From assembly GCA_038060895.1 (NCBI GenBank), contig JBBTCT010000001.1, positions 192,001-256,000 of the forward strand: 64,000 nt of DNA. Reading direction: 5' to 3'. Numbering within the stretch: position 1 is the first letter of the stretch; the number at the start of each line of letters is the position of its first letter. Both the position numbers and the translations under genes were made by a program. This DNA is from Planctomycetota bacterium (GTDB taxonomy: Bacteria > Planctomycetota > MHYJ01 > WSZJ01). The notes beneath the pieces are model-generated. The model did not search any database and was not told where the DNA came from. It saw only the letters and a list, made by a program, of their open reading frames with translations. This document shows positions 1-64,000 of the stretch, in pieces.

Positions 1-819
1 CACCTGCCCGGTCGAGGCGTAGCGGTAAAGCGCGACGTGGAAAACGCCCTGAAGGGCCGCTGACACGACGGCCAGGGCGATCCAGTAGAACAGGACGGCG
101 CCCCCGATCATGACGGCGACGGGAATTCCAAGGGCGCCCTGGGAGCCCAGGTAGATCGCAAAACCGATCGGGAGCAGGCCGATCATGAAGAGCATCCCGA
201 AGAACAATCCCATTCCACCTTCCCCGACGACCGCCTCGCCCCAGGTTTTCTTGAAGAGCTCCCCGGATCGCGTGATGGCGCGGCCGACGCCGGCCCCTTC
301 AAAGATCATGACCGGCACCGCAAAGTACGTGAGCAGCGACCAGGCGAGACCGAGAAGCGAGGTGATGATCTTGCCGACAAGCCCCGACTTTTCAGAGATG
401 ACCCTCAGGACCATCCCGACGGTCGCAGCGACCAGCGCCCACATGAAGATCGGGCCGACGTTCGCGAAAGCCCCCCGGAATCCGTCCGCAACGGTCGGAT
501 CGCCGCCGTCCATCCGCTTCGCGGCGCAGTGCATCACGCCGACGTTGAAGAAGATCGTGATGAAGTAGCTGACGAGGTAGAAGAGGAACGAGTAGGCGTA
601 CCACGCCGCCTCGATGTGGACCTTCGAGTCCTGCGGCTGCCCGGCCGGAGCCTGAGGCTGATTCACTCCGAACACGATGACCGGGACAATGAAGGACGCG
701 GCAACCAGGAGTGAGGCGAGCGCCGAGAGCACCGGGAAGATCATGATCTCCTTGTCCTGCCGGAGGACGGCCCAGCTGTGGGTGACGAGCTGGTAGCTGC
801 GTGAGAAGCTTCCGAACAT
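1..819 (-). CDS. Multi-TM membrane protein, DUF6159-like (3' end outside window)
   Basis: Manual translation from ATG at 819: MFGSFSRSYQLVTHSWAVLRQDKEIMIFPVLSALASLL...YFITIFFNVGVMHCAAKRMDGGDPTVADGF. Frame runs off the window edge, so it is absent from the ORF track. Confidence 0.75.
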   Translation of the reverse strand, partial: MFGSFSRSYQLVTHSWAVLRQDKEIMIFPVLSALASLLVAASFIVPVIVFGVNQPQAPAGQPQDSKVHIEAAWYAYSFLFYLVSYFITIFFNVGVMHCAAKRMDGGDPTVADGFRGAFANVGPIFMWALVAATVGMVLRVISEKSGLVGKIITSLLGLAWSLLTYFAVPVMIFEGAGVGRAITRSGELFKKTWGEAVVGEGGMGLFFGMLFMIGLLPIGFAIYLGSQGALGIPVAVMIGGAVLFYWIALAVVSAALQGVFHVALYRYASTGQV

Positions 820-977
820 GGGCGCTCCTGGAATGGAGAACAGGGCGATGTCGATCGATGGGAGAAAACGCTCCTCCCTTCACCACACACATTCCGTGCC
901 GTTTCGGCTCCTCCTCAGGAGCTCCGCCAGGTCCCCGCAATCGTACACCGCTGTCCCCCGTGGTGCGTAACTGCGCA

Positions 978-1955
978 TTACTTCCCCGAGCCCTCGTCGG
1001 ATCCTTCGCTCCCGGTCGTCGTCTCCATCGGACCCATCACCCGGAGCTCAACCTCGCCGCCATCGCCGCCGTTCAGCTTCGGCCGGAGCTTTTCATCGGT
1101 GACGCGATAGAACCCCTTCGGCACGTCGCTCTGCTGGAATGTCAGCTGTGTGATGCGCACGGGGTTGAAGTCCACCTTGGCGTCGAGAACGTTTCGGAGA
1201 AGCGCGGGGTAGTCGGTCCACCGGAGTTTCTGCAGGCAGATGACCTGGCCGCCGCCGACGATCTTCGCTTTCTTGAGGTCCACCTTGTCCACGTGCGTCA
1301 TCAGGCCGCTTCCGCGCGAGTCGATCGTCCCTTCGAGCATCCCCAGAACGACGACCTCGGAGAGCCGGAACAGGCCGCTCGCCTCAACCGACTGCCTGCG
1401 AGCAACCGTTTCGAGAGTCCCGTCCCCTTTCTCCACCGGCGGATCTTTCGGCGCCTCACCGTCTTTCACGACCTCGTCCACCGGCTTCCCGGGGAACCAC
1501 CCGACCACCAGCAAACACCGCCCGTGCGCCGCGTCGGCGCGGTCGTGATTGGCCGTGACGTCACCGTAGCTCGATCCGCCGATGATGACCGTGAAGGGGC
1601 ACATCGCCTCGATCGTCCCTGAGAAGTTCGCGCCGATCAGGATGACCCCGCCCTTTTTTTCGATTCTGATGGAGCCGTTCACCGTCCCCTTCACGTACAG
1701 CGTCCCCGCAGCCAGCGCAATGTCGCCTTTCACGCTGTCCGCAACGTAAACCCCCTCCGCAAGCTTCTGCGGCTTCTCGACCGCGCCCAGTTTCTTCGCG
1801 TCGTCGCCGGGAAGCGCGGGCAGGTCCTTGACCTGGTGCTGGCACGGGCACCCGAATCCCGCGGTCGGACCCTCGGCCTTTTCAAGGCCGGCCGGGACCT
1901 TGTCCTGGGCGTGCGCGATGAGTGCGAGGAGTGGGAACAGCAGCAGGGATCTCAT
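978..1955 (-). CDS. Secreted hypothetical protein with beta-helix-like repeats
   Basis: Signal peptide MRSLLLFPLLALIAHA; GAAGGAG SD; repeated G-x-(V/I) strands. Confidence 0.7.
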   Translation of the reverse strand: MRSLLLFPLLALIAHAQDKVPAGLEKAEGPTAGFGCPCQHQVKDLPALPGDDAKKLGAVEKPQKLAEGVYVADSVKGDIALAAGTLYVKGTVNGSIRIEKKGGVILIGANFSGTIEAMCPFTVIIGGSSYGDVTANHDRADAAHGRCLLVVGWFPGKPVDEVVKDGEAPKDPPVEKGDGTLETVARRQSVEASGLFRLSEVVVLGMLEGTIDSRGSGLMTHVDKVDLKKAKIVGGGQVICLQKLRWTDYPALLRNVLDAKVDFNPVRITQLTFQQSDVPKGFYRVTDEKLRPKLNGGDGGEVELRVMGPMETTTGSEGSDEGSGK

Positions 1956-2058
1956 GAGGTCTCCTTCGATTCAGTAGCCTTGTTTTCCACCTTCGAACGA
2001 ACCGGAAGCATAGCGCAATTCGCTCAGGCCACGATTCGGCCTTTGTACAATCGCGGGC

Positions 2059-2163
2059 ATGCTTCCCTGGTCCTGGAACAAGCTGTACCGGACGCGTCCG
2101 GAGAAGCTTCCGCGGCACTCCGGATCGGCGGAGCCGTGGGCGCTTTTCGCGAAACGACGTTGA
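2059..2163 (+). CDS. Putative 34-aa leaderless small ORF coupled to folC
   Basis: TACAAT at 2046-2051, ATG 7 nt later; MLPWSWNKLYRTRPEKLPRHSGSAEPWALFAKRR; its TGA overlaps the folC TTG start (TTGA). Confidence 0.5.
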   Translation: MLPWSWNKLYRTRPEKLPRHSGSAEPWALFAKRR

Positions 2164-3446
2164 AGCCCTTCCGCTCGGCCCGCGCCGCGCTCGCCTACCT
2201 GTCGCGCTTCACCAATTACGAGAAGACGCCGCCGAAGGGGCGACGGACGCCGTACGACCTGGCCCGGATGCGGCGGCTGTGCGAAGCGCTGGGGCATCCT
2301 GAGAGGGCGTTCGCGGCGTATCACGTGACGGGGACGAAGGGGAAAGGCTCGACGGCGCATTATCTGGCGGCGGCGTTCGGGGAAAACGCGGGGCTGTATA
2401 CGTCTCCGCACCTCTCGTCGATGCTGGAGCGGATCCGGGTCGGCGGTTGCCCTGTGTCGGGAAAGCGGTTCGCGGCGCTGATGACGCGCGTGGTCGCGAA
2501 ATCCGAGACGGCCCCCGGTGAGTTCGCGACGTACTTTGAACTCATGACCGCCTGCGCGTTCGAGGCGTTTCGCGGGTGCGGCGTGGCGGTCATCGAGGTC
2601 GGGCTCGGCGGCAGGCTTGACGCCACCAACGTCCTCCCGGCGCCGCTGGCCTGCGGGATCACTTCGATCGACTGGGACCACATGGACCGGCTCGGCAACA
2701 CGCTGGAGAAAATCGCGGCGGAAAAGGCCGGGATCGTCAAGCCGGGCGCCGTCGTCGTGACGGCTGAGCGCAAGCCCGGCCCGCTCGGCGTGATCCGGCG
2801 GGCCGCGGCGCGCGCCGGGTGCCGGCTGCTGATCGTGGGAAGGGAGGTTCGGATCGACGAAGCGGTCTCCGACGGGCGGGACCGGTGGAGCGCGACACTT
2901 TCGATGAAGGGGTCGCCGTCCATGCGCGTTACGCTCGCGACGCCGGGCCGGCACCAGCTCGACAACTTCGCGGTCGCCTGGGCGATGGCGCAGTCCACCG
3001 CGCCGCTGCCCGCCGCGCACTGGCGCGCTGCGGCCTCCGTCCAGATCCCCGCGCGCCTGCAGCTGTTCCCGGGCGCGCCCCCCGTCCTCCTGGACGTCGC
3101 GCACAACCCGGTCTCCCTGCGCGCCCTCGCCGTCCACCTGGCCCGCGCGTTCCCGCGGCGCCGCACCGCGCTCGTCTTCGGAACGTCGTCCGACAAGGAT
3201 GTCGCTGCCAATGTGGAAGCGGTCGCCGGCGCCGCGGACGCGCTCTTCTTCGCGGCCGCCCGCCATCCGAGGGCGTCTGACCCCGCCACGCTCCGGGCGC
3301 TGGCCGGCCGCGGCGAGGCGTTCGCGAACGCACGGCGCGCTCTTGACGCAGCGCGTCAATATGCCGGAAAACGCGGGCTCGTCGTCGTCGCCGGCTCGTT
3401 TTACCTCGCCGGCGACCTGCTGCCGTCGATCCGCCGGCGCCCGTAG
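2160..3446 (+). CDS. folC: Bifunctional folylpolyglutamate synthase/dihydrofolate synthase
   Basis: HVTGTKGKGST, TSPHL, EVGLGGRLDATN, LDVAHNP, GSFYLAG motifs; TTG start inferred. Confidence 0.93.
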   Translation: MKPFRSARAALAYLSRFTNYEKTPPKGRRTPYDLARMRRLCEALGHPERAFAAYHVTGTKGKGSTAHYLAAAFGENAGLYTSPHLSSMLERIRVGGCPVSGKRFAALMTRVVAKSETAPGEFATYFELMTACAFEAFRGCGVAVIEVGLGGRLDATNVLPAPLACGITSIDWDHMDRLGNTLEKIAAEKAGIVKPGAVVVTAERKPGPLGVIRRAAARAGCRLLIVGREVRIDEAVSDGRDRWSATLSMKGSPSMRVTLATPGRHQLDNFAVAWAMAQSTAPLPAAHWRAAASVQIPARLQLFPGAPPVLLDVAHNPVSLRALAVHLARAFPRRRTALVFGTSSDKDVAANVEAVAGAADALFFAAARHPRASDPATLRALAGRGEAFANARRALDAARQYAGKRGLVVVAGSFYLAGDLLPSIRRRP

Positions 3447-3497
3447 CGGACGCCGTTCACTCGTCGCCTGCAACGCACCGCTGCTACACTGATCCCA

Positions 3498-5258
3498 ATG
3501 CCGCGCACCCCTTCCAACGAGGATCTTCTCGTCGGCCGAATCGCACTCGCCAGCGGGCTCCTCACGCGCGACAAACTCGACGAGTGCATCCACCTCTTCG
3601 AATCCTCGGAACTCCCCCCTACGCTCGGCGAGGTCTTCGTCGAGCGCGGCTACCTGACCCGCGAACGCCTCGCCATGCTCACCGCCGTCGTCGATCGCGA
3701 CCTCCCCGCCCCGGTCGCCGCTTCCCCGACGCCCGTCCCCCAGAAATCCATCACGCCCCTTCCGGATTCCCTCACCGAGTCCGCATTCTTCGGCAAGATC
3801 GCCATCCGCGAAAACCTCGTCACGCACGAGCAGCTCTTCGAGTGCCTGGACCAGCAGGTACGGCTCGAGAAGGAAGGCAAGGCGCGGCAGCTCGGCGAGA
3901 TCATGGTGGACAAGGGATACCTGAAGCTGGGCGACGTGACGCGGCTTCTGCGGTTGCAGAAGAAAGTGGTGATGAAGTGCCCCACCTGCGAGGCGTCGTT
4001 CACGGTCAGCGAGGAGCTGGCGAAGACGAAGCTGCCGTGCCAGCAGTGCAAGGCGCTGCTGATCCCCGTGAAGCGATTGGTGACGGCGCGGACGGAGACG
4101 ATTACGGCGACGGGGGCTGTGCAGGACTCGATCATCGGGAAGATGTTCAGCGGGGTGCAGGTGACGCAGCGCGTCGGGCGCGGCGGGATGGCGACCGTGT
4201 ACAAGGGAATCCACATCGCGCTGAACAAGCCCATGGCAGTAAAGATCCTGTCGGTTTCGGTGAAGGACCCGGACATGATCCAGCGCTTCGTGAAGGAAGC
4301 GCGGTCGGTGGCGAAGCTGGAGCATGCGAACATCGTGCAGGTCTACAACGTGGGGCAGAAATTCGGCTACACGTTCATCCTGATGCAGTTCATCGAAGGT
4401 CACACGATCGCGGAGATCCTGGACCACAAGAAGAAGATCCCTCCGGGGCAGGCGATCAAGATCGTGCGGGAGATTGCGAAGGGTCTCGGGTACGCGCACC
4501 GGATGGGCCTGGTGCACCGGGACGTGAAGCCGGACAACGTGTTCGTGACGGTGGACGGCGAGGTCAAAGTCGGGGATTTCGGGCTTGCGATCGAGACCAG
4601 GAGCGTGCGCAAGACGGACACGATCACGGGGACGCCCTACTACATGCCTCCGGAACAGTGGCGAGGCGACCCGCAGGACGGGCGCAGCGACATCTACTCG
4701 CTCGGCGTGACGTTCTATTACTTCGTGACGGGGAGACGGCCCTTTGAAGGCGAGGGCCCGATCATCCTCATGGAGCAGCACATGCACGAACGCCCGCGGA
4801 CGCCCGCTTCGCACAACCCCGACATCCCGCAGGGCGTCTCCGCCGTGATCATGAAAATGATCGCGAAAAAACCTGCGGACCGGTACCAGTCCGCCGAGGA
4901 ACTGCTTGCGGACCTGGAGCGGGTCGAAAGCGGCCGCGAGCCGCTGGCGCCGCCGGACCCCAGCGAAATGCTCACGTGCCGCTTCTGCCAGGCGCAGAAC
5001 AAGCCGACGGCGAAGAAGTGCATGGACTGCGGGGAGAATCTCGGCGCGAACATCGAGATGCTGCTGATGGACAACGAGTTCCAGTGCCCGAAGTGCCGGA
5101 ACGCGGTGACGATGGGAGTACGGATGTGCGAGTCGTGCGGCATGATGTTCTGCAAGTCGTGCAAGATCTCGCCGGTGGCGGCAGGGACGCAGTACTGCCC
5201 CCAGCATCAGGAGCCGCCGCCGCAGTTTCCGGAGCGCAGGCAGGTCCGGAAAAAATAA
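3498..5258 (+). CDS. Ser/Thr protein kinase (Hanks-type) with N-terminal MshEN-like repeats and Zn ribbons
   Basis: GRGGMATVY, AVKIL, HRDVKPDN, DFG, GTPYYMPPEQ; multiple CxxC pairs before and after the kinase domain. Confidence 0.92.
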   Translation: MPRTPSNEDLLVGRIALASGLLTRDKLDECIHLFESSELPPTLGEVFVERGYLTRERLAMLTAVVDRDLPAPVAASPTPVPQKSITPLPDSLTESAFFGKIAIRENLVTHEQLFECLDQQVRLEKEGKARQLGEIMVDKGYLKLGDVTRLLRLQKKVVMKCPTCEASFTVSEELAKTKLPCQQCKALLIPVKRLVTARTETITATGAVQDSIIGKMFSGVQVTQRVGRGGMATVYKGIHIALNKPMAVKILSVSVKDPDMIQRFVKEARSVAKLEHANIVQVYNVGQKFGYTFILMQFIEGHTIAEILDHKKKIPPGQAIKIVREIAKGLGYAHRMGLVHRDVKPDNVFVTVDGEVKVGDFGLAIETRSVRKTDTITGTPYYMPPEQWRGDPQDGRSDIYSLGVTFYYFVTGRRPFEGEGPIILMEQHMHERPRTPASHNPDIPQGVSAVIMKMIAKKPADRYQSAEELLADLERVESGREPLAPPDPSEMLTCRFCQAQNKPTAKKCMDCGENLGANIEMLLMDNEFQCPKCRNAVTMGVRMCESCGMMFCKSCKISPVAAGTQYCPQHQEPPPQFPERRQVRKK

Positions 5259-5342
5259 GGGATCCCGGATCCCCGGTCCCCCCCTGTCCCACCCGCGCCC
5301 GAAATGGTTCAATCTCGCCCCGACGTCTGCCGCACTAAATGG

Positions 5343-5420
5343 CGGGGTGTAGCGCAGCCTGGTTAGCGCGCCACGCTTGGGACGTGGAGGTCGGCGGTTC
5401 GAATCCGCCCACCCCGACCA
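5343..5420 (+). tRNA. tRNA-Pro(TGG)
   Basis: CGGGGTG/CACCCCG acceptor stem, anticodon arm CCACG-CTTGGGA-CGTGG, GGTTCGAATCC T-loop, encoded CCA. Confidence 0.97.
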
Positions 5421-5454
5421 TTTGCGGATCCTTCCGGCTCTCGAGGCGCACCCG

Positions 5455-5910
5455 ATGGGACTGACTCAGAAGATCGCCGACGAAATGAAGGTCGCGATGA
5501 AAGCGAAGGACCAGTCGCGGCTCGACGCCCTTCGCCTCATCAAGGCCGCCCTCATGCACAAGGAAGTCGCTTCCGGCGTCCACAAAGAGCTGACGGAGGC
5601 GGAGGAGATTTCGGTGGTCCAGGCGCTGGTGAAGCAACGGAAGGACTCGATCGAGCAGTTCACGAAGGGGGGGCGACCGGAGCTCGCGGCGAAAGAGGCT
5701 GCGGAGCTGAAAATCGCCGAGGCGTTCCTGCCGGCGGGACCTTCGGACACGGAGCTATCCGCCGCGATCGAAGCCGCGGTGACGGAAACTTCGGCGACCG
5801 GCCCGAAGGACATGGGCAAAGTGATGAAGGCGCTCAAGGACAAGTTCGCAGGCAAGGCGGTGGACGGCGGAGCGCTTTCCGCGAAGGTCAAGGCCCGGCT
5901 GGGCGGGTAG
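5455..5910 (+). CDS. GatB/YqeY domain protein
   Basis: MKVAMKAKDQSRLDALRLIKA...KQRKDSIEQF...KDMGKVM. Confidence 0.9.
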   Translation: MGLTQKIADEMKVAMKAKDQSRLDALRLIKAALMHKEVASGVHKELTEAEEISVVQALVKQRKDSIEQFTKGGRPELAAKEAAELKIAEAFLPAGPSDTELSAAIEAAVTETSATGPKDMGKVMKALKDKFAGKAVDGGALSAKVKARLGG

Positions 5911-5982
5911 AATCCCGCCTCCCGGGAAGATCCGTTGCACGCCCGTTGTTACAGGTCCATCCCCCATGAAAGCGAGCCATCG

Positions 5983-6987
5983 ATGAGCAGGGTGTTTCTG
6001 GCCGCCGGAATCGCACTCGCCCTCTGCCGCGCCGCTTCGGCCGGCGGCATCGAGTGGATCGACAACGATTACGACAAGGCCGTCGCGAAGGCGAAGGAGG
6101 CCGGCAAACTCGTCCTCGTGCACTGGCGCAAGGACGGCTGCCACTGGTGCACCGATCTCCAGGAGAAGACGCTCGCGACCGACGATGTCGCGAAGTTTCT
6201 CGGCGAGACCTGCGTCAGCGTGCGAATGGACCGCGCGAAATACGGCCAGCTCGCGGAGAAATTCCACGTCGATGCCACCCCCGACACCCAGTTCCACTCC
6301 AGCGACGGGCGCGTCGTCAAACGCATCGTCGGATTCCTCCCGGCGGAGCAGTTCCTGGCGGAAGCGCAATCGGCGCCGGAAGCGTGGAAGCGGATTCAGG
6401 AACTCGAGGCCGCCATCGCCAAAGACGACAAGGACGCCGCTTCGAAGCTCGACCTGGGCCGTCTCCTGGCCGCGGCCGGTGATCTCGACGCGGCGGACAG
6501 GCACCTGCGCGCCGCCGCGGGCCTGGACACGGACAACGCGAAGGGGCTGGCGCTGGAAGCCTGGTGGACTATGGCGGACTCACGGATGCGCGAGCCGCGT
6601 CCGGACGTAGGTCTGGCCAAGGAAGCGCTCGCGAAAGTGCAGGAGCTGGACCCGAAGAACGAAAAGGGACGGATGGACAATGCGGCGGTGCAGCTCGCGC
6701 GCATCGAGCTCAATGCGGCGCCGAAGCTTGCAAAGGCCTCGCTGGAGAAAATCATGGCGGACTACCCCGGCACCGACGGGGCGGCAGAAGCGATGTTCGT
6801 CCTCGCGGCCGATGTCCTCGTCGATATCGACCGCAACTTCGACGCCGGGGAAGCTATGCTGAAGAAGCTCGCGGCGGAGATGCCTGAGGATCCGTGGGCG
6901 AAGCGCGTCCCGGCCGCCCTGGAACAACTCGCCGTCATCCGCAAGGAATCCACGAAGGACATCAAGAAAGAGGGAGAAGAAAAATGA
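5983..6987 (+). CDS. Exported thioredoxin-fold (CHWC) + TPR protein
   Basis: Signal peptide, IEW..DYDKAVAKAKEAGKLVLVHW..DGCHWC, downstream cis-Pro-like ATP, TPR-like helices. Confidence 0.88.
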   Translation: MSRVFLAAGIALALCRAASAGGIEWIDNDYDKAVAKAKEAGKLVLVHWRKDGCHWCTDLQEKTLATDDVAKFLGETCVSVRMDRAKYGQLAEKFHVDATPDTQFHSSDGRVVKRIVGFLPAEQFLAEAQSAPEAWKRIQELEAAIAKDDKDAASKLDLGRLLAAAGDLDAADRHLRAAAGLDTDNAKGLALEAWWTMADSRMREPRPDVGLAKEALAKVQELDPKNEKGRMDNAAVQLARIELNAAPKLAKASLEKIMADYPGTDGAAEAMFVLAADVLVDIDRNFDAGEAMLKKLAAEMPEDPWAKRVPAALEQLAVIRKESTKDIKKEGEEK

Positions 6988-7919
6988 AGCGCCTCCAACT
7001 CGCCGCCGCTTTCCTTGCCGCCGCCGCGATCGCGCGAGCCGACGGCGTGGACTGGGTGACCGACTACTCCAAGGGCCTTGAGAAGGCGAAGGAGTCCGGG
7101 AAACTCGTACAGGTGCACTTCACGGCCGACTGGTGAAACGCCTGCAAAGTCATGGATACGGATACGTATTCCAACGCCGACATCGCGAAGTACCTGAACG
7201 AGACTTTCGTCAACATCCGGATCGACACCGACAAAGACCCGGACACCGCGAAGAAGTTCAAGGTCCGCGCCATCCCGGACACCCGCTTCCTCGACTCCGG
7301 CGGGAAAGAGCTTCTGCGGATCATCGGACATCGCGCGGAGTTCTTCGACCAGGTGAAGTCCCTGGGTGAAATCGCGGCGGTTGAGTTATCGGTGAAAAAC
7401 AACCCGAAGAACGTCCCGACGCTGATCGCCGCTTCCATCGTTTACCTGAAGCTGGGCCGCATTGATGAAGCCGGCGCGCTGCTGGAAACGGCGATCGACA
7501 ACGACCGGGACAACGCGAGCGGAAAGCGCGAAGAGCTTTTTTACCGCCTCGGCCTCGTGAACATGAAGGCCGGGAACGATGCGAAGGCGGAGGCGGCGTG
7601 GGCGGAGGTCGGGAAAATGGACCCTGAGAACAAGAAGGGGTACATCGACGACCTGCAGTTCGACCGGTGCCTGAAGCAGACGGACGAGGAGGACTACCAC
7701 GGGGCGGAGCGTTCGCTGGGCGACTTTCTGAAGCGGTATCCGGACAGCGAGCACGTGCCGGAAGCCCGCTACCTGCTCGGCATGTCGCAGTTCTTCATGG
7801 AGAAGCGGGAAGACGCGGTTTCGACATGGAAGGACCTGATCCGCGAGAAGCCTGACACGGACGCGGCGAAGAAAGCGGAGAAGGGTCTGAAGTTCGCGGA
7901 GAAGAAAACGAAGAAGTAG
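6984..7919 (+). CDS. Probable selenoprotein: exported thioredoxin-fold (UNAC) + TPR protein, UGA at 7134-7136
   Basis: Track ORFs 6894..7136 and 7152..7919 are in one frame separated only by TGA: HFTADW-U-NACKVM; ATGA-coupled to the Cys paralog; hairpin at 7154-7172. Confidence 0.85.
7154..7172 (+). promoter_or_regulatory. Candidate bacterial SECIS element
   Basis: GGATACG-GATA-CGTA(T)TCC hairpin starting 17 nt after the in-frame UGA; G-initiated apical loop. Confidence 0.7.
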
Positions 7920-7935
7920 AGCGGGCAGAATCCAG

Positions 7936-7969
7936 CGGGGCCGGCTCGTCGCCGGCCCCGTTTTGTTTT
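7936..7969 (+). terminator. Intrinsic terminator
   Basis: CGGGGCCGGC-TCGTC-GCCGGCCCCG followed by TTTTGTTTT. Confidence 0.85.
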
Positions 7970-7983
7970 GAGGGAGTGAGACG

Positions 7984-8532
7984 ATGCCCCGCCCCGCCGT
8001 CTTCCTGGACCGCGACGGAGTCCTCTGCGAGGACCGGACGGACTACGTGAAGTCGTGGTCGGAGTGGCGCTGGGTGCCAGGGGCGCTGGAGGGAGCGGCG
8101 GCGCTGGCGCGCGCCGGAAGGCTCCTGGTAGTGATCTCGAACCAGGCGTGCGTGGGCAAAGGAATTGTCGCGCGCGTGACGCTCGACGACATCCACGGCC
8201 GGATGAAGGACGACCTTGCGGCCGCGGGAGCGCCCCTGGCCGGGATTTACGTCTGCCCGCACACCGACGCCGACGCCTGCGCCTGCCGCAAGCCGAAACC
8301 GGGATTGCTCCTTGCTGCCGCCCGGGAACTCGACCTCGACCTCGCCGCGTCGGCGTTCATCGGCGACAACCTCCGCGACCGCGACGCCTCCACCGCCGCC
8401 GGAGTCGGCCGCTTCGTCCTCGCCCTTACGGGCCAGGGGGAGCGCTGGGCGGCGGAGGGGGCGGCGCAGGGGATTCCGCTCGAGACGGCGCCGGACCTGG
8501 TGGCGGCGGCGAGGGTGATCCTGGCGCCTTAG
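7984..8532 (+). CDS. gmhB: D-glycero-D-manno-heptose 1,7-bisphosphate phosphatase (HAD IIIA)
   Basis: FLDRDGVL, SNQ, CPH...CACRKPKPG, FIGD. Confidence 0.85.
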   Translation: MPRPAVFLDRDGVLCEDRTDYVKSWSEWRWVPGALEGAAALARAGRLLVVISNQACVGKGIVARVTLDDIHGRMKDDLAAAGAPLAGIYVCPHTDADACACRKPKPGLLLAAARELDLDLAASAFIGDNLRDRDASTAAGVGRFVLALTGQGERWAAEGAAQGIPLETAPDLVAAARVILAP

Positions 8533-8959
8533 CCGATGTTTTTTTTTCGCCCCGCTTCAACCCGGCCTGTTCCAGCCTCGTAACGACCGCTTCCCTGTTT
8601 CCGCGGAACCGCAGGAACAACCCGCGGAACGGGTCCAGCGGAGACGGCGACTCGAAGGGCGAGAGGTGGACGCCGATGGAGTGCGCGTAGAAGCGGCGGT
8701 ACCGGGTCCACGGCGCGCGCGTCGTAAGTCCGCAGAACCGGACTGAGATCGCGTCGGGGCGGAGCTCGTAGGCGGTCGGCAGGAACCACTTTCCCAGTGA
8801 AGCCGGGAGCAGGACCGCCGCGAGCCAGCCGAGATGGCCGAAGACGAGGAAGAACAGTGCGATGATTCCCGCGAGGGTCAGGACTTTGAGCGCCGCGCGC
8901 GGACCTTCGTCGCGGAGGGGCCACGCGGTCCAGGCGAGCGCTTCAGGATGCCCGGTCAT
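8426..8959 (-). CDS. Conserved hypothetical membrane protein (3' end uncertain)
   Basis: ATGA-coupled to ridA; two hydrophobic segments; GVHLSPFESPSPLDPFRGLFLRF. Confidence 0.7.
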   Translation of the reverse strand: MTGHPEALAWTAWPLRDEGPRAALKVLTLAGIIALFFLVFGHLGWLAAVLLPASLGKWFLPTAYELRPDAISVRFCGLTTRAPWTRYRRFYAHSIGVHLSPFESPSPLDPFRGLFLRFRGNREAVVTRLEQAGLKRGEKKTSAKAPGSPSPPPPGPAPSRAESPAPPPPPPSAPPGP

Positions 8960-9336
8960 GCCTTTGCGATGACGTCGATCTCGACCGCGGCGTCCTTCGG
9001 GAGCCGGGCGGCCTGGATGGTGGCGCGGGCTGGCGGATCCTTGGCGAAGTACTCGGCGTAGGCCGCATTCATCGCGGCAAAGTCGTTCATGTCCTTCAGG
9101 TACACCGTGGTTTTGACGACCCGGTCGAGGCCGCTTCCCGCCGCGGCAAGCACAGCCTTGAGGTTCTCGAGGGCGCGCCGCGTCTGCGCGCCGGTGTCGC
9201 CGGCGACCATCTGGCCCGTGGCGGGATCGAGGGGGATCTGGCCGGAAGCGAAGACCCAGCCGTCCATGACGACGGCCTGGGAGTAGGGGCCGATCGCCTG
9301 AGGTGCGCCGGGGGTGCTGACGGTCTTGCGGCTCAT
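8956..9336 (-). CDS. ridA: RidA/YjgF/UK114 family protein
   Basis: APQAIGPYSQA, SGQIPLDP, VVKTTVYL, PARA, LPKDAAVEID. Confidence 0.92.
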   Translation of the reverse strand: MSRKTVSTPGAPQAIGPYSQAVVMDGWVFASGQIPLDPATGQMVAGDTGAQTRRALENLKAVLAAAGSGLDRVVKTTVYLKDMNDFAAMNAAYAEYFAKDPPARATIQAARLPKDAAVEIDVIAKA

Positions 9337-10412
9337 CGCGTGTTCTCCGCGTCTGCGCGCAGCTTCGCGTCGGCGAGGACGCAGGCCACGCAGGCCTCCA
9401 CGATCGGCACGGCGCGCGGGACGACGCAGGGGTCGTGCCGCCCTTTCGTTTCGATGACGGCGGGTTTCATGGTCGCGAGGTTGACCGTGTCCTGCTTGCG
9501 AGGGAGCGAACTGGTCGGCTTGAACGCGACGCGAGCGACGAGCGGCATGCCGGTCGAGATGCCCCCGAGGATGCCGCCGGAATTGTTCGTGCGCGTCGTG
9601 ACGTGCCCCGCGTGGTCGACGTCGAACGCATCGTTGTGATCGCTTCCCTTCATGCGCGCCGCCCGGAAGCCTGCGCCGAACTCGACCCCGCGGGCGGCGG
9701 GGATGGCGAGCAGCGCGCGGGCCAATTCGGATTCGAGCCCGTCGGCGCCGGGGCCGCCCCAGCCGGCGGGCAGGCCCTGGGCCCTGACCTCGACGACGCC
9801 GCCCACGGAGTCCGCTTCGGACCGGGCCCTGGTGATGGCGTGCTCCATCAGTTCGGCCGTGCTGGGATCGGCGCAGCGCGTCGGGTGCGCTTCGGCCGCC
9901 GCGAGCGAGGAGAACGGGATCTCGTGCGGAACCTCGATCCCCGCGATCTCGACCACGTGCCCCGCGATCTTCACGCCCGCCAGAATCTGCCGCGCGATCG
10001 CCCCTGCGGCCACGAGCGGCGCCGTCGTCCGGGCCGAGAACGGTCCGCCCCCGCGGTGATCCCGCGCGCTTCCCCACTTGGCCCACGCCGTGAAGTCCGC
10101 GTGCCCCGGCCGCGGCAGGTCCTTCGTCGCGTCGTAGGGCCGCGAGTCGACGTCCGTGTTCCGGATGAAGATCGTCAGCGGCGCGCCGGTCGCCGCGCCG
10201 TGCATCAACCCCGCGAGAAACTCCGGCTCGTCCTCTTCCTTCCTCTGCGTCGTCAGCTTCGACTGACCCGGCCGCCGCCGCGCCAGCTCGTGACGCATCG
10301 CGTCCATGTCGAGTTTGAGACCCGCGGGAACGCCCTCCACCACGGCGCCGACACCCGGTCCGTGGCTCTCGCCGAACAACGTCACGCGGAAAATCGTCCC
10401 CAGCGTGCTCAA
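9333..10412 (-). CDS. aroC: Chorismate synthase
   Basis: FGESHG, RRRPG, RPGHAD, RGGGPFSARTT, GGISTG, FKPTSS, GRHDPC. Confidence 0.95.
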   Translation of the reverse strand: MSTLGTIFRVTLFGESHGPGVGAVVEGVPAGLKLDMDAMRHELARRRPGQSKLTTQRKEEDEPEFLAGLMHGAATGAPLTIFIRNTDVDSRPYDATKDLPRPGHADFTAWAKWGSARDHRGGGPFSARTTAPLVAAGAIARQILAGVKIAGHVVEIAGIEVPHEIPFSSLAAAEAHPTRCADPSTAELMEHAITRARSEADSVGGVVEVRAQGLPAGWGGPGADGLESELARALLAIPAARGVEFGAGFRAARMKGSDHNDAFDVDHAGHVTTRTNNSGGILGGISTGMPLVARVAFKPTSSLPRKQDTVNLATMKPAVIETKGRHDPCVVPRAVPIVEACVACVLADAKLRADAENTR

Positions 10413-11215
10413 CGCAGGCCTTCTTTCTGGAAGCGCTTCAGCGCGGCCTCGTCGCCCTTCCTCAGGGCCATCGCGAGTCCGCGCAGGTCGTCGCCCATTC
10501 TCTCCAGCGCGGCGGCAACGTGGAAGCGGTTCGCGAGGAGGAGGTCGAGGGACATCGCGGCGGGCTGGGCCGCGACGCGCGTGGCGGAACGGAAGGAGCC
10601 GGCGGCGAGGCGGGCGGCGAGAGGGCCGCCCTTTCGACCGAGCCTTACAAGAGCGAGCGCGAGAGCATACGGCAGGTGAGAAATGAGTGCGACGGCGCGG
10701 TCATGGGCTTGTGCGGTGACGACGAGCGGGACGGCGCCGAGCTGCACCACGAGCTTCTTCATGGCCGGCAGGGCCGCGCGATCTCCCGGCACGAGCGCCC
10801 AAGTCGCCCCCTTGAACAGCGCCGGGTCCGCCGCCTCGATCCCTCCCCGCTCCGTGCCGCACATCGGGTGGCCGCCGACGAATCCGCGCACGCCGCGGAA
10901 CGCGCGCATGATCCCGGCTTTCGCCGAGCCGACGTCCGTGATGCGCGTGCCGGGAAGCTGCAGCTCCGCGATCTTCCACGCAAGCGACTGGATCGTCCGC
11001 ACCGGCGTCGCCAGGACCACGAGGTCCGCTCCCGCGACAGGCCAGAGATTCTGCGCCGTCTCCGTGCACGCGCGCCGGCGAAGCGCCCGCCGCAGGACCG
11101 CAGGGTCGCTGTCGATCCCCACGACGCGCCTTGCCAGCCGCCGCGTGAGCAGCGCCATGCCGAGCGATCCGCCGATGTGGCCCATGCCGACGATGACGAC
11201 GCTGGCAGGTTTCAT
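10409..11215 (-). CDS. tyrA: Prephenate/arogenate dehydrogenase
   Basis: GMGHIGGS, TDVGSAK, GGHPMCGTE, HDRAVALISHLP. Confidence 0.9.
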   Translation of the reverse strand: MKPASVVIVGMGHIGGSLGMALLTRRLARRVVGIDSDPAVLRRALRRRACTETAQNLWPVAGADLVVLATPVRTIQSLAWKIAELQLPGTRITDVGSAKAGIMRAFRGVRGFVGGHPMCGTERGGIEAADPALFKGATWALVPGDRAALPAMKKLVVQLGAVPLVVTAQAHDRAVALISHLPYALALALVRLGRKGGPLAARLAAGSFRSATRVAAQPAAMSLDLLLANRFHVAAALERMGDDLRGLAMALRKGDEAALKRFQKEGLR

Positions 11216-11592
11216 TTCAGGTAAGTCATCTCGCCGCCGCCCCAGGACCAGTTCTCTTTGGGGACCTCGACGAGGCTGATGACGATGTCCTCCCGGTTCA
11301 CGCCGGCGCCCGCCAGCAAGTCCGCGATCTTCGCGTAAAGCGCACGCTTCAATTCGACCGTCCGCCCCGCGTTCATCGTCACCTGGATCACGACAATTCC
11401 GTCCGATTTCGGCATCCCCATGTAAGAAGGCGGGTGGACAAGCCCCTCCGGCCCGTGCTCCGTGATGACCTGGAATTTCCCGTCCGCAGGCGCACTCACC
11501 GCCTCGACCAGCGCACGGTGCACCGCGTCGCCGATGGCTTTCACCGCCGCCGGCGGGCGCCCCGAACGCATCGAGATCCTCACGAGCGGCAT
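11212..11592 (-). CDS. Tautomerase family protein (N-terminal catalytic Pro)
   Basis: MPLVRISM..., GRTVELKRALY, ENWSWGGG. Confidence 0.85.
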   Translation of the reverse strand: MPLVRISMRSGRPPAAVKAIGDAVHRALVEAVSAPADGKFQVITEHGPEGLVHPPSYMGMPKSDGIVVIQVTMNAGRTVELKRALYAKIADLLAGAGVNREDIVISLVEVPKENWSWGGGEMTYLK

Positions 11593-11606
11593 CGTTCCAC
11601 CCCCTC

Positions 11607-11645
11607 TCAAAACAGAACGGGGAGGCCGGCGAACCGGCCTCCCCG
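11607..11645 (-). terminator. Intrinsic terminator downstream of the second selenoprotein gene
   Basis: CGGGGAGGCCGG-TTCG-CCGGCCTCCCCG then TTCTGTTTT on the minus strand. Confidence 0.75.
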
Positions 11646-11663
11646 GATTGAGCCGTCCATTCG

Positions 11664-12587
11664 CTACTTCGGGTCCTTCTCCGACTTCAGCTTCTTCAGG
11701 GTCTTCTCCTTCGCGTCGAAAAACCCTTTCGCCTGCGGGTTGTCCCCGAACATCGCCTTCAGCCCGTTCAGCGCAGCCTCGAAACCCGCCGCGTCTTTCT
11801 CCTTCTCCGAGTAGTTCAGGATCGCCATGTAAAACGTCTGCCCGACTTCCTTGTCCGTCGGCGCACGCTTCGCCTTCAGCATCTCCATGAACTTCTTCGC
11901 GGTCGCCGCCTCCTGCTCGTCCAGAATCTGCTGGACCTCGGCGTTCGCCAGCGCGCCGTTCAGCCGCGGCTCCTGCTCCGCCGACGGCTTCGGAAGATCC
12001 TTCAGCTTCTTCTTCGCCTCGTCCGCCTTGATGGCGCCCGTCTCCAGCTTCCCGATCAGCACCTCCAGCGCAGCGGCTTTGTCCCCGCCTTCCGCCTTCT
12101 TCACCATCGCAATGAATGACTCGGCCTTTTTCAGTGCTTCCGAGAACGTGTCCACCGTGTACGGCCGATCGAACTTCGAGATCACTTCCCCCGCCGAGTC
12201 CAGGTACGCCATGTACGGAAACCCGTCGCCGCCCTTCGCCTCGAACAGCTCCTGGTACTGGTCCTCTTCGACGTGCGACGTGATGTGCAGGAAAAGAACC
12301 ACCTTGGAAGCGAACGTCAGGAATTCTTCAGAGGAGAGCGTACCGCCCTCCAGGCTGTTGCACGGCCCTCAGGGGGCGTAGGAACGGGTGAAATACACGA
12401 GCATCGGCTTGCCGGATTTCTTCGCTTCCTCGCGAGCCTTGTCGTAGTCGAGGAGCCAGTGACCTTTTTCGATGAAGGGCTCTTTGAGCTTCTTGTCGCG
12501 CTTGTCTTCGAGGTCGCCTGCGGTGGCGCGGGCGCCGAGGAGGGCGACCAGCGCGGCCACGAGCGGCAGCAGTTTCAGGTTCGTCAC
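11664..12587 (-). CDS. Probable selenoprotein: exported thioredoxin-fold (UGPC) protein with helical C-terminus, UGA at 12369-12371
   Basis: Track ORFs 12369..12677 and 11664..12302 are in one frame: YFTRSYAP-U-GPCNSLEGGTLSSEEF...GFP; GTG start with GGAG SD; signal peptide. Confidence 0.83.
12333..12351 (-). promoter_or_regulatory. Candidate bacterial SECIS element
   Basis: GGAGGGCG-GTA-CGCTCTCC hairpin starting 17 nt after the in-frame UGA. Confidence 0.72.
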
Positions 12588-12698
12588 AAGCCTTCTCCGA
12601 CGGGGGAGGAAATGCCGGCCGGGCGGGGGCGTCTGGGCCCCCTGGAAGCCCGCATCGGCGCGTGGCATCCTAAACACGGAACGCCTATCGGATAATCC

Positions 12699-13748
12699 TT
12701 AAATGCTGCGCCCGATGCACCGGGCGATCGCGGAGAGTTCCTTCATCAGGACGTCGAACTGGTCAGGGTGGAGCGACTGCGCGCCGTCGCACTTCGCGAC
12801 TTCCGGCCTCGGGTGGACCTCGATGATGAGCCCGTCCGCGCCGGCCGCGATCGCCGCCTTGGCAAGGGGGCCGACGAGGTCGCGGTCGCCCGCGGCGTGC
12901 GAAGGGTCGCAGACGATCGGGAGGTGGGAGAGCTTCTTGACCACGGGGACGCAGGAGATGTCGTACGTGTTGCGTGTGTACTTTTCAAATGTGCGGATGC
13001 CGCGCTCGCACAGGATCACGTTGTAGTTGCCCTTCGAGAGGATGTACTCCGCGCTCAGCAGCAGTTCCTCGATGGTGGACATCATTCCGCGCTTGAGCAG
13101 CACCGGCTTCCCCGCTTTCCCGACTTCTTCCAGCAGGTTGAAGTTCTGCATGTTGCGCGCGCCGATTTGAAGGATGTCCGCGTACTCCATCACGGCCGGG
13201 ATGTCCTGCACCGAGAGGACTTCCGTGACTACGGCCATGTCGTTCGCGTCGGCCGCTTCCCGCAGGATTTCCAGCCCGGGCTTCCCCAGCCCCTGGAACG
13301 CGTACGGGCTCGTCCGCGGCTTGAACGCGCCGCCGCGCAGGATCGTCGCCCCCGCGGCCTTCACACGCTTCGCCGCTTCCATCACCTGCGCCCGGTCCTC
13401 CACCGCGCAGGGCCCGGCCATCACCGTCACCTGCCGGCCGCCGATCCGCCGGCCGCGCACCTCGACGACCGTGTCCTCCTGCTTGAACTCGCGCGACGCC
13501 AGCTTGTACGGCTTGAGAATCGGGATCACGCGCTCGACCCCCGCAAGGCCGTCAAACGCCGCCGGCTCCACCTTCCGGTCGCTTCCGATTATCCCGATCA
13601 CCGTCCGTTCCTCGCCGCTCGAAATGTGCGGCTTGAATCCCAACGACTCGATCTGCTGCAGCACGGCGCCCGTTTCGCGGGCGGAAGCGCTGGATTTCAT
13701 CACGACGATCATGGCGGTATCGCTTTCAGCTTTCGGGGGAGGGCTCAT
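12699..13748 (-). CDS. aroF: DAHP synthase, class I-beta with N-terminal regulatory domain (alternative start at 13712)
   Basis: AGPCAVE, RGGAFKPRTSPYAFQG, QIGARNMQN, LKRG, CERGIRTF, DPSHAAG. Confidence 0.94.
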   Translation of the reverse strand: MSPPPKAESDTAMIVVMKSSASARETGAVLQQIESLGFKPHISSGEERTVIGIIGSDRKVEPAAFDGLAGVERVIPILKPYKLASREFKQEDTVVEVRGRRIGGRQVTVMAGPCAVEDRAQVMEAAKRVKAAGATILRGGAFKPRTSPYAFQGLGKPGLEILREAADANDMAVVTEVLSVQDIPAVMEYADILQIGARNMQNFNLLEEVGKAGKPVLLKRGMMSTIEELLLSAEYILSKGNYNVILCERGIRTFEKYTRNTYDISCVPVVKKLSHLPIVCDPSHAAGDRDLVGPLAKAAIAAGADGLIIEVHPRPEVAKCDGAQSLHPDQFDVLMKELSAIARCIGRSI

Positions 13749-14128
13749 CGGGCACCTGTCTTCGAAGAGGGTTTCCGGCGCCGTCCCGCGGCCGTGGCGA
13801 CAGGACTCGCCTTGGCCGGAATCGCGGGGAGGGTGCCGGTTGCGTATCGGTCGTCATTGTGGACCAGGCGAACGGAAGACGGGAGACCGGAGTCGGGAGA
13901 CGGGAGTTGCGTCGTTTGCGCTGAAACCTCCGGAACGACCGAAAGCGGTGAATGCGGCGCCCTATCCGCGGCCGTTTCCGCGTCATTCGCTTTCATCCGC
14001 GTATTCCTTTCTCTTTTCTCGAATCCGCGAGTCGAACGCAGCCCGGAATCGAGAAAGGACATACGCGGATAAAGGCGAATGACGCGGAAACGGCCGCGGA
14101 TACGTCGAGGCGAAGCGATCGCGTTCAC
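13745..14128 (-). CDS. Possible low-complexity coupling ORF containing a palindromic insert
   Basis: GTG overlaps the aroH stop (GTGA) and its TGA overlaps the aroF ATG (ATGA); no recognisable domain. Confidence 0.3.
   Translation of the reverse strand: MNAIASPRRIRGRFRVIRLYPRMSFLDSGLRSTRGFEKRERNTRMKANDAETAADRAPHSPLSVVPEVSAQTTQLPSPDSGLPSSVRLVHNDDRYATGTLPAIPAKASPVATAAGRRRKPSSKTGAR
13872..13906. repeat. Degenerate heptamer tandem repeat (ACGGGAG-like x5)
   Basis: acggaag acgggag accggag tcgggag acgggag. Confidence 0.65.
13963..14102. mobile_element. TA-bounded palindromic MITE/REPIN-like element, copy 1
   Basis: About 42-bp inverted arms TATCCGCGGCCGTTTCCGCG...CGCGGAAACGGCCGCGGATA; related copy at 42565-42682. 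Confidence 0.65.
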
Positions 14129-14496
14129 TTCTTCCCCTCCCCCGCCAGGTCCGGTCTCAGCGCCGCGGCACGGCCGAGGTACTGGTGCCGGATCTCCTGC
14201 GGGCTGAGCTCCGTCTCGACGAGCACCATGACGCGCACAACGCGCGGGAGCGCTCCTTCAACTTCGAGCTCGGGCGAACACATGAGCGGGACGCGCGTCC
14301 AGCCGATCTCGCGCGCAGCGGTTGCCGGGAAAGCCGCAGTCAGGTCGGTCGTCGCGGTGAAGAGGATCATCGACACGCGGTCCGGCTCGATCGCGTTCGC
14401 GTCCGCCATTTTCTGCAGGAGCTCCCGCGTCGCGCCGAGGATCGCCTCGCGCGTGTTCGCCTCCACCCCCGTCGCTCCCCTAACGCCGCGCAGCAT
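14125..14496 (-). CDS. aroH: Chorismate mutase, AroH class
   Basis: RGVRGAT, FTATTDL.AAFPA.AAR, VPLMC, HQYLGRAAALRPDL. Confidence 0.92.
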   Translation of the reverse strand: MLRGVRGATGVEANTREAILGATRELLQKMADANAIEPDRVSMILFTATTDLTAAFPATAAREIGWTRVPLMCSPELEVEGALPRVVRVMVLVETELSPQEIRHQYLGRAAALRPDLAGEGKK

Positions 14497-15254
14497 CGAG
14501 CGCCCTCCTCATCTTCTCCAGGAACTTCCGCACCTCGCCCGCCGCGCGCTTCTTCCCCGCCTCACGGATGATCCTGACGATCGCGCTTCCCACGATCACC
14601 CCGTCCGCGAACCGTCCCACCGCGGCCGCGTGCTCCGGCGTCGCAATCCCGAATCCGACGCAGACGGGCCGCGGCGTCTCCCGCTTCACCCGCTTCACGA
14701 ACGCCTCCAGCCCCGGCGGCAGGTCCTTCCGCGCGCCCGTCACCCCCGCGACCGAAACAAGGTACACGAATCCGCCGCGGCCCTTCACGAGCGACCGCAT
14801 CCGCGCCGGCGTCGTGGTCGGGGCCACCATCGGGATGAGATCGATTCCGTAAGAGCTGGCGACGTGGCGCCGCGCCGCCTCGGGCGTCAGGTCGGGAATG
14901 ATCGCGCCGGAGAACCCGGCGGCGGCCGCCTTGCGGAAAAACGCGGCAGCGCCGGGCGCGAGGACCACGTTGGCGTACGTCATGACCACCTTGACCGGAC
15001 CGGCCACGTCGCGGCTCCACGCGAGCGCATTGTGGGGCGTCGCGCCGGCCAGAAGCGCTTCGTGGGACGCATGTTGGATCGCGGGCCCGTCGGCGATCGG
15101 GTCGCTGAACGGAATGCCGACCTCGACGAGGTCAGAGCCCGCGTCGGCGGCGGCGCGGAGAAGCGCTCGGAACGTCGCGGCGTCGGGGAAGCCGGCGCAC
15201 AGGTAGGGCATGAGCGCGGGACGGTTCTCGCGACGGAGATCCGCGAAGCGCTGG

Positions 15255-15268
<14 letters not shown>
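14480..15268 (-). CDS. trpA: Tryptophan synthase alpha
   Basis: [37 protein letters not shown]. Confidence 0.95.
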
Positions 15269-16426
<1,158 letters not shown>

Positions 16427-16430
<4 letters not shown>

Positions 16431-17023
16431 CGGCGGGCCTCCTCGATGAAGCGGCGGATGCGGGCGTGGTCCTTTTTTCCGGGGCGGGACTCGACGCCGC
16501 TCGCGGTATCGACGGCGAAGGGCCGGGCGATCCGGACGGCTTCGCGGACGTTCTCGGGCTTGAGCCCGCCCGCGAGGATGACGTCGGCGACGCGGCCGAC
16601 GCGTCGTGCGATGCTCCAGTCGAAGGATTTTCCGGAACCGCCGACCTTCCCGGCTTCCAGCAGCACGAGCGGATCACCCCAGCGCCGCACGCGCTCAACG
16701 ACCTTGCCTTCCGAGACCGCGAACATCTTCACGCTCGGAAACGGGATGGCCCTCGCGTCGGCCTTCGACTCGTCGCCGTGCAGCTGCACCCACGTCAGCC
16801 CGGCGGCGCGCGCGATCATCGCGACGTCGGCGGGAAGGGCGTTGTAGAACACGCCGACCTTGTGCAGGAACGCCGGGAGCTGGCGCGACATCTTGCGCGC
16901 GGCGCCCACGCTGACGCGGCGCGGCGACTCCGCGAACACGAACCCGACCGCGTCCGCGCCGGCGTCGGCCGCCGCGACGGCGTCGCGCAGATTCGTGATG
17001 CCGCAGATTTTTACCCGGATCAC
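16427..17023 (-). CDS. trpF: Phosphoribosylanthranilate isomerase
   Basis: [34 protein letters not shown]. Confidence 0.94.
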
Positions 17024-17781
17024 AGGAGTTTCAGCTCCCGGATGCGGGGCGCGGGGTCGCCCACCTTCACGATTTCCTCGCCGACGAGGATCGCGCGGGC
17101 GCCGGCGGCCCTGGCTTTCAATGCATCCTCGCGGGTCTTGAATCCGCTCAGCGCAACGCGCACCGCCGCACGCGACTTCGGCATCACGCGCTCCATCGTC
17201 GTGAGGTCCATTTCGAGAGTCCGGAGATTCCGGTTGTTCACACCGACGATTTCCGCATCTCCGGCGTCGGCGAGCTCGGATTCCTCGTGGACTTCGACGA
17301 GGGCCGCGAGCCCCGCCCCCCTTGCGACGGCGCGCAGGTGGGGTGTCAGCTTCCCCAGCGCAGCCACGATCAGGAGCACCGCGTCGGCACCGTGGGCGCG
17401 GGCTTCCCAGACCTGGTACTCGTCCACGATGAAGTCCTTGCGAAGCACCGGCAGGTCGCAGGCGGCCCGCGCCGTGGACAGGTCCCAGAGCGATCCTTTG
17501 AAAAAATCGCCCTCGGTCAACACTGAGAGACAGTCCGCGCCGCCCGCCGCGTAGCTCCGCGCGCGCTCCGCCGGGTCGAGTTTCACCGCGATGTCGCCCT
17601 TCGCCGGAGTCGCCCGCTTGATCTCCGCGATGAGACCCAGGCCCTTTGCGTTCGCCAGCGCTGCGCGGAAATCCCTCGCCGGGGGCTGGTTCCGGGCACG
17701 GGCGATGACCTCGCGCATGGGCAGCGCCGCCATTGCCTCTGCAAGCCGCCTGCGCCTCAGCTCCAGGATTCTCCCTAACAT
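17020..17781 (-). CDS. trpC: Indole-3-glycerol phosphate synthase
   Basis: LIAEIKRATPAKG, SVLTE, LRKDF, GVNNRNL; ATG at 17781. Confidence 0.93.
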   Translation of the reverse strand: MLGRILELRRRRLAEAMAALPMREVIARARNQPPARDFRAALANAKGLGLIAEIKRATPAKGDIAVKLDPAERARSYAAGGADCLSVLTEGDFFKGSLWDLSTARAACDLPVLRKDFIVDEYQVWEARAHGADAVLLIVAALGKLTPHLRAVARGAGLAALVEVHEESELADAGDAEIVGVNNRNLRTLEMDLTTMERVMPKSRAAVRVALSGFKTREDALKARAAGARAILVGEEIVKVGDPAPRIRELKLL

Positions 17782-18773
17782 CGAGCCGCCTCCAGGGCCT
17801 CCGCCGCGCGGCCGCTCTTCACGGACTCGCGCGCCGCGTCGACGCCCTCGCAGATCGTGCAATTCCTCGCAACGGCGATGGCGAGGCCGGCGTTCAGGAC
17901 CACGGCATCGGAAACCGGGCCGTTCTTCCCCTCGAGCACCCCGCGGATCGCTGCGGCGTTCGCCGCCGCATCGCCCCCGGCGAGCGCGGCGTTCGTCGAC
18001 GTTGCGAATCCTGCCGAACGCGGGTCGAGGACCTCGCGCTTCACGATGCCGCCCTCAACGCGCGCGACGTGGAACGGCCCCTCGAGCGTCGCCTCGTCCG
18101 CGCCCCCGGCGCCGTGAACGACCATCGCGCGCTTCACGCCCAGGGAAGCGAAGGCGTTGGCTACGAGGTCGACGAAGCGCTCCTCCGGCACGCCGACGAG
18201 CTGGTACGGAGGGAGCGCCGGGTTGGCCAGCGGGCCGATGAGGTTGAAGATGGTGCGGACGCCGAGCTCCTTGCGGACGGGCGCGGCGTGCTTCATCGCG
18301 GGGTGGAACGCCGGCGCGAACATGAAGCCGAAGTTTTTATTTCTGATGGCGGCCGCCACTTCCCCTGCCGGTCGCTCGACCGGGACGCCCAGCGCGGCGA
18401 GGACGTCAGCGCTGCCGACGCGCCCCGAGGCCGACCGGTTGCCGTGCTTCGCCACCGGCACACCGGCGCCGGCGACCACGAACGCCGCGGCCGTCGAGAT
18501 GTTCACCATCGCGAGCCCGTCGCCGCCCGTGCCGCACGTGTCGATCGCCGGGCAGTCGCCGATCTCGACGCGCACGGCGCTGGCCCGGACCGCTTCCACC
18601 GCCCCCGCCAGCTCATCGCCCGTCTCCCCCTTTGTCCGCAGCCCCATCAACAGAGCCCCCAGTTGCGCGGGACTTACCTCACCGCGCAGGACGCGCAGAA
18701 ACACCGCGCGCGCTTCGTCTTTCGAAAGACTTGCGCGTTTTGCGATTTTTTCGAGCGCGTCGTTGAGGGTCAT
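17775..18773 (-). CDS. trpD: Anthranilate phosphoribosyltransferase
   Basis: [39 protein letters not shown]. Confidence 0.95.
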
Positions 18774-19348
18774 GTGTTCGGAGGCCGTTGTTCGAGGAAG
18801 TTTCGCAGCAGGGTCTTGCCGGGCACGGTCAGGATCGATTCTGGATGGAACTGCACGCCTTCGACCGCAAACGTCTTGTGCCGCAGGCCCATGATTTCGC
18901 CTTCGGCCGTGTGCGCGACCACTTTGAGCGTCGGCGGGAGCGTTTCTTCCCGGACGACGAGCGAGTGGTAGCGCGTGGCCGGGAATGGGTTCGGCACCCC
19001 CTTGTACAGGCCCTTGTTGTCGTGGTAGACGAGCGACACCTTTCCGTGCATCTGCCTCTCCGCCCGGTTCACGACGCCGCCGAACACCTCGCCGATCGCC
19101 TGGTGCCCCAGGCAGACCCCGAGCGTCGGGATTTTTCCCGCGAAGTGACCGATGAATTCCTTCGACACCCCCGCCTCCGCCGGCGTCCCGGGACCCGGGC
19201 TGATCACGAGATGCGAAGGGCTCATCGACTTCGCCTGGTCGAGCGTGATCTCGTCGTTGCGCTTCACGACGATGTCAGCGCCCAACTCCCCGAAGAACTG
19301 GACGAGGTTGAACGTGAAGCTGTCGTAGTTGTCGATGAGCAGGAGCAT
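18770..19348 (-). CDS. trpG: Anthranilate synthase component II (glutamine amidotransferase)
   Basis: [39 protein letters not shown]. Confidence 0.94.
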
Positions 19349-19357
19349 GGCGACCTC

Positions 19358-19387
19358 AGTGGGTAGTGGGTAGTCGGTAGTGGATAG
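19358..19387. repeat. Heptamer tandem repeat (AGTGGGT-like x4) between trpE and trpG
   Basis: agtgggt agtgggt agtcggt agtggat. Confidence 0.65.
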
Positions 19388-19392
19388 GTCGG

Positions 19393-20796
19393 CTAAAGCT
19401 CGGTGGCGGTTTCTACTGCCTTGCGGAGGGCTGCGACCTTGCTCATGCACTCCTGGTACTCGCCCTCGGGTGTGCTGCCGAGCGTGACACCGGCGCCGGC
19501 CTGCAGGTGCGCGACGCCCCGCTGCACCACGATCGTCCGGATCGCAATGCACGTGTCCATCTGGCCGTTCGCGCCGAAGTAACCGACCGCGCCCGCGTAC
19601 GGGCCTCGGCGCGACGTCTCGAGGGACTCGATGATTTGCATCGCGCGAATCTTCGGCGCCCCTGTCACCGTGCCCGCCGGGAACGCGGCGCGGAAGAGGT
19701 CGAACTGGTCCTGGTCCTTGCGAAGCGTCCCCCGGACTTCTGAGACGAGATGCATCACGTGCGAGTAGCGCTCGACCGTGAAGAGATCCGTGGGCTTGAC
19801 CGAGCCGTACTCGCAGACGCGACCGAGATCGTTCCTCGCCAGGTCCACCAGCATGACGTGCTCGCTCCGCTCCTTTTCGTCGGCCAGCAACTCCTGCTCG
19901 AGCTTCGCGTCCTCCGCTTCCGAAGCGCCGCGCGGGCGCGTCCCCGCGATCGGCCGCACAATCGCGGTACGCCCTTCGAGTTTCACCAGGACCTCGGGAC
20001 TCGAGCCGACGAGCTGGAAATCGTCGAAGTCGAAGTAGAACATGTACGGGCTGGGATTCTGGATGCGCAGCGCGCGGTAGACCTGGAAGGGCGCGACGCC
20101 GATCTCGCCGCTCCATCGCTGCGAGAGCACCACCTGGTAGGCATTTCCCGCCCTGATGTGTTCCTGCGCCGCCTGAACGGATGACTGGTACTTCTCGCGG
20201 GTGGTGTCGCCGTCGAGCGGCTTCAGCGTCTTCTCCGAAAGCGGAAGAGCCGGCAGCGCGCCGCGCAGGCGTTCGACGATCGCGTCCAGCCGTTTCTCGC
20301 CCGCCGCCGCGTCGTCCGCCAGCGCGACGAGCGTCATGCGGCGGCGGATGTGGTCGAACATGACGAGCGCGTCGGTCAGCAGAAAAACGCCGTCCGGGAG
20401 GCCGAGTCGATCCGGCAGGGTCGCCGGGATTTTTTCGAGATTGCGGGCGAAGTCGTAGCTGAGGTACCCCACCAGCCCGCCGAGAAGCGACGGGGCTCCC
20501 GCTTCCGCGGGCATTTCCTGCGCGAGCAGGAGGTCGCGCAGCGCGCCGAGGGGACCGCCGTCGCCGAACGGAACGGAACGCTTCCCTCCCGCGCCGTCCA
20601 CCTCCAGCGCTTTCGCGCCGACGGTGACCCGCGCGGCGTTCCCGACGCCGATGAACGAGAACCGGCCGAGTTTTTCGCCGTTTTCGACGGATTCGAGGAG
20701 GAAGCGTGCGCCTGCGGCGCGGAGTTTCAGGAACGCGCTGACGGGCGTTTCGAGGTCGGCGGGGATATCGCGTTTGACGACGGTTTTCGGGCTCAT
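19393..20796 (-). CDS. trpE: Anthranilate synthase component I
   Basis: [58 protein letters not shown]. Confidence 0.95.
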
Positions 20797-20813
20797 GATT
20801 TTCTCCGTGGACG

Positions 20814-20848
20814 AAAAAAAAAGCCCTGTCCGTTTGGGGACAGGGCTT
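20814..20848 (-). terminator. Attenuator terminator of the trp operon leader
   Basis: GCCCTGTCC-CCAAAC-GGACAGGGC followed by a T9 tract, 18 nt before the trpE ATG. Confidence 0.88.
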
Positions 20849-20866
20849 GTTGCGGCGCTGGGTTCG

Positions 20867-20953
20867 TTATCCCGGCTGGCCCGCAAAGGCCTCCGTCCCG
20901 TAGGTATACGGGCGCCAGGTCCAGCTCGGGATGAAGGGGGCGTTGCGGGTCAT
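20867..20953 (-). CDS. trpL: trp operon leader peptide (28 aa)
   Basis: MTRNAPFIPSWTWRPYTYGTEAFAGQPG, with W11/W13, Y16/Y18, F7/F23, immediately upstream of the terminator. Confidence 0.75.
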   Translation of the reverse strand: MTRNAPFIPSWTWRPYTYGTEAFAGQPG

Positions 20954-20962
20954 GGGGGCGGC

Positions 20963-20992
20963 AAGATAGAGATGTCGGGGGGAGTGTGTCAA
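20963..20992 (-). promoter_or_regulatory. sigma70-type promoter of the trp operon
   Basis: TTGACA-N18-TATCTT, 9 nt before the leader ATG. Confidence 0.7.
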
Positions 20993-21198
20993 CAGGAATT
21001 CGGGAGGGCAGGAACCGGCAGGATGGAGGGCTGAGTTGGGAGTAGGGGGTAGGTTGCAGGTAGCAGATGCAGCCGCCGAAACGGCTGGATTCCCGGATTT
21101 CAACGCTTTCGGCGGAAGGCTTGAAATCTTAAGCTGTTATGCCATATATACTTGTGATAACACCACGACGTTTCCAACAAGAAATAAACGACGGATGT

Positions 21199-21227
21199 TT
21201 GACTTCCATACATTTATACTTTATAAA
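21199..21227 (+). promoter_or_regulatory. sigma70-type promoter in an AT-rich patch
   Basis: TTGACT-N17-TATAAA upstream of the L,D-transpeptidase gene. Confidence 0.72.
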
Positions 21228-21280
21228 GTATAGAGACAGAGGGGATTTTGCATACTTTTCACGACCTTCGGAGAGGACTC

Positions 21281-22492
21281 ATGCTCAAAGCCATCGCCTG
21301 CGCGGTCGTCATCACGACCGTGACTATCGTCGCCTATTTCCGCGGTTGGCTCCCGGTCCACTCCCGCAGCTCCACCCCCGCGGAAAAAGTGAGCCTCGCC
21401 CCCGCCCGTCCCACCGTCAGCACGACCGGCGGCGCTCCCTCCGTCAGCGATGCCCAGTCCGCCGCCGTCAAGCCGGAACCAAAGGGCGGCCTCGGCCTCT
21501 TCCAGCTCGGCGACTACGAAGCCGCCATCCCGGAACTCGTGAAAGAAGTCGAGAAGAACAAGGTCTCCGCTTCCCTGCGCGCCGCACTCGCCGTTTCTTA
21601 CGAGAAGACCGGGCGGACCGTGGAAGCGATCGCGCAGTGGGCCAAGCTCGCGGAGTCCTGCCCGAAGGCGCCGGAGCGCGCTTCGGCCCTCGCCCGCGTG
21701 TACATGGGGAGCGAAGGGTCGGCCCGCGTGGACGCGGGGATGAAGCTGCTGAGGGACCATCCGGAGTCGGCGGAGTCGTCCTCGAGCGTGCTGGCGATCG
21801 CGGATGCGGCGGACAAGAACGGGCGTCCGCTGGAGGCGTGGGAGGCGTGTTCGCTGGCGGTGAACCTGGGGGTCGGGAACGAGCCGGGCCTCGTCACTCG
21901 CTGCAGCAACTACGCGGACCAGCTCGCGTTCAGCGCGAAGGACGTCGCGGAGCTGGGTACGGTTTACGTCGTGAAATCGGGCGACCTCGTCGTGACGATC
22001 GCGAAGAAGCACAAGATCGACTCGGGCGTGATCGCGCGCGTGAACAAGGTCCAGAACGGGATGATCCGCGCCGGGCAGCGCCTGAAAGTCCTGACGGCGA
22101 AGGCTTCCATCGAAGTGTCGATCAAGCGGACGTGGCTGAGGCTCTGGTACAACGGCCGGCTGCTGGCCCGGCAATACCCGGTCTGCACGGGAAAGCTCGA
22201 CGAGAGCCCGACGCCGATCGGCGAGTTCACGGTGTCCACCAAGCTGGTCAATCCCGAATGGACCCGCGCGGGACAGCGGGCCGTCTCCGCTGACGACCCG
22301 GAGAATCCGCTCGGCACGCGCTGGATGGGCTTCGCCGAGCCGGGATTCACGAGCTACGGCATCCACGGAACGCGCAAGCCGGAAACGATCGGGAAGCACG
22401 AGTCGAACGGGTGCGTGCGGATGCGGAACGAGAGCGTTGAAGAGCTGTTCGACCTTGCGGGGTCGGGGACAAAGATCTCGATTCACGAGTAA
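21281..22492 (+). CDS. L,D-transpeptidase (YkuD) with TM anchor, TPR-like region and LysM
   Basis: YVVKSGDLVVTIAKKH (LysM); NPLGTRWMGF, YGIHGT...SNGCVRM (YkuD); GGAGAGG SD. Confidence 0.9.
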   Translation: MLKAIACAVVITTVTIVAYFRGWLPVHSRSSTPAEKVSLAPARPTVSTTGGAPSVSDAQSAAVKPEPKGGLGLFQLGDYEAAIPELVKEVEKNKVSASLRAALAVSYEKTGRTVEAIAQWAKLAESCPKAPERASALARVYMGSEGSARVDAGMKLLRDHPESAESSSSVLAIADAADKNGRPLEAWEACSLAVNLGVGNEPGLVTRCSNYADQLAFSAKDVAELGTVYVVKSGDLVVTIAKKHKIDSGVIARVNKVQNGMIRAGQRLKVLTAKASIEVSIKRTWLRLWYNGRLLARQYPVCTGKLDESPTPIGEFTVSTKLVNPEWTRAGQRAVSADDPENPLGTRWMGFAEPGFTSYGIHGTRKPETIGKHESNGCVRMRNESVEELFDLAGSGTKISIHE

Positions 22493-22519
22493 GCGCCGCG
22501 GCAGCCACGAAAGGAAGAG

Positions 22520-22555
22520 CGAAACAACAACGGCCACCTCCCCCTGAGGTGGCCG
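22520..22555 (-). terminator. Intrinsic terminator between convergent genes
   Basis: CGGCCACCTC-N5-GAGGTGGCCG, then TTGTTGTTT on the minus strand. Confidence 0.65.
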
Positions 22556-23968
22556 CTACTTTTTGGCTCGCTCCTCAAGGAATTCCCCGACCGCATCTTT
22601 CATCGCACGCTCCCCTTCTTTCCCGAACCACGCCTCCCACTGCCGCCGCGCCTGCCCCGCAAACATCCCGACTCCGGAGATTGCGCGGCATCCCCGCGCC
22701 CCCGCTTCCCTGAGAAGCCTCGTCTCCCTCGGCGTGTAAACGCAGTCGTACACCGCGCACCCGTCAGGCAGCCTGGCGGCGGAGAACGGCGTCTCGTCCG
22801 CCGCCGGGTCCATTCCCACGGAAGTGGTGTTCACCAGGACGTCGAACGCGATCCCTTCTCCCCCCGTCCATGGAACCGGAGTCGCGTCGAATTCCCGCGC
22901 GAGATCCCCCGTCTTCACGGAGTTGCGGCCCGCCAGGAAGAGGACATTCGGTCCCGCGAGCGCCGCGAGAATGGCGCGCGCAGCGCCTCCCGCGCCCAGC
23001 ACCACGACGCGCAGCCCTTTGGCCGCCCGCCCGAGCCCCGCCTCCAGCGACTCGAGAAACCCGGCAGAATCCGTATTCGTCGCCTCCCACATGCCGGCGC
23101 GCTTCGTCAGCGTGTTGGCCGCCCCGGCGCGTCGCGCCGCCGCGTCCGCTTTCGCGCCGCGGCCCGCCTCGACCTTGTGCGGGATCGTGACGCTCGCGCC
23201 CTCGACGCCAAGCGATTCGAGCGCCGCGAAAAGCTCCCCCTCGCGAACAAGCGCGGGAACGTACACCGCGTCCAGGCCGGCCTTCGCAAACGCCGTGTTG
23301 AACAGCCGCGGCGACTGCGAATGCGCCACCGGGTCGCCCGCGACGCAGAACGCCCTCGTGGAAGCGCCGATGCGCTCGAACCGGTAGAGGCCGCGCAGTT
23401 CCCCTTCACCCCATTGCCCTTCGGCCGTCGGTTCTCCGCCCTCCGGCGCCGCATAGGTCCACGGCGCGCCGATGCGGGCGCCGAGGATGCGGGCCGCGGC
23501 GCCGAGGCCACCCATGGGGACGATGACGGCGCGCGCGCCGAGGTCGCGCTGGAGTTCGAGAAGCGCGCGGAGCTCTGCGGCGGACTTCGGCGTCGCCGCG
23601 ATCTTCACGACGTCCGCCTTTTCCGCGAGCATGCGGTGCGCGAGCCCGCGCGCGTCCGCCGGCACTCCTTCGAAATCGTGGTGCGACAGGATCAGCCGCA
23701 CCCCCGCCGGCCGCGCGGGGCGCCACGCCGCGCGCGCCTCGACATCCACCGCCCACGCCCCGGATGCCGCGGCGCGCTCGACCGCCGTACGCCGCTCTTC
23801 TTCGCTCCCCGCAAATGTCCCGCCCTCCCAGGAGGCGCGGCACGTCGCGATCGCGTCGCAGCCGGACGGAACCTGGGGCCACGTCGCTCCCCGGTCGAGA
23901 CGGATCTCCACGAAGGCGCGCCCGGCAATCGCCGCGCCCCCGGACAGAGAGACGCAAATCCGGCTCAC
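22556..23968 (-). CDS. aroE: Type I 3-dehydroquinate dehydratase / shikimate dehydrogenase fusion (AroD-AroE)
   Basis: EIRLD, LSHHDF, VVKIA (AroD); HSQSP, SVTIPHK, AANTL, NTDSAG, LGAGGAARA, NTTSVGM (AroE). Confidence 0.9.
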   Translation of the reverse strand: MSRICVSLSGGAAIAGRAFVEIRLDRGATWPQVPSGCDAIATCRASWEGGTFAGSEEERRTAVERAAASGAWAVDVEARAAWRPARPAGVRLILSHHDFEGVPADARGLAHRMLAEKADVVKIAATPKSAAELRALLELQRDLGARAVIVPMGGLGAAARILGARIGAPWTYAAPEGGEPTAEGQWGEGELRGLYRFERIGASTRAFCVAGDPVAHSQSPRLFNTAFAKAGLDAVYVPALVREGELFAALESLGVEGASVTIPHKVEAGRGAKADAAARRAGAANTLTKRAGMWEATNTDSAGFLESLEAGLGRAAKGLRVVVLGAGGAARAILAALAGPNVLFLAGRNSVKTGDLAREFDATPVPWTGGEGIAFDVLVNTTSVGMDPAADETPFSAARLPDGCAVYDCVYTPRETRLLREAGARGCRAISGVGMFAGQARRQWEAWFGKEGERAMKDAVGEFLEERAKK

Positions 23969-24636
23969 TTCGGCGCCTCTTCGCCCGGGGGAACCGGCGG
24001 CGCCGCTTCCATCGCCTTCGCCGCCATCCGGTCCTTGTGCCCCTTCCACCAGTGCCACAACACCGTCAGCACCACGATCACCAGGATCCCGCCGAAGATC
24101 CAGTGGTTCGCGTGCTCAACCTTCGCGATCGCCTCCTTGAAGTTCTTCGAGAAGCGAAACGCGATGTAGATCGACGTCGGCCCGCTGATGAGGGTCCCGG
24201 CGAGGTCGAGGAGGACGAAGCGCACCGGGTGCATCTTCATCGTGCCGGCATAAAAGTAGACGGGCATGCGGATGCCGGCGAAGAAGCGGGCGAAGAAGAC
24301 CGTCTTGCTGCCGTGTCTCTCGAAGTAGTGCTCGACCTTGGCGAGGCGCGGCGCGGGAAAGAGCCACTTTCCGAACCGCGTGGTCAGGAGCTGGCGGCCC
24401 CATCGGCGGGCGATGAAGAACATGGTGAGGTCGCCGCCGATGATGGAGGCGACGCAAAGGACCATGATGAGCCAGAGATGGACGTATCCCTCGTACGCGG
24501 CCCACCCGGCGAGCAGGAGGGTGATTTCTTCGGGGATCGGGACCCCGAGTCCGCAGACATAAAGGACGCCCACGATGACCGTGTAGGCGTTGTCCTGGAC
24601 CAGGGACTGGAGCGCAAAGGTGAGTTTTTCGAACAT
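23965..24636 (-). CDS. DedA family membrane protein
   Basis: GVPIPEEITLLLAG, GD..MF.I.R.WG, FFARFFAGIR. Confidence 0.9.
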   Translation of the reverse strand: MFEKLTFALQSLVQDNAYTVIVGVLYVCGLGVPIPEEITLLLAGWAAYEGYVHLWLIMVLCVASIIGGDLTMFFIARRWGRQLLTTRFGKWLFPAPRLAKVEHYFERHGSKTVFFARFFAGIRMPVYFYAGTMKMHPVRFVLLDLAGTLISGPTSIYIAFRFSKNFKEAIAKVEHANHWIFGGILVIVVLTVLWHWWKGHKDRMAAKAMEAAPPVPPGEEAPK

Positions 24637-24701
24637 GGCGGGGCGAGAGTCTATCACGAGGCCCGGTGGACGCGCCCCGCGGCGCCCGCTACAGTCGCGG
24701 C

Positions 24702-25544
24702 ATGAGCCGCACGGTTTCCGTCGTGGGCGCGGGCCGGGTCGGCGCGGCGCTGGGGGCTGCGCTGAAGCGCGCGGGGTGGCGGGTCGCGGCGGTTTCCTGC
24801 CGGGGGGCTGCTTCGGCGAAGCGCGCGGCACGATTCGTCGGCGCGCCCTCAACGAGCGCGCGCGAAGCGGCGGCCCGGGGCGATGTGGTCATCGTCGCCG
24901 TTCCCGACGATGCGCTGGCCGCCGTCGCGCGCGAAATCGCTCCGGCCGTCCGCGGCGGCGCCGTCATCGTCCACACGGCGGGCGCGCTCTCCTCCGACGC
25001 GCTCGCTGCCGTCCGCCGCCGCGGCGCCCGCGCCGCGAGCCTGCACCCGCTCATGACGTTTCCGACGGCCGCGAAGGGCCTCGCGGGAATCCGCGGGGCG
25101 CACTTTTTCCACGAGGGCGACCGCGGGACGGCGCCGCTTCTTCGGTCGCTCGTCCGCGCGATCGGCGGAGTTCCTGTGGCCGTGTCGAAGCGAGGCAAGG
25201 TGCTCTATCACGCCGGCGCCGTCCTGGCCTGCAACGACCTCGTCGCGCTTCTCGCCGACGCCTTCGGCCTCTTCGCCACTGCCGGCGTTCGCGAGAAAAA
25301 AACACGGGCGGCGCTGGGCCCGCTCATCCGCCGGACCGTCGAGAACGTCCTTGCGCTCGGTCCGGCCCGGGCGCTGACGGGTCCGGTCGCGCGCGGCGAC
25401 GCCGAAACGGTCGCATTGCACCTCGCGGCGCTGCGCGGCCCCGCCCGCGAAACCTATCGCGTCCTCGGCCTTGCGACGCTCCGGCTTGCCGGCCTTTCCG
25501 CCCCGCGTCGGGCCCGCCTTGCCCGGCTGCTCGCGGCGCGATGA
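24702..25544 (+). CDS. Rossmann-like + DUF2520 oxidoreductase
   Basis: GAGRVG, AVPDD, HTAGA, LHPLMTF, YHAGAVLACN, LTGPVARGD. Confidence 0.88.
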   Translation: MSRTVSVVGAGRVGAALGAALKRAGWRVAAVSCRGAASAKRAARFVGAPSTSAREAAARGDVVIVAVPDDALAAVAREIAPAVRGGAVIVHTAGALSSDALAAVRRRGARAASLHPLMTFPTAAKGLAGIRGAHFFHEGDRGTAPLLRSLVRAIGGVPVAVSKRGKVLYHAGAVLACNDLVALLADAFGLFATAGVREKKTRAALGPLIRRTVENVLALGPARALTGPVARGDAETVALHLAALRGPARETYRVLGLATLRLAGLSAPRRARLARLLAAR

Positions 25545-25591
25545 GGGAGGCCGGGATGCATTTTCCCGGCTCTAAGCTTAGAATCGTCCGC

Positions 25592-26161
25592 GTGTGCAAC
25601 ATCATCCTCGTCGGTTTCCGCTGCACCGGGAAAACCACCGTCGGGCGCTACCTCGGCAAGCGCCTGCGCATGGAATTCGTCGATTCCGACGAGCTGATCG
25701 AGCTGCGCGCGCGGCAGAACATCCGTGAGATCTTCGAAAAGAAGGGCGAAACGTGGTTCCGCGGGCAGGAGGCGGACATCCTGGCCGAGCTCGGCCACCG
25801 CGACAACCTGGTCATCGCCACGGGCGGCGGCTGCGTGCTGCGGTACAAGACCATCCGGGAACTGAAGCGCAACGGCAGGGTCGTCCTGCTCGAGGCGGAC
25901 CCGGAGACGCTTCACCGCCGCATCAAGGAGGATCCCCGGACGTCGACGACGCGCCCCGCGCTGACGACGATGAGCCTCTACGAGGAGATCATTTCGCAGC
26001 TCGAGCTTCGGCGGCCCTACTACGAGCAGGCTTCCGAAATAAAAATATCGACCGTCAGCCGCCCGATCGACGACATCGCCGAGGAAGTCATCACGCGCCT
26101 CGGCCTGAAAGCGACGATGAACGCGCCGGATCCGCGGAAGCACCCCGAGAATGATCCCTGA
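25592..26161 (+). CDS. aroK: Shikimate kinase
   Basis: GFRCTGKTTVG, DSDELIE, GETWFR, ATGGG, RP. Confidence 0.92.
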   Translation: MCNIILVGFRCTGKTTVGRYLGKRLRMEFVDSDELIELRARQNIREIFEKKGETWFRGQEADILAELGHRDNLVIATGGGCVLRYKTIRELKRNGRVVLLEADPETLHRRIKEDPRTSTTRPALTTMSLYEEIISQLELRRPYYEQASEIKISTVSRPIDDIAEEVITRLGLKATMNAPDPRKHPENDP

Positions 26162-26221
26162 CCGTTCGATGTGTATGATGCGGCCGCTTCAGTCGGGGGG
26201 GATCCTGGCTGGAGGTGCCCG

Positions 26222-27484
26222 ATGAAACTGCGCCGGTTCCTGTCGATGTTCGCGATCCACCTTTCGATCGCGCTGGCCGTGGGATGTTCCTCCGACCCGG
26301 ACCCGGATCCCCTCGACGGCCTCGGCCTGCGTGAAGCGCCGGTCGCACCCGCGGAGCACGGGCTCCCGGGCGAGTTCATCGCCGGCGGCACCGGGACCGA
26401 CCTGTCGGTGCTCCGCCTGAATCCCGGCGGGTCGTGGGAGATGGAAACCCCCGACTGGAAGTACGGCATCGAGGAATCGTCCGGGATCTGGCGGCGGCAG
26501 GGGACGCGGCTGGCGCTTTTCTACGGCGCCGAGGCCAGGCGGACCGCCGAAAACTGGGCGGACCTGCGTGCGTGGCAACCGTCGGATGGCGTCATTCCCT
26601 TCCGCATCATCGCGTGGGGACGTCGCACCTACCTCGTGGACGACGCGCGCGCGCGGCAGTTCGCGGCGGCGGTCGAGTCGGGTGCCGAGCCGCGCGGGAC
26701 GGCGGGCGGCGCGTTCTTCATGGCGAGCGGCGACGACTCGCGCCGGGCCGGCGGCCCGCCGTCGCTTCCGGATGAATGGAAGACGCTGCTGGCCGCGGTT
26801 CCCACCGGCGAATACACGCGGGGCCCGTACCCCGGCGGGTCGTATGAACTCCGCGAGGACGGAACCTGGACGAACGAGGAGCACAGCTGCAGCGGATTGA
26901 GCCGTGCGCGTCGAGGCGTCTATTCCTCGGACAACGACCTGCTGGTTCTTGAAATCCTGGAGGCGGTGACGGAGCCCGTGGAGGACGGCGATCCCGTCGT
27001 CTGGAAACCCTGGTCGGGGACGATCCGGTTCCATGTGGTCCACTGGGGGAAACGGGCCTACCTGGTCGAGCCGGGAAAGTGGCTCGAGTTCGTCAACGTC
27101 GTCAACCAGGGGTACGAGCCGCGCCGGGAATACGAAGGATTCGTCTTTCTGCTTGTGGGAGACGAGGGGATTCCCGTCAGCGGGCCGCCGCCGGTCCCCG
27201 AGGAGTGGCGCGCCTGGCTGCTCCCGCAGCCGCTGAAAGGCGAAATCGTCGATGTCCTTCCGGACGGAACAGGAGTCTGTTCCCTCGGCGAAAGACACGG
27301 CGTCCGCAAGGGAATGGTGTTCTACGCACGGTCGCCCGGGGGACGAAACGGCGTCGCCGGGAGTGTCATCGCCGTCCAGGAGGACCGTTGCATCCTGGCC
27401 TGCGAAGAAGGGAAGAGCTCGCCGGAATTCACAGAAGGAATGCGAGTGCTGTCCCGCTTCGCGAACGACGAAGACAGGGAGTGA
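26222..27484 (+). CDS. Hypothetical lipoprotein with a duplicated domain
   Basis: Lipobox LAVGC; two copies of WG.R.YLV...F...V..G.EPR...GD...G.P..P.EW. Confidence 0.75.
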   Translation: MKLRRFLSMFAIHLSIALAVGCSSDPDPDPLDGLGLREAPVAPAEHGLPGEFIAGGTGTDLSVLRLNPGGSWEMETPDWKYGIEESSGIWRRQGTRLALFYGAEARRTAENWADLRAWQPSDGVIPFRIIAWGRRTYLVDDARARQFAAAVESGAEPRGTAGGAFFMASGDDSRRAGGPPSLPDEWKTLLAAVPTGEYTRGPYPGGSYELREDGTWTNEEHSCSGLSRARRGVYSSDNDLLVLEILEAVTEPVEDGDPVVWKPWSGTIRFHVVHWGKRAYLVEPGKWLEFVNVVNQGYEPRREYEGFVFLLVGDEGIPVSGPPPVPEEWRAWLLPQPLKGEIVDVLPDGTGVCSLGERHGVRKGMVFYARSPGGRNGVAGSVIAVQEDRCILACEEGKSSPEFTEGMRVLSRFANDEDRE

Positions 27485-27568
27485 CCGGCGGTCGGGCCTC
27501 AGCCATTGACACGCGTTATCGGGATCCCCACCATTTTCCGCGCCAACGGCTCACTTCAAGGAGAACCT

Positions 27569-28306
27569 GTGCTCCCGCGGATTTGCCGGTGCCTCGCCGT
27601 CGCATCGCTCGCCGTCGCTGCCGGCTGCGCCTCCCGCGAGCCGCAACCCGGCGAACCCCCCTTCACCCCCGCCTCGGCCTCCGAGCTGCAGGACATCGCC
27701 GGGGTCTACGCCTACGAACTGGACGGGACCCGCAGGCTGGAGATCGGAACGGGGGGCGGATACGAAGAGACGATCGAGGGATCGTGTTTCGAAACTCCGC
27801 CGGACGAGGGAGACGTGGGGACGGACTCAGGAGTGATCGTTTTGCGGCCCGAGAAGCGGCCTTTGGAGAGGATCCGGATGGTGTCGGTGGCGTGGGGGGA
27901 GCGGAGGTACCTGCTCGAGGAGCGGGACGTGCCCGAGTTCTGCCAGCGGGTGAAAAGCGGCGACGAGCCGCGGAGGGGGGCGAAGGGACTCTTTTATCTG
28001 CGCGAGGGAGACTGGAACAGATCTGCCGCGGGCGAGCCGGGGGTGCCGCAGGAATGGAGGGCGTTCCTGTCGGAGGAGGCGCGCCTCGGGAAGGTGACGT
28101 GGGTGGAGGGAGACGGGCGGGCGTGGACGTCGCTGAACGCGGCGGAAGTCGCGAAAGGGAGGAAGGTCTACGTCGAGTGCGCGCGCGGGTGGGAGGATGC
28201 TGAGGTCGTGGACGTGACGGAGAAGGACAGCGTGGTGAGGCTGGTGGTGGAGGGAGAGGAGATTCGCGCGGGGGCGCGTGTGGCGACGGTGAAGCCGGGG
28301 GAATGA
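27569..28306 (+). CDS. Hypothetical lipoprotein, paralog of the upstream gene
   Basis: AGGAG SD + GTG; lipobox AAGC; one copy of the same WGERRYL...GDEPRR...PQEW domain. Confidence 0.75.
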   Translation: MLPRICRCLAVASLAVAAGCASREPQPGEPPFTPASASELQDIAGVYAYELDGTRRLEIGTGGGYEETIEGSCFETPPDEGDVGTDSGVIVLRPEKRPLERIRMVSVAWGERRYLLEERDVPEFCQRVKSGDEPRRGAKGLFYLREGDWNRSAAGEPGVPQEWRAFLSEEARLGKVTWVEGDGRAWTSLNAAEVAKGRKVYVECARGWEDAEVVDVTEKDSVVRLVVEGEEIRAGARVATVKPGE

Positions 28307-28429
28307 GCGGAGAAGCCCACGTCCACGGCGGGCCGACGCAGCGGGCCTTTACGACGGCGGGTTGCGAGGCGCGGTCGCGCGCTGGCGCTCGATTTTTTCG
28401 CGCGCTCTCTGCTACAATCTCCAGGTCGC

Positions 28430-29770
28430 GTGTCCACCCAGCGCGCTGCAAAATCCCGCTCTTCCCGCCGGCTTCCCGTGTCGGCTTGCCGCGGCCCTGA
28501 GGACGTCCTGATCGCGGCCTGGTACGGGCTCCGCTTTGCGCGCGAGGCGCTGCGGACTCTCGAGGGAGACGAAGTCCGGGTCTTCTCGCCGGGGGCGCGA
28601 ACGGCCGGATCGGGGCCGGACTTTCGCAGCGCGCGGCTGTCGATCGGCGGGTGCGAGGTGTGCGGCGAGGTTGAACTGCACTGCGACACGGCGGAATGGG
28701 CCCGGCACGGGCACGACCGGGACCCGAGATACGACGGCGTCGCGCTTCACGTGTCCCTCACCTCGGGAGCGGAGGTCGTGACATCCTGCGGCCGCCGTGT
28801 GCCGCGCCTTCTGGTGTCGCCGCTGGGGAACGAGCCGTCTGCGTGGCGTCGCGTGCCCGCCGTGGCCGCGGAGGCGGGAATCGGGCCGTGCCACGCGGCG
28901 TCGGCGGCACGGCTCGTCCGCGAGCTGGAATGCCTTGGTGTCGAACGAATGCGGCGGCGCGCGGCGCACTTCGCGGAATGGGCGAGGGAGGACGGCGAGG
29001 ACGAGGCCGTCTGGCGCGCCCTCGCGGAGGCGATGGGATACGGCGCGAACTACGAGGCGTTCCGCGCTCTCGCGCTTCACGTCCCGTGGCGATCGCTCGC
29101 GGCCACGCCGCCGGGGCCGGATCGCGCGACGGCCGTGGAGGCCGCTCTGCTCCAGGCTTCCGGACTCTGGCCGGCGGACTCGCGCGACCCCGAATCCCGC
29201 GTGCGCCTCCTCCACCTGCACGCTACCCTGCCCTCCCCGCTCGCCGAAGCCTTCCGATCCGCCGCGTGGCGCCCCGCGGTTCGCCCGCCGGACGCACCCG
29301 TCCGCCGTTTCGCGGCCCTCGCGGCGCTCGTCGCCAACGCCGCCTCGCCCGCGACCCTCCTCGACGAATGGGCCGCCGCCACGGATCTCGCTCACGCCGC
29401 CATTCGAGTCCCTCCCCTTTCCTACTGGGATCGCCGCACCACCTGGGGCGCCCCCACGTTCGCACGCCCCGTCGCCCTCGTCGGCCAGGGACGCGCCCGC
29501 ATCGCCGCCGCATCCGCTCTCCTTCCCCTCGTCGCGGCCCTCCGTCCGGGCTCCGCCGACGCCGCCACGCGCTCCTTCCTCAACCTCACGGCGCTCCCCG
29601 AGGATCACGTCACCCGGTTTGTCCGCTTCCGTATCTTCGGCTCCCCCCGCGGACGCCGGCTGTCGGCCGCCGCACAACAGGGACTTCATCACCTCTACCG
29701 CGCGGGATGCGCCCTGGGAAAACTGGGTTGCCCCAAATGCGAATTGGCAAAGCGGGTCGGGCTTCGATGA
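28430..29770 (+). CDS. DUF2851 family protein
   Basis: GPDF..A, GEVELH....W..HGH..DP.Y..V.LHV, GYGANYEAF, QQGL, terminal C..C..C. Confidence 0.85.
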   Translation: MSTQRAAKSRSSRRLPVSACRGPEDVLIAAWYGLRFAREALRTLEGDEVRVFSPGARTAGSGPDFRSARLSIGGCEVCGEVELHCDTAEWARHGHDRDPRYDGVALHVSLTSGAEVVTSCGRRVPRLLVSPLGNEPSAWRRVPAVAAEAGIGPCHAASAARLVRELECLGVERMRRRAAHFAEWAREDGEDEAVWRALAEAMGYGANYEAFRALALHVPWRSLAATPPGPDRATAVEAALLQASGLWPADSRDPESRVRLLHLHATLPSPLAEAFRSAAWRPAVRPPDAPVRRFAALAALVANAASPATLLDEWAAATDLAHAAIRVPPLSYWDRRTTWGAPTFARPVALVGQGRARIAAASALLPLVAALRPGSADAATRSFLNLTALPEDHVTRFVRFRIFGSPRGRRLSAAAQQGLHHLYRAGCALGKLGCPKCELAKRVGLR

Positions 29771-29820
29771 CCCACTTATCCCACCCCTTTCCCAACACCC
29801 CCCGCTACAATTCAGCCCCC

Positions 29821-31665
29821 ATGAAACAGATCGCCTGCCCCGCCTGCTCCGCCAAGTTCGACGTCTCCGCTTACCCCGCCGGGAAAAAGTTCCGCTGCGG
29901 CCGCTGCAAAGAAGTCCTCACCGTCCCCGAGGACGCCCTCGCGGACGAACTCATGGAAGAACCGGAACCGGAGCCCGAACCGGAGCCGGAGCCTTCGGAA
30001 GCGCAGGCCGTTGACGATGCCGGAGAGCCCCAGGACGAACCGGCGGCGGCAGAAGCGGAGCCGGAGCCTGAAGCGGCTCCTCGCCGTTCCCCCCGCGGCG
30101 CGCTGGCGGCACGCACGCGCGGAGCCCGTCCGGGCGCGCGTGCGGCCGCGGCCCCCGCGGAGAACGGGGAAGAATCCAGCGAGCCGCTTCCCCAGAAAAT
30201 GTCGCCGCTTCCCAGGATTCTCGTCGCCGTCCTCGTCCTCGGCCTTCTCGGCGGCGGCGGGTTCTTTGCGTGGAAGAAGTTCGGCGCCGGCAAGGGCGAG
30301 TCGACCGACGGACAGGCCGCCATCGGCGACGAGTACGCGAAGAAGCTGAAGAAGCTGGAGAAGTCCAGCGCGCTCCAGAACCTGCAGCTGGCGTTCTGGT
30401 GCAAGGCGAAAGGGCACGACAAGTACGAGTTCCACCTGCAGGAGGCGGCGAAGCTGTCGCCGAACGACGGGCAGGTGAAGGCGGGGCTTGCGGAGAATTA
30501 CTGGACGCGCTCTTCGGAGAAGCCGCCCGCGAGCGCGGCGGAGTTGCTGGAAGCGGCGGCGGTCGCGAAGGCGGCGGGGCTCGAGGGAGAGAAGCGGCGG
30601 CTGGCGCGGCTGGCGACGGTGGCGGAGCCGGAGAACGCGGCGGCGTGGGACATGCTGGGGTGCGTGAAGTACGAGCCCGAGGGCGCGCCTGCACGGTGGC
30701 TGTCGAAGGCGGAGGCGGCGAAGGCGGCGGCGACGGACGAGGAGCGCAAGGCGGCGAAGGCAAAGATCGAGGGCATGACTCCGCGCGAAAAAAGGATCGC
30801 GGAGATGAAGCAGACGCTCGGATTCGAATTCGGCCCGAACTTCGCGTGCCGCGACGAGAAACCCTTCCTGTTCTGCATGGAGAAGTCGGAGGGATTCAGC
30901 GCGGACCTCGTGATGGACAGCTACATCTCGGAGATGAAGGCGTTCTACCAGCGGTTCTACGACCGGTTCGGGGAGAAATTCGGGCTGGGAGACCTGACCG
31001 AGCAGGTGATGCTGATCTGGATTTTCAAGAGCCGCGAGGCGTACTTCACGTACGGCAACAGCATCGGCATCCCGGCGAACGCGGGCGGCCACTGGGAACC
31101 GGACAAGGAACGGCTGATGATCTTCCACAGCACGGACGCCCGGGCGGACCCGTATGGGACGATCTTTCACGAGACGACGCACATGATCGTGACGTTCGCG
31201 ACGAAGCTGCGCGGCAAGGTGAGCGGCCAGATGTTCTGGTTCACCGAGGGGATCGCGACGTATTTCGAGCCGTTCGAGCGGGACAAGGCGACCGGGAAAA
31301 TCCTGCAGCAGGTGGGGACGATCAACCGCGACCGGCTTCCGGGGCTTCTGAACTGGGTCAAGACGGGCAGGCACCCGAAGCTGAAGGACATGCTGTCGTG
31401 GAGGTACGGCGATTTCGCACAGATGAACCAGGCCCACATCCAGAAGAACGACCTGGCATGGGGCGCGCTCTGCTACGCGCAATCCTGGTCGCTCCTGCAC
31501 TTCTTCTACAACTACGAGGGCGGCAAGTACGCGGCGAAGTTCGAGGCGTACTTCAAGGAAGAGCTGGACGGCAATCCCGGCTTCGCGACGTTCAAGAAGA
31601 TATTCGGCGATGACATCGACGCCCTGGAGAAGGAATGGTTGGAGTACACGAAGTCGCTCAAGTAG
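29821..31665 (+). CDS. Zn-ribbon + TM + DUF1570/peptidase MA-like (HExxH) protein
   Basis: CPAC...CGRC N-terminus, acidic Pro-rich linker, TM, HETTH...WFTEGIATYFE, YAQSWSLLHF. Confidence 0.82.
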   Translation: MKQIACPACSAKFDVSAYPAGKKFRCGRCKEVLTVPEDALADELMEEPEPEPEPEPEPSEAQAVDDAGEPQDEPAAAEAEPEPEAAPRRSPRGALAARTRGARPGARAAAAPAENGEESSEPLPQKMSPLPRILVAVLVLGLLGGGGFFAWKKFGAGKGESTDGQAAIGDEYAKKLKKLEKSSALQNLQLAFWCKAKGHDKYEFHLQEAAKLSPNDGQVKAGLAENYWTRSSEKPPASAAELLEAAAVAKAAGLEGEKRRLARLATVAEPENAAAWDMLGCVKYEPEGAPARWLSKAEAAKAAATDEERKAAKAKIEGMTPREKRIAEMKQTLGFEFGPNFACRDEKPFLFCMEKSEGFSADLVMDSYISEMKAFYQRFYDRFGEKFGLGDLTEQVMLIWIFKSREAYFTYGNSIGIPANAGGHWEPDKERLMIFHSTDARADPYGTIFHETTHMIVTFATKLRGKVSGQMFWFTEGIATYFEPFERDKATGKILQQVGTINRDRLPGLLNWVKTGRHPKLKDMLSWRYGDFAQMNQAHIQKNDLAWGALCYAQSWSLLHFFYNYEGGKYAAKFEAYFKEELDGNPGFATFKKIFGDDIDALEKEWLEYTKSLK

Positions 31666-32618
31666 CTCCTGAGCGTGCCGCGGCGCTGTCGGCGAAGGCG
31701 CGGCTGCTCCAGGAGACGATCGCGGTGGCGATCGTCGGCAAGTCCATGGCCATCGAGCTTCTGGCCGTGGGGCTCGTGGCCCGGGGGCACGTGCTGATCG
31801 AGGACGTGCCCGGGGTCGGCAAGACGGCGCTCGCGAAGGCGCTGGCGCGCTGCGTCGGGTGCGAGTTCCGCCGCATCCAGTTCACGCCGGACCTGCTTCC
31901 CTCGGACATCACCGGGCTCTCGATGTACGACCCGGCGACGAAGGACTTCCAGTTCCGACCCGGGCCGATCTTCACCCAGATCCTCCTCGCCGACGAAGTC
32001 AACCGCACGACTCCCCGCACCCAGGCGGCGCTCCTCGAGGCCATGAACGACTTCCAGGTCACCGCCGACGGCCGCACCTACGCGCTGCCGAAACCGTTCA
32101 TGGTCGTCGCCACCCAGAACCCACTCGAGTTCGCCGGCACCTATCCCCTCCCCGAAGCCCAGATGGACCGCTTCATGCTGCGCATCCGAATGGGATATCC
32201 CTCGCCCGAGCAGGAGCGCGGCATGCTGGCGTCGCACCGCACCGGCGAGCCGGTCGACGCGCTTCCGGTGGTGATCCAGGCCAAGGAAGTGCTGGAGCTG
32301 TCTGCCGCGGCGGCGTCCGTGAAGTTCGACGAGTCCCTCTCGGCCTACCTGATCGCGATCGTGGACCGGACACGCCGCGAGCCGCATTTCGCGGCGGGCG
32401 TTTCGCCGCGCGGGAGCCTCTCGCTCTATCGCGCCGCGCAGGCGCGCGCACTGATTCGCGGAAGAGACTACGTCATTCCCGACGATGTGAAGGAACTCGC
32501 CATCCCGGTCCTCGCGCACCGCATCGTCGAGCGCGGACCGCGCAGCTCGAGCGAGCGCGGAAGCGCCATCCGCGTGCTCCAGAACATTCTTGCGGAGCTG
32601 CCGGTTCCAGCGGGATAG
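31635..32618 (+). CDS. moxR: MoxR family AAA+ ATPase
   Basis: HVLIEDVPGVGKT, RIQFTPDLLPSD, LADEVNRTTPRTQAALLEAM, ATQNP, LPEAQMDRF. Confidence 0.95.
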   Translation: MVGVHEVAQVAPERAAALSAKARLLQETIAVAIVGKSMAIELLAVGLVARGHVLIEDVPGVGKTALAKALARCVGCEFRRIQFTPDLLPSDITGLSMYDPATKDFQFRPGPIFTQILLADEVNRTTPRTQAALLEAMNDFQVTADGRTYALPKPFMVVATQNPLEFAGTYPLPEAQMDRFMLRIRMGYPSPEQERGMLASHRTGEPVDALPVVIQAKEVLELSAAAASVKFDESLSAYLIAIVDRTRREPHFAAGVSPRGSLSLYRAAQARALIRGRDYVIPDDVKELAIPVLAHRIVERGPRSSSERGSAIRVLQNILAELPVPAG

Positions 32619-32673
32619 AGCTAGCTGAACCCGCGCATCCACGGTCCGTTTAGCCTCTACAATGGCCTCCCCG

Positions 32674-33816
32674 ATGCGCCTCTTCCGAAAAGCCTGGTCC
32701 CGGCGTCCGCGCCTCACGCGCAACGGGCTTTACGTGCTGACGCTCACCGTCATGTCCGGCCAGGTCGCCTTCGTGAACGGCAATAATCTCTTCTGGTTCC
32801 TGTTCTCCTCGGGAGCCGCGCTCCTGCTGTCCAATGCCTGGCTCGGGTGGCGCGGGCTCCGGAAGCTGTCCGTCCGTCGCTCCCTGCCCCAGACCGCTTA
32901 CTCGATGGAGTCCTTCGCCGGCTCCTACCAGGTCACCAACGCCGGCCGCCTCCCGGCGTTCTACGTCATCTTCGAGGACGCCCCGGAACCTCCGCGCGCG
33001 GCCGCCGAGGGCGAGGCCCGTCCGATCTTCGCGTTCGCGGCGTCGATCCCACCGCGCGCGACCGCGACCGTTCCCTTCTGGACCCGCCTCACCATCCGCG
33101 GCTGGAACCGCTTCAATCGTGTCCGCATTTCCTCCGACTTTCCGTTCGGCTTTTTCCGCGTCTCCCGCGACATCGAGTTCCGCGACGAGATCCTCGTCTA
33201 CCCGCGCGTCGGCCGCGTCCTGAGCTCGCTGCCGATGGAGCGCGCCGCGGACGGCATGCTCATCGCCGCCCGACGCGCCCAGCCGGGCGAGGACGACTTC
33301 GCCGGCCTCCACGAGTGGCGCCCCGGCGACAACCCCAAGGCCATCCACTGGCCCTCCTGGGGCCGCTTCCCCGACGACAAGATCCTCGTCCGCGAATACG
33401 AACGCACCCGCGTGCCGCGCGCCTGCCTCCTCATCGACCGCGAGTCGCGCTCCGACCGCCGCTTCGAACAGGTCATCTCCTTCACCGCCGCCAACCTGCT
33501 CGACCTTCACAAGAACGGTGTGGCGACGGCGCTGTGGACGGGAAGCGGCGACACGATGAGTGCGGCGGTGCCGGAGGCCCTGCTGACGGAGCTGGCGACG
33601 CTGAAGCGAGAAGAGCCTGCGGGGACGCATTCAGGGGAGCTGGAGGAGGCGGTGGCGGCGGCGATGGCGGTTGGAGACCTGCCGGTCGTGGTGGGGGACG
33701 GGACTCGCAAGAGGCACAAGGGAGCGTCGTGGGCTGGCGACGTGGTCCTGGTCGACGTGGCGGCGGCTGATTTCCGGGGGCGCTACCAGGTGCGTCCGGA
33801 GAAGGGGGCGCCGTGA
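32674..33816 (+). CDS. DUF58 domain protein
   Basis: N-terminal TM with NN, FPFGFF, VYP, FAGLHEWRPGDNPKAIHW, VREYE. Confidence 0.88.
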   Translation: MRLFRKAWSRRPRLTRNGLYVLTLTVMSGQVAFVNGNNLFWFLFSSGAALLLSNAWLGWRGLRKLSVRRSLPQTAYSMESFAGSYQVTNAGRLPAFYVIFEDAPEPPRAAAEGEARPIFAFAASIPPRATATVPFWTRLTIRGWNRFNRVRISSDFPFGFFRVSRDIEFRDEILVYPRVGRVLSSLPMERAADGMLIAARRAQPGEDDFAGLHEWRPGDNPKAIHWPSWGRFPDDKILVREYERTRVPRACLLIDRESRSDRRFEQVISFTAANLLDLHKNGVATALWTGSGDTMSAAVPEALLTELATLKREEPAGTHSGELEEAVAAAMAVGDLPVVVGDGTRKRHKGASWAGDVVLVDVAAADFRGRYQVRPEKGAP

Positions 33817-35954
33817 TGCTGGACCTGTTGCTGGCGGCGCTCTGGGGACTGGGCGGGCTGATCGGCGCGTTGCCGGAGCGCCGGTTTGAGTGGGTGCTCG
33901 GGCCGCTCGCGGCCGCGGCGTGGGGGATCCTGGCGTCGCGGCTCGGCTTGCGGCAGCTCCTGGTCGGAAGGAATGCCGTGGGGTACGTGTTGCTGGGCGC
34001 CACCTGGGTCGCAGTGTCCGGAATGGCGCTCTCGATGAACTCGCTGAAGGAGTCAATCTTGCCGGCCTGCGCGGCGGCGACCGGGGCGCTGTTCCTGCTC
34101 GAGCGGCGCTCGGCGCTCCAGGGACACGGAATCGTCGGCGCTTCGTTCGTGGCGGCGGTGATCGGCGCGACGCAGGACCCCACGGCGAGAATGCTGCCGA
34201 TGTTCGTGCCGTTCCTGGTCCTGATCGTTCTCTGCCTGGCGCTCTCGCACCAGCAGTGGGTCCTGCAACGGCTCCGCCGCGCCGCACAAGAGGGATACCT
34301 GCTCGCGGCGCAAGTGCCGGGGTACGCCGGGACGCGAACCGGGCTTGCGCCGACCGTCACGGTCGTCGCGCTCACCACCACGGTCGCGTCGATCGTCCTC
34401 TACCTCGTCGTGCCCCATTTCCGCTGGAAGCCGCCCGCCGACAAGCGAGACGCGAACAGCAAGGGCTCCCAGGGCGCCAGCGGGATGACCGACCGGCTGT
34501 CCCTTCGCGCCATGCACGACCTCAAGATGGACCACCGCGTCGCGCTTCGAATGAAGCTTACCCAGGACGGCCGCGCGTTCCGGCCGTCGCTCCCGATGCG
34601 CCTGCGCGGCGCGGTCGTGGACAACAACAACGGCGTCGAGTGGTGGTCCACTGCGGCAAGCCGCACTCGAGTCGACGCCAACGACGGCAAGGCCGACGGC
34701 TGGGTCACCCTCATCGCCGATGCGGGCAACCCGGTCCTGCAGGAATGCGAAATCGAAGCGACGTCGGACCAGACGATTGTAGCGCTTCCGGAAATAGCCG
34801 AGGTCGAAGCGAATCTGGTGAACGTCGACGACCACGGCGTGGTCAGAATCCCGTCGCTGGGCCGCGAAGGACGTGTGCTGTACAAGGTCATTTCGGATGC
34901 GGCGGGGATCGACCCGGCGACGTTTGACGAGAAGCCGAGATCGCCGAACCCGAGGTACCTGCAGATCCTGGGCAGAAAGGACGCCGACATCGTGGCCGTG
35001 GCCAGGGACGTCACCTACGGCGCCGCGACGGCCGCGCGAAAAGCGGCGCTGATCGAACACTGGCTGCAGACGAATTTCGAGTACTCGACCGAGTTCGACC
35101 CGTCGGGCGAATCCGATCCCGTGCGCGCGCTGCTGTTCATCGAAAAGCGCGGCTACTGCGTACACTTCGCGGCCGCGATGGCGGTCATGCTGCGCACGCT
35201 CGATATCCCGTGCCGCATCGCGCAGGGCCTCTACGGCGGCGAATGGTCCGACCGCGAGCAGCTCTCCATGTTCCGCTTCTCGGATGCGCACGCCTGGGTC
35301 GAAGTCTGGCTCGGCCCGCGGGCGGGGTGGGTCCCGTTCGACCCGACGCCGCGGCTCCGGTCCGGAGAAGGAGAAGAGGAGAACCCTGAGGACTTCGCGG
35401 GAGGCGGCCCGGAAGGAGAGAGGCCTCCTCCGCCGCCGCGGGAAGCGAAGAAGCCGGCCAGTTCCTTTTCGACGGAGCCGCTCACGGCCCTCAACCTGGA
35501 GCGCCAGGCACAGTGGCTCCGGTGGCTGCGCAGGCTTTTCGCCAACGCCTGGAACTCGACCTTCGGCCGGGGCGTGGCCTGTTTCATCGCGTTTTCCTTC
35601 TCGCTCCTCATCACCTGGAATCTCCTTCCCCGTCACGAGCGGGACCGCCTCAGCGCGGTCTTCGTCGGCGGCCCCGGCGCTTCGACGGGATTCTGGAACG
35701 AGTTCGTCACCCTCGCGCGGCGTGGCGGGTTCCGTTCGGGCCCGGGGGAGACGCCGTTTGAATTCGCGAAGCGCGTCGAGCGGACGTATCCGGGTGCGGG
35801 GCGGGTGGCGCTCGCGCTGTATGCGGTGAAATTCGGCGGCAAGGACGCGCGCGAGAAGACCGCGGAGGCGCGGCCGGTGCTGGACGCGATCCGGCGGGCG
35901 CAGGCGGGAAAACCGGCGTCCGTCGACGGTCCGGAGACCACGGGCACGAACTGA
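33813..35954 (+). CDS. Membrane transglutaminase-like protein (TgpA/DUF3488 family)
   Basis: Multi-TM N-terminus; GYCVHFAAAM..MLR..IPCR..G; AHAWVEVW...GWVPFDPTP; GETPFEFA (DUF4129-like). Confidence 0.9.
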   Translation: MMLDLLLAALWGLGGLIGALPERRFEWVLGPLAAAAWGILASRLGLRQLLVGRNAVGYVLLGATWVAVSGMALSMNSLKESILPACAAATGALFLLERRSALQGHGIVGASFVAAVIGATQDPTARMLPMFVPFLVLIVLCLALSHQQWVLQRLRRAAQEGYLLAAQVPGYAGTRTGLAPTVTVVALTTTVASIVLYLVVPHFRWKPPADKRDANSKGSQGASGMTDRLSLRAMHDLKMDHRVALRMKLTQDGRAFRPSLPMRLRGAVVDNNNGVEWWSTAASRTRVDANDGKADGWVTLIADAGNPVLQECEIEATSDQTIVALPEIAEVEANLVNVDDHGVVRIPSLGREGRVLYKVISDAAGIDPATFDEKPRSPNPRYLQILGRKDADIVAVARDVTYGAATAARKAALIEHWLQTNFEYSTEFDPSGESDPVRALLFIEKRGYCVHFAAAMAVMLRTLDIPCRIAQGLYGGEWSDREQLSMFRFSDAHAWVEVWLGPRAGWVPFDPTPRLRSGEGEEENPEDFAGGGPEGERPPPPPREAKKPASSFSTEPLTALNLERQAQWLRWLRRLFANAWNSTFGRGVACFIAFSFSLLITWNLLPRHERDRLSAVFVGGPGASTGFWNEFVTLARRGGFRSGPGETPFEFAKRVERTYPGAGRVALALYAVKFGGKDAREKTAEARPVLDAIRRAQAGKPASVDGPETTGTN

Positions 35955-35970
35955 CCTTACAATGGCGGAG

Positions 35971-37095
35971 ATGCCGGCGGAAAAGAAGCCCCAGGCCCTT
36001 CGAATCCGCGCCCTCGACTGGCACCGCGGCCTCGCGGTCCTGGCGATGGTGGAGTGCCACGCGCTTCTCCTCCTCCACCCTTCGCACGAGCAGGAGCCTC
36101 TTCGGCAGTTCCTGAACTCGATCAACGGCCTGATCGCGCCGTCGTTCATCTTCGCGGCCGGGTTCGCGCTCGCGCTCGTCTCGTGCCGCGCGGCGGTGGA
36201 CCCGCAGGGGCGGCGGGAGCGGGCGGTCAAGACGTTGATGAGGATCGGCGAAGTGCTGGTCGTTTCGAGCCTGCTGAAGTGGATGCTGTGGCCCGTACGG
36301 GACGAGCCGTGGCAGTGGCTGCGGATCGACGTGCTGTCGTGTATCGGCTACTCGCTGCTGGCGCTCTGGGCCTGCGTGTTCTCGCTCGGCAACCGCCCGC
36401 GCATCGTCGCGGCCTCGATGGCCGGCGCGGCGACGCTGATCTTTGCGCTGGCGCCGTGGACCGAGTCGCTCCGCGACCTCGGCCTGCTGCAGTTCTTCGT
36501 GAACAACAAGAGCGGCTCCGAGTTTCCCGTTCTCCCGTGGGCGGGCTACGGTTTCCTCGGAGCGTCGCTCGGCGCGCTGGTCTCGATCCCCGAGCGCGGC
36601 GCACGATTCCTCTGGATCCACCTGACGATCATGTTCGTCGCGGGGGTCGCCGTCGCGAACCTCGGCGGCCTCTGGGACCGCATCTATCCCTGGAGCGCCT
36701 GGATTCTCCAGAACGCCGCCGAGCGAGTCTGGAAAGTCGCCGCGATCGCCCTGGCCCTGCGCGGCGCCGAGGCGTTCGGCACCTCCCGCGGCTGGGCGAT
36801 GAAAAACCCGCTCACGAAACTCCTCGAACACTTCGGCCTCAACTCCCTCTCCGGCTACTTCGCCCAGGCCTGCATCCTCTTCGGCAAGTGGATCGCCCTC
36901 CCCTTCGGCCTCTCCTTCGGCGTCACGGGCTTTACCAGGTGGGCCGGACAGTTCCACTGGACCGGTTTCTGGCTGATGACGCTCGTCGCCATCGCGGGCA
37001 CGGGCGCCTTCTGCTGGGCCTGGAACTTCCTGGACCCGCACCTGCCGTGGCGCAAGTCGTCAAAGAAAGCGGCTCCGGCTCCCAAGCCCGCCTAG
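35971..37095 (+). CDS. DUF1624 / heparan-alpha-glucosaminide N-acetyltransferase-like membrane protein
   Basis: RIRALDWHRGLAVLAMVECH, APSFIFAAG, DVLSCIG, FPVLPW.GY, GLNSL. Confidence 0.8.
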   Translation: MPAEKKPQALRIRALDWHRGLAVLAMVECHALLLLHPSHEQEPLRQFLNSINGLIAPSFIFAAGFALALVSCRAAVDPQGRRERAVKTLMRIGEVLVVSSLLKWMLWPVRDEPWQWLRIDVLSCIGYSLLALWACVFSLGNRPRIVAASMAGAATLIFALAPWTESLRDLGLLQFFVNNKSGSEFPVLPWAGYGFLGASLGALVSIPERGARFLWIHLTIMFVAGVAVANLGGLWDRIYPWSAWILQNAAERVWKVAAIALALRGAEAFGTSRGWAMKNPLTKLLEHFGLNSLSGYFAQACILFGKWIALPFGLSFGVTGFTRWAGQFHWTGFWLMTLVAIAGTGAFCWAWNFLDPHLPWRKSSKKAAPAPKPA

Positions 37096-37112
37096 CAGTT
37101 GGCCGTTTTTCC

Positions 37113-37294
37113 GTCCCGGCGTCGGGCGAAGCGGGGGGCGGGCGGAGCGAGGACGAGGGAGGCGGGGAGTCCCGCCCGGGCGGGCCTGCGAAGACCCTGC
37201 TTCAACCTGCGCCGCGGTGGCCCGCACGGGCGTGGGACTCCCCGCCGACCGACGACGAGCGAAGCCCACCCCCCGCTTCGCCCGATGCCGGGAC
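37113..37294. repeat. 182-bp GC-rich imperfect palindrome
   Basis: Outer 31-bp arms GTCCCGGCGTCGGGCGAAGCGGGGGGCGGGC / GCCCACCCCCCGCTTCGCCCGATGCCGGGAC and inner GGCGGGGAGTCCC / GGGACTCCCCGCC. Confidence 0.75.
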
Positions 37295-37474
37295 CTCCAC
37301 CTCTGCCGTGAAGAGACTGGTACTGAACCTTTTATTTCAGGGGGGAACGGCCCTCTGGCTTCGTGGATCCCCGCAGGGACCGGATCAGCAGGAGGCACTG
37401 GTGTTCCCTATGAATGTTCGTGGTTCACGCCATGTTCTCGATCACGAACAGCGCAGGGGCCCCGGCGTCGGGCG
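37279..37474 (-). ncRNA. ssrS: Probable 6S RNA
   Basis: Rod with UGAACC/GGUUCA and GGGAAC/GUUCCC stems flanking an A/U-rich central bubble; most G-U pairs favour the minus strand; TGcTACAAT promoter upstream. Confidence 0.7.
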
Positions 37475-37507
37475 CCGGGAGGGCGAATCCTCAATGAAGA
37501 GGGTGGA

Positions 37508-37516
37508 ATTGTAGCA
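37508..37516 (-). promoter_or_regulatory. Extended -10 promoter for the putative 6S RNA
   Basis: TGCTACAAT on the minus strand. Confidence 0.55.
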
Positions 37517-37554
37517 GAGGGAAGGACGAGTCCATTCTTTCGGAGTTGATCGCT

Positions 37555-40500
37555 CTACGCTTCTTTTGCCTGCGCCGGCGCGGCCTTGATCGCGCGCACG
37601 ATCTCCGACATCCGCGCCTCGTCCGGCAGCGCGTACGGCCGGAACTTCTCGACGGTCCCCGCCTCCTCCACGAACAGCAGTCCCCGGTACAGGCCGAGCT
37701 TCGCCGCCGCGGGCGTGTCGATCAGCTCGGAAGAATCCGAGCCGCTCATCTGGAACAGGATACGGATGCCGAATTCGCGCAGGGTCTTCATGGAGAAGGT
37801 CCGCTTGAGATTGCCCAGCGAGTCGCACCACACAATGCTGAAAATGCCGCGCGACGGCCCCTCGGTCAGGACGTTGACCATGCACTTGTCGGGGGCCGGC
37901 TTGTCGCCTTCGCTGCCCGACATGTCGTACTCATCCCCCTGCCGAAGTTTTCGAAAGCGCTGCAGGTCGTAGACAAATACGTAGATCGGTGGCGCGCCGG
38001 AACCGCCGGTCTCCTCGCGCGCCTTGAGCTCCGCGTCGAGCTCCTCCATGACCTGCGGGACCTTCGCGTACTCGACCATCTCAATCTCGTGCGGCAGCGA
38101 AGCCGCGAGATCCGGGAGGCGCCGCGCGTCGGAAACTTCCGGCGGAGTCCCGTCGAGCACGACGAAGCGCGCCGTCCTCGGCGCGTGGAGCGACGCCAGG
38201 CTGACGATCGTGGACAGGACGACGGCGAGCGATGACTCGCGCTGCTGCCCGACGATCATGAGATTCGAGCCGGCCTGGCGCTGGAAACGCACCTCCGTCG
38301 GCCCCTTGATCGCATTCGCCTCCCCCACCCACGCTCGCGTCGCCACTCCGGTTTCCGCGACGAACGGCCGCGCCAGCCGCTTCCGCAGCAGGTCATTGTT
38401 GCGGATGTCGGAGGGGAGATTCCCTTCGAAGATCGTCGCCGCCTCGCGCGGCTCCCAGCCCGACCGGTCGGTGAGCTGGCGCAATTTCGAGAGGTACTTC
38501 TCCTCGATCTCGTCGGACATCCAGACGACCTGGAAGGGGCTGTTGCCCTCGAGCATGCCGGACATGTCGTTGTAGATCGCTTCGCCGGGCCGCGACAGCA
38601 GGCGCGCGGCGGCGTTGTCGTCGCCGAGGATGAGGAGGGAGTCGGCTTCGTTGCACTGGAGGGCGATGCGGATCCCCATCTGGCCGAGCGTGGCCTTCGC
38701 CAGGGTGTACGAGCCGCCGAGCGTCTGCGAGCCGAGGATGACGTGGACACCGAACGCGCGACCCTGGCGGACGATGCGGTCGAGCATGAGCGCAGCTTCC
38801 TGGGCGGTCGCGTCTTCCTCGGTGAAGAACTCCTGGAATTCGTCGATGAGGAGAAGGGAGCGCGGGAGCTTGGGGCCTTTCCCGTGTTTCCTGTACCCGG
38901 CGAAATCCTGGACACCGGCCGCCCGGTAGAGCTCGGCGCGTTCGCCCAGGTCGCGGTCGATTTTGCGGAGCACGGACAGCCCGAACTCGCGGTCGGACTC
39001 GATGGCGACGACGCGGGCATGGGGAAGGCGGTGGGTCGCGAAGCGCTTGAACTCGACGCCCTTCTTGAAATCGATCAGGTACAGCTCGAGTTCGCTCGGG
39101 TCGTACCACAGGGCCGAGTTGGTGATCATGACGTGGAACAGGGTCGACTTGCCGGAGCCGGTCTTGCCGGCGATGAGCGCGTGCTGCGCGGTGCCCCGGC
39201 CCAGGTCGAGGTACTGCAGCTTGTCGGCCCCGGACCGGCCGAGCGGGATGCGCACGCCGGTCTCGGAACTCTGGCTGCCCCACTGGCCGTCGGGCGGCGC
39301 GACGGTTTCGAACGGGACCTCGACGCGGCCCGCGGCAGCGCACTGCTTGCCGATGGATTGCAGGAGTGGGGTGAGAACGGCCGACTCGGGCGGCGCCTCG
39401 GGCGGGACGACCGCGCGCGGCAGGATTTCCTCGTCGACGGACACGACGTCGTTGGCGATGGAAAGGACAAGGCCGTGGGGGCGGAACCGCGGCGCCGTGA
39501 ACGCAGCGGGGAACTTCTGGCCGCGCTCGTGGAAGAGCAGCGTGAAGACACCGCAGCGGGCTCCGCTGGCGACGATGCCCGCCAGGCGGTCCATCGCCAT
39601 GTCGCTGAAGCCGCGCGGAAAGTCGGCGATGACGAGGAAGCGGTAGGCCTCGGCCATCTGGCCGACTTCGCGGTTGTATTCGTCGATGGAGGCGTAGCGG
39701 TTGCGCAGGTACTTCTGGATGACCTTCTCGATATGCTCGGTCAGCTCGGAGAGTTTCTTCTCGATATGCGCGGGCTCCGTCCAGATCCGCCCGCCGACGA
39801 GCGACTCGTCATCGTCCGCGAGATGCATGAGCGCGGAAAAACTCTGGCCGAGGCCGACCGGGTCCACGAACAGGAACTTCGCCTTCGCGGCGGGAAACGC
39901 CGCGAGCGTCCGGAGCACGGCTCCCGAGACGGTCTCGACCGCCCGCGCGCGGCTTTTCGCATCCGTGCTCACCAGCATGTTCCCGCGCTCGGGGAACGTC
40001 AGCGACAGCGGCAGCGCGAGACGTCCGTTGTCGGGAAGCGAAAACGGTTCCCCGCTCCCCCTCGCCCCCGCGAAGGGACTGAAATCCACGACGGCGTCGC
40101 CCAGGCGGACCGTCGCCGGGAATACCTCCGCCATCCGGTAGTCCCGCCACGAAGAATCGCTCCAGGGCGGAATCTGCTTCAGCCCGTGCGCGCGCGCTTC
40201 TTCCACCGCCTGCATGAACCCGCCGACCGTCTCCGACCAGTCTGCCGCGAGCTTTTGCCGCACCGTCGCGCCCTTCGAGAGAGCCTCGTTCCCGCCCTTC
40301 GACTGCGCGGCGCGGTAGTTCTCCATCTCCTTCCGGTGCCGGTCTTCGGCCGCTCTGGATTCCGCTTCGAAGCGCGTCTCCACGCCAGCCATGCGTTGCG
40401 CATTCCGGCGGCGGACGCGCTCGAGCAACCCCGCGTGCTTCTTCTTCAGCATCTCGATCCGCGGCGCGGCAGCCTTCTTCGCCTCTTCCAGCCCGGTTTC

Positions 40501-41481
40501 CAGCTGCTCGTCAAGATCCGCGACCGCGCCGATCTTGTCTTCCAGCCCCTTCTCGCGGCCCGCCGCGATCCGCTTTCCCACCAGCTCCTCGTGGCTCTTG
40601 AGTTCCGACGTCATTTCAGCGGCGCGGCCGCGAAGGCCGCTGACCAGGTCGCGCGCCTTCGAGCGCAGGGCGTGGAGAGTCGCGAACGCGATGACGAGCG
40701 AGCCGGCGAATACGAGCGGGACCAGCACCGTCGCCCGCTCCTCGAGGTCCGGCCTGAGGAAGTGAATGCCGGCGAAGGCGCCGCCGTGAAGCAACGCCAG
40801 GAGAATGACGGCCGACAGGTAGGAGAAAGTCCGCACCAGGAACAGCCAGAATTCGCGCTTCCGGTACTGCAGGAGGCGCGTCTCCTCGAGAAGCCCCTGT
40901 TTCACCTGGGCGGCAATCTTGTCGGACGCTGCTTCCTGGAAGCGCCCCTGCGCGGCGATGACGTCTTCGGGGCGGACTCTCACGCTGCGGGCAAACACTT
41001 CGACCTCGCCGCGCCATTCCTCCGTTTCTTTCCGGATCGTCACGATTCCTGCGAGCAGCCCGTCCAGCTGCCGGGTCAGCTTCGCCTGCATCTCGTGCAT
41101 CGAATGAAGCGACCGGTCGCGGGCCGTCGCCTGCTCCTTTTTCAGCCGATCGATCTGGCCCGTGAGCTTCCCCTGCGCCCGCTTTGTTGCCGTCTCGAGC
41201 GCCCTGTCCACGGCGGCGAGCCGGCGCGAACCGGCCTCCTGGGCGCGCCGCCGCGCTTCGTCGTGCCGGGCCTTCAGTTCTTTCCGCCGCGCGTCCAGCT
41301 CGCCGGAAAGCTTTGCCGTCGCCTTCGCGAAGGTGTCGTCCTCGTCGCGTTTCTTCCCCGCGGTCCCCCGGTCGGACTCGTCCCGCGCCTCGACGATCTC
41401 CTTCAGCCGCTTCTCGAACTCCGCGACCCGCGCCCGAAGCGCGTCCATTCCCAGCGCCCCCGTGCGGTCGCTCAACTGCAT
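37555..41481 (-). CDS. FtsK/SpoIIIE-family (EssC/EccC-like) membrane ATPase with long coiled coils
   Basis: Two TM helices; HALIAGKTGSGKST, LIDFKKGVEF, LLIDEFQ, RQGRAFGVHVILGSQ; two flanking degenerate ATPase-like domains. Confidence 0.9.
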   Translation of the reverse strand: MQLSDRTGALGMDALRARVAEFEKRLKEIVEARDESDRGTAGKKRDEDDTFAKATAKLSGELDARRKELKARHDEARRRAQEAGSRRLAAVDRALETATKRAQGKLTGQIDRLKKEQATARDRSLHSMHEMQAKLTRQLDGLLAGIVTIRKETEEWRGEVEVFARSVRVRPEDVIAAQGRFQEAASDKIAAQVKQGLLEETRLLQYRKREFWLFLVRTFSYLSAVILLALLHGGAFAGIHFLRPDLEERATVLVPLVFAGSLVIAFATLHALRSKARDLVSGLRGRAAEMTSELKSHEELVGKRIAAGREKGLEDKIGAVADLDEQLETGLEEAKKAAAPRIEMLKKKHAGLLERVRRRNAQRMAGVETRFEAESRAAEDRHRKEMENYRAAQSKGGNEALSKGATVRQKLAADWSETVGGFMQAVEEARAHGLKQIPPWSDSSWRDYRMAEVFPATVRLGDAVVDFSPFAGARGSGEPFSLPDNGRLALPLSLTFPERGNMLVSTDAKSRARAVETVSGAVLRTLAAFPAAKAKFLFVDPVGLGQSFSALMHLADDDESLVGGRIWTEPAHIEKKLSELTEHIEKVIQKYLRNRYASIDEYNREVGQMAEAYRFLVIADFPRGFSDMAMDRLAGIVASGARCGVFTLLFHERGQKFPAAFTAPRFRPHGLVLSIANDVVSVDEEILPRAVVPPEAPPESAVLTPLLQSIGKQCAAAGRVEVPFETVAPPDGQWGSQSSETGVRIPLGRSGADKLQYLDLGRGTAQHALIAGKTGSGKSTLFHVMITNSALWYDPSELELYLIDFKKGVEFKRFATHRLPHARVVAIESDREFGLSVLRKIDRDLGERAELYRAAGVQDFAGYRKHGKGPKLPRSLLLIDEFQEFFTEEDATAQEAALMLDRIVRQGRAFGVHVILGSQTLGGSYTLAKATLGQMGIRIALQCNEADSLLILGDDNAAARLLSRPGEAIYNDMSGMLEGNSPFQVVWMSDEIEEKYLSKLRQLTDRSGWEPREAATIFEGNLPSDIRNNDLLRKRLARPFVAETGVATRAWVGEANAIKGPTEVRFQRQAGSNLMIVGQQRESSLAVVLSTIVSLASLHAPRTARFVVLDGTPPEVSDARRLPDLAASLPHEIEMVEYAKVPQVMEELDAELKAREETGGSGAPPIYVFVYDLQRFRKLRQGDEYDMSGSEGDKPAPDKCMVNVLTEGPSRGIFSIVWCDSLGNLKRTFSMKTLREFGIRILFQMSGSDSSELIDTPAAAKLGLYRGLLFVEEAGTVEKFRPYALPDEARMSEIVRAIKAAPAQAKEA

Positions 41482-41687
41482 TCCTTTCTCGCCCTGCGCA
41501 GGACTTCCTCGATGCGCTGGATCGCCGTGGTCGCCGTCTTCATCGAAGGGAAAAGCCCAGCCAGGTAGTCGCGCTCAAAGTCGTTGCGCGCGTCGTCGTT
41601 CCAGACGGTGCGCGTCTGCTCCCACTGCGCCTGGAGATCCTTGAGCGCCTTCGCCATGATCGCGTCGTTGCCTCCGCCTTCCATCAC
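41472..41687 (-). CDS. Small WXG100-like protein
   Basis: 71 aa, helical, W...RTVWNDDARNDFE; overlaps both neighbouring genes. Confidence 0.75.
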   Translation of the reverse strand: MMEGGGNDAIMAKALKDLQAQWEQTRTVWNDDARNDFERDYLAGLFPSMKTATTAIQRIEEVLRRARKECS

Positions 41688-42184
41688 GCCTTCCCCGGCG
41701 GAATGTGCCCGAAATACTCTTCCAGTTTCTCCACCATCACGTCCAGCCGCGCCAGAGCCCGCGGCGTCGTGCCCTCGAGAAGGATCGAGAAGGCCTTGAG
41801 CGAAGCGAGGGACTTTTCGACCTCGGCGTCAAACAGCACCGCCCATTTCTTCGTCCGCTCGAGCATCGACTCGACCTCCTCCTTCTTCCTCTTCTCACGG
41901 TCCAGCGCTTTCTTCGCGTCGATCGTCGCTTGCGAGGCCTTGCCGGAGGCCGTGAAGCGCGCCCGGTTGTACTCGTTCTGGGCGAGGTTGACCGCATTTT
42001 CGCTGCGGCGCATTTCCTGCTTGAGCTGGACCTGGCGCTCGCCTTTCAGCCATTCGGACGTGCGCTTGATCGACGCATCGACGGCCATCAGGGTGTTGCG
42101 GCAGGTGTTGTCGAACGCGACGTAACGGCCGCGGAAGTGCCGGATGACTTCCGGCGAATCGATGCGTGCGGAGCCCTGGGACAT
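41684..42184 (-). CDS. Coiled-coil protein of the WXG100/FtsK locus
   Basis: MSQGSARIDSPEVIRHFR..., all-helical 166 aa, starts 7 nt after the WXG100 stop. Confidence 0.78.
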   Translation of the reverse strand: MSQGSARIDSPEVIRHFRGRYVAFDNTCRNTLMAVDASIKRTSEWLKGERQVQLKQEMRRSENAVNLAQNEYNRARFTASGKASQATIDAKKALDREKRKKEEVESMLERTKKWAVLFDAEVEKSLASLKAFSILLEGTTPRALARLDVMVEKLEEYFGHIPPGKA

Positions 42185-42191
42185 GGATGCG

Positions 42192-42464
42192 CTACCTCTG
42201 GTCCAGGTACTCCTTGATGCGCTCCGCCTTGCGCAGCAGGAACGGGACGTGCTTGTCGGCGGCGTCCGCAAATTTGGCAAGGGCCCGGATCATCTGCTCG
42301 AACTGCTCCGCGAACTTCGCCTGCTCCTGGTCCTGCCACGTCTCGCCGAGTTTCACGAAACGGTGGTGGAGGGAGGAGATTTCGCCCTTGAGGTCATTAT
42401 TGAAGCGCTTGAGGTCGGCCGCGAAGCGGCGCAGCTCCTCGGGGTCAACGACTGCTCTGGCCAT
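42192..42464 (-). CDS. WXG100/ESAT-6 family protein
   Basis: 90 aa MARAVVDPEELRRFA...GETWQDQEQAKF, helix-turn-helix with a central W. Confidence 0.88.
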   Translation of the reverse strand: MARAVVDPEELRRFAADLKRFNNDLKGEISSLHHRFVKLGETWQDQEQAKFAEQFEQMIRALAKFADAADKHVPFLLRKAERIKEYLDQR

Positions 42465-42564
42465 GGGGGCGGGCTCCGGAAGGATTGCCACTATGTTGAA
42501 TGGGGCGGGGGGGCAAAACAAGGGGGAAGTGGAGGACCCTCTATCGCGGCTGCAAGTTGCGTCG

Positions 42565-42682
42565 TATCCGCGGCTGTTTCCGCGGGATCAGGCTGTTATC
42601 CGCGTATTCCTTTGCCGTTTTTCAAAAGAGAACAAGGGAATACGCGGATAAAAGAATGATTTCGCGGAAACAGCCGCGGATA
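42565..42682. mobile_element. TA-bounded palindromic MITE/REPIN-like element, copy 2
   Basis: TATCCGCGGCTGTTTCCGCG...TTATCCGCGTATTCC...GGAATACGCGGATAA...CGCGGAAACAGCCGCGGATA. Confidence 0.65.
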
Positions 42683-42696
42683 AGGCCGCTTCCGAA

Positions 42697-43806
42697 CTAC
42701 CGACTTCGCCCCGCCGTCCACAAGTAGTAGAACCCGTCCCGTCGTCCCACCAGCTTCTCAATCGACATCGCCACGGCCGCTTCCGGCGACGGCGCCTTTG
42801 AGTCCCCGCGCAGCAGGTCCGCGAACGTCGGCGGCCGCTGATACTGGATCAGCCTCGCGTCCTTGACGCCCGCCAGGTTCTTCGCCACTTCGACCGCGTC
42901 TTCGAACTGTCCCAGCTCGTCGACGAGCCCGTTCGCCTTCGCCTGCCCCCCGGAGTAGATCCTGCCGTCGGCGAGCAGCCGCACTTTCTTCTCGTCCATT
43001 CCCCGTCCCTTCGACACGACGTCCACGAAGCGGTCGTACATCTCCATCAGCATCGACTGGAGCATGGCGCGTTCTTCATCCGTCATGGGGCGCCCCATCG
43101 AGCCGATGTCCTTGTGATCGCCGCTCTTGATGACCTCTTCCTTCACTCCGACTTTCTCAAACAGGCCCTGGAGATTCATGAAGGACATGATCACGCCGAT
43201 GGACCCCGTGATCGCGGTGGGGCTGGCGAGAATCCGGTCGCAGGGAGCCGAGACGTAATAGCCGCCCGAAGCCGCGACGGAACGCATGTAGGACACGAAC
43301 TTGAGGTTCGGGCGCTCTTTCTTGAGCTTCATGATTTCGTAGTGGATCCGGTCGCAATCCGTGATGCCTCCGCCGGGCGAGTCGACGTCGAGGATGACGG
43401 CGACGATGCTGGAGTCGTCTTTCACGCGCCTCAGGTCCTTGATGATCTTGTCGACCATGTCCACGTTCGGGCCGAAGAGGGACGCCGAGCCGGAGGCGAT
43501 GATTCCGTGGACGGGAATGACGGCGATTTTGTTGTCCGAACCCGCGGGCCCGTCCACGTGTCTCTCTACGGTGCCGTCGGCCTGGAATCCGCCCGCGCCG
43601 CCGAGGGCGCCGAGCAGCATGAGGAACATGACCACGTTCAGGCCCAGGCTGCCGATGAGGGTGAGAGTCATCAGGCAGGAGCCGATTCCGAACCCGGCAC
43701 GCCTCGTCGGAGGCTGAGGCGGCAGCGACGGCCACGAGCCCATGGGGGGAGGAGGAGCTCCCGGGGGAAGCGGTCCCTGGGGCGGCGGTGCGGCAGGATC
43801 GCTCAT
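42697..43806 (-). CDS. sppA: Signal peptide peptidase SppA (S49, short form)
   Basis: [42 protein letters not shown]. Confidence 0.92.
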
Positions 43807-44309
43807 TTCCGGGCTCCTTTGGACTTCGCCTTCTTCTTCGCCGGCGCCTTGACGCCTCCACGGCGCCGCGCGACCTCCTCGCGGATGTAGTTCACGATCT
43901 CACCCCCGGTCGTGCCGGGCCCGAACAGTTTCCCGACGCCCAGCCTGCGCAGCGCCGCGTCGTCCTCGGGCGGGATGATGCCGCCTCCGGTCAGTAGGAC
44001 GTTTCCGAGCCCCTTCTCCTTCATGAGCTTTCGCACCTTCGGAAACAGAGTCATGTGCGCGCCCGAGAGAATCGACAGGCCGAGCGCCTCGACGTCCTCC
44101 TGGAGCGCCGCCTCGACGACCTGTTCGGGCGACTGGTGAAGGCCGGTGTAGATGACCTCCATCCCCGCGTCGCGCAGGAGGCACGCGATGACCTTCGCGC
44201 CCCGGTCGTGGCCGTCCAGGCCGACCTTGGCGACAAGGACGCGGATTTTCCGTTCGGGGCCGGGCGCCGCCACGGGGGCGGCCTTGCTACCAGTAGATGG
44301 GTGGCTCAC
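43803..44309 (-). CDS. Methylmalonyl-CoA mutase, cobalamin-binding subunit
   Basis: [26 protein letters not shown]; GTG start inferred after a GGGGAG SD. Confidence 0.9.
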
Positions 44310-45978
44310 GGTACTCCCCATAAACGCCCTGCAGCACGTCGCACATCTCACCGAGAGTCACATGGTTCTTCGCGGCCTCGAGGAAGCGCGGCATCAGGTT
44401 CTCCGTCCCCGCCGCCGCCTCGCGAATCGCGTTCAGGCAGCGCTTGACCGCCGCCATGTCGCGTTTCTTTTTGAACGCCAGCACGTCCTTGACCTGCCGC
44501 CGTTCGGCCGACATCGGAACTTTCAGCAGGTCCATCTTCTCTTCACCGTCGTCCACAAACTGGTTCACGCCGACGACGACGTTTTCGCCGCGGTCGACCT
44601 TGAGCTGGAACTCGTAGGCTGAACGCGCGATCTCGCGCTGGAAGAACCCCTTCTCGATCCCGACCTCGCACCCGTCGAGAATCCCGCCCGTGCCGAGTTC
44701 CTCGATCCGTTTGAAATACGCCTCGGCCTCGCGCTCCATCTGGTCGGTCATCCATTCCACGTAGTACGAGCCCGCGAGCGGGTCCACGGTGTCGGCGACG
44801 CCCGTTTCGTGGGCGATGATCTGCTGGGTACGAAGCGCGATCTTGACCGCCTTTTCCGTCGGCAGCGCCAGGGCTTCGTCCATCGAGTTCGTGTGAAGCG
44901 ACTGCGTCCCGCCGAGGACCGCCGCCATCGCCTCGTATGCCGTGCGGACGATGTTGTTCTCGGGCTGCTGCGCCGTGAGCGAGCACCCCGCGGTCTGGGT
45001 GTGGAAACGCATCTTCCAGCTCGCCGGGTCCTTCGCGCCATAGACGTGCTTCATCCGCTTCGCCCAGATCCGGCGCGCGGCACGGAACTTGGCGATTTCC
45101 TCGAAGAAGTTCATGTGCGAATTGAAGAAGAACGAGAGGCGCGGCGCGAACGAGTCGACGTCGAGCCCGGCCTTGATCCCTGCCTCGACATACGCGAACC
45201 CGTCACCGAGCGTGAACGCGAGTTCCTGCACCGCGGTCGATCCCGCCTCGCGGATGTGGTACCCGGAAATCGAAATCGGGTTCCACTTCGGCGTGTGCTT
45301 CGTGCACCACGCGAACATGTCCGTGATGATCCGCATGGCCGGCTTGACGGGGAAAATCCACTCCTTCTGGGCGATGTACTCCTTGAGGATGTCGGTCTGC
45401 GTGGTGCCTCGGATCTCGCTGAGGTCGGCGCCCTGTTTCTCCGCGACGGCGACGTAGAACGCGAAGACGATCGCCGCGGGAGCGTTGATCGTCATCGACG
45501 TCGAGACCTTCGACAGGTCGATCCCGTCGAACAGCACTTCCATGTCCCTCAGGCAGCAGATCGCCACGCCCTCGCGCCCGACTTCGCCGAGCGCGCGCGG
45601 AGCGTCGCTGTCGACGCCCATCAGCGTCGGCATGTCGAACGCCACCGAAAGCCCCGTCTGGCCCTTCGAGAGCAGGAACTTGTACCGCTCGTTGGTGTCG
45701 TGCGCCGTCCCGAACCCCGCGAACTGCCGCATGGTCCACAGCCGGCCGCGGTACATGTTGGGTTGCACGCCGCGCGTGTAAGGGAATTCTCCGGGCTTCC
45801 CGACGTCCTTCGCCAGGTCGCGCGCCTTCGCGGATTCCGGCCCGTAAAAGACGTCGAGAGGAACGCCGGTCTCAGTCGTCCACGCTTTCTTCGGCGCGGG
45901 AGTGGACTTCGCGGCACGGCCTTCATCAGGCCGCGCGGCCGATTCCGACCGCGACGGCGACGCCTTGAATTCCTGCAT
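44287..45978 (-). CDS. Methylmalonyl-CoA mutase family, catalytic subunit
   Basis: [48 protein letters not shown]. Confidence 0.94.
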
Positions 45979-45992
45979 GGTCCCCCCCTTCG

Positions 45993-46958
45993 TTATCTCG
46001 CGAGTCGAGCCGCTCGACGCGGCGTTCCCAGCGTCAACCGGTCCAGCACTTCCTCCGCAGCATCCCCGGGCGTCAGCTTCCCCGCCAGCACGTCCTCGAC
46101 ACGCCCCTCCAGCCACGCCGCCGCCGCCGGGTCGTGCGCCAGCCGGCGCGACAGCGCTTCCTCGACCAGCCTTGCGATCCTGAAGCGCAGTCGCGCAGCG
46201 CGGTGATCACGCAGCGTGCCGTCGCGCTCCATTTTCTCCGTGTGGGCCTCGATCGTGGAAGCGGCTTCGGCGATGCCCTTTCCGGTCGCCGCTGCAGTCT
46301 GGACGATGGCGGGGGCGCGGCGGCTTGTCGAAAGCTCGAAGCTGGAACGGATGGAGGACTCGAGCGCGTCGGCGCCTGCCCGGTCGGCCTTGTTGATGAC
46401 GATGACGTCGGCGATCTCCATGAGGCCCGACTTCATCGCCTGGACGCCGTCGCCCGATTCGGGCGAGAGAATCACGATCGTCGTGTCCGCGACCCGCACG
46501 ATCTCGATTTCGCTCTGGCCGACGCCGACGGTTTCGACCATGACGATGTCCTTGCCGGAAGCGTCGAGCACGTCGCAAGCGTCGTACGTCGCGCGCGCCA
46601 GGCCGCCCAGCGCCCCGCGCGTCGCCATCGAGCGGATGAAGACCCCGGGGTCCATGCCGACGGAGTTCATGCGGATCCGGTCGCCGAGCAGCGCGCCGCC
46701 CGTGAACGGGCTCGACGGGTCCACGGCCACGATCCCGACGGTCCTGTTTTTCGAGCGCCAGTGCTTCGCCAGCTCGCTCACGAGCGTGGACTTCCCCACC
46801 CCGGGAGGCCCCGTGAACCCGATCCGCCGCGCATGCCCCACCCGCGGATAGAGCTCTTCCAGAAGCTCCCGGGCTCCCGCATCGCCGTTTTCGACACTGG
46901 TGATCGCGCGGGACAGGGCGCGACGGTCGCCGGACACGACGAGGGAGGCGAGGGACAT
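45993..46958 (-). CDS. meaB: MeaB/ArgK GTPase (mutase chaperone)
   Basis: [45 protein letters not shown]. Confidence 0.94.
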
Positions 46959-47110
46959 GGAAGGGTGATCATAGCGCAGGGCGAAGGGCAGGGAAAGAGG
47001 GCCGCACTGGGTGCGTGGCCGGTGTTGCGAAGGCCTCCGGGCAGGCGGCGGCCCGTAGCGAAAAAAGACAACTTCAACCTTCTGCTGTCCCGGCGAGGCC
47101 CCCCAGCGTC

Positions 47111-48670
47111 TCAACGGCTAATCATGACTCGCACCCTGTCCCCCCACCTCAGGGTCAGGTCCGCCTTCCCGTCCCCGTTCATCTCCCAGATGTCCATTCC
47201 GTCCGGAGCGTCGATTTTCCCCTCGTCCTTCTTGTCGTTCACGTTGAACTTGAATATGTCCGTCTTGTCGAAATCGACCGGCGACTTCTTCAGCAGCGCC
47301 TTCACTTCAATCCCCTTCGCCGCCGAAAGCCACCCGTCGCTGTCGAGCCGCAGAATGTCCCTGCGGCCGTCGCCGTCCCAGTCGCCGTTGAAGCGCAGCT
47401 GGGGCATCCCGCCGCCCTTGTTCATCTTGTCGATGTCGACGTAGATGGTGTCCTTCCAGTCGTATTCCGCGGCGTACGACTGCTTGTTTTTGTCGAAGAG
47501 GTAGATGAAGTACTCGACCGGGACCTTCTGGAATACGACCTTGCCCGCGTTGGAAAGCATGCTGGTTTCGAAGCTCGCGATCGCGATGTCGTCGAACCCG
47601 TCGGCGTTCAGGTCCTCGAGCTGGGGGTTGAGGGAAATCCCCGGAAGAGAGATGCGCCAGTTCGGGGAGAGATTCGCCAGTGCCTGCCCTCGGTTCCCGA
47701 GGTACATGTAGTAGTCGGTCGCGATCGCGTCGAGCTTCGAAAGCTCGCCGCGGGTGAAGCTCGCGACGAAATCGACTCCCCCGCCGCGGTTCACGTCCTT
47801 CAGCGTCGTAATCGCCGTGGCGATCTGGTCCTTCCGCTCGCGCTGCTGAAGGAACTGAAGCTGGAACTGCCCGCTCGGCTCCGAGGGGAACGCGATCCGG
47901 GCTCCTCCGTCCTCCCCCTTCTCCGTCCCCTGCAGGAAGAACACGAACTTGTCGTGCCACACCATGCACACGTCCTGCTTGAAATCTCCGTCCACGTCCT
48001 GGAACTCCACGCGCGGAACCGACTTCACCACGCGCACCCAGGCCGCGCCTCCTTCGGGCGACTCCGACGCCGAGGGCATCGCCAGCGTAAACGCCCGCCC
48101 GTAGACCCCCGGCTTCGTCTGCACGTACAGCCGGTAGGCATCGCTCTGCGGAATCAGCAGGTCCGTCAGTCCGTTACCGTCGAGATCCGGCGGCCACATC
48201 CAGATGGGGAACGAATCTTCCTGCGGCAGGTCGAAAAACGTCTCCACCAGAAGCAGCCGCTTCGCCGCGAGATCGTATTTCCGGTCCTTCTGCTCCCAGA
48301 CCCACGCGCCATCGGCGGCGAGATACCCGATCTCGGTCCCGGGAGACTCCGTGAAATTCCCGAACAGCATCACGGCCGCTTCCGCCGGCACAATCCACGT
48401 CTGGTCCGGCTTCCCGTCCATCGCCTGCCCCGAGACCTGCCACTTCACCGAAACATACCGCGTCGCACGCTTGTCCCCGTCGTGCCCGAAACTCGTGTGC
48501 GTCGCGAGCAGGTCGCCTTTGCCGTCGCCGTCCAGGTCGCAGGGAAAGACGTCCTGGATCTTTCCTTCGTAGCGGACCAGGCCTTCGCTGAAGCGCTCGC
48601 GGTGGAGTTCCTGCGGAAAGGCCGGTAGGGAGAAGAGGAGGGAAACGGCGACGAGGAAGCGTCGGGGCAT
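47111..48670 (-). CDS. Secreted FG-GAP/VCBS repeat protein
   Basis: Signal peptide; DLDGDGKGDLL, DLDGNGLTDLL, DLNADGFDDI, DWDGDGRRDIL. Confidence 0.85.
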   Translation of the reverse strand: MPRRFLVAVSLLFSLPAFPQELHRERFSEGLVRYEGKIQDVFPCDLDGDGKGDLLATHTSFGHDGDKRATRYVSVKWQVSGQAMDGKPDQTWIVPAEAAVMLFGNFTESPGTEIGYLAADGAWVWEQKDRKYDLAAKRLLLVETFFDLPQEDSFPIWMWPPDLDGNGLTDLLIPQSDAYRLYVQTKPGVYGRAFTLAMPSASESPEGGAAWVRVVKSVPRVEFQDVDGDFKQDVCMVWHDKFVFFLQGTEKGEDGGARIAFPSEPSGQFQLQFLQQRERKDQIATAITTLKDVNRGGGVDFVASFTRGELSKLDAIATDYYMYLGNRGQALANLSPNWRISLPGISLNPQLEDLNADGFDDIAIASFETSMLSNAGKVVFQKVPVEYFIYLFDKNKQSYAAEYDWKDTIYVDIDKMNKGGGMPQLRFNGDWDGDGRRDILRLDSDGWLSAAKGIEVKALLKKSPVDFDKTDIFKFNVNDKKDEGKIDAPDGMDIWEMNGDGKADLTLRWGDRVRVMISR

Positions 48671-48713
48671 CGCTGGCATCGTATCACGCGCGGGAAGCGG
48701 GCTTCACGCGCGA

Positions 48714-50261
48714 TCACTTCTTCCAGTGCTTCGCTTCCCTGTCCCACGAATAACTTTCGAGGTCTTTTCCCCACGCATGCCAGGCGGCGGGATCGTCGCC
48801 GATCGGCAGGTCGTCAATGAACGTTCCGAGGCGGGAGCGGACTCCGTGCGGCGTGATATGGCTGGTTGCGAGACATTCCGCGAGCACAGGCCAGGCTTCT
48901 TTCCGTCCGCGGCGCAGGAGGGGCAGGGCGACTTCCAGGCGGACGTACTCGTTCGACGCCTGCAGCCAGGGGAGGATCTTTGCCACCTGCGCGTCGTCGC
49001 CGAGCGCGGCGACGGCCTGGGCCGCGCGGCCGTTGAGCCAGTCGGCGGGGTCGCCGGAAGTGTGCTGGTGGTTCGTGGCGAACTCGAGGGCGAGGGCGGC
49101 GTGGCGGGGCGCGCCGGTTTCGGCGAGCACCCAGAGGGCGGTCGTCCGGAGTTCGATCTCCGTGGTCCCGCGAATCAGTTCGGCGACGGCGTCGCCTGAG
49201 AGTGCCCCGCGGAATTCGAGGGCGAGAACGTTGCCACCCATCGCCTTGAGGACAGGCCGCAGTTCTCCGGCGGTCGCGACCGACTTCGCCGCGGCCAGGA
49301 TCCTGAGGACCTCGACCGGGTGGGCCTCGATGTGTCTCCGGGCGGCCGCCTCCGCCTTCGCGGCGTTCGGGGGGAGGAGCCGAAGAGCTCCCGCGACGGC
49401 GTCCCGGTCGTCACCGTCGAGAGCCGCGATCCAGTTCTCGGGCTTCGCGGTAGAAGAGTAATTCCGGCCGTTCCAGGCGATGCAACCGCGATTCGCGGCG
49501 AGCCACTCGCGGTACGGCGCGGCCTCGTCGGCCTTCGGCGCGAACAGGTCGCGCGTCTTCGCCCCCTCCCCCATCCGCGTCTCAAGCAGCCAGCGCGCCG
49601 CGAACGCCATCCCGTCCACACGCCACTGGTTCAGCGGCGACGGCCATCCTTTTTTCACCTCGCCCTCGAACGCCGCGAGAAGCGCCCGCGCCGCTTCCTC
49701 CGGCTTTCCCGACCGCACCGCGTACCCGCGCCGCGTCAGCCCGTCCAGTACGACCTCCGCCAGCGGCCGCCCGCGCCGCCCCGCGGACCAGCGTTTCCAG
49801 TCCTCCTGCTTCTCACCCGTCAGTCCCTCCAGCCAGGTGCGCGCCGCGAGGTCGAGCGGGATCGGGGTGAAATCGACGAAGCAGCTTCCGCTGTAGAACA
49901 TGTTCGGGACTTCCTCGGTGCGGCCGAGAAGCGCGACCAGCACGGGGATCGCATACGTGTCGAGTGCGAGCAGGTCTTTCTCGCCGCCCAGCTTCGTCGC
50001 GAACTTCTTTACCAGCGCCTCGGCCCGGTCGTTCACCGGCGCGTCGCGACGCCGTTCGATTTCCTGGCGAAGCGTTGCGGCGGCCTCCGGGTCTTTGGCC
50101 TGTTCCGCGAGGTCTTCCAGGTCCCGGGGCGACAGTTCGCGCATTTCCTTCTGCGCCTTTTCGCGGACCTGGGGGTCGTCGGCCCCGAGGCGGTCGAGCA
50201 GTTCGTCCGCGGCGAGCGGCGAGGCGAGGAGCAGGGTCAGCGCGAGGGCGATTCGTCGCAT
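48714..50261 (-). CDS. Secreted HEAT-repeat-like hypothetical protein
   Basis: Signal peptide; LGADDPQVREKAQKEM; C-terminal WDREAKHWKK. Confidence 0.75.
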   Translation of the reverse strand: MRRIALALTLLLASPLAADELLDRLGADDPQVREKAQKEMRELSPRDLEDLAEQAKDPEAAATLRQEIERRRDAPVNDRAEALVKKFATKLGGEKDLLALDTYAIPVLVALLGRTEEVPNMFYSGSCFVDFTPIPLDLAARTWLEGLTGEKQEDWKRWSAGRRGRPLAEVVLDGLTRRGYAVRSGKPEEAARALLAAFEGEVKKGWPSPLNQWRVDGMAFAARWLLETRMGEGAKTRDLFAPKADEAAPYREWLAANRGCIAWNGRNYSSTAKPENWIAALDGDDRDAVAGALRLLPPNAAKAEAAARRHIEAHPVEVLRILAAAKSVATAGELRPVLKAMGGNVLALEFRGALSGDAVAELIRGTTEIELRTTALWVLAETGAPRHAALALEFATNHQHTSGDPADWLNGRAAQAVAALGDDAQVAKILPWLQASNEYVRLEVALPLLRRGRKEAWPVLAECLATSHITPHGVRSRLGTFIDDLPIGDDPAAWHAWGKDLESYSWDREAKHWKK

Positions 50262-50308
50262 ACGCCATTGAAGCGCGGGCCGAGCCCCGAAGTTCATGGA
50301 ATCCGGCG

Positions 50309-51886
50309 TCACTTTTTCGTCCGCCACTGTTTCGTCGCCTCGTCCCAGACGCACGCCGGCGCATCGTCCCGGGCCCATTTCGGCCAGAGATCGTCCCGAA
50401 GGAGTTCGGGGGCGCTGTCGACAAAATCACGGACTTTCGCGCAGCGGCGGCGGTCGAGCAGGTCGCGGCGCGCTCGGTCGACGATCAGGTCGAATCCTGC
50501 GCGACGGCCCTTGCGGGCAAGCGCGATGGCGACGTCGATGCGCTCGTAGTTTTCGGGTGCGAGCTTGAGCCAGTCCTCCGCGAGGTCGAGGCCTGCCGGG
50601 GCGCCTTCCTCGGCGGCGGCGATCGCCGCGGCGCGCGCGACGACGTGGCCCTCGAAACCGTCCTCGGCCTTGTAAGCCTCCAGCAACGAGCGCGCCGCCA
50701 CCCCGGCCGCCTTCGCTTCCACCCGCGCCAGGCAACGGAACGCGCGCTCGCGGTCCTCCGAGTCAGCGGTGCGCTCGAGGGCGAGGTCGGAAAGGTCGGT
50801 CGTATTCGTGACTCTCCGGATCGTGGCGGCATCCGGCTCCTTCCCGAGCGTGCGCAGCACCGCGGGAAGGTGCTCGCGCGGTGAAGGGATCCCCGCCTTC
50901 GCCATCACGCGCAGCACGAGCGAAGGGTTCGCCTCCACGCGGCCCCAGCACTCGGGCGGCACACGGCCCGGCCAGTTCTCCAGTGCGGCCAGTGCCGCGA
51001 GAGCGACGCCTTCTCGCGGGGAGCGCGTCGCCGCGACGAAGTCGTCCGGTCCCGCGTGCGACACGATCCTGCTTCCCTTCCGCCAGAACGTCTTCCCGCA
51101 CGCCTCGATCCAGTCCAGCGCCGCGTCCAGCTCGCCCGCGACAGGGCATCCTTTGAACAGACCGCCCGTGAGCCGCGCGAAGGAATCCACGACCTCCGGA
51201 GTCGCCGGCCGAAGCGGCCGGACGTTCCGGCCCTGCGCGCCCCCGAGCGGGACGCGCCCGGCCAGAAGGAATTCGGCGGCCACCACGTCCGGATCCGCGT
51301 CCCTCACCCGGAACCCGCGCCCCTCCAGCCCCTCGAGACGGATTTCCTCCCAGGACATCCCACGCGTCTTCACCCGGAACGTCTCCCACGCCACCGCGTC
51401 CGGGCCGATTTCCGCCAGCGTGTACGCGCGCAGCCACCGCGTCCCCGCCGCTTCCAGCAGCCGCGGGTCGGGACGGTCCTCCCTGAAGAGGTTGTTCCCT
51501 CGCGTGACCTCCTCCGCAATCCCGTCCGCCCGCCTCAGCCAGCACAGGAAGACCCGCTCCGGCGCCACCTTCCACCCCAGCACGTCGTCCAGCGTCACCT
51601 GGTTCCCCGCCGCTTTCCACGCCCAGTCCTTCGCGTACGCCAGCGGACCCCCTTCTTCGAGAAGCTCGGCGATCTCGAGAAGCGCCGCCCGTGCTTCCGC
51701 GTCTTCCACTTTCTCGGCCGCCGCGCGCAGAGCCGGCGCGATGCGCTCGTCCTGACGAAGAAGCTCTTCGCGCGCTGCGGCCCTGACCTCGGGATCCTCG
51801 GAAGCCAGTCGGTTCGCCAGTCCGGAAAGATCCGGGTCGGCGGCGACGGGCAATGCGAGGGCGATGATGAGCAGGATTGATCGCAT
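50309..51886 (-). CDS. Secreted HEAT-repeat-like protein, paralog of the downstream gene
   Basis: Signal peptide; LASEDPEVRAAAREEL; C-terminal WDEATKQWRTKK. Confidence 0.75.
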   Translation of the reverse strand: MRSILLIIALALPVAADPDLSGLANRLASEDPEVRAAAREELLRQDERIAPALRAAAEKVEDAEARAALLEIAELLEEGGPLAYAKDWAWKAAGNQVTLDDVLGWKVAPERVFLCWLRRADGIAEEVTRGNNLFREDRPDPRLLEAAGTRWLRAYTLAEIGPDAVAWETFRVKTRGMSWEEIRLEGLEGRGFRVRDADPDVVAAEFLLAGRVPLGGAQGRNVRPLRPATPEVVDSFARLTGGLFKGCPVAGELDAALDWIEACGKTFWRKGSRIVSHAGPDDFVAATRSPREGVALAALAALENWPGRVPPECWGRVEANPSLVLRVMAKAGIPSPREHLPAVLRTLGKEPDAATIRRVTNTTDLSDLALERTADSEDRERAFRCLARVEAKAAGVAARSLLEAYKAEDGFEGHVVARAAAIAAAEEGAPAGLDLAEDWLKLAPENYERIDVAIALARKGRRAGFDLIVDRARRDLLDRRRCAKVRDFVDSAPELLRDDLWPKWARDDAPACVWDEATKQWRTKK

Positions 51887-52079
51887 GGATGGTTTCAGAG
51901 CCCCTGCAACAGTCTATCGAGCGATGCGATGCGGACGATGCGGCAAATGCGGGAGCACCGGGCTGTCGTTCGGTGGGCAAGGGCGAGAGCGAGGGAAACA
52001 GCCCGAACCTTTTTTGGGAGGAGATCCATCAATAAACTGTCCCGCTCTTCCGCGGGATTGCTATTCTCCCGCCTGCACA

Positions 52080-52106
52080 GCGTCCCCCTTGGGACGCCGT
52101 TTTTTT
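52080..52106 (+). terminator. Terminator-like hairpin in the leuS leader
   Basis: GCGTCCC-CCTT-GGGACGC-CG-T7, 14 nt before the leuS TTG. Confidence 0.45.
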
Positions 52107-52120
52107 CAACGGACCACAGA

Positions 52121-54724
52121 TTGAACACGACGACCCGCAAATATGAATTCCGTCAGATCGAGGCCCGCTGGCAACAGCAGTGGGACCGGACGGCGCTGTT
52201 TCGCGCGGGGGGACGGCCGGGAAAGCCGAAGTTCTATGCGCTGGTGATGTTCCCGTACCCCTCGGGGACCCTTCACGTCGGCCACGGCCGGAACTACATC
52301 ATCGGCGACGCGCTGGCGCGCTTCAAAATGATGAAGGGCTTCGACGTCCTGACGCCGATGGGGTGGGATGCGTTCGGGCTGCCGGCGGAGAATGCGGCGA
52401 TCGAGGCGGCGCGGAGCGAGGGGGAAGCGGTGCATCCGCGCGAGTACACGCTGCGGAACATCCGCGTGATGAAGAAGCAGATTCACGCGTGGGGGGTCGG
52501 GTACGACTGGGAGCGCGAGATCGCGAGCTGCCACCCCGGGTACTACAAGTGGACGCAGTGGCTGTTCCTGAAGCTGCTGGAGAACAAGCTGGCCTACCGG
52601 AAAATGGCCGCGGTCAACTGGTGTCCCGCGTGCCAGACGGTGCTGGCCAATGAGCAGGTCGAGGAGGACGGGACCTGCGAACGCTGCGGCGCCGCGGTCG
52701 CCCCGAAAAATCTGGAGCAGTGGTACTTCCGCATCACGAAGTACGCCGACCGGCTGCTGGACGACCTCGACAAGCTGGAAGAATGGCCCGAGCGCGTCAC
52801 GATGATGCAGGAAGCGTGGATCGGGCGGACCGAAGGCGCCGACATCGTCTTCCGGCTGGAGACGGGCGACGAGCGGATCAAGGTCTTCACGACGCGGGCG
52901 GACACGCTCTTCGGCGTGTCGTTCGTGGTCCTCGCGCCGGAGCATCCCCTGGTCGCAAAGTGCGCCGCGAAGATGCCCGAGGCGGAGAAGAAGAAACTCA
53001 ACGAGTTCGTGGCGAAGTGCCGCGCGCAGAAATCGATCCAGAGGACGGCGGCGGGGGACAAGGAAGGGATTTCGCTGGGCGTCAACGTGATTCACCCGCT
53101 GACCGGAAAGCCGGTGCCGCTGTGGGCCGCGGACTACGCGCTGATGGACTTCGGCACCGGCGCGGTCATGGGCGTCCCCGCACACGACCAGCGGGATTTC
53201 CTCTTCGCGAAAAAGTACGGCTTTCCGATCAAGGTCGTCATCGCCCCGAAGGGCGGCGCGCTGGACGCGGCGACGATGGAGAAGGCGTTCGAGGACGAGG
53301 GTGTGCAGGTCAACTCGGACGAATTCGACAGCCTGCCGAACAATTTCGGCCGCGCGAAAATCACGCAGGCACTGGAGGCCCGCTCGATGGGCGGCCCGAC
53401 GGTGACCTACCGCCTGCGCGACTGGCTGATTTCGCGCCAGCGCTACTGGGGCGCGCCGATCCCGATCATCTACTGCGCGAACTGCGGCGCCGTCCCGGTG
53501 CCGGAGAGCGAGCTCCCCGTCATCCTGCCGGACACGACCGATTTCAAGCCGAAGGGCCAGTCCCCGTTGGCCGCCGTGGAGAGCTTCGTCAAGACGACCT
53601 GCCCGGTCTGCGAGGACCCGGCGCGCCGTGAGACCGACACGATGGACACGTTCGTGGACTCGGCGTGGTACTTCCTGCGCTACATCTCCCCGCGCTCGGA
53701 GGACAAGGTCTTTGTCAGCGCCGACGTGAACAAATGGCTCCCCGTGGACCAGTACATCGGCGGCGCCGAGCACGCCACAAAACACCTGATCTACTCGCGC
53801 TTCATCACGAAGTTCCTCTATGACATCGAACTGGCAGAGTTCGAGGAGCCATTCTCACGGCTGTTCGCGCAGGGATTGATCTGCGCCGACGCGCACAAGT
53901 GCCCCGAACACGGCTGGGTGCTCGAGACCGAGGTCAAGGACGGGAAACATTCGTGCGGCCAGGACGTGGTGACCGAGCTGCACAAGATGTCGAAGTCCAA
54001 GAAGAACGGGACGGCCCCTGAACCCCTGATCGAACAGTACGGCGCCGATACCGTCCGGCTGTACACCCTCTTCATCGGTCCGCCCGAACGCGACGCCGTC
54101 TGGGCGACCAAGGACATTATCGGCTCGCACCGGTTCCTGTATCGCGTGTGGGAGACGGTCCAGGAAGCGCTTCCTCTGATCCAGGGCATTTCGTCGAAAC
54201 CCGAGAGCCTGCAAGGGCTTGCGGACGAATTCCGTGCCGTTCGTCGAAAGGTCCACCAGACCATCAAGAAGGTCACCGAAGAGATCGAAGGCGGCTTCAA
54301 GTTCAACACGGCGGTCGCTTCGGTGATGGAGCTGGTGAATGAGATGAAGCGAGCCAACTTCCAGGCGGGCGGCCCCGCTGCGGCTTCCGTACTGCGCGAG
54401 GCATGCGAGGCCACGACGCTGCTCCTGGCGCCGTTTGTGCCCCACATGGCAGAAGAACTGTGGGAAATGCTGGGCAGGCCGCCGTCCATCTTCGAGCAGC
54501 CTTGGCCCGTGGTCGACCCTTCAGCCTGCACTGAGAACGAGGTGGAAATCGTCGTGCAGGTCAATGGGAAGGTGCGGAGCCGGGTCACGGTGCCTGCGGG
54601 AACGACGGAAGATCTCCTGAGGCAAGCCGCGCTGGCGGATTCGAGAGTAATCGAAGCGCTGGCCGGTAAAGCGCCGAGGAATGTGATTGTTGTCCCCGGA
54701 CGACTGGTCAACGTGGTCGTCTAG
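52121..54724 (+). CDS. leuS: Leucine--tRNA ligase
   Basis: MFPYPSG.LHVGH, GWDAFGLPAENAA, DWLISRQRYWG, KMSKSK, VVQVNGKVR; TTG start inferred. Confidence 0.96.
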   Translation: MNTTTRKYEFRQIEARWQQQWDRTALFRAGGRPGKPKFYALVMFPYPSGTLHVGHGRNYIIGDALARFKMMKGFDVLTPMGWDAFGLPAENAAIEAARSEGEAVHPREYTLRNIRVMKKQIHAWGVGYDWEREIASCHPGYYKWTQWLFLKLLENKLAYRKMAAVNWCPACQTVLANEQVEEDGTCERCGAAVAPKNLEQWYFRITKYADRLLDDLDKLEEWPERVTMMQEAWIGRTEGADIVFRLETGDERIKVFTTRADTLFGVSFVVLAPEHPLVAKCAAKMPEAEKKKLNEFVAKCRAQKSIQRTAAGDKEGISLGVNVIHPLTGKPVPLWAADYALMDFGTGAVMGVPAHDQRDFLFAKKYGFPIKVVIAPKGGALDAATMEKAFEDEGVQVNSDEFDSLPNNFGRAKITQALEARSMGGPTVTYRLRDWLISRQRYWGAPIPIIYCANCGAVPVPESELPVILPDTTDFKPKGQSPLAAVESFVKTTCPVCEDPARRETDTMDTFVDSAWYFLRYISPRSEDKVFVSADVNKWLPVDQYIGGAEHATKHLIYSRFITKFLYDIELAEFEEPFSRLFAQGLICADAHKCPEHGWVLETEVKDGKHSCGQDVVTELHKMSKSKKNGTAPEPLIEQYGADTVRLYTLFIGPPERDAVWATKDIIGSHRFLYRVWETVQEALPLIQGISSKPESLQGLADEFRAVRRKVHQTIKKVTEEIEGGFKFNTAVASVMELVNEMKRANFQAGGPAAASVLREACEATTLLLAPFVPHMAEELWEMLGRPPSIFEQPWPVVDPSACTENEVEIVVQVNGKVRSRVTVPAGTTEDLLRQAALADSRVIEALAGKAPRNVIVVPGRLVNVVV

Positions 54725-54903
54725 CCCGGGCCACGCCGCAACTCTCGCCGCAAAAAGAAGTTGTGAGAGTTCTGGATTCCGGGAATTCTTCGTCGCAGCC
54801 CTCCGTTCAGTCCCCATTCGCCAGGGGGCTCGTGGAGTTGCTAGAGGGTTTCGGCCGGCCCGTTTACGTATTTCACGGGCGCCGCTTCTGACCCCGTTTC
54901 CGC

Positions 54904-54932
54904 TTGACGCCCCCCTACCCCCCCGCTAGCCT
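54904..54932 (+). promoter_or_regulatory. sigma70-type promoter
   Basis: TTGACG-N17-TAGCCT, about 140 nt upstream of 55074. Confidence 0.6.
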
Positions 54933-55073
54933 TCCCGGTCCCGTTAATCCGGATCCGACCCTAAAGATGTCCGTAACGCTGCTTTCTGCCACATAACCGA
55001 TCCTGAGGGAGCCTGCGGGGATGATCCTCGCGAGCTTCTTCGCCTCAGGGGGAACATTTACAGGAGTCAGTCC

Positions 55074-55793
55074 ATGCGCAAGACGATGGTGATCAGCTCG
55101 CTTATGCTGGCGTTGTGTTCGCTTCAGGTCCGCGCCCAGGCGATGGAAGTCATGGACACCACGATGTCCTACATGGACGTCGGGGCGCTGAAGGGCGGGG
55201 AGTGGGTCGAGATGGAGTCGATCATGGAGTACGGCGGCGCCAAGCAGCCCGCGACCAAGTCCAAGACGGCGTGCGTCAAGGTCGATGGGGACCACGTGTG
55301 GATCGAGACCTCGGCCGCTGACGTGGTGACCTGCTACCAGATCGCCAAGAAGGACCGCAAGATCGTCAAGGCCTGGTCGGGCAAGGCCGGAGAAGAAGGC
55401 AAGGAACTTACCGTGAAGCCGGCACCGGCCCCTGGCGCGACGCCGACCCCCACGTACGAGATGTCCGGGACGCGCAAGGTCTCCAAGGAGAAGCTCACCC
55501 TGGGCGGCAAGGAATTCGACTGCGAAAAGATCGACCAGGAAACGACGATGAAGATGAAGGGCATTCCGGATACGAAGTCGAAGTCGACCATGTGGTTCAG
55601 CGATGGCTACCCCTTCAAGTCCTACGTCGACAAGGACGCGAAAGAAGTGAAGGATCCGACCAAGTGGGAAGGCGACAAGCCGACCTACCCGGGTGGGATG
55701 GTCAAGATGGTGAGCGAGGGGACCGGCTACAGCATGACGCAGCAGGTGTCCGGCATCGGCACCGATGCGAAGCCCAGCCTGAAAATGAAGTAA
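55074..55793 (+). CDS. Secreted hypothetical protein, paralog family member 1
   Basis: AGGAG SD, signal peptide, GEWVE...ACV.VD.D.VWIE...G.DAKP.L. Confidence 0.82.
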   Translation: MRKTMVISSLMLALCSLQVRAQAMEVMDTTMSYMDVGALKGGEWVEMESIMEYGGAKQPATKSKTACVKVDGDHVWIETSAADVVTCYQIAKKDRKIVKAWSGKAGEEGKELTVKPAPAPGATPTPTYEMSGTRKVSKEKLTLGGKEFDCEKIDQETTMKMKGIPDTKSKSTMWFSDGYPFKSYVDKDAKEVKDPTKWEGDKPTYPGGMVKMVSEGTGYSMTQQVSGIGTDAKPSLKMK

Positions 55794-55813
55794 GACCGGA
55801 TGCGATCAACTCG

Positions 55814-55844
55814 ACCCGCCCCCCACGAGGGGGCGGGTTTTTTT
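55814..55844 (+). terminator. Intrinsic terminator
   Basis: ACCCGCCCCC-N5-GGGGGCGGGT + T tract. Confidence 0.82.
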
Positions 55845-55869
55845 GCGCGCGAGTGTGAGGAGTGAAGCC

Positions 55870-56592
55870 ATGCGCAACCTGACGGTGATCAGCTCGATCA
55901 CGCTGGTGCTGTGTTCGCTTCAGGCCAGGGCCCAGGTCACCGAGGTCTTCGACAATGCCTGGTCGGAATGTGACGTCGCTGCGCTCAAAGGCGGCGAGTG
56001 GGTCGAGCTGGAGGCGCTTGTGGAATACCCGGGCATGAGCGTGCCGTCGAAGAAGGCCAGGAACGCCTGCGTCAAAGTCGATGCCGACTACGTGTGGATC
56101 GAGAGCAGCGTCGCCGACCAGGTGACCTGCTACCAGATCGCCAGGAAGGACCGCAGGGTCCTGAAGGCATGGAAGGGGAATGCAGGCGAAGAAGGAAAAG
56201 AACTGACGGTGAAGCCGGCCCCCGTGGAGGGGCCGACGCCCGCAGCCGGAAGTGAGTGCGCCGGCACCGGCAAGATCTCGAAGGAAAAGATCAGTTTCGG
56301 CGGCAAAGATTATGAGTGCGAGAAGGTGGAAGTGGACCAGGTCATGAAGATGAGCGGAATGGAAATCAAATCCAGGACGACCACGTGGTACAGCGACGGT
56401 TACCCCTTCAAATTTTACATCGACCCGGACGCCAAGCCCGCGCCCGCGAAGGACTCCATCAAGTGGGAAGGCGACGGTCCGTCGAAGAAGGGCGGGATTG
56501 TGAAGATGGTGACGGAGACAAATGGCGGCAAGTCAACGACGCAGGTCATCGCGACCGGTACGGATGCAAAGCCGACCCTGAAGTTGAAATGA
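55870..56592 (+). CDS. Secreted hypothetical protein, paralog 2 (close duplicate of 55074)
   Basis: Near-identical signal peptide (VISS..L.LCSLQ.RAQ), VTCYQIA.KDR, WYSDGYPFK. Confidence 0.82.
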   Translation: MRNLTVISSITLVLCSLQARAQVTEVFDNAWSECDVAALKGGEWVELEALVEYPGMSVPSKKARNACVKVDADYVWIESSVADQVTCYQIARKDRRVLKAWKGNAGEEGKELTVKPAPVEGPTPAAGSECAGTGKISKEKISFGGKDYECEKVEVDQVMKMSGMEIKSRTTTWYSDGYPFKFYIDPDAKPAPAKDSIKWEGDGPSKKGGIVKMVTETNGGKSTTQVIATGTDAKPTLKLK

Positions 56593-56653
56593 CTTAGGCT
56601 CAAGCCGAAGGTCTGCTTCGTTCATGGGGTGCCGGTGCGGTAGCATGGCCGGA

Positions 56654-57427
56654 ATGAGAAAGCTGCATTTCCTAGTCGCCCTGCTGGCCGCGATGTGCTC
56701 CGGCGCTTCCCGCGCCGAGGAACCGGCGGCGCCGGCGGTGCATGAAAACGACCTCGCCGACTGGGACATCGCCGCGCTCGCAGCCGGCGACTGGGCGGAG
56801 CACGAACTGGCCGGGCGGTCGGCGCCGGTCACCGCCGGGAACAAGCGGCCTTCGCGGCGGCTGGCGTGCGTGGCAGTCGAGGAAGACCTGGCCTGGGTCG
56901 AAGTCACGATGAAGAACGCCGGCAAGGAGTGGGAAAGCATGGTCCTGTCGCTCGGCGCGCGGAAATCCGACGGCAAGGTCGCGCGGGCCTGCTGGGGACG
57001 ATCCGGCGCGACGGGGACCGAAGTCAAGGTCGGTCCTCCGACCGGCGGTCCCGCCGTCGCCCCGGGCACGCCGAAGCCGACGGTGACGGCCTCGGGGACG
57101 GTGACGAAAGAAAAGGCCAAGGCCGGTTCCACCAGCTACGAATGCGAAAAAATCGAGCTCGAAACCCAGCTCACCAGCTCGTGCTGTGACGAGAAGGCTC
57201 GCATCACCGTCTGGGTCAGCGACAAGGTCGCCTTCCGCGCCCGCGTCGAGGAGAAGGTCAAAGTCAACGGGCTGGAAGCGGAGACGACCTGGAACGGGAA
57301 ACCGACGGTCAGGGGCGGCGTCGTAAAGCGCCAGGTGTCCTCAGGCGGATCTCTCGAAATCATGATGCTGCTGCGAAACGGGACGGACGCGAAGGAAGCG
57401 CTGGCGCGGCCTGAATTCAAGAAGTAA
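56654..57427 (+). CDS. Secreted hypothetical protein, paralog 3
   Basis: DIAALAAGDWAE, RLACVAVEEDLAWVE, YECEKIE, GGVVK, GTDAK. Confidence 0.8.
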   Translation: MRKLHFLVALLAAMCSGASRAEEPAAPAVHENDLADWDIAALAAGDWAEHELAGRSAPVTAGNKRPSRRLACVAVEEDLAWVEVTMKNAGKEWESMVLSLGARKSDGKVARACWGRSGATGTEVKVGPPTGGPAVAPGTPKPTVTASGTVTKEKAKAGSTSYECEKIELETQLTSSCCDEKARITVWVSDKVAFRARVEEKVKVNGLEAETTWNGKPTVRGGVVKRQVSSGGSLEIMMLLRNGTDAKEALARPEFKK

Positions 57428-57435
57428 GCAGGCGC

Positions 57436-58701
57436 CTACTTCAACAGTTCCCGCGCCTCCGCGACTCTCTTCCTCAGGTCGCCGGTCACTGACTCCCCAG
57501 GGAAAGTCAGCAGCTTGCCCCCCGCAGTGACGTTCCCGGCAAGGAATGCCTCGCCGGCCGCAATCCAGCGCCCGAGCGCGGCGCGCGACGCGGCGGATTT
57601 CGGATCTTCCCGGGCGGCCTCGAGAAGCGGCTCGAAAAACTCGAAGAGCTGACCGGCCTGGCCCGGGGCCGCGTATTCGCGGGTCTCGTTCGGCAGCGAT
57701 CTCTCGATCTCCGCACGGACTTCCGGCGGCACGTCCTCGCCGACCTGCGCGCGCTGGCGCTCCTCCGCAGGAAATTCCCAGCGGCCGTCCTTCTCGACGG
57801 CTTCGTCGAACATCGCGCGGATCGCCTCGATGTAGTCCGTGCGCTCCGCGGCATTGCGGTTTTCGCGCGGAAACCGCTCGTGGGCGTGGCCCAGAGTCCA
57901 GACGACTTCCTTCTTCGCGGACCAGTGCTTCATCGCATCCTTGCGAAGCCGCGCGAGGTCCTCCTCCCACGTCGCCTTCATGTGGTACTGGACGTCGATG
58001 TCGTCCTCCGTCGTGGGCTCGATCTTCTCGAATTCCCAGGTGATCATGCCTTCTCGCCGAGCGCCTCCGTGGAGGGGCCGGGCCGACCGGACATGGTCGA
58101 GGGTGAGCGGCTCCTCCGCCCGGAACGTCACGACAGCTTTCCCGATCGGCCCCTTCCAGCGCGACCCCGTCGACAGCAGGTAGGATGCGCGGCGGTACTC
58201 GCTGAACGCGAAGAGTTCAAGCGCGTAACGGACTTTGTGGACGCGTGTCGCGCCGGCGGGGTACTTCGCTTCCCAGACGTACCAGTAGTCGTGGCGGCCC
58301 GTCTCGTCGTACTGGTCGGCCTGCGCCTCGGTCACCGGAACCACCTTGCCCTCGAATCGGTCCACGAGCGTCGGCTCGACCTTCGCCCCGTCGATCTCGA
58401 TCTCGAACCCTTTCATGTTTTTCACGGGCCCGATCGGGAATCCCTCTTCCAACGCAGCGTCGCCGCCCGTGTTTTTCATCTCGAAGGTCGCCTCGACACG
58501 CAGCCGGTCGACCCACGCGTCGCGGTCCGCGCGGCCCAGCGTGAGCGCGACATGCTCCGCGGCCATTTCGACGTCGATCCCCTTCATGTCGCCCGTCGCC
58601 TCGAGCCCCGGAGCTTCGCTGCTCGGTTTGGGGCCGATGTCGGCGCGGGCGGGCAGGGCGGCGACGGCGCCGCAGAGGAGGAGAAAGAGCCGCAGGGTCA
58701 T
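57436..58701 (-). CDS. Secreted DUF4424-like protein
   Basis: Signal peptide; MAAEHV, F.MKN, GFP, YLLSTGSRWKGPIGKA. Confidence 0.68.
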   Translation of the reverse strand: MTLRLFLLLCGAVAALPARADIGPKPSSEAPGLEATGDMKGIDVEMAAEHVALTLGRADRDAWVDRLRVEATFEMKNTGGDAALEEGFPIGPVKNMKGFEIEIDGAKVEPTLVDRFEGKVVPVTEAQADQYDETGRHDYWYVWEAKYPAGATRVHKVRYALELFAFSEYRRASYLLSTGSRWKGPIGKAVVTFRAEEPLTLDHVRSARPLHGGARREGMITWEFEKIEPTTEDDIDVQYHMKATWEEDLARLRKDAMKHWSAKKEVVWTLGHAHERFPRENRNAAERTDYIEAIRAMFDEAVEKDGRWEFPAEERQRAQVGEDVPPEVRAEIERSLPNETREYAAPGQAGQLFEFFEPLLEAAREDPKSAASRAALGRWIAAGEAFLAGNVTAGGKLLTFPGESVTGDLRKRVAEARELLK

Positions 58702-58732
58702 ACCCGGATACTATACCCGTCCCGGAAACCGC

Positions 58733-59512
58733 ATGAGCTTCCCCAATCCCCCGCTGTCTCCTGCTTCAGCCCGGCTCGCCATCGCGGCCGCGCTGGCGCT
58801 TCCGATCGCAGCGGCGGCCTGGATTCTGTTCCGGGCGCCCCAGGACGAACTGCAGCTGGGGCGGATTCCGGAGCCGGATGTGTTCGAGTCGGAGCTGGAG
58901 CCCTACGACTGGGGGAGGATTGCGCCGGGCGACTGGGTGGAACACGAAGTGGCGTCGGCGTCGCCGCTGGACGTCTCGATGAGGGTCGGGACGCGGCTCG
59001 CGTGCGTGGGGTTCGACGGAAGACGGGCGTGGGTTGAACAGCGCGACCACAACGTCGCCCGGTTTTTCCCGGGCGCGTCGGTGCTTTGCGAGGTCGAGCG
59101 CGGGACGGGCCGGATCGCGCGGGCGTGGTGGGGAGGGCCGGGGCGCGCGACCAAGGCCGTCGAGGTCCGCCGCGTCACCCCGAGCGCGGGCCCACCCGGT
59201 TTCGAGCGGCGCGCGCGCGCCGATGCGGCAACCCTTGCCCTCGCCGGACTGGCAATCCCCTGTTCGCGCACGCTCATCCAGGAACGCCCCTCCGGCGGCG
59301 TGTGGTCATCCCGTTCGGCGGTCTGGCTCGCCCCGGAGATTCCTTTCCCTCGGCGCGTGACGATCGCCGCCACGGATTCGTCGGTCTCCTGGGAAGGAAC
59401 CCAGGCCCACGGCGGCGTGGCGCGCGAGGAGTATTCGGGCCTGACGGTCCGCATGACGACCGAAGTGACGGCGTGGGGACGGGACGCGAAGCGCACGCTT
59501 CGTGCCCCGTGA
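58733..59512 (+). CDS. Membrane-anchored hypothetical protein, paralog 4
   Basis: TM; PGDWVEHE, RLACVG....AWVE, ARAWWG, PF, GGV, WGRDAK. Confidence 0.72.
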   Translation: MSFPNPPLSPASARLAIAAALALPIAAAAWILFRAPQDELQLGRIPEPDVFESELEPYDWGRIAPGDWVEHEVASASPLDVSMRVGTRLACVGFDGRRAWVEQRDHNVARFFPGASVLCEVERGTGRIARAWWGGPGRATKAVEVRRVTPSAGPPGFERRARADAATLALAGLAIPCSRTLIQERPSGGVWSSRSAVWLAPEIPFPRRVTIAATDSSVSWEGTQAHGGVAREEYSGLTVRMTTEVTAWGRDAKRTLRAP

Positions 59513-59528
59513 ACTTCGTCGTCTTCCC

Positions 59529-60410
59529 TTAATCGGTCAGCCGGAACGTGACGGGCATCGTCACGCGCGAAGCCTGCGCCTGGCCGTCCCGAAGGGCCGG
59601 CGCGAATGTCCATGTCCAGGCGGCGTCCTCGGCCGCCTGGTCGAGGAGGCTGTGACCGCTCGACGCGGAAACGCGCACCGCCGAAACGGAACCGTCGGCG
59701 GCGATTTCGAGCGCCAGGGTCGCCGTCCCCTCCCACCCACGCCGCCGCGCGGCCGACGGGTACGCAGGAAGTCGGCCGCCGCGGCGACGCGCCCACCCGT
59801 CGCCACCCTCGCCTGAGGAAGCGGATTCAGCGGGGCCGCCCGCCCCGCCACCGGTCGGGGCGTTTGCGGCAGAATTCCCGTTCCCGGCGGCGGCCTCATC
59901 TCCGGCAGGTGTCCCCGCGCTTTCGCCGCTTCCCCACCGCGCGCCGCGGGCCGCACCCGGACGGCCATGGCCGGCGTGCTCCGGAACGTGGCCGGCCATG
60001 GGGTCGTCGCCGGAAGCGCGTTCAAGCCCGGGTGGCGGCCCTGCGAGGAGTTCTTCGGCGCCGGAAACGCGCGGCGGCTCGCCGGTCTCAATCTCGCCGG
60101 CCGGCAGGTCGGGGACGGCGGGGCGGCGCGAGGCGATCGCTTCGCGGCCGACGGGAAGCGGATCGTGCCCCGCTGCGCCGGTGCCGCCGAGGGCCAGGCG
60201 AACCGGGGCAAGGTCCGGGGTGGCCGCGTGCTTGCGGACGAGAACGGAGGTCAACGTCGCTGCGGCAGCGAAGAGGCCTGCATGAAACACGACGGCAGCG
60301 GCCCAGGACGCCGCGAGCGCGCGCCAGCCGCGGGGAGTTTTCCCCTCGACCGGGCGACGCTGAAGGCGGCCCACCCGCGCCTGGCTCCGTGCTTCGACGC
60401 CTGCGATCAC
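59529..60410 (-). CDS. TonB family energy transducer
   Basis: TM with His; Gly/Pro-rich linker; YPSAARRRGWEG...SSGHSLLDQAA...W.F.PA...VTFRL. Confidence 0.85.
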   Translation of the reverse strand: MIAGVEARSQARVGRLQRRPVEGKTPRGWRALAASWAAAVVFHAGLFAAAATLTSVLVRKHAATPDLAPVRLALGGTGAAGHDPLPVGREAIASRRPAVPDLPAGEIETGEPPRVSGAEELLAGPPPGLERASGDDPMAGHVPEHAGHGRPGAARGARWGSGESAGTPAGDEAAAGNGNSAANAPTGGGAGGPAESASSGEGGDGWARRRGGRLPAYPSAARRRGWEGTATLALEIAADGSVSAVRVSASSGHSLLDQAAEDAAWTWTFAPALRDGQAQASRVTMPVTFRLTD

Positions 60411-61318
60411 AGCGATCCCTTCTGCGCTTCGACGTGCTCCATGAACGCCCGGCTGATTCCCGACATTGTCCGTTCGTCCGACGAAATGAGCGTCAGCGCG
60501 CGCGACAGGTCAATCCCGCGCACCCGCGCCGCGGCCAGCGCGCCCGCGCCCAGTTCCGTGCCGATCGCGCGCCGGGAGACGATCGAGACGCCCAGGCCGG
60601 CCTTGACGCTCTCCTTGACCTCTTCGGTCGAGCCGACCTCGACGGACACCTGAAGCGGCCCGACTCCGGCCTCGGCAAGCTGCTTCTCCACGGTTTCGCG
60701 CGTGCCGCTTCCGTGCTCGCGCATCACGAATTGTTCCTTCGACAGGTCGGCCGGCTCGATCTGCCGCTTCTTCGCCCACGCATGTCCCGGGGGACAGATG
60801 ACCACGAGCTCGTCTTTTGCAATTTCTTCGGCCCGGATCCCGCGGCGCTTGACCTTTGAGCCGACGATCCCGAGTTCGATGCGGCCGCCGGCGACCATTT
60901 CGACGATCTCGGAACTGTCGCCGCAGCGGATCGTGACCTTCACGTCGGCGTGGGCCTCGCGGAACGTGCGGATCAGGCCCGGGAGGACGTAAGTTCCCGG
61001 AATCGTGCTCCCTCCGAGGTCGAGCTGTCCGCGCACGGCGCCTTTCAGGTCGTCCAGGGCGCGGATCGCGTCGCGTTGCAGCTGGAGCATCCGCTTGGCG
61101 TGTTCGTAGAAGACCTGCCCCGCGCGCGTCAGCGACACGGCGCCACGGACCCTGTCGAAAAGCCGGTTGCTAACGGTCCTCTCGAGCGCAGCCATATGCT
61201 CGCTCACGGTCGGCTGCGACAGAAACACCGCGTTGGCCGCCTTTGAGAACGAACGCAGCTCTGCCACCTGACAAAACACCTCGATCTGCCGAAGCGAAAA
61301 ATCCGGTCGAGATTTCAC
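60407..61318 (-). CDS. LysR family regulator (CysL-like / selenium-metabolism-associated type)
   Basis: SFSKAANAVFLSQPTVSEH..ALE, GGSTIPG.YVLP, REHGSGTR, VKAGLGVSIVS. Confidence 0.88.
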   Translation of the reverse strand: MKSRPDFSLRQIEVFCQVAELRSFSKAANAVFLSQPTVSEHMAALERTVSNRLFDRVRGAVSLTRAGQVFYEHAKRMLQLQRDAIRALDDLKGAVRGQLDLGGSTIPGTYVLPGLIRTFREAHADVKVTIRCGDSSEIVEMVAGGRIELGIVGSKVKRRGIRAEEIAKDELVVICPPGHAWAKKRQIEPADLSKEQFVMREHGSGTRETVEKQLAEAGVGPLQVSVEVGSTEEVKESVKAGLGVSIVSRRAIGTELGAGALAAARVRGIDLSRALTLISSDERTMSGISRAFMEHVEAQKGSL

Positions 61319-62925
61319 TTTTTTCTTCCCGTGGGTTTGACCGCCTCCGTCCGGTACGGCTCCGAAAGCCCTTTCCACTCCCAGACGTCGCCTTCGTCCG
61401 ACGTGAATTTCGCGTCGAGCGTGTAGTTCCACTCGCTGTTGTTCTTGTCCTCAAGGACGACGATTTCGATCGCTTCGGCGTCCGGGTCGTACCCCATCTG
61501 GCCGGGCTTGGCGTTGGCAACCGTGACCTTGCGCGCGTCGGTGCTCCACGCGAACTTCTCGACCTTCATCTTGGTCACGACGTCCTTCTTCGCCGGCGCC
61601 TTGAAGGTCATCTCCAGCATCCCGCCCTGCGCGACGCGGGCGGTCTTTCCGGCCTTGTCCGTGAACTGAAGCGACAGCACCAGGAACGAGCCGCGGTACT
61701 TCGACTGCTTTCCCTCCCCGACCCAGTTCCCCTCGATCCAGCGCGAGCCGCGCACCGCCGTCGCCTGCGCAATCGACCGGATCTTCGGCTCCTCCGGCTT
61801 TTTCGGCTCAGGCACCTTCGGGTCCGGGACTTTCGGCGGATCTCCCGCGACCGGCCCGGGGTCCTTCGGGTCCGGATCCTTCGGCCCGGGCCCCCCATGC
61901 ACCGGGTCATACGGCGGTTCCGCAACCAGCGACTCGTCCTCTTCGTAGGACGCCGTGTATTTGTAGTCGTCAAACTCCGGCGGATTCTTCATCGTGCTTG
62001 CGAACCCGGCGGTTTCCTGGGGTCGAAGCGGCCGCTCCGGCGTGGTCATCAGCTCGCGGACCTGCGTCCCGCCCTTGAAGAGCATGACCTTGATGACGAC
62101 GTTGCGCACGCCGACCGCCTTGCCGTTGCGGACCCGGCCGGACACGCGGATCGAGCCGTCCTGCCGGTCCTCGAAGCGGAATCCCGCGGCCTCGACTTCG
62201 GTTTCGCCGCTGAACTCCCCCTCCGACAGGTTGCGCTCCTGCGTCGTCGATTCCTCGATGTCCGCGCGCACCTTGTCGAACTCCGGCACGCCCTTCACCT
62301 TCACCATCAGCGGAACTTCCTTCCCGAACTCGAACTTCTCCGCGAACGTCTGCGCCGCTTCACGCACGAGGTTGTGATCGGCGTCGTAGAACTTGAAGCG
62401 GATGCGGGCCATATCCGCGGGGAGCTCGCCCGCGTTTTTCACGGTGAGGGTCAGGGTGACGTCCTTGTCCATGCGCTCGGACTTCACCTTGTAGACCTCG
62501 AGGTAGGCGGTTCCCGGGATGGCGTCCTTGCGCTCGGGGACGGGGGGGTTGAAGAGGTCGCGGCCGATGAAGCGAGTCTTCACTTCTTTCCCGTTGAGGA
62601 AGTAGGCCGAATCGACGACGTAGTTCGTGAAGAAGGGGCACTTGGCGATTTCGAAGCTGACGGGCTTTTCGCCGCCGGGAGCGACCTGGTCGACATCGAC
62701 GGCGCGGGAGCGGGCGACCTCGCGGTCGCCTTCGTAGCAGATGAGGGCGATGCTGATGCCGGTGACCGGGCTGGAGCCCGTGTTCTTGACGCGCGAGTCC
62801 GCCCAGACTTTCTTTTCGAATCGGGTGCGGGCGATGGAGAACTCAGAGAACTGAAGCGGCGTCTCCTCCGCGCCTGCGGTGACCGCGGCGAGGAGGGCGA
62901 TGGCGAGGATGCGGGCGTGTTTCAT
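61315..62925 (-). CDS. Secreted protein with FxLYD-like repeats and a Pro-rich linker
   Basis: Signal peptide; VKNTG/VKNAG/VRNG repeats with FKFYD-type motifs; PKDPDPKDP linker. Confidence 0.72.
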   Translation of the reverse strand: MKHARILAIALLAAVTAGAEETPLQFSEFSIARTRFEKKVWADSRVKNTGSSPVTGISIALICYEGDREVARSRAVDVDQVAPGGEKPVSFEIAKCPFFTNYVVDSAYFLNGKEVKTRFIGRDLFNPPVPERKDAIPGTAYLEVYKVKSERMDKDVTLTLTVKNAGELPADMARIRFKFYDADHNLVREAAQTFAEKFEFGKEVPLMVKVKGVPEFDKVRADIEESTTQERNLSEGEFSGETEVEAAGFRFEDRQDGSIRVSGRVRNGKAVGVRNVVIKVMLFKGGTQVRELMTTPERPLRPQETAGFASTMKNPPEFDDYKYTASYEEDESLVAEPPYDPVHGGPGPKDPDPKDPGPVAGDPPKVPDPKVPEPKKPEEPKIRSIAQATAVRGSRWIEGNWVGEGKQSKYRGSFLVLSLQFTDKAGKTARVAQGGMLEMTFKAPAKKDVVTKMKVEKFAWSTDARKVTVANAKPGQMGYDPDAEAIEIVVLEDKNNSEWNYTLDAKFTSDEGDVWEWKGLSEPYRTEAVKPTGRKK

Positions 62926-63049
62926 GGGCTTGCTCACGATTGGTCCCCCGGGTCAGGACGGCGACGACGCGTGATCGTGACATTGTAATCGCCGGGCGGG
63001 GCGGAAGAATACGATCCTGGAAGAGGTTTTTCCGATGATCGCCGGACTT

Positions 63050-64000
63050 TCAGCGCCCCCCTGCCACCGGGCGGCGCGCCGGCGCGTCGTTATGTGCCCG
63101 CTCGACGTAATCCATGAGCATCGCGAACTGCTTGAAGAAATCGTGCTCGCGGACCTGCGCGGGGGACTTGAAGAAGCAGGCGAGGTGGCGAAGGGCCCCT
63201 GACTCGCCGCGGCGCGCGGCGAAATCGGTCATCCGGACGAGGTCCAGCACGAGAGGGGCGGCCAGCGCGGAATCGCACCCCTGCCAGGTGAACTGCATCG
63301 TCATCTTCGTGCCGAGAAAGCCCTCGAAGTGGATGAAGTTCCAGGCGGTCTTCCAATCGCCGAGCGACGGGCAGTAGTCGATGGAGACGTGCGAGTGGAG
63401 CGATTCGTCCTTCACGAGCTGCCGCAGGGCTTCTTCCTTGTCTTTCGTCTTCGAACGGTTCGCGCCCGGCTGTCGAAGCACGAGCCCGTCGCGGTTCCCG
63501 AGGATGTTGTGGGATTCCCATGAGAGGAGCCGCAGGTTGCGCGCGAGGAACATCGGGGCGAGCGCGGTCTTGACGAGGGTCTCGCCGGTCTTGCCGTCCT
63601 TGCCGGCGTGCGGGACGCCGCGGATCGTCGCGAGTTCTTCCATCGCGGGGATCGAGGCGCCGAAACTCGGCGTGAAGTTCACGTACGGGCATCCGAGATC
63701 GATGGCCGCGTATGCGTAGAGCACGGACGCGCACAGCAGTTTGCGCCGGTCCTCGACAATGAGCCGCGCGAAGTCCTTGAGCGAGCCGTATTCCTTCGGG
63801 GCGTCGTGGCCGGCCTCCGTGGAAGCCAGGTTCACGACGATCACGCGGTCGACCTTGTGCCGGTCCCGGAACGCCTTGATCTGCCGCTGGATCTCGGCCA
63901 CGACTTCGCTCGCGGTGCGGCCGTTCTCGATCCCGCCGTCCTTCGCCATCGACGTCACTTCTTCGCCGCAGTTCAGCGCACACCCCGGCGTCACGTCTCT
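63050..64000 (-). CDS. ino1: Myo-inositol-1-phosphate synthase (5' end outside window)
   Basis: VVNLASTE, YVNFTP, GKDGKTGETLVKT, NILGNRDG, DYCPSLGDWKTAW, WQGCDSALAAPLVLDL. Confidence 0.9.
   Translation of the reverse strand, partial: RDVTPGCALNCGEEVTSMAKDGGIENGRTASEVVAEIQRQIKAFRDRHKVDRVIVVNLASTEAGHDAPKEYGSLKDFARLIVEDRRKLLCASVLYAYAAIDLGCPYVNFTPSFGASIPAMEELATIRGVPHAGKDGKTGETLVKTALAPMFLARNLRLLSWESHNILGNRDGLVLRQPGANRSKTKDKEEALRQLVKDESLHSHVSIDYCPSLGDWKTAWNFIHFEGFLGTKMTMQFTWQGCDSALAAPLVLDLVRMTDFAARRGESGALRHLACFFKSPAQVREHDFFKQFAMLMDYVERAHNDAPARRPVAGGR

Follow-up and report, generated by a model that had tools for sequence, protein, structure and literature searches.

A probable thioredoxin-fold selenoprotein with a C-terminal TPR region, encoded in tandem with a cysteine paralogue in a Planctomycetota genome

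Background

Selenoproteins of the thioredoxin fold with a UxxC motif are already known. In these proteins the leading Cys of a CxxC motif is replaced by selenocysteine (Sec), the SECIS element lies inside the coding region just past the UGA, and homologues with Cys are abundant. The curated family NF041199 (trx7_PDZ_seleno), a Trx7/PDZ (seleno)protein, combines a Thioredoxin_7-type domain, Sec in the redox motif and a fused protein-binding domain; in this family the motif reads CxxU and the fused partner is PDZ (table of a 2026 review). DsbD gamma and DsbH are periplasmic disulfide reductases, and CpoB/YbgF and BamD are periplasmic TPR proteins that have no thioredoxin domain. The "chaperedoxin" CnoX/YbbN is a cytoplasmic protein in which a thioredoxin domain is followed by a TPR domain, and CnoX is not known to contain Sec.

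Here we analysed a pair of overlapping genes, A and B, in a stretch of 64,000 nucleotides from a Planctomycetota genome (hereafter the window). Judged from the sequences of this gene and its relatives, gene B very probably encodes a genuine selenoprotein (probability about 0.9), and its product falls among the already known thioredoxin-fold UxxC selenoproteins.

Results

Gene B (6984..7919, +), defined by its frame and its homologues, comprises 311 codons and ends with a TAG stop. A preliminary description of this DNA had claimed that one in-frame TGA, at codon 51, joins two ORFs at a thioredoxin motif, and the frame 6984..7919 confirms this. The TGA (7134..7136, +) is the only one within the 311 codons; it stands in the context ...H-F-T-A-D-W-U-N-A-C-K... 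and occupies the first redox position of the thioredoxin motif W-U-N-A-C, with the resolving Cys54 at 7143-7145 (+). Its assignment as the Sec codon (U51) was based on the frame, the homologue column and independent contigs. Translation with table 11 splits the gene into the ORFs 6894..7136 and 7152..7919, the latter encoding 255 aa from the start M59. A Shine-Dalgarno-like GAGGGAG, read from the sequence, is located 7 nt before the ATG (6970..6976, +), and an intrinsic-terminator-like hairpin of 12 pairs (10 of them G-C) with a T-run begins 15 nt past the stop (7934..7972, +). A scan of 5300..8100 revealed no sigma-70-like promoter, and no Rfam family matched 5900..8000 at E <= 1. The neighbouring genes, encoding YqeY and a HAD phosphatase, gave no functional hint.

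The N-terminus of the gene B product shows a signal-peptide-like segment (6984..7040, +), which was recognized by eye and is conserved in the orthologues. It consists of M-K-R, 14 hydrophobic residues in an Ala/Leu-rich run, and A-R-A before D-G, suggesting that the product is exported or periplasmic and is cleaved near A-R-A/D-G. The thioredoxin-like domain (Thioredoxin_7 / Thioredox_DsbH) covers residues of about 19-117 (7038..7334, +) and contains an invariant proline, P98, which we take to be at the usual cis-Pro position; the TPR region covers residues of about 126-300 (7359..7883, +). The Pfam matches to Thioredoxin_7/Thioredox_DsbH extend over residues 19-104, and those to TPR families across 126-300. 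The scores for PF13899 (Thioredoxin_7, 48.6 bits), PF03190 (Thioredox_DsbH, 57.2 bits) and PF13098 (39.3 bits) are all above the gathering cut-off of 27.

Gene B shares with the known thioredoxin-fold UxxC selenoproteins the Sec in place of the first Cys, the SECIS inside the coding region just past the UGA and the abundance of Cys homologues, but it differs from them in having a C-terminal TPR region, a signal-peptide-like N-terminus and a tandem Cys paralogue. The terms TPR, tetratricopeptide, Planctomycet, PF13899 and PF03190 are absent from the 2026 review, and two selenoprotein reviews give no TPR-fused form. Gene B scored below the cut-off of every curated NCBIfam selenoprotein model; the values were 56.6 bits against a cut-off of 805 for TsoB (NF045694), and 21.1 against 350 and 18.8 against 275 bits for the VPGUxxT models NF041382 and NF041383, respectively. 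With NF041199 it has in common the Thioredoxin_7-type domain, the Sec in the redox motif and a fused protein-binding domain; however, it reached only 32.3 bits against the cut-off of 300 and is therefore not a member of that family, from which it is also distinguished by motif and partner domain.

The best-matching thioredoxin subfamily for gene B is that of DsbD gamma/DsbH. Among the PDB matches, DsbD gamma chains had E values of about 4e-15 and 2ju5 had 2.6e-16, while the scores on the NCBIfam DsbD and DsbH models were 42.9 bits (cut-off 330) and 34.1 bits (cut-off 190), respectively. Unlike DsbD, gene B has no DsbD_TM membrane domain (PF02683 was not found) and carries Sec rather than Cys. 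The C-terminal 80-130 residues resemble CpoB/YbgF and BamD, with 56.2 bits for tol_pal_ybgF, an E value of 1e-19 for the PDB entry of CpoB, 6g5s (family profile), and a match to BamD/YfiO; the curated cut-offs, 90.1 and 81.4 bits, lie above the scores for CpoB/YbgF and BamD. CnoX/YbbN has the same domain order, a thioredoxin fold followed by TPR, which is a resemblance of architecture only: CnoX was not among the NCBIfam matches of gene B (E <= 0.01) or the best 60 of its 596 PDB matches, libraries that may lack a CnoX entry. In some relatives of gene B the first redox residue is Ser (G-S-K-M-C and D-S-S-R-C), as it is in E. coli CnoX.

On these sequence features, we give about even odds to gene B encoding a periplasmic thioredoxin-type reductant with a client-holding TPR domain. 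The selenoprotein might have another job instead, as a thiol oxidase/isomerase or as an apocytochrome c thioreductase-chaperone (a CcmG/ResA-like and CcmI/CycH-like fusion), for which speak a weak Pfam match to TPR_CcmH_CycH (23.3 bits; cut-off 42) and the protein disulfide isomerases that the Trx domain matched by sequence in the PDB. We consider this unlikely: the Cys orthologues carry W-C-G-P-C-K, the motif of classical, reducing thioredoxins, the Trx domain is matched best by DsbD gamma and DsbH-type reductases, and no cytochrome c maturation gene adjoins gene B.

Gene A (5983..6987, +) is a Cys paralogue of gene B whose N-terminus resembles a signal peptide; its thioredoxin-like domain has the motif C-H-W-C (within G-C-H-W-C), and its C-terminus is helical/TPR-like. 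Its stop codon TGA (6985-6987) overlaps the ATG of gene B (6984-6986) in the sequence ATGA. The same thioredoxin families of Pfam matched both genes, and gene A additionally gave a sub-threshold match to TPR_19. The two proteins are alignable over their full length with 32% identity (E 1.7e-32 over residues 2-302), which bears out the similar layout that the preliminary description had attributed to the overlapping upstream gene with CHWC. The tandem Cys paralogue is conserved in all 8 species of the genus; together with the Sec machinery and the conserved TGA column (see below), this upholds the proposed pairing of a Sec and a Cys paralogue. One relative was observed to have Sec in both paralogues. 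Gene A is probably translationally coupled to gene B and the product of an older duplication; beyond the overlap and the conserved order, the two may also be coupled in function.

In the alignment of homologues, the column of U51 shows either TGA or Cys. TGA was found in 6 of the 8 species of the genus, and the remaining two (G009 and G006), which still keep selA, have Cys in the motif W-C-G-P-C. The column stays TGA across species down to 49% identity; in the phylum sample, 14 of the 18 long matches with a TGA were examined at this column. Four database homologues of 311-318 aa are uninterrupted and carry W-C-G-P-C, whose first Cys aligns with U51, and five of 255 aa all begin at the Met after the TGA. 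The Sec forms are entered in public records as 255-aa "TPR repeat" proteins that start past the TGA. As had been anticipated, standard annotation thus cuts the gene; because the public gene calls break the protein within its active site, databases do not show the redox enzyme at all. Comparison of gene B with its counterpart in G005 revealed 14 synonymous and 8 nonsynonymous differences in codons 1-50, and 65 and 43, respectively, in codons 52-311. On both flanks of the TGA the sequence therefore evolves as expected for coding DNA read in one frame.

If the TGA were a true stop, the locus would encode a 50-residue N-terminal peptide and a separate 255-residue TPR protein starting from M59, or would be a decaying pseudogene. 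Table 11 yields exactly these two ORFs, 255-aa proteins stand in the public records, and no stop codon is used more often in the window than TGA. However, such a break would cut the thioredoxin fold at its active site, and it is at odds with a TGA kept in one column over such divergent species, with the synonymous excess on both sides in one frame, with the uninterrupted Cys orthologues and with the SECIS hairpin and Sec machinery described below. We judged a true stop to be very improbable.

The SECIS hairpin is located at 7153..7173 (+), begins 17 nt after the UGA and encodes M-D-T-D-T-Y. It is composed of a 5' arm (7153-7160), the loop GAUA (7161-7164) and a 3' arm with one bulged U (7165-7173). 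With a 4-nt loop starting with G, a stem of 8 pairs, a distance of 24 nt from UGA to loop and -8.2 kcal/mol, it lies within all limits of the published bacterial SECIS model, namely a loop of 3-9 nt, a stem of 4-16 bp, a G at loop position 1 or 2, a spacing of 16-37 nt and an MFE <= -7.5 kcal/mol (PMC13188914, Fig. 2 legend). At near loci, all 12 distinct Sec forms fold in the same register (-7.7 to -15.3), whereas the 12 Cys forms give 0 to -4.4. In the distant, phylum-level set, for which a wider window of 40 nt was used, the Cys/Ser forms (-5.9 to -13.5) overlap with the Sec forms (-8.8 to -14.5).

The 21 Sec forms in the gapless alignment carry no single structure, because in the distant group the pairing is shifted by one column; the hairpin model was therefore built on 15 of them. 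In the alignment of these 15 sequences, 87.5% of the cells pair, compared with 30-48% when the partner is slid. Covariation is thin, since 2 of the 8 pairs changed on both sides and the sequences are related. Among 5000 synonymous recodings, 179 (3.6%) fold as well as the native sequence, a test that is only moderately strong. Folded as a single sequence, the 67-nt stretch that follows the UGA does not stand out from its dinucleotide shuffles (z = -0.12), and a fold of this kind is uninformative here. The covariance model of the hairpin detected five further in-frame TGAs of Trx7 paralogues in the genome, with 24.5-40.8 bits; these matches are paralogues and not independent genes.

The preliminary description had pointed to the Sec machinery, to aligned homologues and to a possible TGC or TGG at this site as places to look. 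In the source genome (metagenome-assembled, 86.5% complete, 47 contigs), selA (541 bits against a cut-off of 268), selB (344 bits, both parts matched), selD (364 bits, itself with one in-frame TGA) and tRNA-Sec(UCA) were all found above curated cut-offs. The tRNA scored 71.7 bits with Rfam and was typed by ARAGORN as SeC with the anticodon tca. The homologues, as shown above, have TGA or Cys in the column, and the independent contigs described below keep the TGA.

An in-frame TGA at the redox motif is present in 18 of the 23 Thioredoxin_7 matches of the genome. These include a second gene in the window (11664..12677, -) and a DsbD homologue elsewhere in the genome, whose frame of 648 aa contains one TGA, located in the C-terminal Trx7 domain. 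The in-frame TGAs of the Trx7 genes sit at redox-motif positions and each is followed by a hairpin. A set of about 18 Thioredoxin_7 selenoprotein genes would make this organism selenoprotein-rich, a term for which the threshold is at least six genes (PMC5029168). The PMC5029168 survey and the 2026 review do not mention the host phylum.

Through a changed code or near-cognate decoding, the UGA might be read as Trp, Cys or Gly rather than Sec, the inserted residue being something that computation does not distinguish. Against this, TGA is an ordinary stop in the window, where it terminates 54 of the 97 long frames and is the stop codon of gene A, 150 nt upstream, the tRNA with the UCA anticodon was typed as tRNA-Sec by two programs, and the TGAs of the Trx7 genes lie at redox-motif positions, each followed by a hairpin; we regard non-Sec decoding as highly improbable. 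That sequencing or assembly turned a TGC or TGG into this TGA is conceivable in a metagenome-assembled genome but has a negligible chance, because five other species share the TGA column, so that the TGA is not due to chance or error, and because contigs from X1, from X5 (another study) and from X12 (an RNA library of a third study) match 7134-7136 without difference. On conservation, the independent contigs and the Sec machinery, we rejected a pseudogene, a sequencing error and a code change as explanations of this TGA.

Discussion

For the selenoprotein reading of gene B, the textbook bacterial pathway predicts that SelB with Sec-tRNA(Sec) would bind the hairpin and insert Sec, giving a 311-residue product with a W-U-N-A-C site. 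The N-terminus suggests that this protein would leave the cytoplasm via the Sec translocon. According to the domain families and the W-C-G-P-C of the Cys orthologues, U51 and C54 would form a selenenylsulfide/selenol-thiol couple and the protein may act as a thioredoxin-type reductant in the periplasm. By family resemblance only, the C-terminal TPR domain might hold client envelope proteins, and the electrons might come from the DsbD homologue of the genome, whose Trx7 domain also has an in-frame TGA.

A joint reading of all these data is possible but tentative. Selenium may underlie most of the envelope thiol-redox network in this order of groundwater Planctomycetota, with a Sec-containing DsbD feeding, in each genome, at least a dozen Thioredoxin_7 selenoproteins that are exported. 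In this scheme the TPR-fused A/B pair would work in the periplasm as a reductase that holds its clients in the manner of a chaperedoxin, and closely related species would differ by repeated exchanges of Sec and Cys forms, some of them likely Sec-to-Cys reversions. Such reversions are rare in bacteria according to the 2026 review.

If the selenium-network reading is true, this would be a selenoprotein-rich bacterial lineage that belongs to none of the three phyla listed by the 2016 survey. The conserved hairpin is a ready model for the re-annotation of the lineage, and the close Sec/Cys pairs of orthologues and paralogues offer natural material on what selenium buys a periplasmic thiol reductase.

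Gene layout and domains

The frame at 6984..7919 (+), here called gene B, encodes 311 residues and contains a single TGA at 7134-7136 (codon 51), which, translated as selenocysteine (Sec), gives the redox motif H-F-T-A-D-W-U-N-A-C-K. As stated in the preliminary description, two ORFs are joined by this one codon: table 11 splits the locus into the ORFs 6894..7136 and 7152..7919, the second being 255 aa long and starting at M59. The upstream Cys paralogue, gene A (5983..6987), is coupled to gene B by an ATGA, its TGA stop at 6985-6987 overlapping the ATG of gene B at 6984-6986. The sequence GAGGGAG lies 7 nt upstream of this ATG, and a terminator-like hairpin of 12 pairs with a T-run (7934-7972) follows gene B.

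In Pfam, residues 19-117 of gene B match Thioredox_DsbH (57.2 bits), Thioredoxin_7 (48.6 bits), Thioredoxin and Thioredoxin_2, and residues 126-300 match several TPR families. Gene A matches the same thioredoxin families, has a sub-threshold match to TPR_19 and aligns with gene B from end to end at 32% identity. The preliminary description is thus confirmed as it stands.

Reality and conservation of the TGA codon

The codon at 7134-7136 is identical in contigs from three sequencing runs. One run (X1) is possibly the source sample of the window; the other two belong to two other studies, and their contigs span the codon without difference (X5 record 7, 7004-7154; X12 record 4, 7036-7218). The sole difference between the X12 contig and the window is a C>T at 7077, in the first base of codon 32 (Leu to Phe), which is probably a strain variant. 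X12 is an RNA-seq metatranscriptome library, and its contig suggests, rather than establishes, that gene B is transcribed, because an RNA library can contain DNA.

Eleven of the 12 genomes searched in the order have a match to gene B at E <= 1e-20. Among eight species of the genus, the orthologue has one in-frame TGA in six (the genome of the window, G000, and G005, G007, G008, G010 and G011) and none in two (G006 and G009). By script, every TGA falls in one column (W-U-G-A-C or W-U-G-P-C), where the latter two have W-C-G-P-C. Since selA is above the cut-off in both G006 and G009, as it is in G005 and G007, their Cys does not come from loss of the Sec trait.

The expectation that standard annotation would split the gene agrees with the protein database, in which gene B has 16 matches: the window's own call of 255 aa starts at the Met after the TGA, as do five homologues of 255-256 aa, and four homologues of 311-318 aa carry W-C-G-P-C. 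The source of one 255-aa form calls it a "tetratricopeptide (TPR) repeat protein", and the Cys form is entered as "DUF255 domain-containing protein". Compared with G005, gene B differs synonymously at 14 and nonsynonymously at 8 of codons 1-50, and at 65 and 43, respectively, of codons 52-311; the other four codon comparisons behave in the same way. The part before the TGA evolves like the part after it. TGA is a normal stop in the window, where it closes 54 of the 97 stop-to-stop frames of >= 300 codons (a mechanical count, shadow frames included) and also ends gene A.

Selenocysteine machinery

The assembly of G000 (86.5% complete, 47 contigs) contains selA (541 bits), selB (310.7 + 35.2 bits; 344 bits for the frame), selD (contig C2:48628-49548, minus strand, 364 bits) and a tRNA-Sec (71.7 bits against a gathering score of 47; called by ARAGORN as SeC, anticodon tca). 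With its one in-frame TGA in C-A-G-U-A and a hairpin (GGGUCC/GGACCU) that begins 14 nt past the UGA, selD is, as read from its sequence, a putative selenoprotein gene itself. About 300-600 nt separate the tRNA-Sec gene from a small Trx7 gene with S-D-D-U-G-A-C (C4:12960-13217, minus strand; C4:13533-13624), and selA is about 11 kb away on the same contig.

The candidate SECIS hairpin

A hairpin at 7153-7173 (UGGAUACG, loop GAUA, CGUAUUCCA) has 8 pairs and one bulged U, with 24 nt from UGA to loop and -8.2 kcal/mol in a 28-nt window. It lies within every limit of the published bSECIS model (PMC13188914, Fig. 2 legend), namely a loop of 3-9 nt with a G at its first or second position, a stem of 4-16 bp, a spacing of 16-37 nt and an energy <= -7.5 kcal/mol. 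All 12 distinct Sec forms from loci L020-L061 fold in the same register (-7.7 to -15.3), and the 12 Cys forms range from 0 to -4.4; one further row (L029) is a spurious regular-expression match. The filter for this set left out gene A of both G000 and G005; that of G000, folded separately, gave -3.0.

The stem is kept through changed bases in Sec paralogues that encode other amino acids here, K-L-E-A-D-S-Y (G007 A) and R-M-G-A-E-T-L (G001). Across 15 sequences, the share of paired cells is 87.5% and drops to 30-48% once the 3' partner is shifted by 1-3 columns; both sides have changed in 2 of the 8 pairs, and the covariation score of 0.198 (0.125 in shuffles) is reached by 3 of 500 shuffles. 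After synonymous recoding of the 15 codons past the TGA with local codon usage, 179 of 5000 sequences fold as well as the native one. The single-sequence fold of gene B is unremarkable (z = -0.12). In a more distant set folded in a 40-nt window, from which two further rows are set aside as spurious matches, the energies of the Cys/Ser forms (8 rows, -5.9 to -13.5) and of the Sec forms (9 rows, -8.8 to -14.5) overlap, and pairing in the distant Sec forms is out of register by one column.

A covariance model of the hairpin (R1), built from 15 of the 21 collected Sec forms, gives 65.6 bits on gene B and finds five further sites in G000 (24.5-40.8 bits), all at an in-frame TGA at UxxC of other Thioredoxin_7 genes. 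These matches are not independent evidence, because the sequences are relatives and R1 also encodes the TGA...TGC coding pattern. Taken together, the machinery, the conserved TGA column, the hairpin and the independent contigs support the earlier proposal that gene B encodes a selenoprotein, to which we assign a probability of about 0.9.

Family, spread and Sec/Cys switching

By their record titles, the relatives are Planctomycetota, Planctomycetia or Brocadiia MAGs, and groundwater or aquifer metagenome is the label on the runs that contain the stretch. In the phylum, 60 of 401 sampled genomes have a match at E <= 1e-15. By hand count, 38 matches span >= 250 query residues, 18 with one TGA (the column checked in 14 of them) and 20 without. 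W24, A35 and P98 are invariant and C54 nearly so in an alignment of 28 sequences, and in some members a Ser occupies the first redox position.

In a quick maximum-likelihood tree of 31 rows, a B clade (SH-aLRT 100; 6 Sec, 2 Cys) stands apart from an A clade (99; 7 Cys, 1 Sec), and at least 9 state changes are required. Within the B clade, parsimony alone fits two Sec gains or two Sec losses equally; we favour two Sec-to-Cys changes, since G007 B shares a near-identical hairpin with G000 B, and G009 B retains a partial remnant of it. Both tandem paralogues carry Sec in G007 (L026, 666 and 1651) and in one metagenome contig (L055, 1591 and 2566), with W-U-H-F-C or W-U-G-Y-C alongside W-U-G-P-C or W-U-G-A-C; thus the Sec/Cys pairing of the window is not fixed.

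Probable function

Searched against PDB, the family profile matches in its thioredoxin part 2kuc ("putative disulphide-isomerase", E 4e-28), 2ju5 ("thioredoxin disulfide isomerase", E 2.6e-16) and DsbD gamma chains (E ~4e-15), and at its C-terminus CpoB 6g5s (E 1e-19) and YbgF 2xev. Gene B is below every NCBIfam cut-off (TsoB 56.6 vs 805, ybgF 56.2 vs 90.1, DsbD 42.9 vs 330, DsbH 34.1 vs 190, trx7_PDZ_seleno 32.3 vs 300), and the flanking genes, YqeY upstream and a HAD phosphatase downstream, are uninformative on its function. The Cys orthologues have W-C-G-P-C-K, the classical thioredoxin motif, which argues for a reductant over an oxidase. The conserved N-terminus (M-K-R, a hydrophobic run of 14 residues, A-R-A before D-G) looks like a Sec-type signal peptide. 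The one DsbD_TM match of G000 (113 bits) is a 648-aa frame (contig C14, locus L089, 451..2397, +) with an N-terminal domain, a membrane domain and a C-terminal Trx7 with an in-frame TGA (F-S-U-T-N-C), and appears to be a selenocysteine-containing DsbD. On the basis of the profile matches, the motif, the N-terminus and this DsbD, there is about an even chance that gene B encodes an exported thioredoxin-type selenoreductase, whose TPR domain would hold client proteins and which would be reduced through DsbD.

Comparison with the literature

Among bacterial selenoproteins, those with a thioredoxin fold and UxxC are the most common. TPR, tetratricopeptide and Planctomycet occur neither in the main text of PMC13188914, which also has no DUF255, PF13899 or PF03190, nor in BSepDB (PMC13326102; also no thioredoxin) or deep-Sep (PMC12013277; also no thioredoxin or DsbD); the supplements of all three may list the family. 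Among the papers searched, none joins selenoproteome with Planctomycetota, and the one that joins selenocysteine, selenoprotein, DsbD and periplasmic concerns the mammalian ER. Two marine planctomycetes are reported to have selenoproteins in a 2016 study (PMC4807772). On this evidence, gene B is an uncatalogued thioredoxin-fold UxxC selenoprotein with no new mechanism.

Candidate Thioredoxin_7 selenoproteins of the lineage

The window has a second hidden selenoprotein gene at 11664..12677 (minus strand; TGA at 12369-12371), with a signal-peptide-like N-terminus, a Thioredoxin_7 match (41.6 bits) with A-P-U-G-P-C, a Lys/Glu-rich helical C-terminus and a hairpin past the UGA of -14.8 kcal/mol (26.5 bits with R1). 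Of the 23 Thioredoxin_7 matches in G000, 18 contain a TGA in frame at the redox motif (15 UxxC, two U-V-P-U, one C-E-S-U). A hairpin of -8.6 to -16.1 kcal/mol follows each of these; the five Cys forms give -3.0 to -9.4. With selD, the candidate selenoprotein genes of G000 number at least 19, well above the six that define a "selenoprotein-rich" genome in PMC5029168, where Planctomycetes are unmentioned.

The 12 genomes of the order have 11-25 Thioredoxin_7 matches each, 236 in all; among the 150 matches listed, 91 have one or two in-frame TGAs and 59 have none (hand count). Judged from these profile matches, the Thioredoxin_7 expansion is order-wide. That most Thioredoxin_7 genes of the lineage would encode Sec is a more interesting lead than gene B alone.

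Follow-up and report, generated by a model that had tools for sequence, protein, structure and literature searches.

Two genes in the window, by which we mean the whole 64,000-nucleotide stretch of DNA analysed here, carry an in-frame UGA inside a thioredoxin-type domain, each followed at the same distance by a small hairpin. The locus raises the question of whether the hairpins recode the UGAs, which residue would be inserted, and whether the element is peculiar to one lineage or belongs to the general bacterial SECIS type. We favour, with a probability of roughly 0.9, the reading that both hairpins are canonical bacterial SECIS elements, lying within the coding regions for two exported selenoproteins of thioredoxin fold.

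Gene 1 (6984-7919, plus strand) encodes a predicted exported selenoprotein of 311 aa, thioredoxin-like (Thioredoxin_7/DsbH-like) with a TPR region. When TGA is translated as U it forms a single open frame starting with MKRLQLAAAF, where a signal peptide was called by eye; its candidate Sec-UGA (7134-7136, plus strand) lies in frame at residue 51, in the context HFTADW-U-NAC, that is, within W-U-N-A-C. Pfam matches to PF03190, PF13899 and PF00085 extend over residues 19-117 and thus cover U51, with the redox motif inside the Thioredoxin_7 domain (PF13899, 48.6 bits, cut-off 27), and the C-terminal half is made up of TPR families. Gene 2 (12587-11664, minus strand) encodes a Thioredoxin_7 selenoprotein of 307 aa, likewise predicted to be exported, whose candidate Sec-UGA (12371-12369, minus strand) is in frame at residue 73, within U-G-P-C (context FTRSYAP-U-GPC when TGA is read as U); PF13899 matches residues 44-130, across U73, with 41.9 bits (cut-off 27), and the helical C-terminal half has no Pfam match. 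Each gene has one in-frame TGA only, and in both the U opens a UxxC redox motif inside a Thioredoxin_7 domain. Immediately 5' of gene 1, and sharing an ATGA overlap with it, lies a Cys paralog (5983-6987, plus strand) that reads C-H-W-C (Cys codon 6139-6141) and matches the Thioredoxin_2, DsbH and Thioredoxin_7 families of Pfam. All three proteins share the thioredoxin fold (PF13899 Thioredoxin_7, PF03190 DsbH-like), with the domain crossing the U/C position.

Neither selenoprotein reaches the cut-off of any curated NCBIfam family. The Trx7/PDZ (seleno)protein family NF041199 resembles them in its Thioredoxin_7 fold and in having Sec as the leading residue of its redox motif, but the scores of 32 and 25 bits stand against a cut-off of 300, and the place of PDZ is taken by TPR repeats in gene 1 and by the helical C-terminal half in gene 2. 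Another point of comparison is the YbbN/CnoX type of thioredoxin-TPR proteins. Gene 1 shares with these an N-terminal thioredoxin domain followed by TPR, the only link tested being PF14561 TPR_20 (25.4 bits, cut-off 25), but differs from them by an apparent signal peptide and by UxxC.

The hairpin of gene 1 (7154-7172, plus strand) reads GGAUACG-GAUA-CGUAUUCC and can be drawn with a 7-bp stem or with 3+4 bp and a bulged U; that of gene 2 (12351-12333, minus strand) reads GGAGGGCG-GUA-CGCUCUCC and has an 8-bp stem. Both are 19 nt long and both start after a spacer of 17 nt (7137-7153 in gene 1), the loops GAUA and GUA beginning 24 and 25 nt past the UGA, respectively. Coordinates and sequences agree with the original prediction for this DNA and bear out the common offset and length that it had reported. 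Folded in isolation, the gene 1 hairpin has -7.5 kcal/mol (z -3.3, equalled by 1 of 200 shuffles) and the gene 2 hairpin -11.8 kcal/mol (z -4.2, equalled by none of 200). The corresponding stretch in the Cys paralog (6159-6177) yields only -2.0 kcal/mol (z +0.4), so that this gene is the valid negative control it had been proposed to be. The gene 1 value depends on its surroundings, the closed 18-nt helix having -6.7 kcal/mol, with -7.5 reached only when a 3' dangling base is included and -8.4 in a 30-nt context, and that of gene 2 ranges from -11.8 to -13.7 kcal/mol. The gene 2 loop contains GU; the gene 1 loop GAUA lacks G[G|U] unless the closing G-C pair is opened. In 60-nt windows after the UGAs stability is ordinary (z -0.37 for gene 1 and -0.09 for gene 2), from which it follows that the compact hairpin alone stands out. 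A long SECIS of the fdhF kind was dropped as a candidate for the same reason.

The genome (5.42 Mb in 47 contigs, 86.5% complete, 66% GC) contains the full Sec machinery. A tRNA-Sec with a G discriminator is encoded at C4:13533-13624 (71.7 bits against RF01852), and selA, selB and selD all score above their curated cut-offs; selB (C1:134888-136777) encodes the EF-Tu GTPase domain, domain 2, the beta-barrel, SelB-wing_2 and SelB-wing_3, and selD has an in-frame TGA of its own. TGA is at the same time the commonest stop (1188 of 2698 crude genes), hence the codon is not globally reassigned. From these sequence data the residue inserted at both UGAs is predicted with high confidence to be Sec, as the original prediction had thought most likely. 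The same inventory bears on insertion of Cys, for which a tRNA(Sec)-like tRNA(Cys) and its own SelB-like factor would be recruited by the hairpin. Such selC*/SelB*/CysRS* systems have a precedent in some anaerobes (PMC7609411), and ARAGORN called a second tRNA-SeC(UCA) at C1:472898-472990 that could be imagined as a tRNA(Cys)UCA or allo-tRNA. The acceptor stem of this second call, however, is mismatched and its discriminator is C; the call falls on the antisense strand of an ORF of 552 codons whose GC3 is of the coding type, and it is absent among the nine RF01852 matches listed at E<=0.001 (150 of 935 candidates scored), so it is likely a false positive. There is, moreover, a single selB over the cut-off in this 86.5% complete genome (the next match has 171 bits against 242), alongside selA, the Sec-containing selD and the bona fide tRNA-Sec, and nothing was found in it that resembles the Cys-recoding system described in PMC7609411. 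We regard UGA-to-Cys decoding as exceedingly improbable.

The two genes are not alone in this genome in their use of UGA. A GC3-frame scan returned 100 in-frame TGA candidates, and Pfam domains extend across the U for Thioredoxin_7, for AhpC/Redoxin, for a deiodinase-like protein, for seven FG-GAP proteins (of which six also have ASPIC/UnbV), for a BNR/sortilin pair and for two alpha-2-macroglobulins. The hairpins of these other selenoprotein genes have loops such as GGU, GUC, AGGU(C), AGUU and GUUC at UGA-to-loop distances of 16-36 nt, the FG-GAP/ASPIC genes carrying a 17-nt GGCGGC-AGGUC-GCCGCC hairpin at spacer 10. Judged by title, the literature retrieved contains no paper on a Planctomycetota selenoproteome and nothing relevant to macroglobulin selenoproteins.

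The evidence that carries our reading comes from homologs. Each protein served as query against 61 genomes (that of the window plus 60 relatives) at the protein level, and the codon opposite U was located by local blastp, so that sites were picked by protein homology only. The relatives of the locus are Planctomycetota MAGs. In the gene-1 family this gave 102 distinct sites, of which 49 have TGA, 42 have TGC/TGT, the UGA column there being the first Cys of CxxC, and 11 have other codons; in the gene-2 family 30 of the 32 sites have TGA and two have Cys. Scoring the best hairpin at spacer 12-19 with a threshold of -6.5 kcal/mol, we found one at 43 of 49 TGA sites of the gene-1 family as against 1 of 42 Cys sites and none of the 11 others (median energies -9.6 kcal/mol for TGA and -1.8 for Cys), and at 29 of 30 TGA sites and one of the two Cys sites of the gene-2 family. 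Pooled, 72 of 79 TGA sites carry the hairpin against 2 of 44 Cys sites, with Fisher p-values given as 5e-13 and, for the pooled families, 5e-23, which are overstated in that relatives are not independent. Across homologs the hairpins are thus coupled to UGA and not to Cys.

A natural experiment within one genus makes the same point, as orthologous switches between Sec and Cys coincide with loss or gain of the hairpin. Full-length orthologs of gene 1 with one TGA occur in five of seven same-genus genomes; in the genomes G005 and G007 the ortholog has TGC, and its hairpin is degraded (-3.1 and 0.0, respectively). Conversely, the gene upstream, the Cys paralog, has TGC and no hairpin in G000-G004 (best -3.3), while its ortholog in G006 has TGA and a hairpin of -10.5. 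Identity to orthologs, which retain the single TGA and the frame beyond it, is 49-84%.

How far the hairpins themselves can be trusted depends on the background, and energy alone is a poor discriminator in a genome of 66% GC. In the same region, a hairpin of <= -6.5 kcal/mol follows 15% of true-stop TGAs (n = 579), 21% of Cys codons (a sample of 600) and 23% of CxxC sites (n = 253), which renders the stability of the gene 1 hairpin alone unremarkable; the energy level of gene 2 is matched by about 2% of controls. It could be argued from these figures that the hairpins are role-less by-products of a conserved peptide in GC-rich DNA, the UGAs being real stops in truncated genes or pseudogenes, or codons read through unaided, and the ordinary 60-nt folds would fit this as well. 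We therefore looked at the contribution of the peptide, recoding codons +5 to +13 synonymously with the genome's own codon usage (300 recodings per site). For gene 2, 60 of 300 recodings fold as well as the native sequence, so that its hairpin is largely dictated by the peptide E-G-G-T-L-S and speaks, taken singly, for the by-product; for gene 1 the figure is 15 of 300. Over the families, however, the signal is confined to TGA sites: their median z is -2.27 and 46 of 79 are equalled or beaten by at most 5% of recodings, whereas at Cys sites the median z is -0.04 and a single one of the 44 reaches that mark. Cys homologs with a similar peptide lack the hairpin at the pooled frequencies given above, the Thioredoxin_7 domain runs on past the UGA, and the frame retained downstream in orthologs is hardly that of a pseudogene. 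These hairpins are selected at the RNA level, and we consider the by-product explanation very improbable.

Far fewer control sites than pass the energy threshold carry a position-locked motif, with the loop starting at nt 28/29 (U of UGA = 1), 3-4 nt long, G first and closed by 6 or more consecutive pairs. Genome-wide it follows some 0.5% of stop TGAs or Cys codons: among true-stop TGAs it was counted at 5 of 579, among Cys codons at 21 of 5197, among CxxC sites at 1 of 253 and among TGA triplets at 585 of 121098. Among the homologs it is present at 51 of 79 TGA sites, 1 of 44 Cys sites and none of the 11 other sites, and 6.3% of recodings reproduce it as compared with 64.6% of real TGA sites. 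The motif was defined from the two hairpins themselves, so the independent support lies in the homolog contrast. Its rarity after true stops and Cys codons, and the near-restriction of both hairpin and recoding signal to TGA sites, uphold the view of the original prediction that the hairpin is a recoding element.

Within the families the position is held and the sequence varies. Loops start at nt 27-29 in 45 of 48 hairpins of the gene-1 family and 29 of 30 of the gene-2 family, at least one of the two leading loop nucleotides is G in 47 of 48 and 29 of 30, and the hairpins comprise 39 and 20 distinct strings, respectively. The hairpin coincides with the codons of residues +6 to +12 past Sec, and RNA and protein sequence consequently co-vary: in the gene-2 family the peptide shifts with the stem, E-G-G-A-L accompanying GAGGGC-GGC-GCCCUC and E-S-G-T-L-S accompanying GGAGAGCG-GUA-CGCUCUCC. 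The covariation check suggested with the original prediction returned zero consensus pairs when RNAalifold was run on an ungapped codon-register alignment of 77 TGA sites, a null result that we attribute to the sliding of the stem register (three registers plus a bulged form); the stem centre moves by 0.5-1 nt between subfamilies and some members are bulged.

Covariance models, also suggested at the outset, were built from relatives, one (R1) from 17 with the 3-nt-loop form and one (R2) from 13 with the 4-nt-loop form, excluding the window's genome and close orthologs from training, and were searched against the 64-kb window and 41 loci of the same genome. Their top matches in the window are exactly the two UGA sites. 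R1 finds gene 2 (12371-12326) with 43.9 bits (E 5.6e-14) and gene 1 with 25.3 bits, the next window match having 12.2; R2 finds gene 1 (7134-7179) with 40.5 bits (E 1.3e-13) and gene 2 with 16.4 bits, the next having 9.1. The Cys paralog has no match to either model at E<=10. Both models also match at the UGAs of the genome's other Trx-fold Sec genes, and neither does so at those of its unrelated selenoprotein families; as they contain the UGA-x-x-UGC codons, they are in part detectors of the protein family. Rfam gave no match at gathering score in the window and none over the hairpins at E<=10 (loci L020 and L050).

It remains to place the element among known ones. The general bSECIS model (that of bSECISearch, as summarized in section 5 and the Fig 2 legend of PMC13188914) has an upper stem of 4-16 bp topped by a loop of 3-9 nt, a G at loop position 1 or 2, mostly as G[G|U], a UGA-to-loop distance of 16-37 nt and an MFE <= -7.5 kcal/mol, and leaves some bSECIS elements outside. 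Gene 2 (loop 3 nt, stem 8 bp, G first, spacing 25 nt) lies within all constraints, and gene 1 (loop 4 nt, stem 7 bp, G first, spacing 24 nt) agrees in geometry but is marginal in energy, its closed helix with -6.7 failing the -7.5 threshold in the hairpin enumeration, and has GA in the loop rather than G[G|U]. Both differ from the model in lacking an extended lower stem, as judged from the 60-nt folds. In this genome the constraints admit 24 of the 28 supported Sec sites, yet they let through ordinary codons too, namely 43 of 150 TGAs that are true stops and 48 of 150 Cys codons. That the published constraints pass about 30% of ordinary stop or Cys codons in a 66% GC genome is a practical warning; with discrimination so poor, the homolog contrast and not the hairpin alone should carry a Sec call.

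The E. coli fdhF SECIS has a minimal upper stem-loop of 17 nt, situated 11 nt past the UGA, with GU in the loop and a bulged U. By analogy, the hairpins described here would likewise be of the SelB type; they follow an in-frame UGA, their loops contain G (and U), and gene 1 may be drawn with a bulged U in its 3' arm. They differ in the spacer (17 nt instead of 11), in a loop lying some 5-6 nt further downstream and in the loop sequences, and the FG-GAP/ASPIC hairpins of the same genome, with their 17 nt and spacer of 10, are closer to fdhF than those of gene 1 and gene 2.

One could also see in the compact, position-locked hairpin a distinct, lineage-specific recoding signal, recognized otherwise than a SECIS or even independently of SelB. 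The 18-19 nt size, the loops of 3-4 nt fixed at nt 27-29, the gene 1 loop without G[G|U], the failure of any Rfam family to match even at E<=10 and the subset of bSECIS elements outside the model (PMC13188914) are in keeping with it. Yet the geometric constraints of the general model all hold, and in a genome with one SelB the other selenoprotein genes have G-loop hairpins at 16-36 nt, the 17-nt AGGUC-loop form among them, which makes the two hairpins one positional variant of the organism's general SECIS. The fixed position is itself accounted for, since the hairpin overlaps the conserved Thioredoxin_7 codons M/L-E/D-x-G/D-T-x-S, from which the exact shared offset follows. In addition, the family and its hairpin are present across several families of the class, so the element tracks the protein family and not the lineage. 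We thus judge a distinct signal highly unlikely, and the lineage-specific character ascribed to the hairpins in the original prediction finds no support: both fit the general bacterial SECIS model of PMC13188914, gene 1 only marginally in stability, and owe their offset to the coding register.

A narrower proposal is a minimal, position-locked SECIS in Thioredoxin_7 selenoprotein genes of a Planctomycetota-related clade, 18-19 nt long, whose tri- or tetraloop begins with G at nt 27-29 and which lacks a lower stem, tolerating loops without G[G|U] and sub-threshold helices. We consider this unlikely. Were it true, loop recognition by this SelB would be relaxed or different, the peptide past the redox motif would be shaped by RNA, and the clade would possess a compact and portable SECIS.

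On our preferred reading, that of a canonical SECIS in both genes, SelB binding and actual Sec insertion are deduced by analogy with the established SelB pathway. SelB-GTP carrying Sec-tRNA(Sec) would use its C-terminal winged-helix domain to contact the hairpin at the upper stem and apical loop. With the UGA in the A site the hairpin would lie immediately outside the entry channel for mRNA, its loop being 24-25 nt downstream, and the tethered SelB could hand over Sec-tRNA(Sec) in competition with release factor 2. The Sec so inserted would be the attacking residue of the UxxC redox motif.

Gene 1 and gene 2 are new members of the thioredoxin-like selenoprotein group with a recoding signal of a well-known kind, and they leave knowledge of Sec decoding unchanged. 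Both are liable to be truncated or split at the UGA by standard gene callers; recognition of the SECIS recovers two full-length UxxC oxidoreductases, predicted to be exported.

The genome from which the window derives is rich in selenoproteins, with at least 28 in-frame UGA sites outside the window (loci L140-L179) being backed by paralogs or by a Pfam domain extending across the Sec residue (U). The families with a supported in-frame UGA include Thioredoxin_7, AhpC/Redoxin, deiodinase-like, FG-GAP/ASPIC-UnbV and BNR/sortilin proteins; Planctomycetes are not mentioned in the review used for comparison (PMC13188914). The tRNA-Sec gene (G000:C4:13533-13624) has a small Thioredoxin_7 selenoprotein gene (G000:C4:12873-13319) as its neighbour, at a distance of about 214 nt, and selA (G000:C4:24942-26297) is carried on the same contig. 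ARAGORN proposed a second tRNA-SeC(UCA) at G000:C1:472898-472990; this is likely a false positive: its acceptor stem contains mismatches, its discriminator base is C, and it runs antisense within a 552-codon ORF.

A separate structured element was noted in the window at 13965-14100, where a sub-threshold Rfam match to a miRNA precursor first drew attention to a palindrome that is nearly perfect, each arm being some 50 nt long (fold of -97.9 kcal/mol, z of -13.6). Blastn shows the arm to be a dispersed repeat: it has 93 matches across the genome, frequently arranged as inverted pairs.

Five FG-GAP/ASPIC-UnbV paralogs (L153-L157, on G000:C36 and C24) carry U in the context APDY-U-THFWRQV and have in common, 10 nt past the UGA, the 17-nt hairpin GGCGGC-AGGUC-GCCGCC or a near variant of it, which resembles the minimal SECIS of E. 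coli fdhF. For the Thioredoxin_7 gene encoding U-K-T-C (L148, G000:C34:94454-95416, and L124), no hairpin was found at the usual place, 12-19 nt after the UGA (0.0), and this gene fell outside the constraints of the published bacterial SECIS model (PMC13188914), as did the gene for the deiodinase-like protein and one of the macroglobulin genes of the same genome.

In-frame TGA codons were also found in two alpha-2-macroglobulin genes, L159 (G000:C12:4995-5957) and L160 (G000:C21:64817-65779), both in the context G-U-F-E-Q and both covered at that site by the TED domain PF07678 in the Pfam search. The TGA presumably occupies the position of the thioester Cys, and these proteins may represent a selenoester variant; our literature search retrieved nothing that, judged by title, was relevant to a selenoprotein macroglobulin thioester.

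Finally, the window's Cys paralog (5983-6987, plus strand) has a Sec-form ortholog in one same-genus genome (G006, L026:666-711), accompanied there by a bulged hairpin of its own (-10.5 kcal/mol); this Sec ortholog represents a recent Sec/Cys switch inside the genus.

Follow-up and report, generated by a model that had tools for sequence, protein, structure and literature searches.

Among structures in the PDB, the closest relative of the planctomycete protein described here is DsbH of Chlamydia (2ju5). It ranks first both by sequence (profile search, E 2e-9) and by fold (Z 12.7, rmsd 2.7 Å over 117 residues). DsbH is, by its NCBIfam name, a periplasmic disulfide reductase. Like the thioredoxin part of the planctomycete protein, which is predicted to be exported, DsbH is an exported single domain of the Trx7 type. 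The dyad occupies the same position in both, and the alignment puts Sec73 on the first Cys of CMWC in DsbH. The two proteins differ in that their identity is only ~24%, P-U-G-P-C stands here in place of W-C-M-W-C, and DsbH is without the extra 140-residue helical domain and the conserved N-terminal helix. The DsbH equivalog (NF043050) was rejected as an assignment, with 32 bits against a cut-off of 190 and E 1.8e-11 for the best of 26 family members. After DsbH, the fold list continues with a DsbD-like exported domain and then AGR3. The gamma domain of DsbD and the DsbD-like exported domains (1vrs, 2fwe, 3f9u) have the same Thioredoxin_7 fold (Z 10.3-12.2) and work in a periplasmic redox setting, but the planctomycete protein stands alone, without the membrane domain of DsbD, and is more probably a DsbD client than a component of DsbD.

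Selenoproteins with a UxxC dyad on the thioredoxin fold are known from bacteria, and Table 1 of PMC13188914 includes thioredoxin (PF00085), thiol:disulfide interchange protein (PF13098), DsbA-like and DsbG-like types. The planctomycete gene shares with these catalogued entries the dyad, the fold, the existence of Cys homologs and a SECIS within the coding region, but it belongs to another sub-family (PF13899) and has another architecture. A Pfam scan of the protein gave no match to PF00085, and PF13098 scored 12.9 bits (E 0.15). The same table holds a Trx7/PDZ (seleno)protein (NF041199) which has the Thioredoxin_7 domain in common with our protein and matches it weakly over residues 43-84. This candidate was rejected: it scored 25.3 bits where 300 are required, the Pfam scan found no PDZ domain in the protein, and the motif here is UxxC and not the catalogued CxxU. 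The VPGUxxT thioredoxin-like (seleno)proteins (NF041383, NF041382) are likewise a Trx-like selenoprotein family with a weak match, 17.1 bits. The type 2 model (NF041383) has a cut-off of 275 and was set aside, the motif here being YAPUGPC with VPGUxxT absent.

Two further proteins combine a Trx domain with a C-terminal repeat domain. The gene at 6984-7919 (+) of the same window encodes another exported selenoprotein, a Trx7 plus TPR protein with W-U-N-A-C, which shares U-x-x-C and whose homology to our protein extends from the Trx domain into the first C-terminal helices (hhalign probability 97.4%, E 1.5e-11, 139 columns). It differs in its 22% identity, in the classical W before U and in a C-terminal domain which scores as Pfam TPR. 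The E. coli chaperedoxin CnoX/YbbN (3qou) follows the same plan of a Trx domain and then a helical repeat domain (Foldseek E 3e-4), but differs with an rmsd of ~22 Å and 14% identity. YbbN is cytoplasmic and is not known to have a CxxC.

By the window we mean the whole stretch of 64,000 nucleotides that was analysed, which comes from a MAG of 86.5% completeness. The selenoprotein gene occupies 11664-12587 on the minus strand. It starts with GTG (12587-12585), ends with TAG (11666-11664) and has 307 codons including Sec73. The frame is open except for a single internal TGA at codon 73 (12369-12371), the first position of U-G-P-C. The residues around it read LVYFTRSYAP-U-GPC; GGDGFPY and a helical tail come next. 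A putative Shine-Dalgarno-like sequence, GGAGAAGG (12591-12598, minus strand), lies 3 nt ahead of the GTG, and the start region is the same in orthologs with 84% and 73% identity. By eye, the N-termini of the protein and its homologs open with basic residues, continue into a hydrophobic stretch and finish in a cleavage motif of small residues, of the A-x-A type. The predicted signal peptide would cover about residues 1-23, MTNLKLLPLVAALVALLGARATA (12519-12587, minus strand), and is conserved in homologs. Since an independent DNA contig of 591 nt from another study spans 11954-12544 with 0 differences, the TGA is no assembly error.

The frame downstream of the signal peptide continues as one thioredoxin fold. 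Pfam Thioredoxin_7 (PF13899) matches residues 44-130 with 41.9 bits against a cut-off of 27 and covers profile positions 2-82 of 83. The AlphaFold model (mean pLDDT 91.7, pTM 0.81) has a single Trx fold at residues ~40-166 (12090-12470, minus strand), which is continuous through residue 73, with a strand at 62-68, then U73 and C76, and a helix at 74-81. In the model the dyad follows strand beta-1 and lies at the start of helix alpha-1, which matches the (C/U)xxC layout. Since both the profile match and the predicted fold cross the TGA, this is, by the model, one gene rather than two. The resolving Cys76 (TGC, 12360-12362) and Pro124 of G-F-P (12216-12218), a candidate cis-proline, are both invariant in the family alignment. 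Residues 165-307 (11667-12095, minus strand) form an all-helical C-terminal domain, for which no Pfam family, TPR included, was found in any of the 23 C-terminal domains scanned. Its fold list is dominated by TPR domains, with weak matches (Z <= 8.8 over ~80 residues), and the last 80 residues resemble co-chaperone TPR domains below the level that the tool treats as meaningful for helical repeats. The first-pass annotation, which was made from the letters of the window, had described an exported, thioredoxin-like protein with an in-frame TGA at codon 73 in U-G-P-C, a GFP segment and a helical tail, and each of these elements was recovered in our analysis. The two checks it had named for its own refutation, on the homologs and on the fold of the joined chain, both spoke for it.

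The TGA is a property of the family. It falls in one alignment column in 22/22 TGA-bearing homologs extracted, within the motif [FY][TS]RS[YF]xx-U-xx-C, and in-frame TGA was present in 37/39 matches at E <= 1e-35 in 41 related genomes. Across the phylum the column recurs, by our count, in 131/150 among the matches listed. Judged from these alignments, such recurrence exceeds chance. The dipeptide between U and C varies (GP, PP, PF, PY). Other homologs have Cys at this position: one locus reads TGT at the TGA column, 11 Cys-form loci were found in named Planctomycetota MAGs, and 44/49 motif-matching library representatives have Cys at the Sec column. Homologs neither stop nor split here, the TGA being kept in some and replaced by Cys in others. 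A tree of 33 copies requires a minimum of 4 changes between Sec and Cys, and well-supported branches force 2 of these. Of the 401 genomes sampled from the phylum, 97 have the family, most often with TGA, and the library holds 536 clusters of it at E <= 1e-30.

A hairpin follows the TGA at 12333-12351 (minus strand), with the arms GGAGGGCG and CGCUCUCC and the loop GUA. According to the Fig. 2 legend of PMC13188914, a bSECIS has a loop of 3-9 nt with G within the first two positions, a stem of 4-16 bp, a distance of 16-37 nt from the UGA and an MFE <= -7.5 kcal/mol. The hairpin of our gene lies within all four limits given there, with a 3-nt loop starting G-U, 8 bp, 25 nt from UGA to loop and -13.0 kcal/mol. 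Taken alone, it is unexceptional for G+C-rich sequence. Dinucleotide shuffles gave z of +0.49 (81 nt), -0.77 (47 nt) and -0.25 (57 nt), and -2.7 when restricted to the 31-nt slot, and 54/300 synonymous shuffles of the gene's own slot fold as well. The case for the hairpin rests on comparison for this reason. Within the same 30-nt slot, 21/22 Sec forms fold to <= -8.5 kcal/mol. The slot mean is -13.4 kcal/mol in Sec forms vs -8.5 for synonymous-codon shuffles and -8.1 in Cys forms (11 rows, 9 distinct slots); since the compared homologs are kin, the shuffle counts and the Mann-Whitney p value overstate independence. Two loci (L051 and L054) hold a Sec and a Cys copy together, and the hairpin is in the Sec copy only, with slot energies of -14.9 and -15.0 for Sec vs -8.5 and -8.5 for Cys. 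On these sequence comparisons, the putative SECIS goes with the Sec forms and is absent from the Cys forms. Two pairing registers occur within the family, one of which scores 86.4% paired, a value reached by 0/500 shuffles. The register of the gene's own copy, tried on the whole alignment, gave 75% paired, which 99/500 shuffles equal, and is not above shuffles. In one Sec form the hairpin is, by eye, ~8 nt further downstream. A scan of the whole window at Rfam gathering thresholds matched no SECIS family, its sole match being a tRNA at 5343-5417.

The genome carries the machinery that selenocysteine insertion needs: tRNA-Sec (71.7 bits), selA, selB and selD are all above their cut-offs, selB lies on the contig of the window, and selD itself has one TGA. 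TGA also works as an ordinary stop in this DNA. It ends three adjacent genes (tautomerase, prephenate dehydrogenase and chorismate synthase), so there is no reassignment of the code.

Taken with the conserved column, these results mean that the stop within the gene almost certainly codes for selenocysteine, placed at the active site of a secreted redox enzyme of thioredoxin-like type. We put a probability of about 0.88 on the reading of the locus as a single intact gene whose product is an exported selenoprotein from the Thioredoxin_7/DsbH-like branch of the thioredoxin fold. If the TGA were a true stop, the locus would be a pseudogene, or it would encode a 72-residue exported peptide and a 212-residue protein from the GTG at 12302. 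Gene callers do cut here, so that the 212-aa fragment and many like it are found in public databases, many library representatives begin just past the Sec position, and TGA normally ends the neighbouring genes. However, neither half can form a thioredoxin fold, the column is kept at 35-85% protein identity (in all 22 copies extracted and in most of the 150 phylum-wide matches listed), unlike decay, Cys substitutes for it in other homologs, and the presence of the hairpin tracks the TGA. This makes a true stop the least credible of the alternatives. Another alternative is read-through of the UGA by a near-cognate tRNA for Trp, Cys or Arg, or through a reassigned code, and hairpins can also serve as read-through signals. 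We consider it scarcely more credible than a true stop, since the adjacent genes end in TGA, the homologs carry Cys at the column and not Trp or Gly, the Sec machinery is complete and the hairpin has the dimensions of a bacterial SECIS.

For the exported selenoprotein, the most likely function, by analogy, is that of a periplasmic thiol-disulfide oxidoreductase similar to DsbH and DsbD-gamma, with a TPR-like C-terminal domain. The proposed course of events is as follows. On the comparative evidence, SelB with Sec-tRNA(Sec) would bind the hairpin, which starts 17 nt past the UGA. With selenocysteine inserted at codon 73, the ribosome would continue and complete the 307-residue protein. After export and removal of the signal peptide, Sec73 would stand at the N-terminus of helix alpha-1, where it replaces the nucleophilic Cys of a CxxC. 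Its selenolate would attack a disulfide of a client protein or another oxidised sulfur, Cys76 would resolve the mixed selenenylsulfide, and a membrane electron carrier would re-reduce the Se-S bond. An obvious candidate for the carrier is the genome's only DsbD homolog, which has a UxxC gamma domain, and the conserved helical TPR-like domain probably holds clients. The chemistry, the direction of electron flow, the partner and the clients are all deduced from the fold and the relatives.

The same selenoprotein could have a main role other than the reduction of client disulfides, as an oxidase or isomerase of exported proteins, as a scavenger of peroxide or sulfenate, or as a redox-regulated holdase acting through its helical domain in the manner of CnoX/YbbN. 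In the Foldseek list, E. coli YbbN (3qou) and the homolog from Salmonella (3qdn), each a Trx+TPR protein, stand at E 2-4e-4 over ~285 columns. The likeness of the last 80 residues to co-chaperone TPR domains, the two neighbouring genes in the window for Trx7 plus TPR proteins and the variable dipeptide of the dyad would also suit such a role. On the other hand, the rmsd of the YbbN alignments is so high that the parts match and the arrangement does not, the TPR-like matches are below the meaningful level, and the nearest relatives in sequence and fold, DsbH and DsbD-gamma, are reductive. We regard such a role as rather unlikely, and place a role tied to aromatic amino-acid biosynthesis far below it. 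The gene does sit among genes of this pathway, with DAHP synthase (12699-13748) on one side and tautomerase (11212-11610), prephenate dehydrogenase (10409-11215) and chorismate synthase (9333-10412) on the other. It may be co-transcribed with DAHP synthase, as neither a terminator-like nor a promoter-like site was found in the 111-nt gap after that gene, and four genomes of the genus have the gene at this same place, one of them in three copies. Against this, the protein is predicted to be exported while the pathway is cytoplasmic, 17 more distant loci have no aromatic genes in their 1.5-kb flanks, a paralog in the same genome is located elsewhere, and between the gene and the pathway genes downstream lies a strong terminator. 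By the loci compared, the position within the aromatic cluster is conserved within the genus only. The first-pass annotation had pointed to this position; it is real, but being common to only four genomes of the genus we read it as incidental. When alternate frames of the gene itself were removed first, flanks of 1.5-3 kb had no ORF family common to more than 4 loci, and those were close kin.

For the genome as a whole, the first-pass annotation had taken two selenoprotein genes in the window as a hint of a large selenoproteome. This finds support in outline. In-frame TGA was present in 18/23 Thioredoxin_7 matches of the genome, at least 14 of them in a U-x-x-C context, and the gamma domain of the single DsbD homolog reads F-S-U-T-N-C. 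Two screens of the genome for Sec codons can be taken as a rough indication only: the strict GC3 version gave 123 candidates, 31 with a SECIS-like hairpin, and missed the target gene, and the relaxed version gave 2014 candidates with very noisy paralog pairs. This crude screening suggests several dozen Sec codons overall, and the genome appears unusually rich in such genes. For comparison, the record count for a bacterium is quoted in PMC13188914 as 57-63 genes. It is possible, and we propose it tentatively, that our gene belongs, as one node, to a periplasmic thiol-redox network of Planctomycetota that is built on selenium. If so, few known bacteria would be as rich in selenoproteins as these groundwater planctomycetes, selenium would have replaced sulfur all through their envelope disulfide-exchange relay, and the relay would lie in a lineage not mentioned in the selenoproteome papers searched.

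The family had been called poorly described, and the sources consulted agree with this. None of the 26 members tested reached an NCBIfam cut-off. PF13899 is not mentioned in the 2026 selenoprotein review PMC13188914, where no matching entry was found, and 'Planctomycet' has 0 occurrences in the main texts of PMC13188914, PMC12013277, PMC13326102 and PMC5029168. Literature searches combining selenoprotein with Planctomycetes or Planctomycetota, or selenocysteine with DsbD and periplasm, returned nothing relevant. Table S1 of BSepDB covers >400 Planctomycetota genomes, and BSepDB may hold family members under another name. That the family is new and its kind, a UxxC Trx-fold selenoprotein, already known is a solid and unsurprising result. 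This is a widespread planctomycete family which gene callers cut in two and which was not found in the catalogues checked. In public data it exists mostly as truncated fragments or under the names 'thioredoxin family protein' and 'hypothetical protein'; a protein word-index search found 9 proteins, the majority of them 212-aa fragments. Hundreds of gene calls would be mended by a family model that flags the Sec position, and the exported Trx7 plus helical-domain architecture is an addition to the UxxC selenoprotein set. Together with the Sec-bearing DsbD and the many sister genes of this genome, it suggests that the planctomycete envelope relies heavily on selenium, which would matter for how much selenium groundwater communities need and how they cycle it. 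The natural Sec/Cys series, with side-by-side copies in some loci, offers a test of the benefit of selenium in a periplasmic oxidoreductase.

The first-pass annotation had suggested an own -10 element (TAGGAT), which the sigma-70 scan did not bear out, with 0 promoter-like sites in 11300-13000. The terminator it had placed after the gene is real. It has a 12-pair stem (11 G-C) at 11618-11645 (minus strand), 19 nt past the stop, and then a T-rich tail, TTCTGTTTTG. No RNA contig from the one metatranscriptome sample, whose library may contain carried-over DNA, bridges the UGA. RNA contigs of this sample align to 11824-12161, 12404-12573 and 12613-12900 with no base substituted, and one of them has a 1-nt gap at 12026.

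The target gene runs on the minus strand of the window from a GTG at 12587, preceded by GGAGAAGG, to a TAG at 11666-11664. Its 307 codons contain a single internal TGA, at 12371-12369 (codon 73, Sec73). The product begins with a basic, hydrophobic N-terminus that ends in A-R-A-T-A, and continues with a conserved charged helix, the segment W..DYDKAREEAKKSGKPMLVYFTRSYAP-U-GPC, GGDGFPY and about 140 helical residues. The standard code splits the frame into ORFs of 102 and 212 codons, and the 212-residue piece is present in public protein sets. Locally, TGA is an ordinary stop codon: the tautomerase, prephenate dehydrogenase and chorismate synthase frames next to the target all end in it. The TGA of the target is not an assembly error, since positions 11954-12544 are reproduced without mismatch by a DNA contig from another study. 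One RNA-library contig (run X9, depth 3.4) lacks the base at 12026; the DNA contig covering this position has it, and the 1-nt gap is probably an assembly error of the low-depth contig.

Searching 41 related genomes in six frames gave 39 matches at E <= 1e-35, of which 37 had an in-frame TGA and 2 had none. We extracted 23 copies from 21 loci. The TGA falls in one alignment column in all 22 TGA copies, within the motif [FY][TS]RS[YF]xx-U-xx-C, and the 23rd copy (locus L040) has TGT there. In a profile search of 401 genomes from across the phylum, the family turned up in 97 genomes and in 73 of 288 genera; among the 150 matches listed, with 7 further matches outside this tally, 131 had one TGA, one had two and 18 had none. 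In a library of 1.84 billion proteins the family profile matched 7198 at E <= 1e-3, 1662 at <= 1e-10 and 536 at <= 1e-30. Residues were read for 148 of the best 150. The motif was matched by 49, with Cys (44), Ser (2), Asn, His or Val (one each) in the Sec column. The other 99 did not match, many of them being 211-250 residues long and starting directly downstream of the Sec position. Such starts are typical of split gene calls. Tandem expansions were also seen: contig C29 of genome G002 (locus L047) carries three family copies around a tautomerase gene, and contig C262 of G025 (L041/L046) carries four in a row, the last with Asn for Sec and the dyad lost.

A hairpin can form 17 nt past the UGA (GGAGGGCG, loop GUA, CGCUCUCC; -13.0 kcal/mol). 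According to the legend of Fig. 2 in a 2026 review (PMC13188914), bacterial SECIS elements have an apical loop of 3-9 nt whose first two positions contain G, an upper stem of 4-16 bp, a UGA-loop distance of 16-37 nt and an MFE <= -7.5 kcal/mol. The target hairpin lies within all four of these limits (3-nt loop starting G-U, 8 bp, 25 nt, -13.0 kcal/mol). Shuffles of its 47-81-nt windows gave z from -0.77 to +0.49 (-2.7 for the 31-nt slot alone), and 54 of 300 synonymous recodings of the slot folded equally well; for a sequence this rich in G+C, the hairpin by itself is unremarkable.

The weight of the SECIS case lies in the comparative evidence, not in the single hairpin. Among the homologs, whose kinship makes hairpin counts and shuffle statistics overstate independence, 21 of the 22 Sec forms (TGA at the active-site column) reached <= -8.5 kcal/mol in the same 30-nt slot; in the 22nd, a hairpin was found by eye about 8 nt further downstream. 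Mean slot energy was -13.4 for the Sec forms versus -8.5 for synonymous recodings, and nine of the 22 copies were matched by no more than 5 of 300 recodings. Cys forms (Cys codon in that column), encoding much the same peptide, averaged -8.1 (11 rows, 9 distinct slots). In the two loci with both a Cys and a Sec copy, the hairpin is confined to the Sec copy. Two pairing registers occur across the family. The more frequent of them has 86.4% of cells paired and scores 0.252 for covariation; none of 500 shuffles reached either value, and this register beat all slid controls. The target's own register, applied to all alignment rows, did no better than shuffles. The stem is preserved by paired changes such as GAG/CUC to GAA/CUU, where both are synonymous, and GAG/CUC to GAA/UUC.

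The window's genome (G000; 5.4 Mb in 47 contigs, 86.5% complete) encodes tRNA-Sec (71.7 bits), selA, and selB on the window's own contig; its selD (C2:48628-49548, minus strand) itself has one in-frame TGA. We consider the target a real selenoprotein gene, with a probability of about 0.95.

Thioredoxin_7 (PF13899) matches residues 44-130, spanning the TGA (41.9 bits, cut-off 27), and the AlphaFold model from a 26-row alignment has a mean pLDDT of 91.7 and a pTM of 0.81. It places a strand at 62-68, puts the U-x-x-C dyad where helix 74-81 begins, and completes a thioredoxin fold by about residue 166, after which comes an all-helical domain. Domain and model are both continuous through codon 73, which bears out the first-pass expectation that the joined protein forms one thioredoxin fold and that homologs are neither stopped nor split at the TGA. 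The C-terminal 143 residues modelled alone gave a pLDDT of 93.1. No Pfam family matched this domain in any of 23 members, and its fold matches were weak (Z <= 8.8), mostly TPR domains of co-chaperones and import receptors. The domain may plausibly bind clients.

The nearest solved fold is DsbH of Chlamydia (2ju5; Z 12.7, rmsd 2.7 Å, 117 residues), also first by sequence profile (E 2e-9), followed by a DsbD-like exported domain (3f9u), AGR3 and ERp18-type proteins, and DsbD-gamma. Since Sec73 aligns with the first Cys of the DsbH CMWC, Sec occupies the place of the attacking cysteine and Cys76 is the resolving one. The intervening dipeptide is G-P in the target, as in classical thioredoxin, and P-P in most relatives. 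Thioredoxin-fold UxxC proteins are the commonest kind of bacterial selenoprotein, and the mechanism of the target is therefore unsurprising. We infer that the target is likely an exported thiol-disulfide oxidoreductase, with a reductive or isomerising role more likely than an oxidising one. G000 has one DsbD homolog, its only DsbD_TM match (C14:122996-124996, plus strand). This 666-codon frame combines an N-terminal domain resembling that of DsbD, a membrane domain and, as gamma domain, a Thioredoxin_7 domain whose active site reads F-S-U-T-N-C (TGA at 124718), and is a candidate selenocysteine-containing DsbD. It would be the natural candidate for the target's electron donor.

A neighbouring exported gene with Thioredoxin_7 and TPR domains (window 6984-7919, plus strand) carries its in-frame TGA within HFTADW-U-NAC. 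Profile comparison shows it to be homologous to the target family over the thioredoxin domain and first helices (probability 97.4%). It is presumably the other selenoprotein of the first-pass annotation. Adjacent to it is its CxxC paralog (5980-6987, plus strand; DGCHWC), likewise exported; both score on the Thioredox_DsbH, Thioredoxin_7 and TPR families.

None of 26 family members reached an NCBIfam (release 20.0) cut-off. The best score was for DsbH (32 bits versus 190), then Trx7/PDZ, TsoB and VPGUxxT, all far under their cut-offs. In public databases the Cys forms are called 'thioredoxin family protein', 'Thioredoxin-like' or 'hypothetical protein'; no name is attached to the fragments. 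PMC13188914 mentions neither PF13899, DsbH nor Planctomycetes, and the sole Thioredoxin_7 entry of its Table 1 is the Trx7/PDZ family with the motif CxxU. The family seems uncatalogued in NCBIfam and that review; we regard it as new, though of a known kind.

The minus-strand gene order is trpB, trpA, chorismate mutase, DAHP synthase, target, terminator, tautomerase, prephenate dehydrogenase, chorismate synthase and RidA. The previously described position within an aromatic cluster is real, and the slot is likewise occupied in three further genomes of the genus, one of which has three copies there, but the short flanks of 17 more distant family loci held no aromatic genes. No other neighbour family was common beyond close kin, and we take the position to be a genus-level accident. 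The -10 element once assigned to the target found no support. The interval between DAHP synthase and the target contains neither a promoter-like nor a terminator-like site, and co-transcription of the two is possible.

A pattern search written with Cys gave 11 Cys-form loci; ten carry titles of planctomycete MAGs. We built a quick maximum-likelihood tree of 33 rows with the Sec/Cys column masked. Excluded from it were the Asn copy, L049 as a duplicate of L040, and both L056 and L058, which did not match the motif or were too short. The tree requires at least four Sec/Cys switches, two of them forced by well-supported branches, and nests one Cys form within a 99%-supported Sec-form clade. The Cys and Sec copies sharing loci L051 and L054 offer a natural system for asking what Sec adds.

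An in-frame TGA occurs in 18 of the 23 Thioredoxin_7 matches of G000, with U-x-x-C context in at least 14. This count and a crude Sec-codon screen, which yields unconfirmed candidates and is incomplete because its strict filter missed the target, fit the earlier guess of a large selenoproteome. Two of the Thioredoxin_7 matches, on C9 (127495 and 128861), have two TGA each. A small Thioredoxin_7-like gene reading F-W-S-D-D-U-G-A-C (C4:12960-13217, minus strand) is separated by some 300 nt from the tRNA-Sec gene (C4:13533-13624) and by some 12 kb from selA. The screen also returned an FdhA-like, formate-dehydrogenase-like context, SCNRT-U-HAPS, with a SECIS-like hairpin (C2:208554, plus strand), and several further paired TGA families. 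Seven paralogous very long frames, open for about 540-610 codons on each side, have an in-frame TGA in APDY-U-THFWRQV (C36 at 20001, 38552, 44030, 47398 and 50835; C24:200004; C30:16101), and several of them carry a hairpin 16 nt 3' of the TGA.

Follow-up and report, generated by a model that had tools for sequence, protein, structure and literature searches.

What does a compact cluster encoding a WXG100 protein and a large FtsK-like ATPase do in a bacterium with an outer membrane? We examined such a locus in a 64,000-nucleotide stretch of a Planctomycetota genome (hereafter, the window), where four genes, A, C, B and the ATPase gene, all lie on the minus strand at positions 37555-42464. An earlier note on this DNA had proposed a stripped-down type VII secretion system (T7SS) that exports proteins to the periplasm or acts in membrane remodelling or stress, an interpretation that, as a whole, is partly supported by our analysis.

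The tight packing reported in that note was verified from the coordinates. Gene A (42192-42464 including the stop codon, 42192-42194; coding 42195..42464) encodes 90 aa and is separated by 7 nt from gene C (41684-42184 including the stop codon, 41684-41686; coding 41687..42184), which encodes 166 aa from its ATG. The stop codon of C overlaps the start of gene B (41472-41687 including the stop codon, 41472-41474), which encodes 71 aa from a GTG at 41687, or 70 aa if the next ATG is the start (coding 41475..41684), and B in turn overlaps by 10 nt the start of the ATPase gene (37555-41481 including the stop codon, 37555-37557; coding 37558..41481; 1308 aa). Such close spacing and overlap of the four genes suggests translational coupling. 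The 232 bp between the sppA stop codon and the start of gene A (42465..42696, minus strand) are, from their position alone, the presumed promoter region; a search of 36900-42800 yielded no sigma-70-like site.

The host lineage is diderm, given its placement in Planctomycetota and the markers from which an outer membrane had been deduced before, namely, a TonB_C domain (59529-60410, minus strand; E 6.1e-21) and a GmhB-like phosphatase (7984-8532; PRK08942, E 5.3e-48, 163 bits, just below the cut-off of 178). The locus is bordered on the A side by SppA and, past the ATPase end, by an HGSNAT-like acyltransferase, a TgpA transglutaminase and MoxR, in a housekeeping chromosomal context that includes aromatic amino-acid genes, LeuRS and methylmalonyl-CoA mutase. 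In agreement with the earlier reading, the window neighbours scanned include no member of the EssA, EssB, EsaA, EccB, EccD, EccE or MycP families and no toxin or immunity family.

The arrangement is conserved far beyond this genome. Among 79 related loci, 70 hold upstream DNA and serve as the base for small-gene counts; the A-C-B-ATPase order and strand are kept in 64 of these 70, in both Planctomycetota and Verrucomicrobiota (A in 64, C in 65 and B in 68), so that the arrangement is not due to chance, and synteny across the PVC genomes, which had been suggested as a check, is borne out. No further neighbour is conserved in the 79 loci, where the largest flanking family occurs in 7, as expected of a stripped-down system. 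In the ATPase tree, 23 Planctomycetota sequences plus that of the window (support 100) stand apart from 26 Verrucomicrobiota sequences; this split follows phylum, and the phylogeny of the module fits vertical inheritance. The module is chromosomal, and its four genes are co-conserved in two phyla without any further conserved gene beside them.

The ATPase matches FtsK_SpoIIIE (PF01580, E 9e-30), confirming the FtsK-type membrane ATPase claimed previously, and has at least 7999 homologues, among which the length of ~1300 aa is kept. By sequence and predicted fold, it is far nearer to the T7SS ATPases EccC and EssC than to FtsK. The NCBIfam scores are 103 bits for EccCa, 100 for EccCb and 81 for EssC (E-values 1e-29 to 4e-23), all far under the EccC/EssC equivalog cut-offs, versus 19 bits for FtsK (2e-4). 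A PDB profile search yields EccC 4nh0 (E 3.6e-36, 128 bits), EccC5 (2.3e-26) and YukB (1e-25), compared with ~1e-6 and 30 bits for FtsK. With an AlphaFold2 model (pLDDT 83.6) as the Foldseek query, the EccC cytoplasmic domain aligns over 966 columns and three domains (E 2.4e-29), and EssC D2-D3 is found at E 4.5e-17, whereas the FtsK motor aligns over ~330 columns, a single domain (2e-10). Thus, the ATPase does not group with the DNA translocases; such a grouping is what the earlier note had named as speaking against its interpretation.

The predicted architecture of the ATPase begins with a cytoplasmic coiled-coil region (residues 1-210; 40852..41481, minus strand, as for all segments of this protein; 46% E/K/R/D/Q) that gives weak coiled-coil-type matches (ATP synthase b, three-helix bundle, apolipoprotein) and is poorly conserved, with no consensus in the homologue alignment. 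Two transmembrane helices follow (residues 211-272; 40666..40851; Kyte-Doolittle 19-residue windows up to 2.28), with hydrophobic helices at 211-241 and 251-272, an 8-residue linking loop (RPDLEERA) and flanking K/R-rich segments. EccC, too, has two membrane helices and then a cytoplasmic chain of FtsK-like domains. From the membrane to the ATPase domains extends a second charged helical region (residues 273-439; 40165..40665; 40% charged or Q), and the apolipoprotein A-I-type matches there (profile positions ~270-440, E 4e-6) are probably compositional. FtsK-like domain I (residues 440-720; 39322..40164), an alpha/beta domain in the AlphaFold2 model, is degenerate, with the consensus GSLLxETxxxGR at the P-loop position and no Walker A lysine. 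Domain III (residues 1039-1308; 37558..38367), seen in the fold model and in the consensus and invariant columns, is degenerate as well, with VGQxEE replacing Walker A and an invariant EKFRPY at its C-terminal end. Domain II (residues 729-1010; 38452..39297) carries a canonical Walker A, GKTGSGKS at 772-779 (bases 39145-39168), which is the sole such pattern in the whole ATPase, and a Walker B, IDEF (D880, E881); these residues are invariant in 23/23 and 54/54 homologues in two alignments. It aligns with EccC D1 (4nh0 residues 276-461, EccC5 residues 490-666) and, by its motifs, is predicted to be the only domain able to hydrolyse ATP. A membrane hairpin equally far from the conserved part of the ATPase is found in 64 of the 70 loci. 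In the other six, all Prosthecobacter-type, the ATPase has no membrane segment (maximum 19-residue hydropathy 0.66-1.01 in three inspected), and five of these six keep A, C and B.

Judged by its sequence, A is a true WXG100 protein, as the earlier note had recognised, and is nearest to Helicobacter pylori HP0062. It matches PF06013 with 43.2 bits (E 4.8e-11; gathering score 27.3) and has its central motif, W43-Q-D45, at the predicted turn. HP0062 (PDB 3fx7) is its top match among all solved structures, followed by B. anthracis EsxB and S. aureus EsxA, and aligns end to end (E 3e-9 with a single-sequence query, 7.4e-14 with the family profile); the HP0062 structures are PDB 3FX7/2GTS. The length of 90 aa is kept in 63 of 64 loci and W-x-D, in the form W-[QRS]-D, in all 64, with a mean column identity of 70% across two phyla, which is unusually high for a secreted protein. 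B is a diverged paralogue of A. Its W-N-D motif, previously pointed out, is real (W-x-D is present in 65/65 B sequences), but its length, given as 71 aa, depends on the start codon, and its WXG100 matches fall below threshold (PF06013, E 0.036; TIGR03930, E 1.1e-5). The protein, which ends in KECS, has weak PDB matches headed by WXG100 proteins (S. aureus EsxA, E 0.03). In profile-profile comparison, A and B match with 82.5% probability (E 9.9e-6) and their W-x-D motifs line up; each profile matches the other's sequence weakly.

C is predicted to be a long two-helix hairpin (helices 11-78 and 85-159; AlphaFold2 model from 66 sequences, pLDDT 91.9). At E<=0.001, its family comprises 3230 cluster representatives; neither Pfam nor NCBIfam has a family that scores over its cut-off, no PDB sequence matches, and no sequence relation to A or B is detectable. 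A Foldseek search of the PDB gave 0 matches at E<=0.001, and the nearest, though non-significant, neighbours, including Vipp1/PspA, ESCRT-III hairpins and chemoreceptor bundles, seem generic. In one lineage (Phycisphaerae-type loci, 5 of 66 sequences), C is fused to a C-terminal Imm33-like domain, which 14 of 20 long C homologues scanned also carry, the other 6 having nothing; none of the 20 shows variable toxin domains or polymorphic C-termini. The name Imm33 comes from the immunity proteins that accompany toxins; such proteins are cytoplasmic. A sequence scan detected no signal peptide or membrane segment in A, B or C, and they lack the YxxxD/E signal of T7SSa (seen in 0/64 A, 1/65 B and 7/66 C sequences).

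We consider it highly probable that this is a conserved module homologous to the T7SS core, as the earlier note had suggested: it contains relatives of the WXG100 protein and of the EccC/EssC-type ATPase, the pair of components that every T7SS shares (PMC11217815, PMC10765036). Our best overall reading, to which we assign a probability of about 50%, is a minimal T7SS-like system, spread across the PVC bacteria, that transports A, B and C across the inner membrane. Like FtsK-family and EccC ATPases, the ATPase would be hexameric, with 12 helices anchoring it in the cytoplasmic membrane; its cytoplasmic domains would bind a helical bundle of A, B and probably C, and ATP turnover in domain II would push these proteins, which have no signal peptide, into the inner membrane or through it to the periplasm, with no dedicated outer-membrane step. 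High conservation and the absence of toxins point to a housekeeping role in the envelope, not to warfare. That protein export is the actual activity is a tentative proposal, falling just short of even odds, and the export to the periplasm put forward in the earlier note is something that we, too, only infer.

Several observations speak against export. The sole conserved membrane protein is the ATPase, with its two helices and 8-residue outer loop, whereas both T7SSa and T7SSb require additional membrane parts (PMC11217815); its membrane-less form in six loci weakens a strict translocon reading; only one of its three domains retains nucleotide motifs, and its scores remain under the equivalog cut-offs. 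The missing hairpin, the conservation of A and the lack of toxin, immunity and YxxxD/E features make a non-secretory cytoplasmic role a serious rival, one that we hold possible, if rather unlikely: an ATPase, membrane-tethered in most lineages and soluble in some, whose single active domain assembles, disassembles or remodels cytoplasmic A/B/C helical-bundle complexes serving membrane remodelling, stress or defence signalling, with WXG100 proteins as clients or adaptors, not cargo. The ~380 residues of coiled-coil-type sequence around the hairpin, the Imm33-like fusion and the fold neighbours of C would suit such a machine, as would the membrane-less, architecturally equivalent EssC homologues accompanied by two WXG100 genes in intracellular CoCoNuT/TerY-P defence operons, for which "a different mechanism" was suggested by their describers (PMC11090510). 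However, all WXG100/EccC-type pairs whose function has been tested are described as secretion systems (PMC10765036, PMC11217815), most loci keep both the hairpin and its spacing from the motor, and the similarities of C are generic.

Two other explanations fare worse. A T7SSb-like interbacterial weapon with toxins encoded elsewhere, or a mobile anti-phage defence island, might be suspected because LXG toxins are exported along with small WXG100-like partners by characterised T7SSb systems (PMC10765036, PMC9600955), WXG100/FtsK-like operons near TerY-P and CoCoNuT are called likely mobile (PMC11090510, PMC4978471), and Imm33 is an immunity-type name. We find this improbable: no Rhs or LXG family occurs among the window neighbours scanned and none is conserved in the 79 loci, nor is a toxin or immunity family; the long C homologues are not polymorphic; PADLOC assigned the ATPase nothing beyond generic FtsK/HerA-type matches and gave no match for the three small proteins; and the housekeeping context and a tree that keeps to phylum boundaries are unlike a mobile element. 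Least credible is an FtsK/SpoIIIE-type DNA translocase that acts, along with small accessory proteins, in chromosome segregation, cell division or conjugation, although public records title homologues "DNA segregation ATPase" or "cell division protein FtsK", and the active domain shares the P-loop superfamily and the FtsK_SpoIIIE Pfam family with these translocases. Besides the weaker FtsK scores, Pfam listed none of the FtsK 4TM, alpha and gamma domains even at E<=1, three tandem domains contrast with the single FtsK motor, the operon includes a WXG100 protein, and the planctomycete P. limnophila is reported to possess, as a distinct and essential protein, an FtsK of normal length (750-900 aa class) that is 46% identical to its E. 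coli counterpart (PMC6952346).

The minimal T7SS-like system that we favour can be placed among those already described. T7SSa (ESX, Actinomycetota) provides the best ATPase match, EccC, by sequence and fold, with a similar overall plan, and its EsxA/EsxB recall the WXG100 paralogue pair upstream of our ATPase. In contrast, EccC has four FtsK-like domains (PMC10765036) rather than three with one active by motifs, and the module lacks EccB, EccD, EccE, MycP and the YxxxD/E signal and adds a 210-residue N-terminal coiled coil. For T7SSb (Bacillota), EssC and YukB are among the top ATPase matches, JGI records title A homologues "YukE", and C with A and B, a hairpin with two small WXG100-like proteins, resembles LXG-Lap ternary complexes, a resemblance only (TelA-LXG chain 8gmh_C ranks 40th against the C model, E 0.38). 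Unlike T7SSb, the module has no FHA domains, EssA, EssB, EsaA or EsaB, and C has neither a toxin domain nor a sequence relation to A or B.

The module was described as uncharacterised in the earlier note, which holds experimentally but not in print. WXG100 and FtsK/SpoIIIE pairs in Gram-negatives were already noted (Sutcliffe 2011, cited in PMC6471051 and PMC10765036), and WXG100/FtsK-like operons with an EssC homologue, traced by citing papers to Anantharaman et al. 2012, accompany TerY-P triads and Type III-A CoCoNuTs (Bell et al. 2024, PMC11090510). Compared by published description, the latter share with the window three ATPase domains, with activity predicted for the central one only, more than 200 residues of N-terminal coiled coil, a pair of WXG100 genes, one of them atypical, another coiled-coil protein and the ability to stand alone (PMC11090510). 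They differ in that their ATPases are described as devoid of membrane helices and their coiled-coil protein as bearing a restriction-endonuclease-like domain, absent from C, and the PVC module lies outside any defence operon. In H. pylori, HP0062, of function given as unknown (PMC3397514, PMC4978471), and HP0066, an FtsK/SpoIIIE protein, are listed together as a "WXG100 secretion system" cluster (PMC4978471). This likeness, which rests on the HP0062 sequence and the published cluster listing, includes the Gram-negative host, clustering with an FtsK/SpoIIIE ATPase, whole-length alignment with A and a W-R-D turn motif (PMC3397514); the DnaK homologue and HNH nuclease listed there (PMC4978471) are not conserved beside the PVC module. 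The architecture matches the "WXG100/FtsK-like operon" already in print for Gram-negatives, and A-C-B-ATPase is best explained as the Planctomycetota/Verrucomicrobiota form of a "minimal" system of WXG100 proteins and an EccC/EssC-like ATPase.

The four tightly packed genes that the earlier note had placed at 37555-42464 were confirmed on the minus strand, where they encode, in order, A (a 90-aa WXG100 protein), C (a 166-aa helical hairpin protein starting at ATG 42184), B (a WXG100-like paralogue of A, 71 aa if read from GTG 41687 or 70 aa from ATG 41684) and an EccC/EssC-like membrane ATPase of 1308 aa. Only 7 nt separate A from C, the stop of C overlaps the start of B, and B overlaps the start of the ATPase gene by 10 nt. 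A promoter/terminator scan of 36900-42800 returned no promoter-like sites, and terminator-like sites in the number expected from shuffled sequence.

The window is ordinary chromosome, with a GC content of 62-71% (per 2-kb block), and contains aromatic amino-acid and tryptophan genes, leucyl-tRNA synthetase, methylmalonyl-CoA mutase with MeaB, a Mur ligase, a Ser/Thr kinase and a planctomycete-typical DUF1570 protein. The two markers from which an outer membrane had been deduced hold, as a GmhB-like phosphatase (7984-8532) and a TonB C-terminal domain protein (59529-60410). The aromatic run (9333-24058) comprises chorismate synthase, prephenate dehydrogenase, a tautomerase, DAHP synthase, chorismate mutase, TrpA, IGPS, TrpD, TrpE and a fused dehydroquinase/shikimate dehydrogenase, with ORFs of no family scattered at 11664-12302, 12369-12677 and 15489-16847. 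On the A side, the module adjoins sppA, directly upstream of which lies a split methylmalonyl-CoA mutase set (43803-47114, minus strand) consisting of the B12-binding subunit (43803-44351), the catalytic subunit (44287-46116) and the MeaB GTPase (45993-47114); because these called ORFs overlap, their true starts are probably further in. Past the end of the ATPase gene, convergent plus-strand genes encode an HGSNAT-like acyltransferase, a TgpA transglutaminase and MoxR. The tight same-strand cluster at 31635-35954 (plus strand), made up of the MoxR AAA ATPase, a 384-aa protein that matches no family, and the TgpA-type transglutaminase membrane protein, is convergent with the module, and its position there is not conserved in other loci. 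Farther away, three successive plus-strand ORFs of 239, 249 and 267 aa (55074-57427) converge with a minus-strand ORF of 421 aa (57436-58701), all four without a Pfam or NCBIfam family. The Ser/Thr protein kinase (3498-5258, plus strand), which ends in a C-terminal double zinc ribbon, lies 32 kb from the module, and no kinase is conserved beside the module among the related loci; some T7SS variants are kinase-regulated, according to the available text of PMC11217815.

The module is homologous to the core of the type VII secretion systems (T7SSs), and its ATPase is not an FtsK; both conclusions are firm. The ATPase matches the FtsK_SpoIIIE family, as the earlier note had anticipated (PF01580, Pfam, E 9e-30), and scores 103 bits with the NCBIfam model for EccCa, 100 for EccCb, 81 for EssC and 19 for FtsK. 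Since these values fall far below the equivalog cut-offs (509 bits against 103 for the EccC type, 1566 against 19 for FtsK), the protein is an EccC/EssC relative, not an orthologue. A profile of 23 homologues searched against the PDB matched Thermomonospora curvata EccC (4nh0, E 3.6e-36), EccC5 (2.3e-26) and B. subtilis YukB (1e-25), with FtsK motors near 1e-6 in the same search. An AlphaFold2 model of residues 440-1308, built from 54 sequences, comprises three alpha/beta domains (pLDDT 83.6, pTM 0.75), for which Foldseek ranked the three-ATPase cytoplasmic domain of EccC at the top (E 2.4e-29, 966 columns), followed by EccC D2-D3 and then EssC D2-D3, whereas FtsK motors aligned over a single domain only (E about 2e-10). 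EccC/EssC thus outscores FtsK by both HMM and fold, and in these comparisons the ATPase does not group with DNA translocases.

The ATPase has two charged, helical stretches of low conservation, residues 1-210 and 273-439, and between them lie two hydrophobic helices (211-241 and 251-272) joined by an eight-residue connector; the flanks of this hairpin are rich in K/R, so most of the protein on either side should be cytoplasmic. Of the three domains only the middle one, which aligns by sequence with EccC D1, has a Walker A (GKTGSGKS, 772-779) and a Walker B motif (D880 E881). The Walker residues are invariant in 23/23 and 54/54 homologues; in domains I and III, the consensus of the family shows degenerate nucleotide motifs. 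In the profile search against the PDB, residues 273-439 (window 40165-40665) also matched the amphipathic-helix repeats of apolipoproteins A-I and A-IV (E from about 4e-6 to 1e-5), which may be a matter of composition or may mark helices at the membrane surface.

Homologues of the ATPase appear in public records as "DNA segregation ATPase", "cell division protein FtsK", "DNA translocase FtsK", "AAA family ATPase" or "DUF87 domain-containing", and the FtsK and DNA segregation ATPase names on many PVC records are probably misleading. That the protein is a DNA translocase, as such names say, is scarcely credible; the Pfam families for the alpha-beta motor, gamma DNA-recognition domain and 4TM region of FtsK-type translocases are not listed for it even at E<=1. 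We also rejected its identification with the essential FtsK of planctomycetes, which the available text of PMC6952346 and PMC12283558 presents as a different protein, PMC6952346 describing a separate planctomycete FtsK of ordinary size. The supplement of PMC12283558 contains 0 occurrences of WXG100, SpoIIIE, type VII or FtsK and, by these terms, yielded no essentiality data for the V. spinosum orthologue.

Among the small proteins, A passes the Pfam WXG100 threshold in the search that had been proposed (PF06013, 43.2 bits against a GA of 27.3). From end to end it can be aligned with WXG100 hairpins of solved structure, best with H. pylori HP0062 (E 7.4e-14 by profile, 3e-9 by single sequence) and next with B. 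anthracis EsxB and S. aureus EsxA. Its turn is W-x-D rather than W-x-G in 64/64 sequences, as in HP0062. The W-x-D of B is likewise invariant (65/65); B falls below threshold in Pfam and NCBIfam and is related to A when profiles built from 64 A and 65 B sequences are compared (probability 82.5%, E 9.9e-6), with the W-x-D motifs in register and weak cross-matches between the two HMMs. The WXG100 hairpin expected of the small proteins is supported for A by its family and alignments, with B as its sub-threshold homologue. None of A, B and C has a hydrophobic segment.

C is modelled by AlphaFold2 as one long hairpin of two roughly 70-residue helices (pLDDT 91.9). A fold search of this model against the PDB returned only generic long hairpins, 0 of them at E<=0.001, from which no function can be read; C reaches no family cut-off in Pfam or NCBIfam, has no PDB sequence match, and shows no relation to A or B by profile comparison. 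In a complex prediction of A, B and C, in which C was scored, the score was high, and equally high in one control with chain A replaced, so that it says nothing for or against binding. The C family has 3230 members at E<=0.001 among 1.84 billion cluster representatives and falls into two length classes, and Protein Atlas returned for C only unnamed PVC clusters and one cluster bearing an Imm33-like domain. This add-on was the sole family that Pfam found across 66 C homologues, in 5 of which, from Phycisphaerae/Tepidisphaeraceae, C is about 350-355 aa long with a C-terminal Imm33-like domain (PF24719, E 1e-14 to 4e-6; L023:4890-5960, L028:5559-6632, L032:5930-7000, L053:5648-6709 and L079:5447-6526, L numbers denoting related loci from the genome scan). 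A scan of 20 long C homologues showed an Imm33-like domain in 14 and a toxin domain in none. We considered C as an LXG-like carrier of polymorphic toxins and rejected this reading, because the long homologues hold only Imm33-like or nothing. A role of the whole module in toxin delivery or defence, for which the Imm33-like add-on might be cited, is highly unlikely; on the module itself, PADLOC gave only generic FtsK/HerA-type matches.

The module is widespread and its gene order is stable. At least 7999 homologues of the C-terminal part of the ATPase were found, with lengths held near 1300 aa and records named Planctomycetota, Phycisphaerales or Lentisphaerae. A genome scan confirmed at least 501 relatives and listed 79 loci, which belong to Planctomycetota (Phycisphaerae, Tepidisphaeraceae, Isosphaeraceae, Gemmatales, Pirellulales and Kuenenia) and Verrucomicrobiota (Prosthecobacter, Pedosphaera, Chthoniobacter, Akkermansiaceae and Limisphaerales). 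Nine of the 79 are cut at the ATPase, leaving 70 listed loci with upstream DNA, of which 64 have A, 65 have C and 68 have B. The complete trio occurs in 64/70, on the ATPase strand and every time in the order A-C-B-ATPase, so the synteny that the earlier note proposed to check across PVC genomes extends over two phyla. A and C were not found at L018, L019 and L073, A was not found at L026, and none of the three was found at L039 and L041; the gene upstream at L039 is dihydrouridine-synthase-like (identified by eye), and at L049 about 5.9 kb separate the ATPase from the trio upstream. When all ORFs of at least 100 aa around the 79 listed loci were clustered, no other flanking family occurred in more than 7 of them, larger clusters being the module itself or antisense shadow ORFs. 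A is 90 aa long in 63/64 listed loci, and alignment columns are on average 70% identical in A, 40% in B, 20% in C and 52% in the C-terminal part of the ATPase. We regard the module firmly as real, ancient and self-contained.

We built an unrooted FastTree of 54 ATPases, leaving out 25 of the 79 loci because the ATPase was incomplete or did not fall within the length range of 840-900 residues. In this tree, a branch with support 100 separates all 23 Planctomycetota rows and the window from 26 Verrucomicrobiota rows plus L040, L066, L013 and L009. This split by phylum fits vertical descent or one ancient transfer. Several records have titles without a Verrucomicrobiota label: Bifidobacterium (L040), Klebsiella (L066), Candidatus Acidoferrum (L013), Candidatus Aquilonibacter (L041) and "uncultured bacterium" (L009). 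L040, L066 and L013 nest inside the Verrucomicrobiota clade and L041 lies outside the tree sample; the odd titles of these four probably reflect mislabelled bins rather than transfer.

The two-helix membrane hairpin stands at a fixed distance from the motor in 64/70 listed loci. The remaining 6, all of Prosthecobacter type (L012, L019, L042, L043, L044 and L056), have no hydrophobic segment in the ATPase (maximum hydropathy 0.66-1.01 in three inspected), and 5/6 keep A, C and B. These ATPases are about 1220 aa long, their ORFs starting near 7100-7160 (3791 in L043), and constitute a predicted natural soluble variant of the motor.

The earlier note had proposed a stripped-down T7SS that exports to the periplasm or acts in membrane remodelling or stress. 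Its homology to the T7SS core stands, through the EccC/EssC-like ATPase and the WXG100 protein A, as does its minimal gene set, no other neighbour being conserved; the proposal is thus supported in part. Our tentative preference is for export, in which the ATPase would move A, B and C across the inner membrane. The family relationship, the membrane anchor in most lineages, and the presence beside the motor gene of signal-less hairpin proteins whose frames overlap or nearly abut all argue for such export, whereas several points argue against it: the lack of any further membrane part, six orthologues with no membrane segment, the very strong conservation of A, the single active domain, the absence of a known secretion signal and the intracellular contexts of the nearest described relatives. 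Balancing these points, we put export at a probability of about 0.45, and consider non-secretory, ATP-driven handling of A/B/C assemblies possible, on the unlikely side.

The membrane-less Prosthecobacter forms hint at a possible role other than translocation. A broader proposition, which we hold to be doubtful, is that the module either belongs to the T7SS lineage as an ancient housekeeping member, inherited vertically and with no membrane part besides the ATPase, or is no translocon at all. Were it a translocon, an EccC-like hexamer on its own would suffice to conduct proteins in a classical LPS diderm; were it none, the ancestral task of WXG100 proteins and EccC would have been ATP-driven handling of helical-hairpin assemblies at the inner membrane, and secretion a later specialisation of Gram-positive lineages. 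The four-gene form is kept in two diderm phyla, with at least 7999 ATPase homologues in public data, and as a naturally minimal system allows two questions to be asked: what can be achieved by an EccC-like motor with WXG100 hairpins alone, and what purpose such a system serves in bacteria with an LPS outer membrane.

Taking the T7SS core as an EccC/EssC-type ATPase plus a WXG100 protein, we find both here: a multi-domain membrane ATPase of this type by HMM, fold and its two membrane helices, and A encoded with it in 64/70 listed loci. A also fits the WXG100 superfamily, hairpins of about 100 aa with a W-x-G turn, except for its W-x-D turn. T7SSa (ESX) has in addition EccB, EccD, EccE and MycP, none of which occurs among the window neighbours or is conserved in the 79 loci, and its EccC has four FtsK-like domains (DUF plus D1-D3, nucleotide-binding in D1-D3), compared with three domains and one Walker A in the module ATPase. 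T7SSa substrates carry a C-terminal YxxxD/E secretion signal; Y...[DE] in the last 40 residues is absent from A (0/64) and occurs in 1/65 B and 7/66 C sequences. T7SSb has EssA, EssB, EsaA and EsaB/YukD, of which no Pfam or NCBIfam match was obtained at the module, and its EssC bears FHA domains where the module ATPase begins with a coiled coil. FtsK/SpoIIIE translocases combine a single motor with gamma and 4TM regions, whereas the module ATPase has three domains and neither region. To our knowledge, T7SS experiments exist only in Actinomycetota and Bacillota, where the ATPase always acts with several other membrane proteins. The 2024 survey defining T7SSc-j covers these two phyla only, its available text mentioning neither Planctomycetes, Verrucomicrobia nor diderms (PMC11217815).

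Outside these phyla, Sutcliffe is said to have noted WXG100 proteins in Verrucomicrobiae in 2011, and the available text of PMC6471051 cites Sutcliffe 2011 for this point. According to the accessible part of a 2023 review, some Gram-negatives have WXG100 sequences, limited in number, next to an FtsK/SpoIIIE protein, and that of PMC10765036 states that export of Gram-negative WXG100 proteins has "not yet been confirmed functionally". The accessible parts of PMC3113570, where the relevant terms occur in unrelated contexts, and of PMC6471051 describe neither the four-gene module of PVC bacteria nor the partners B and C, conservation across whole phyla or the membrane-less clade, about which the Sutcliffe, Unnikrishnan and Anantharaman originals may say more.

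The closest counterparts are the stand-alone WXG100/FtsK-like operons of Gram-negatives, namely H. pylori HP0062/HP0066 and the EssC homologues associated with TerY-P and CoCoNuT systems. HP0062, the nearest solved relative of A, is a dimeric protein with a W-R-D turn that clusters with an FtsK/SpoIIIE protein (PMC3397514, available text), and HP0062/HP0066 are listed as a "WXG100 secretion system" in PMC4978471, the accessible part of which calls WxG plus FtsK a minimal T7SS set. For the ATPase, B and C, the likeness to the H. pylori and CoCoNuT operons is by description. As set out in the available text of PMC11090510, the EssC homologues next to CoCoNuT systems contain three ATPase domains, with activity confined to the central one, begin with a coiled coil exceeding 200 residues and lack membrane helices; they are partnered by two WXG100 genes and a coiled-coil fusion protein, in an operon that can stand alone elsewhere. 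By that description, the window ATPase shares the three domains, the active centre and the long N-terminal coiled coil, and two WXG100-type genes (one atypical) plus a coiled-coil protein correspond to A, B and C. The module differs in the membrane hairpin of the window ATPase and of 64/70 loci, which six lack, and in C, which has no counterpart to the nuclease domain of the CoCoNuT coiled-coil protein. The module links scattered notes in print on Verrucomicrobia/Lentisphaerae WXG100 proteins, H. pylori HP0062/HP0066 and CoCoNuT EssC homologues and, judged from sequence, is a PVC-wide, membrane-anchored form of the Gram-negative minimal WXG100/EssC-like operon.
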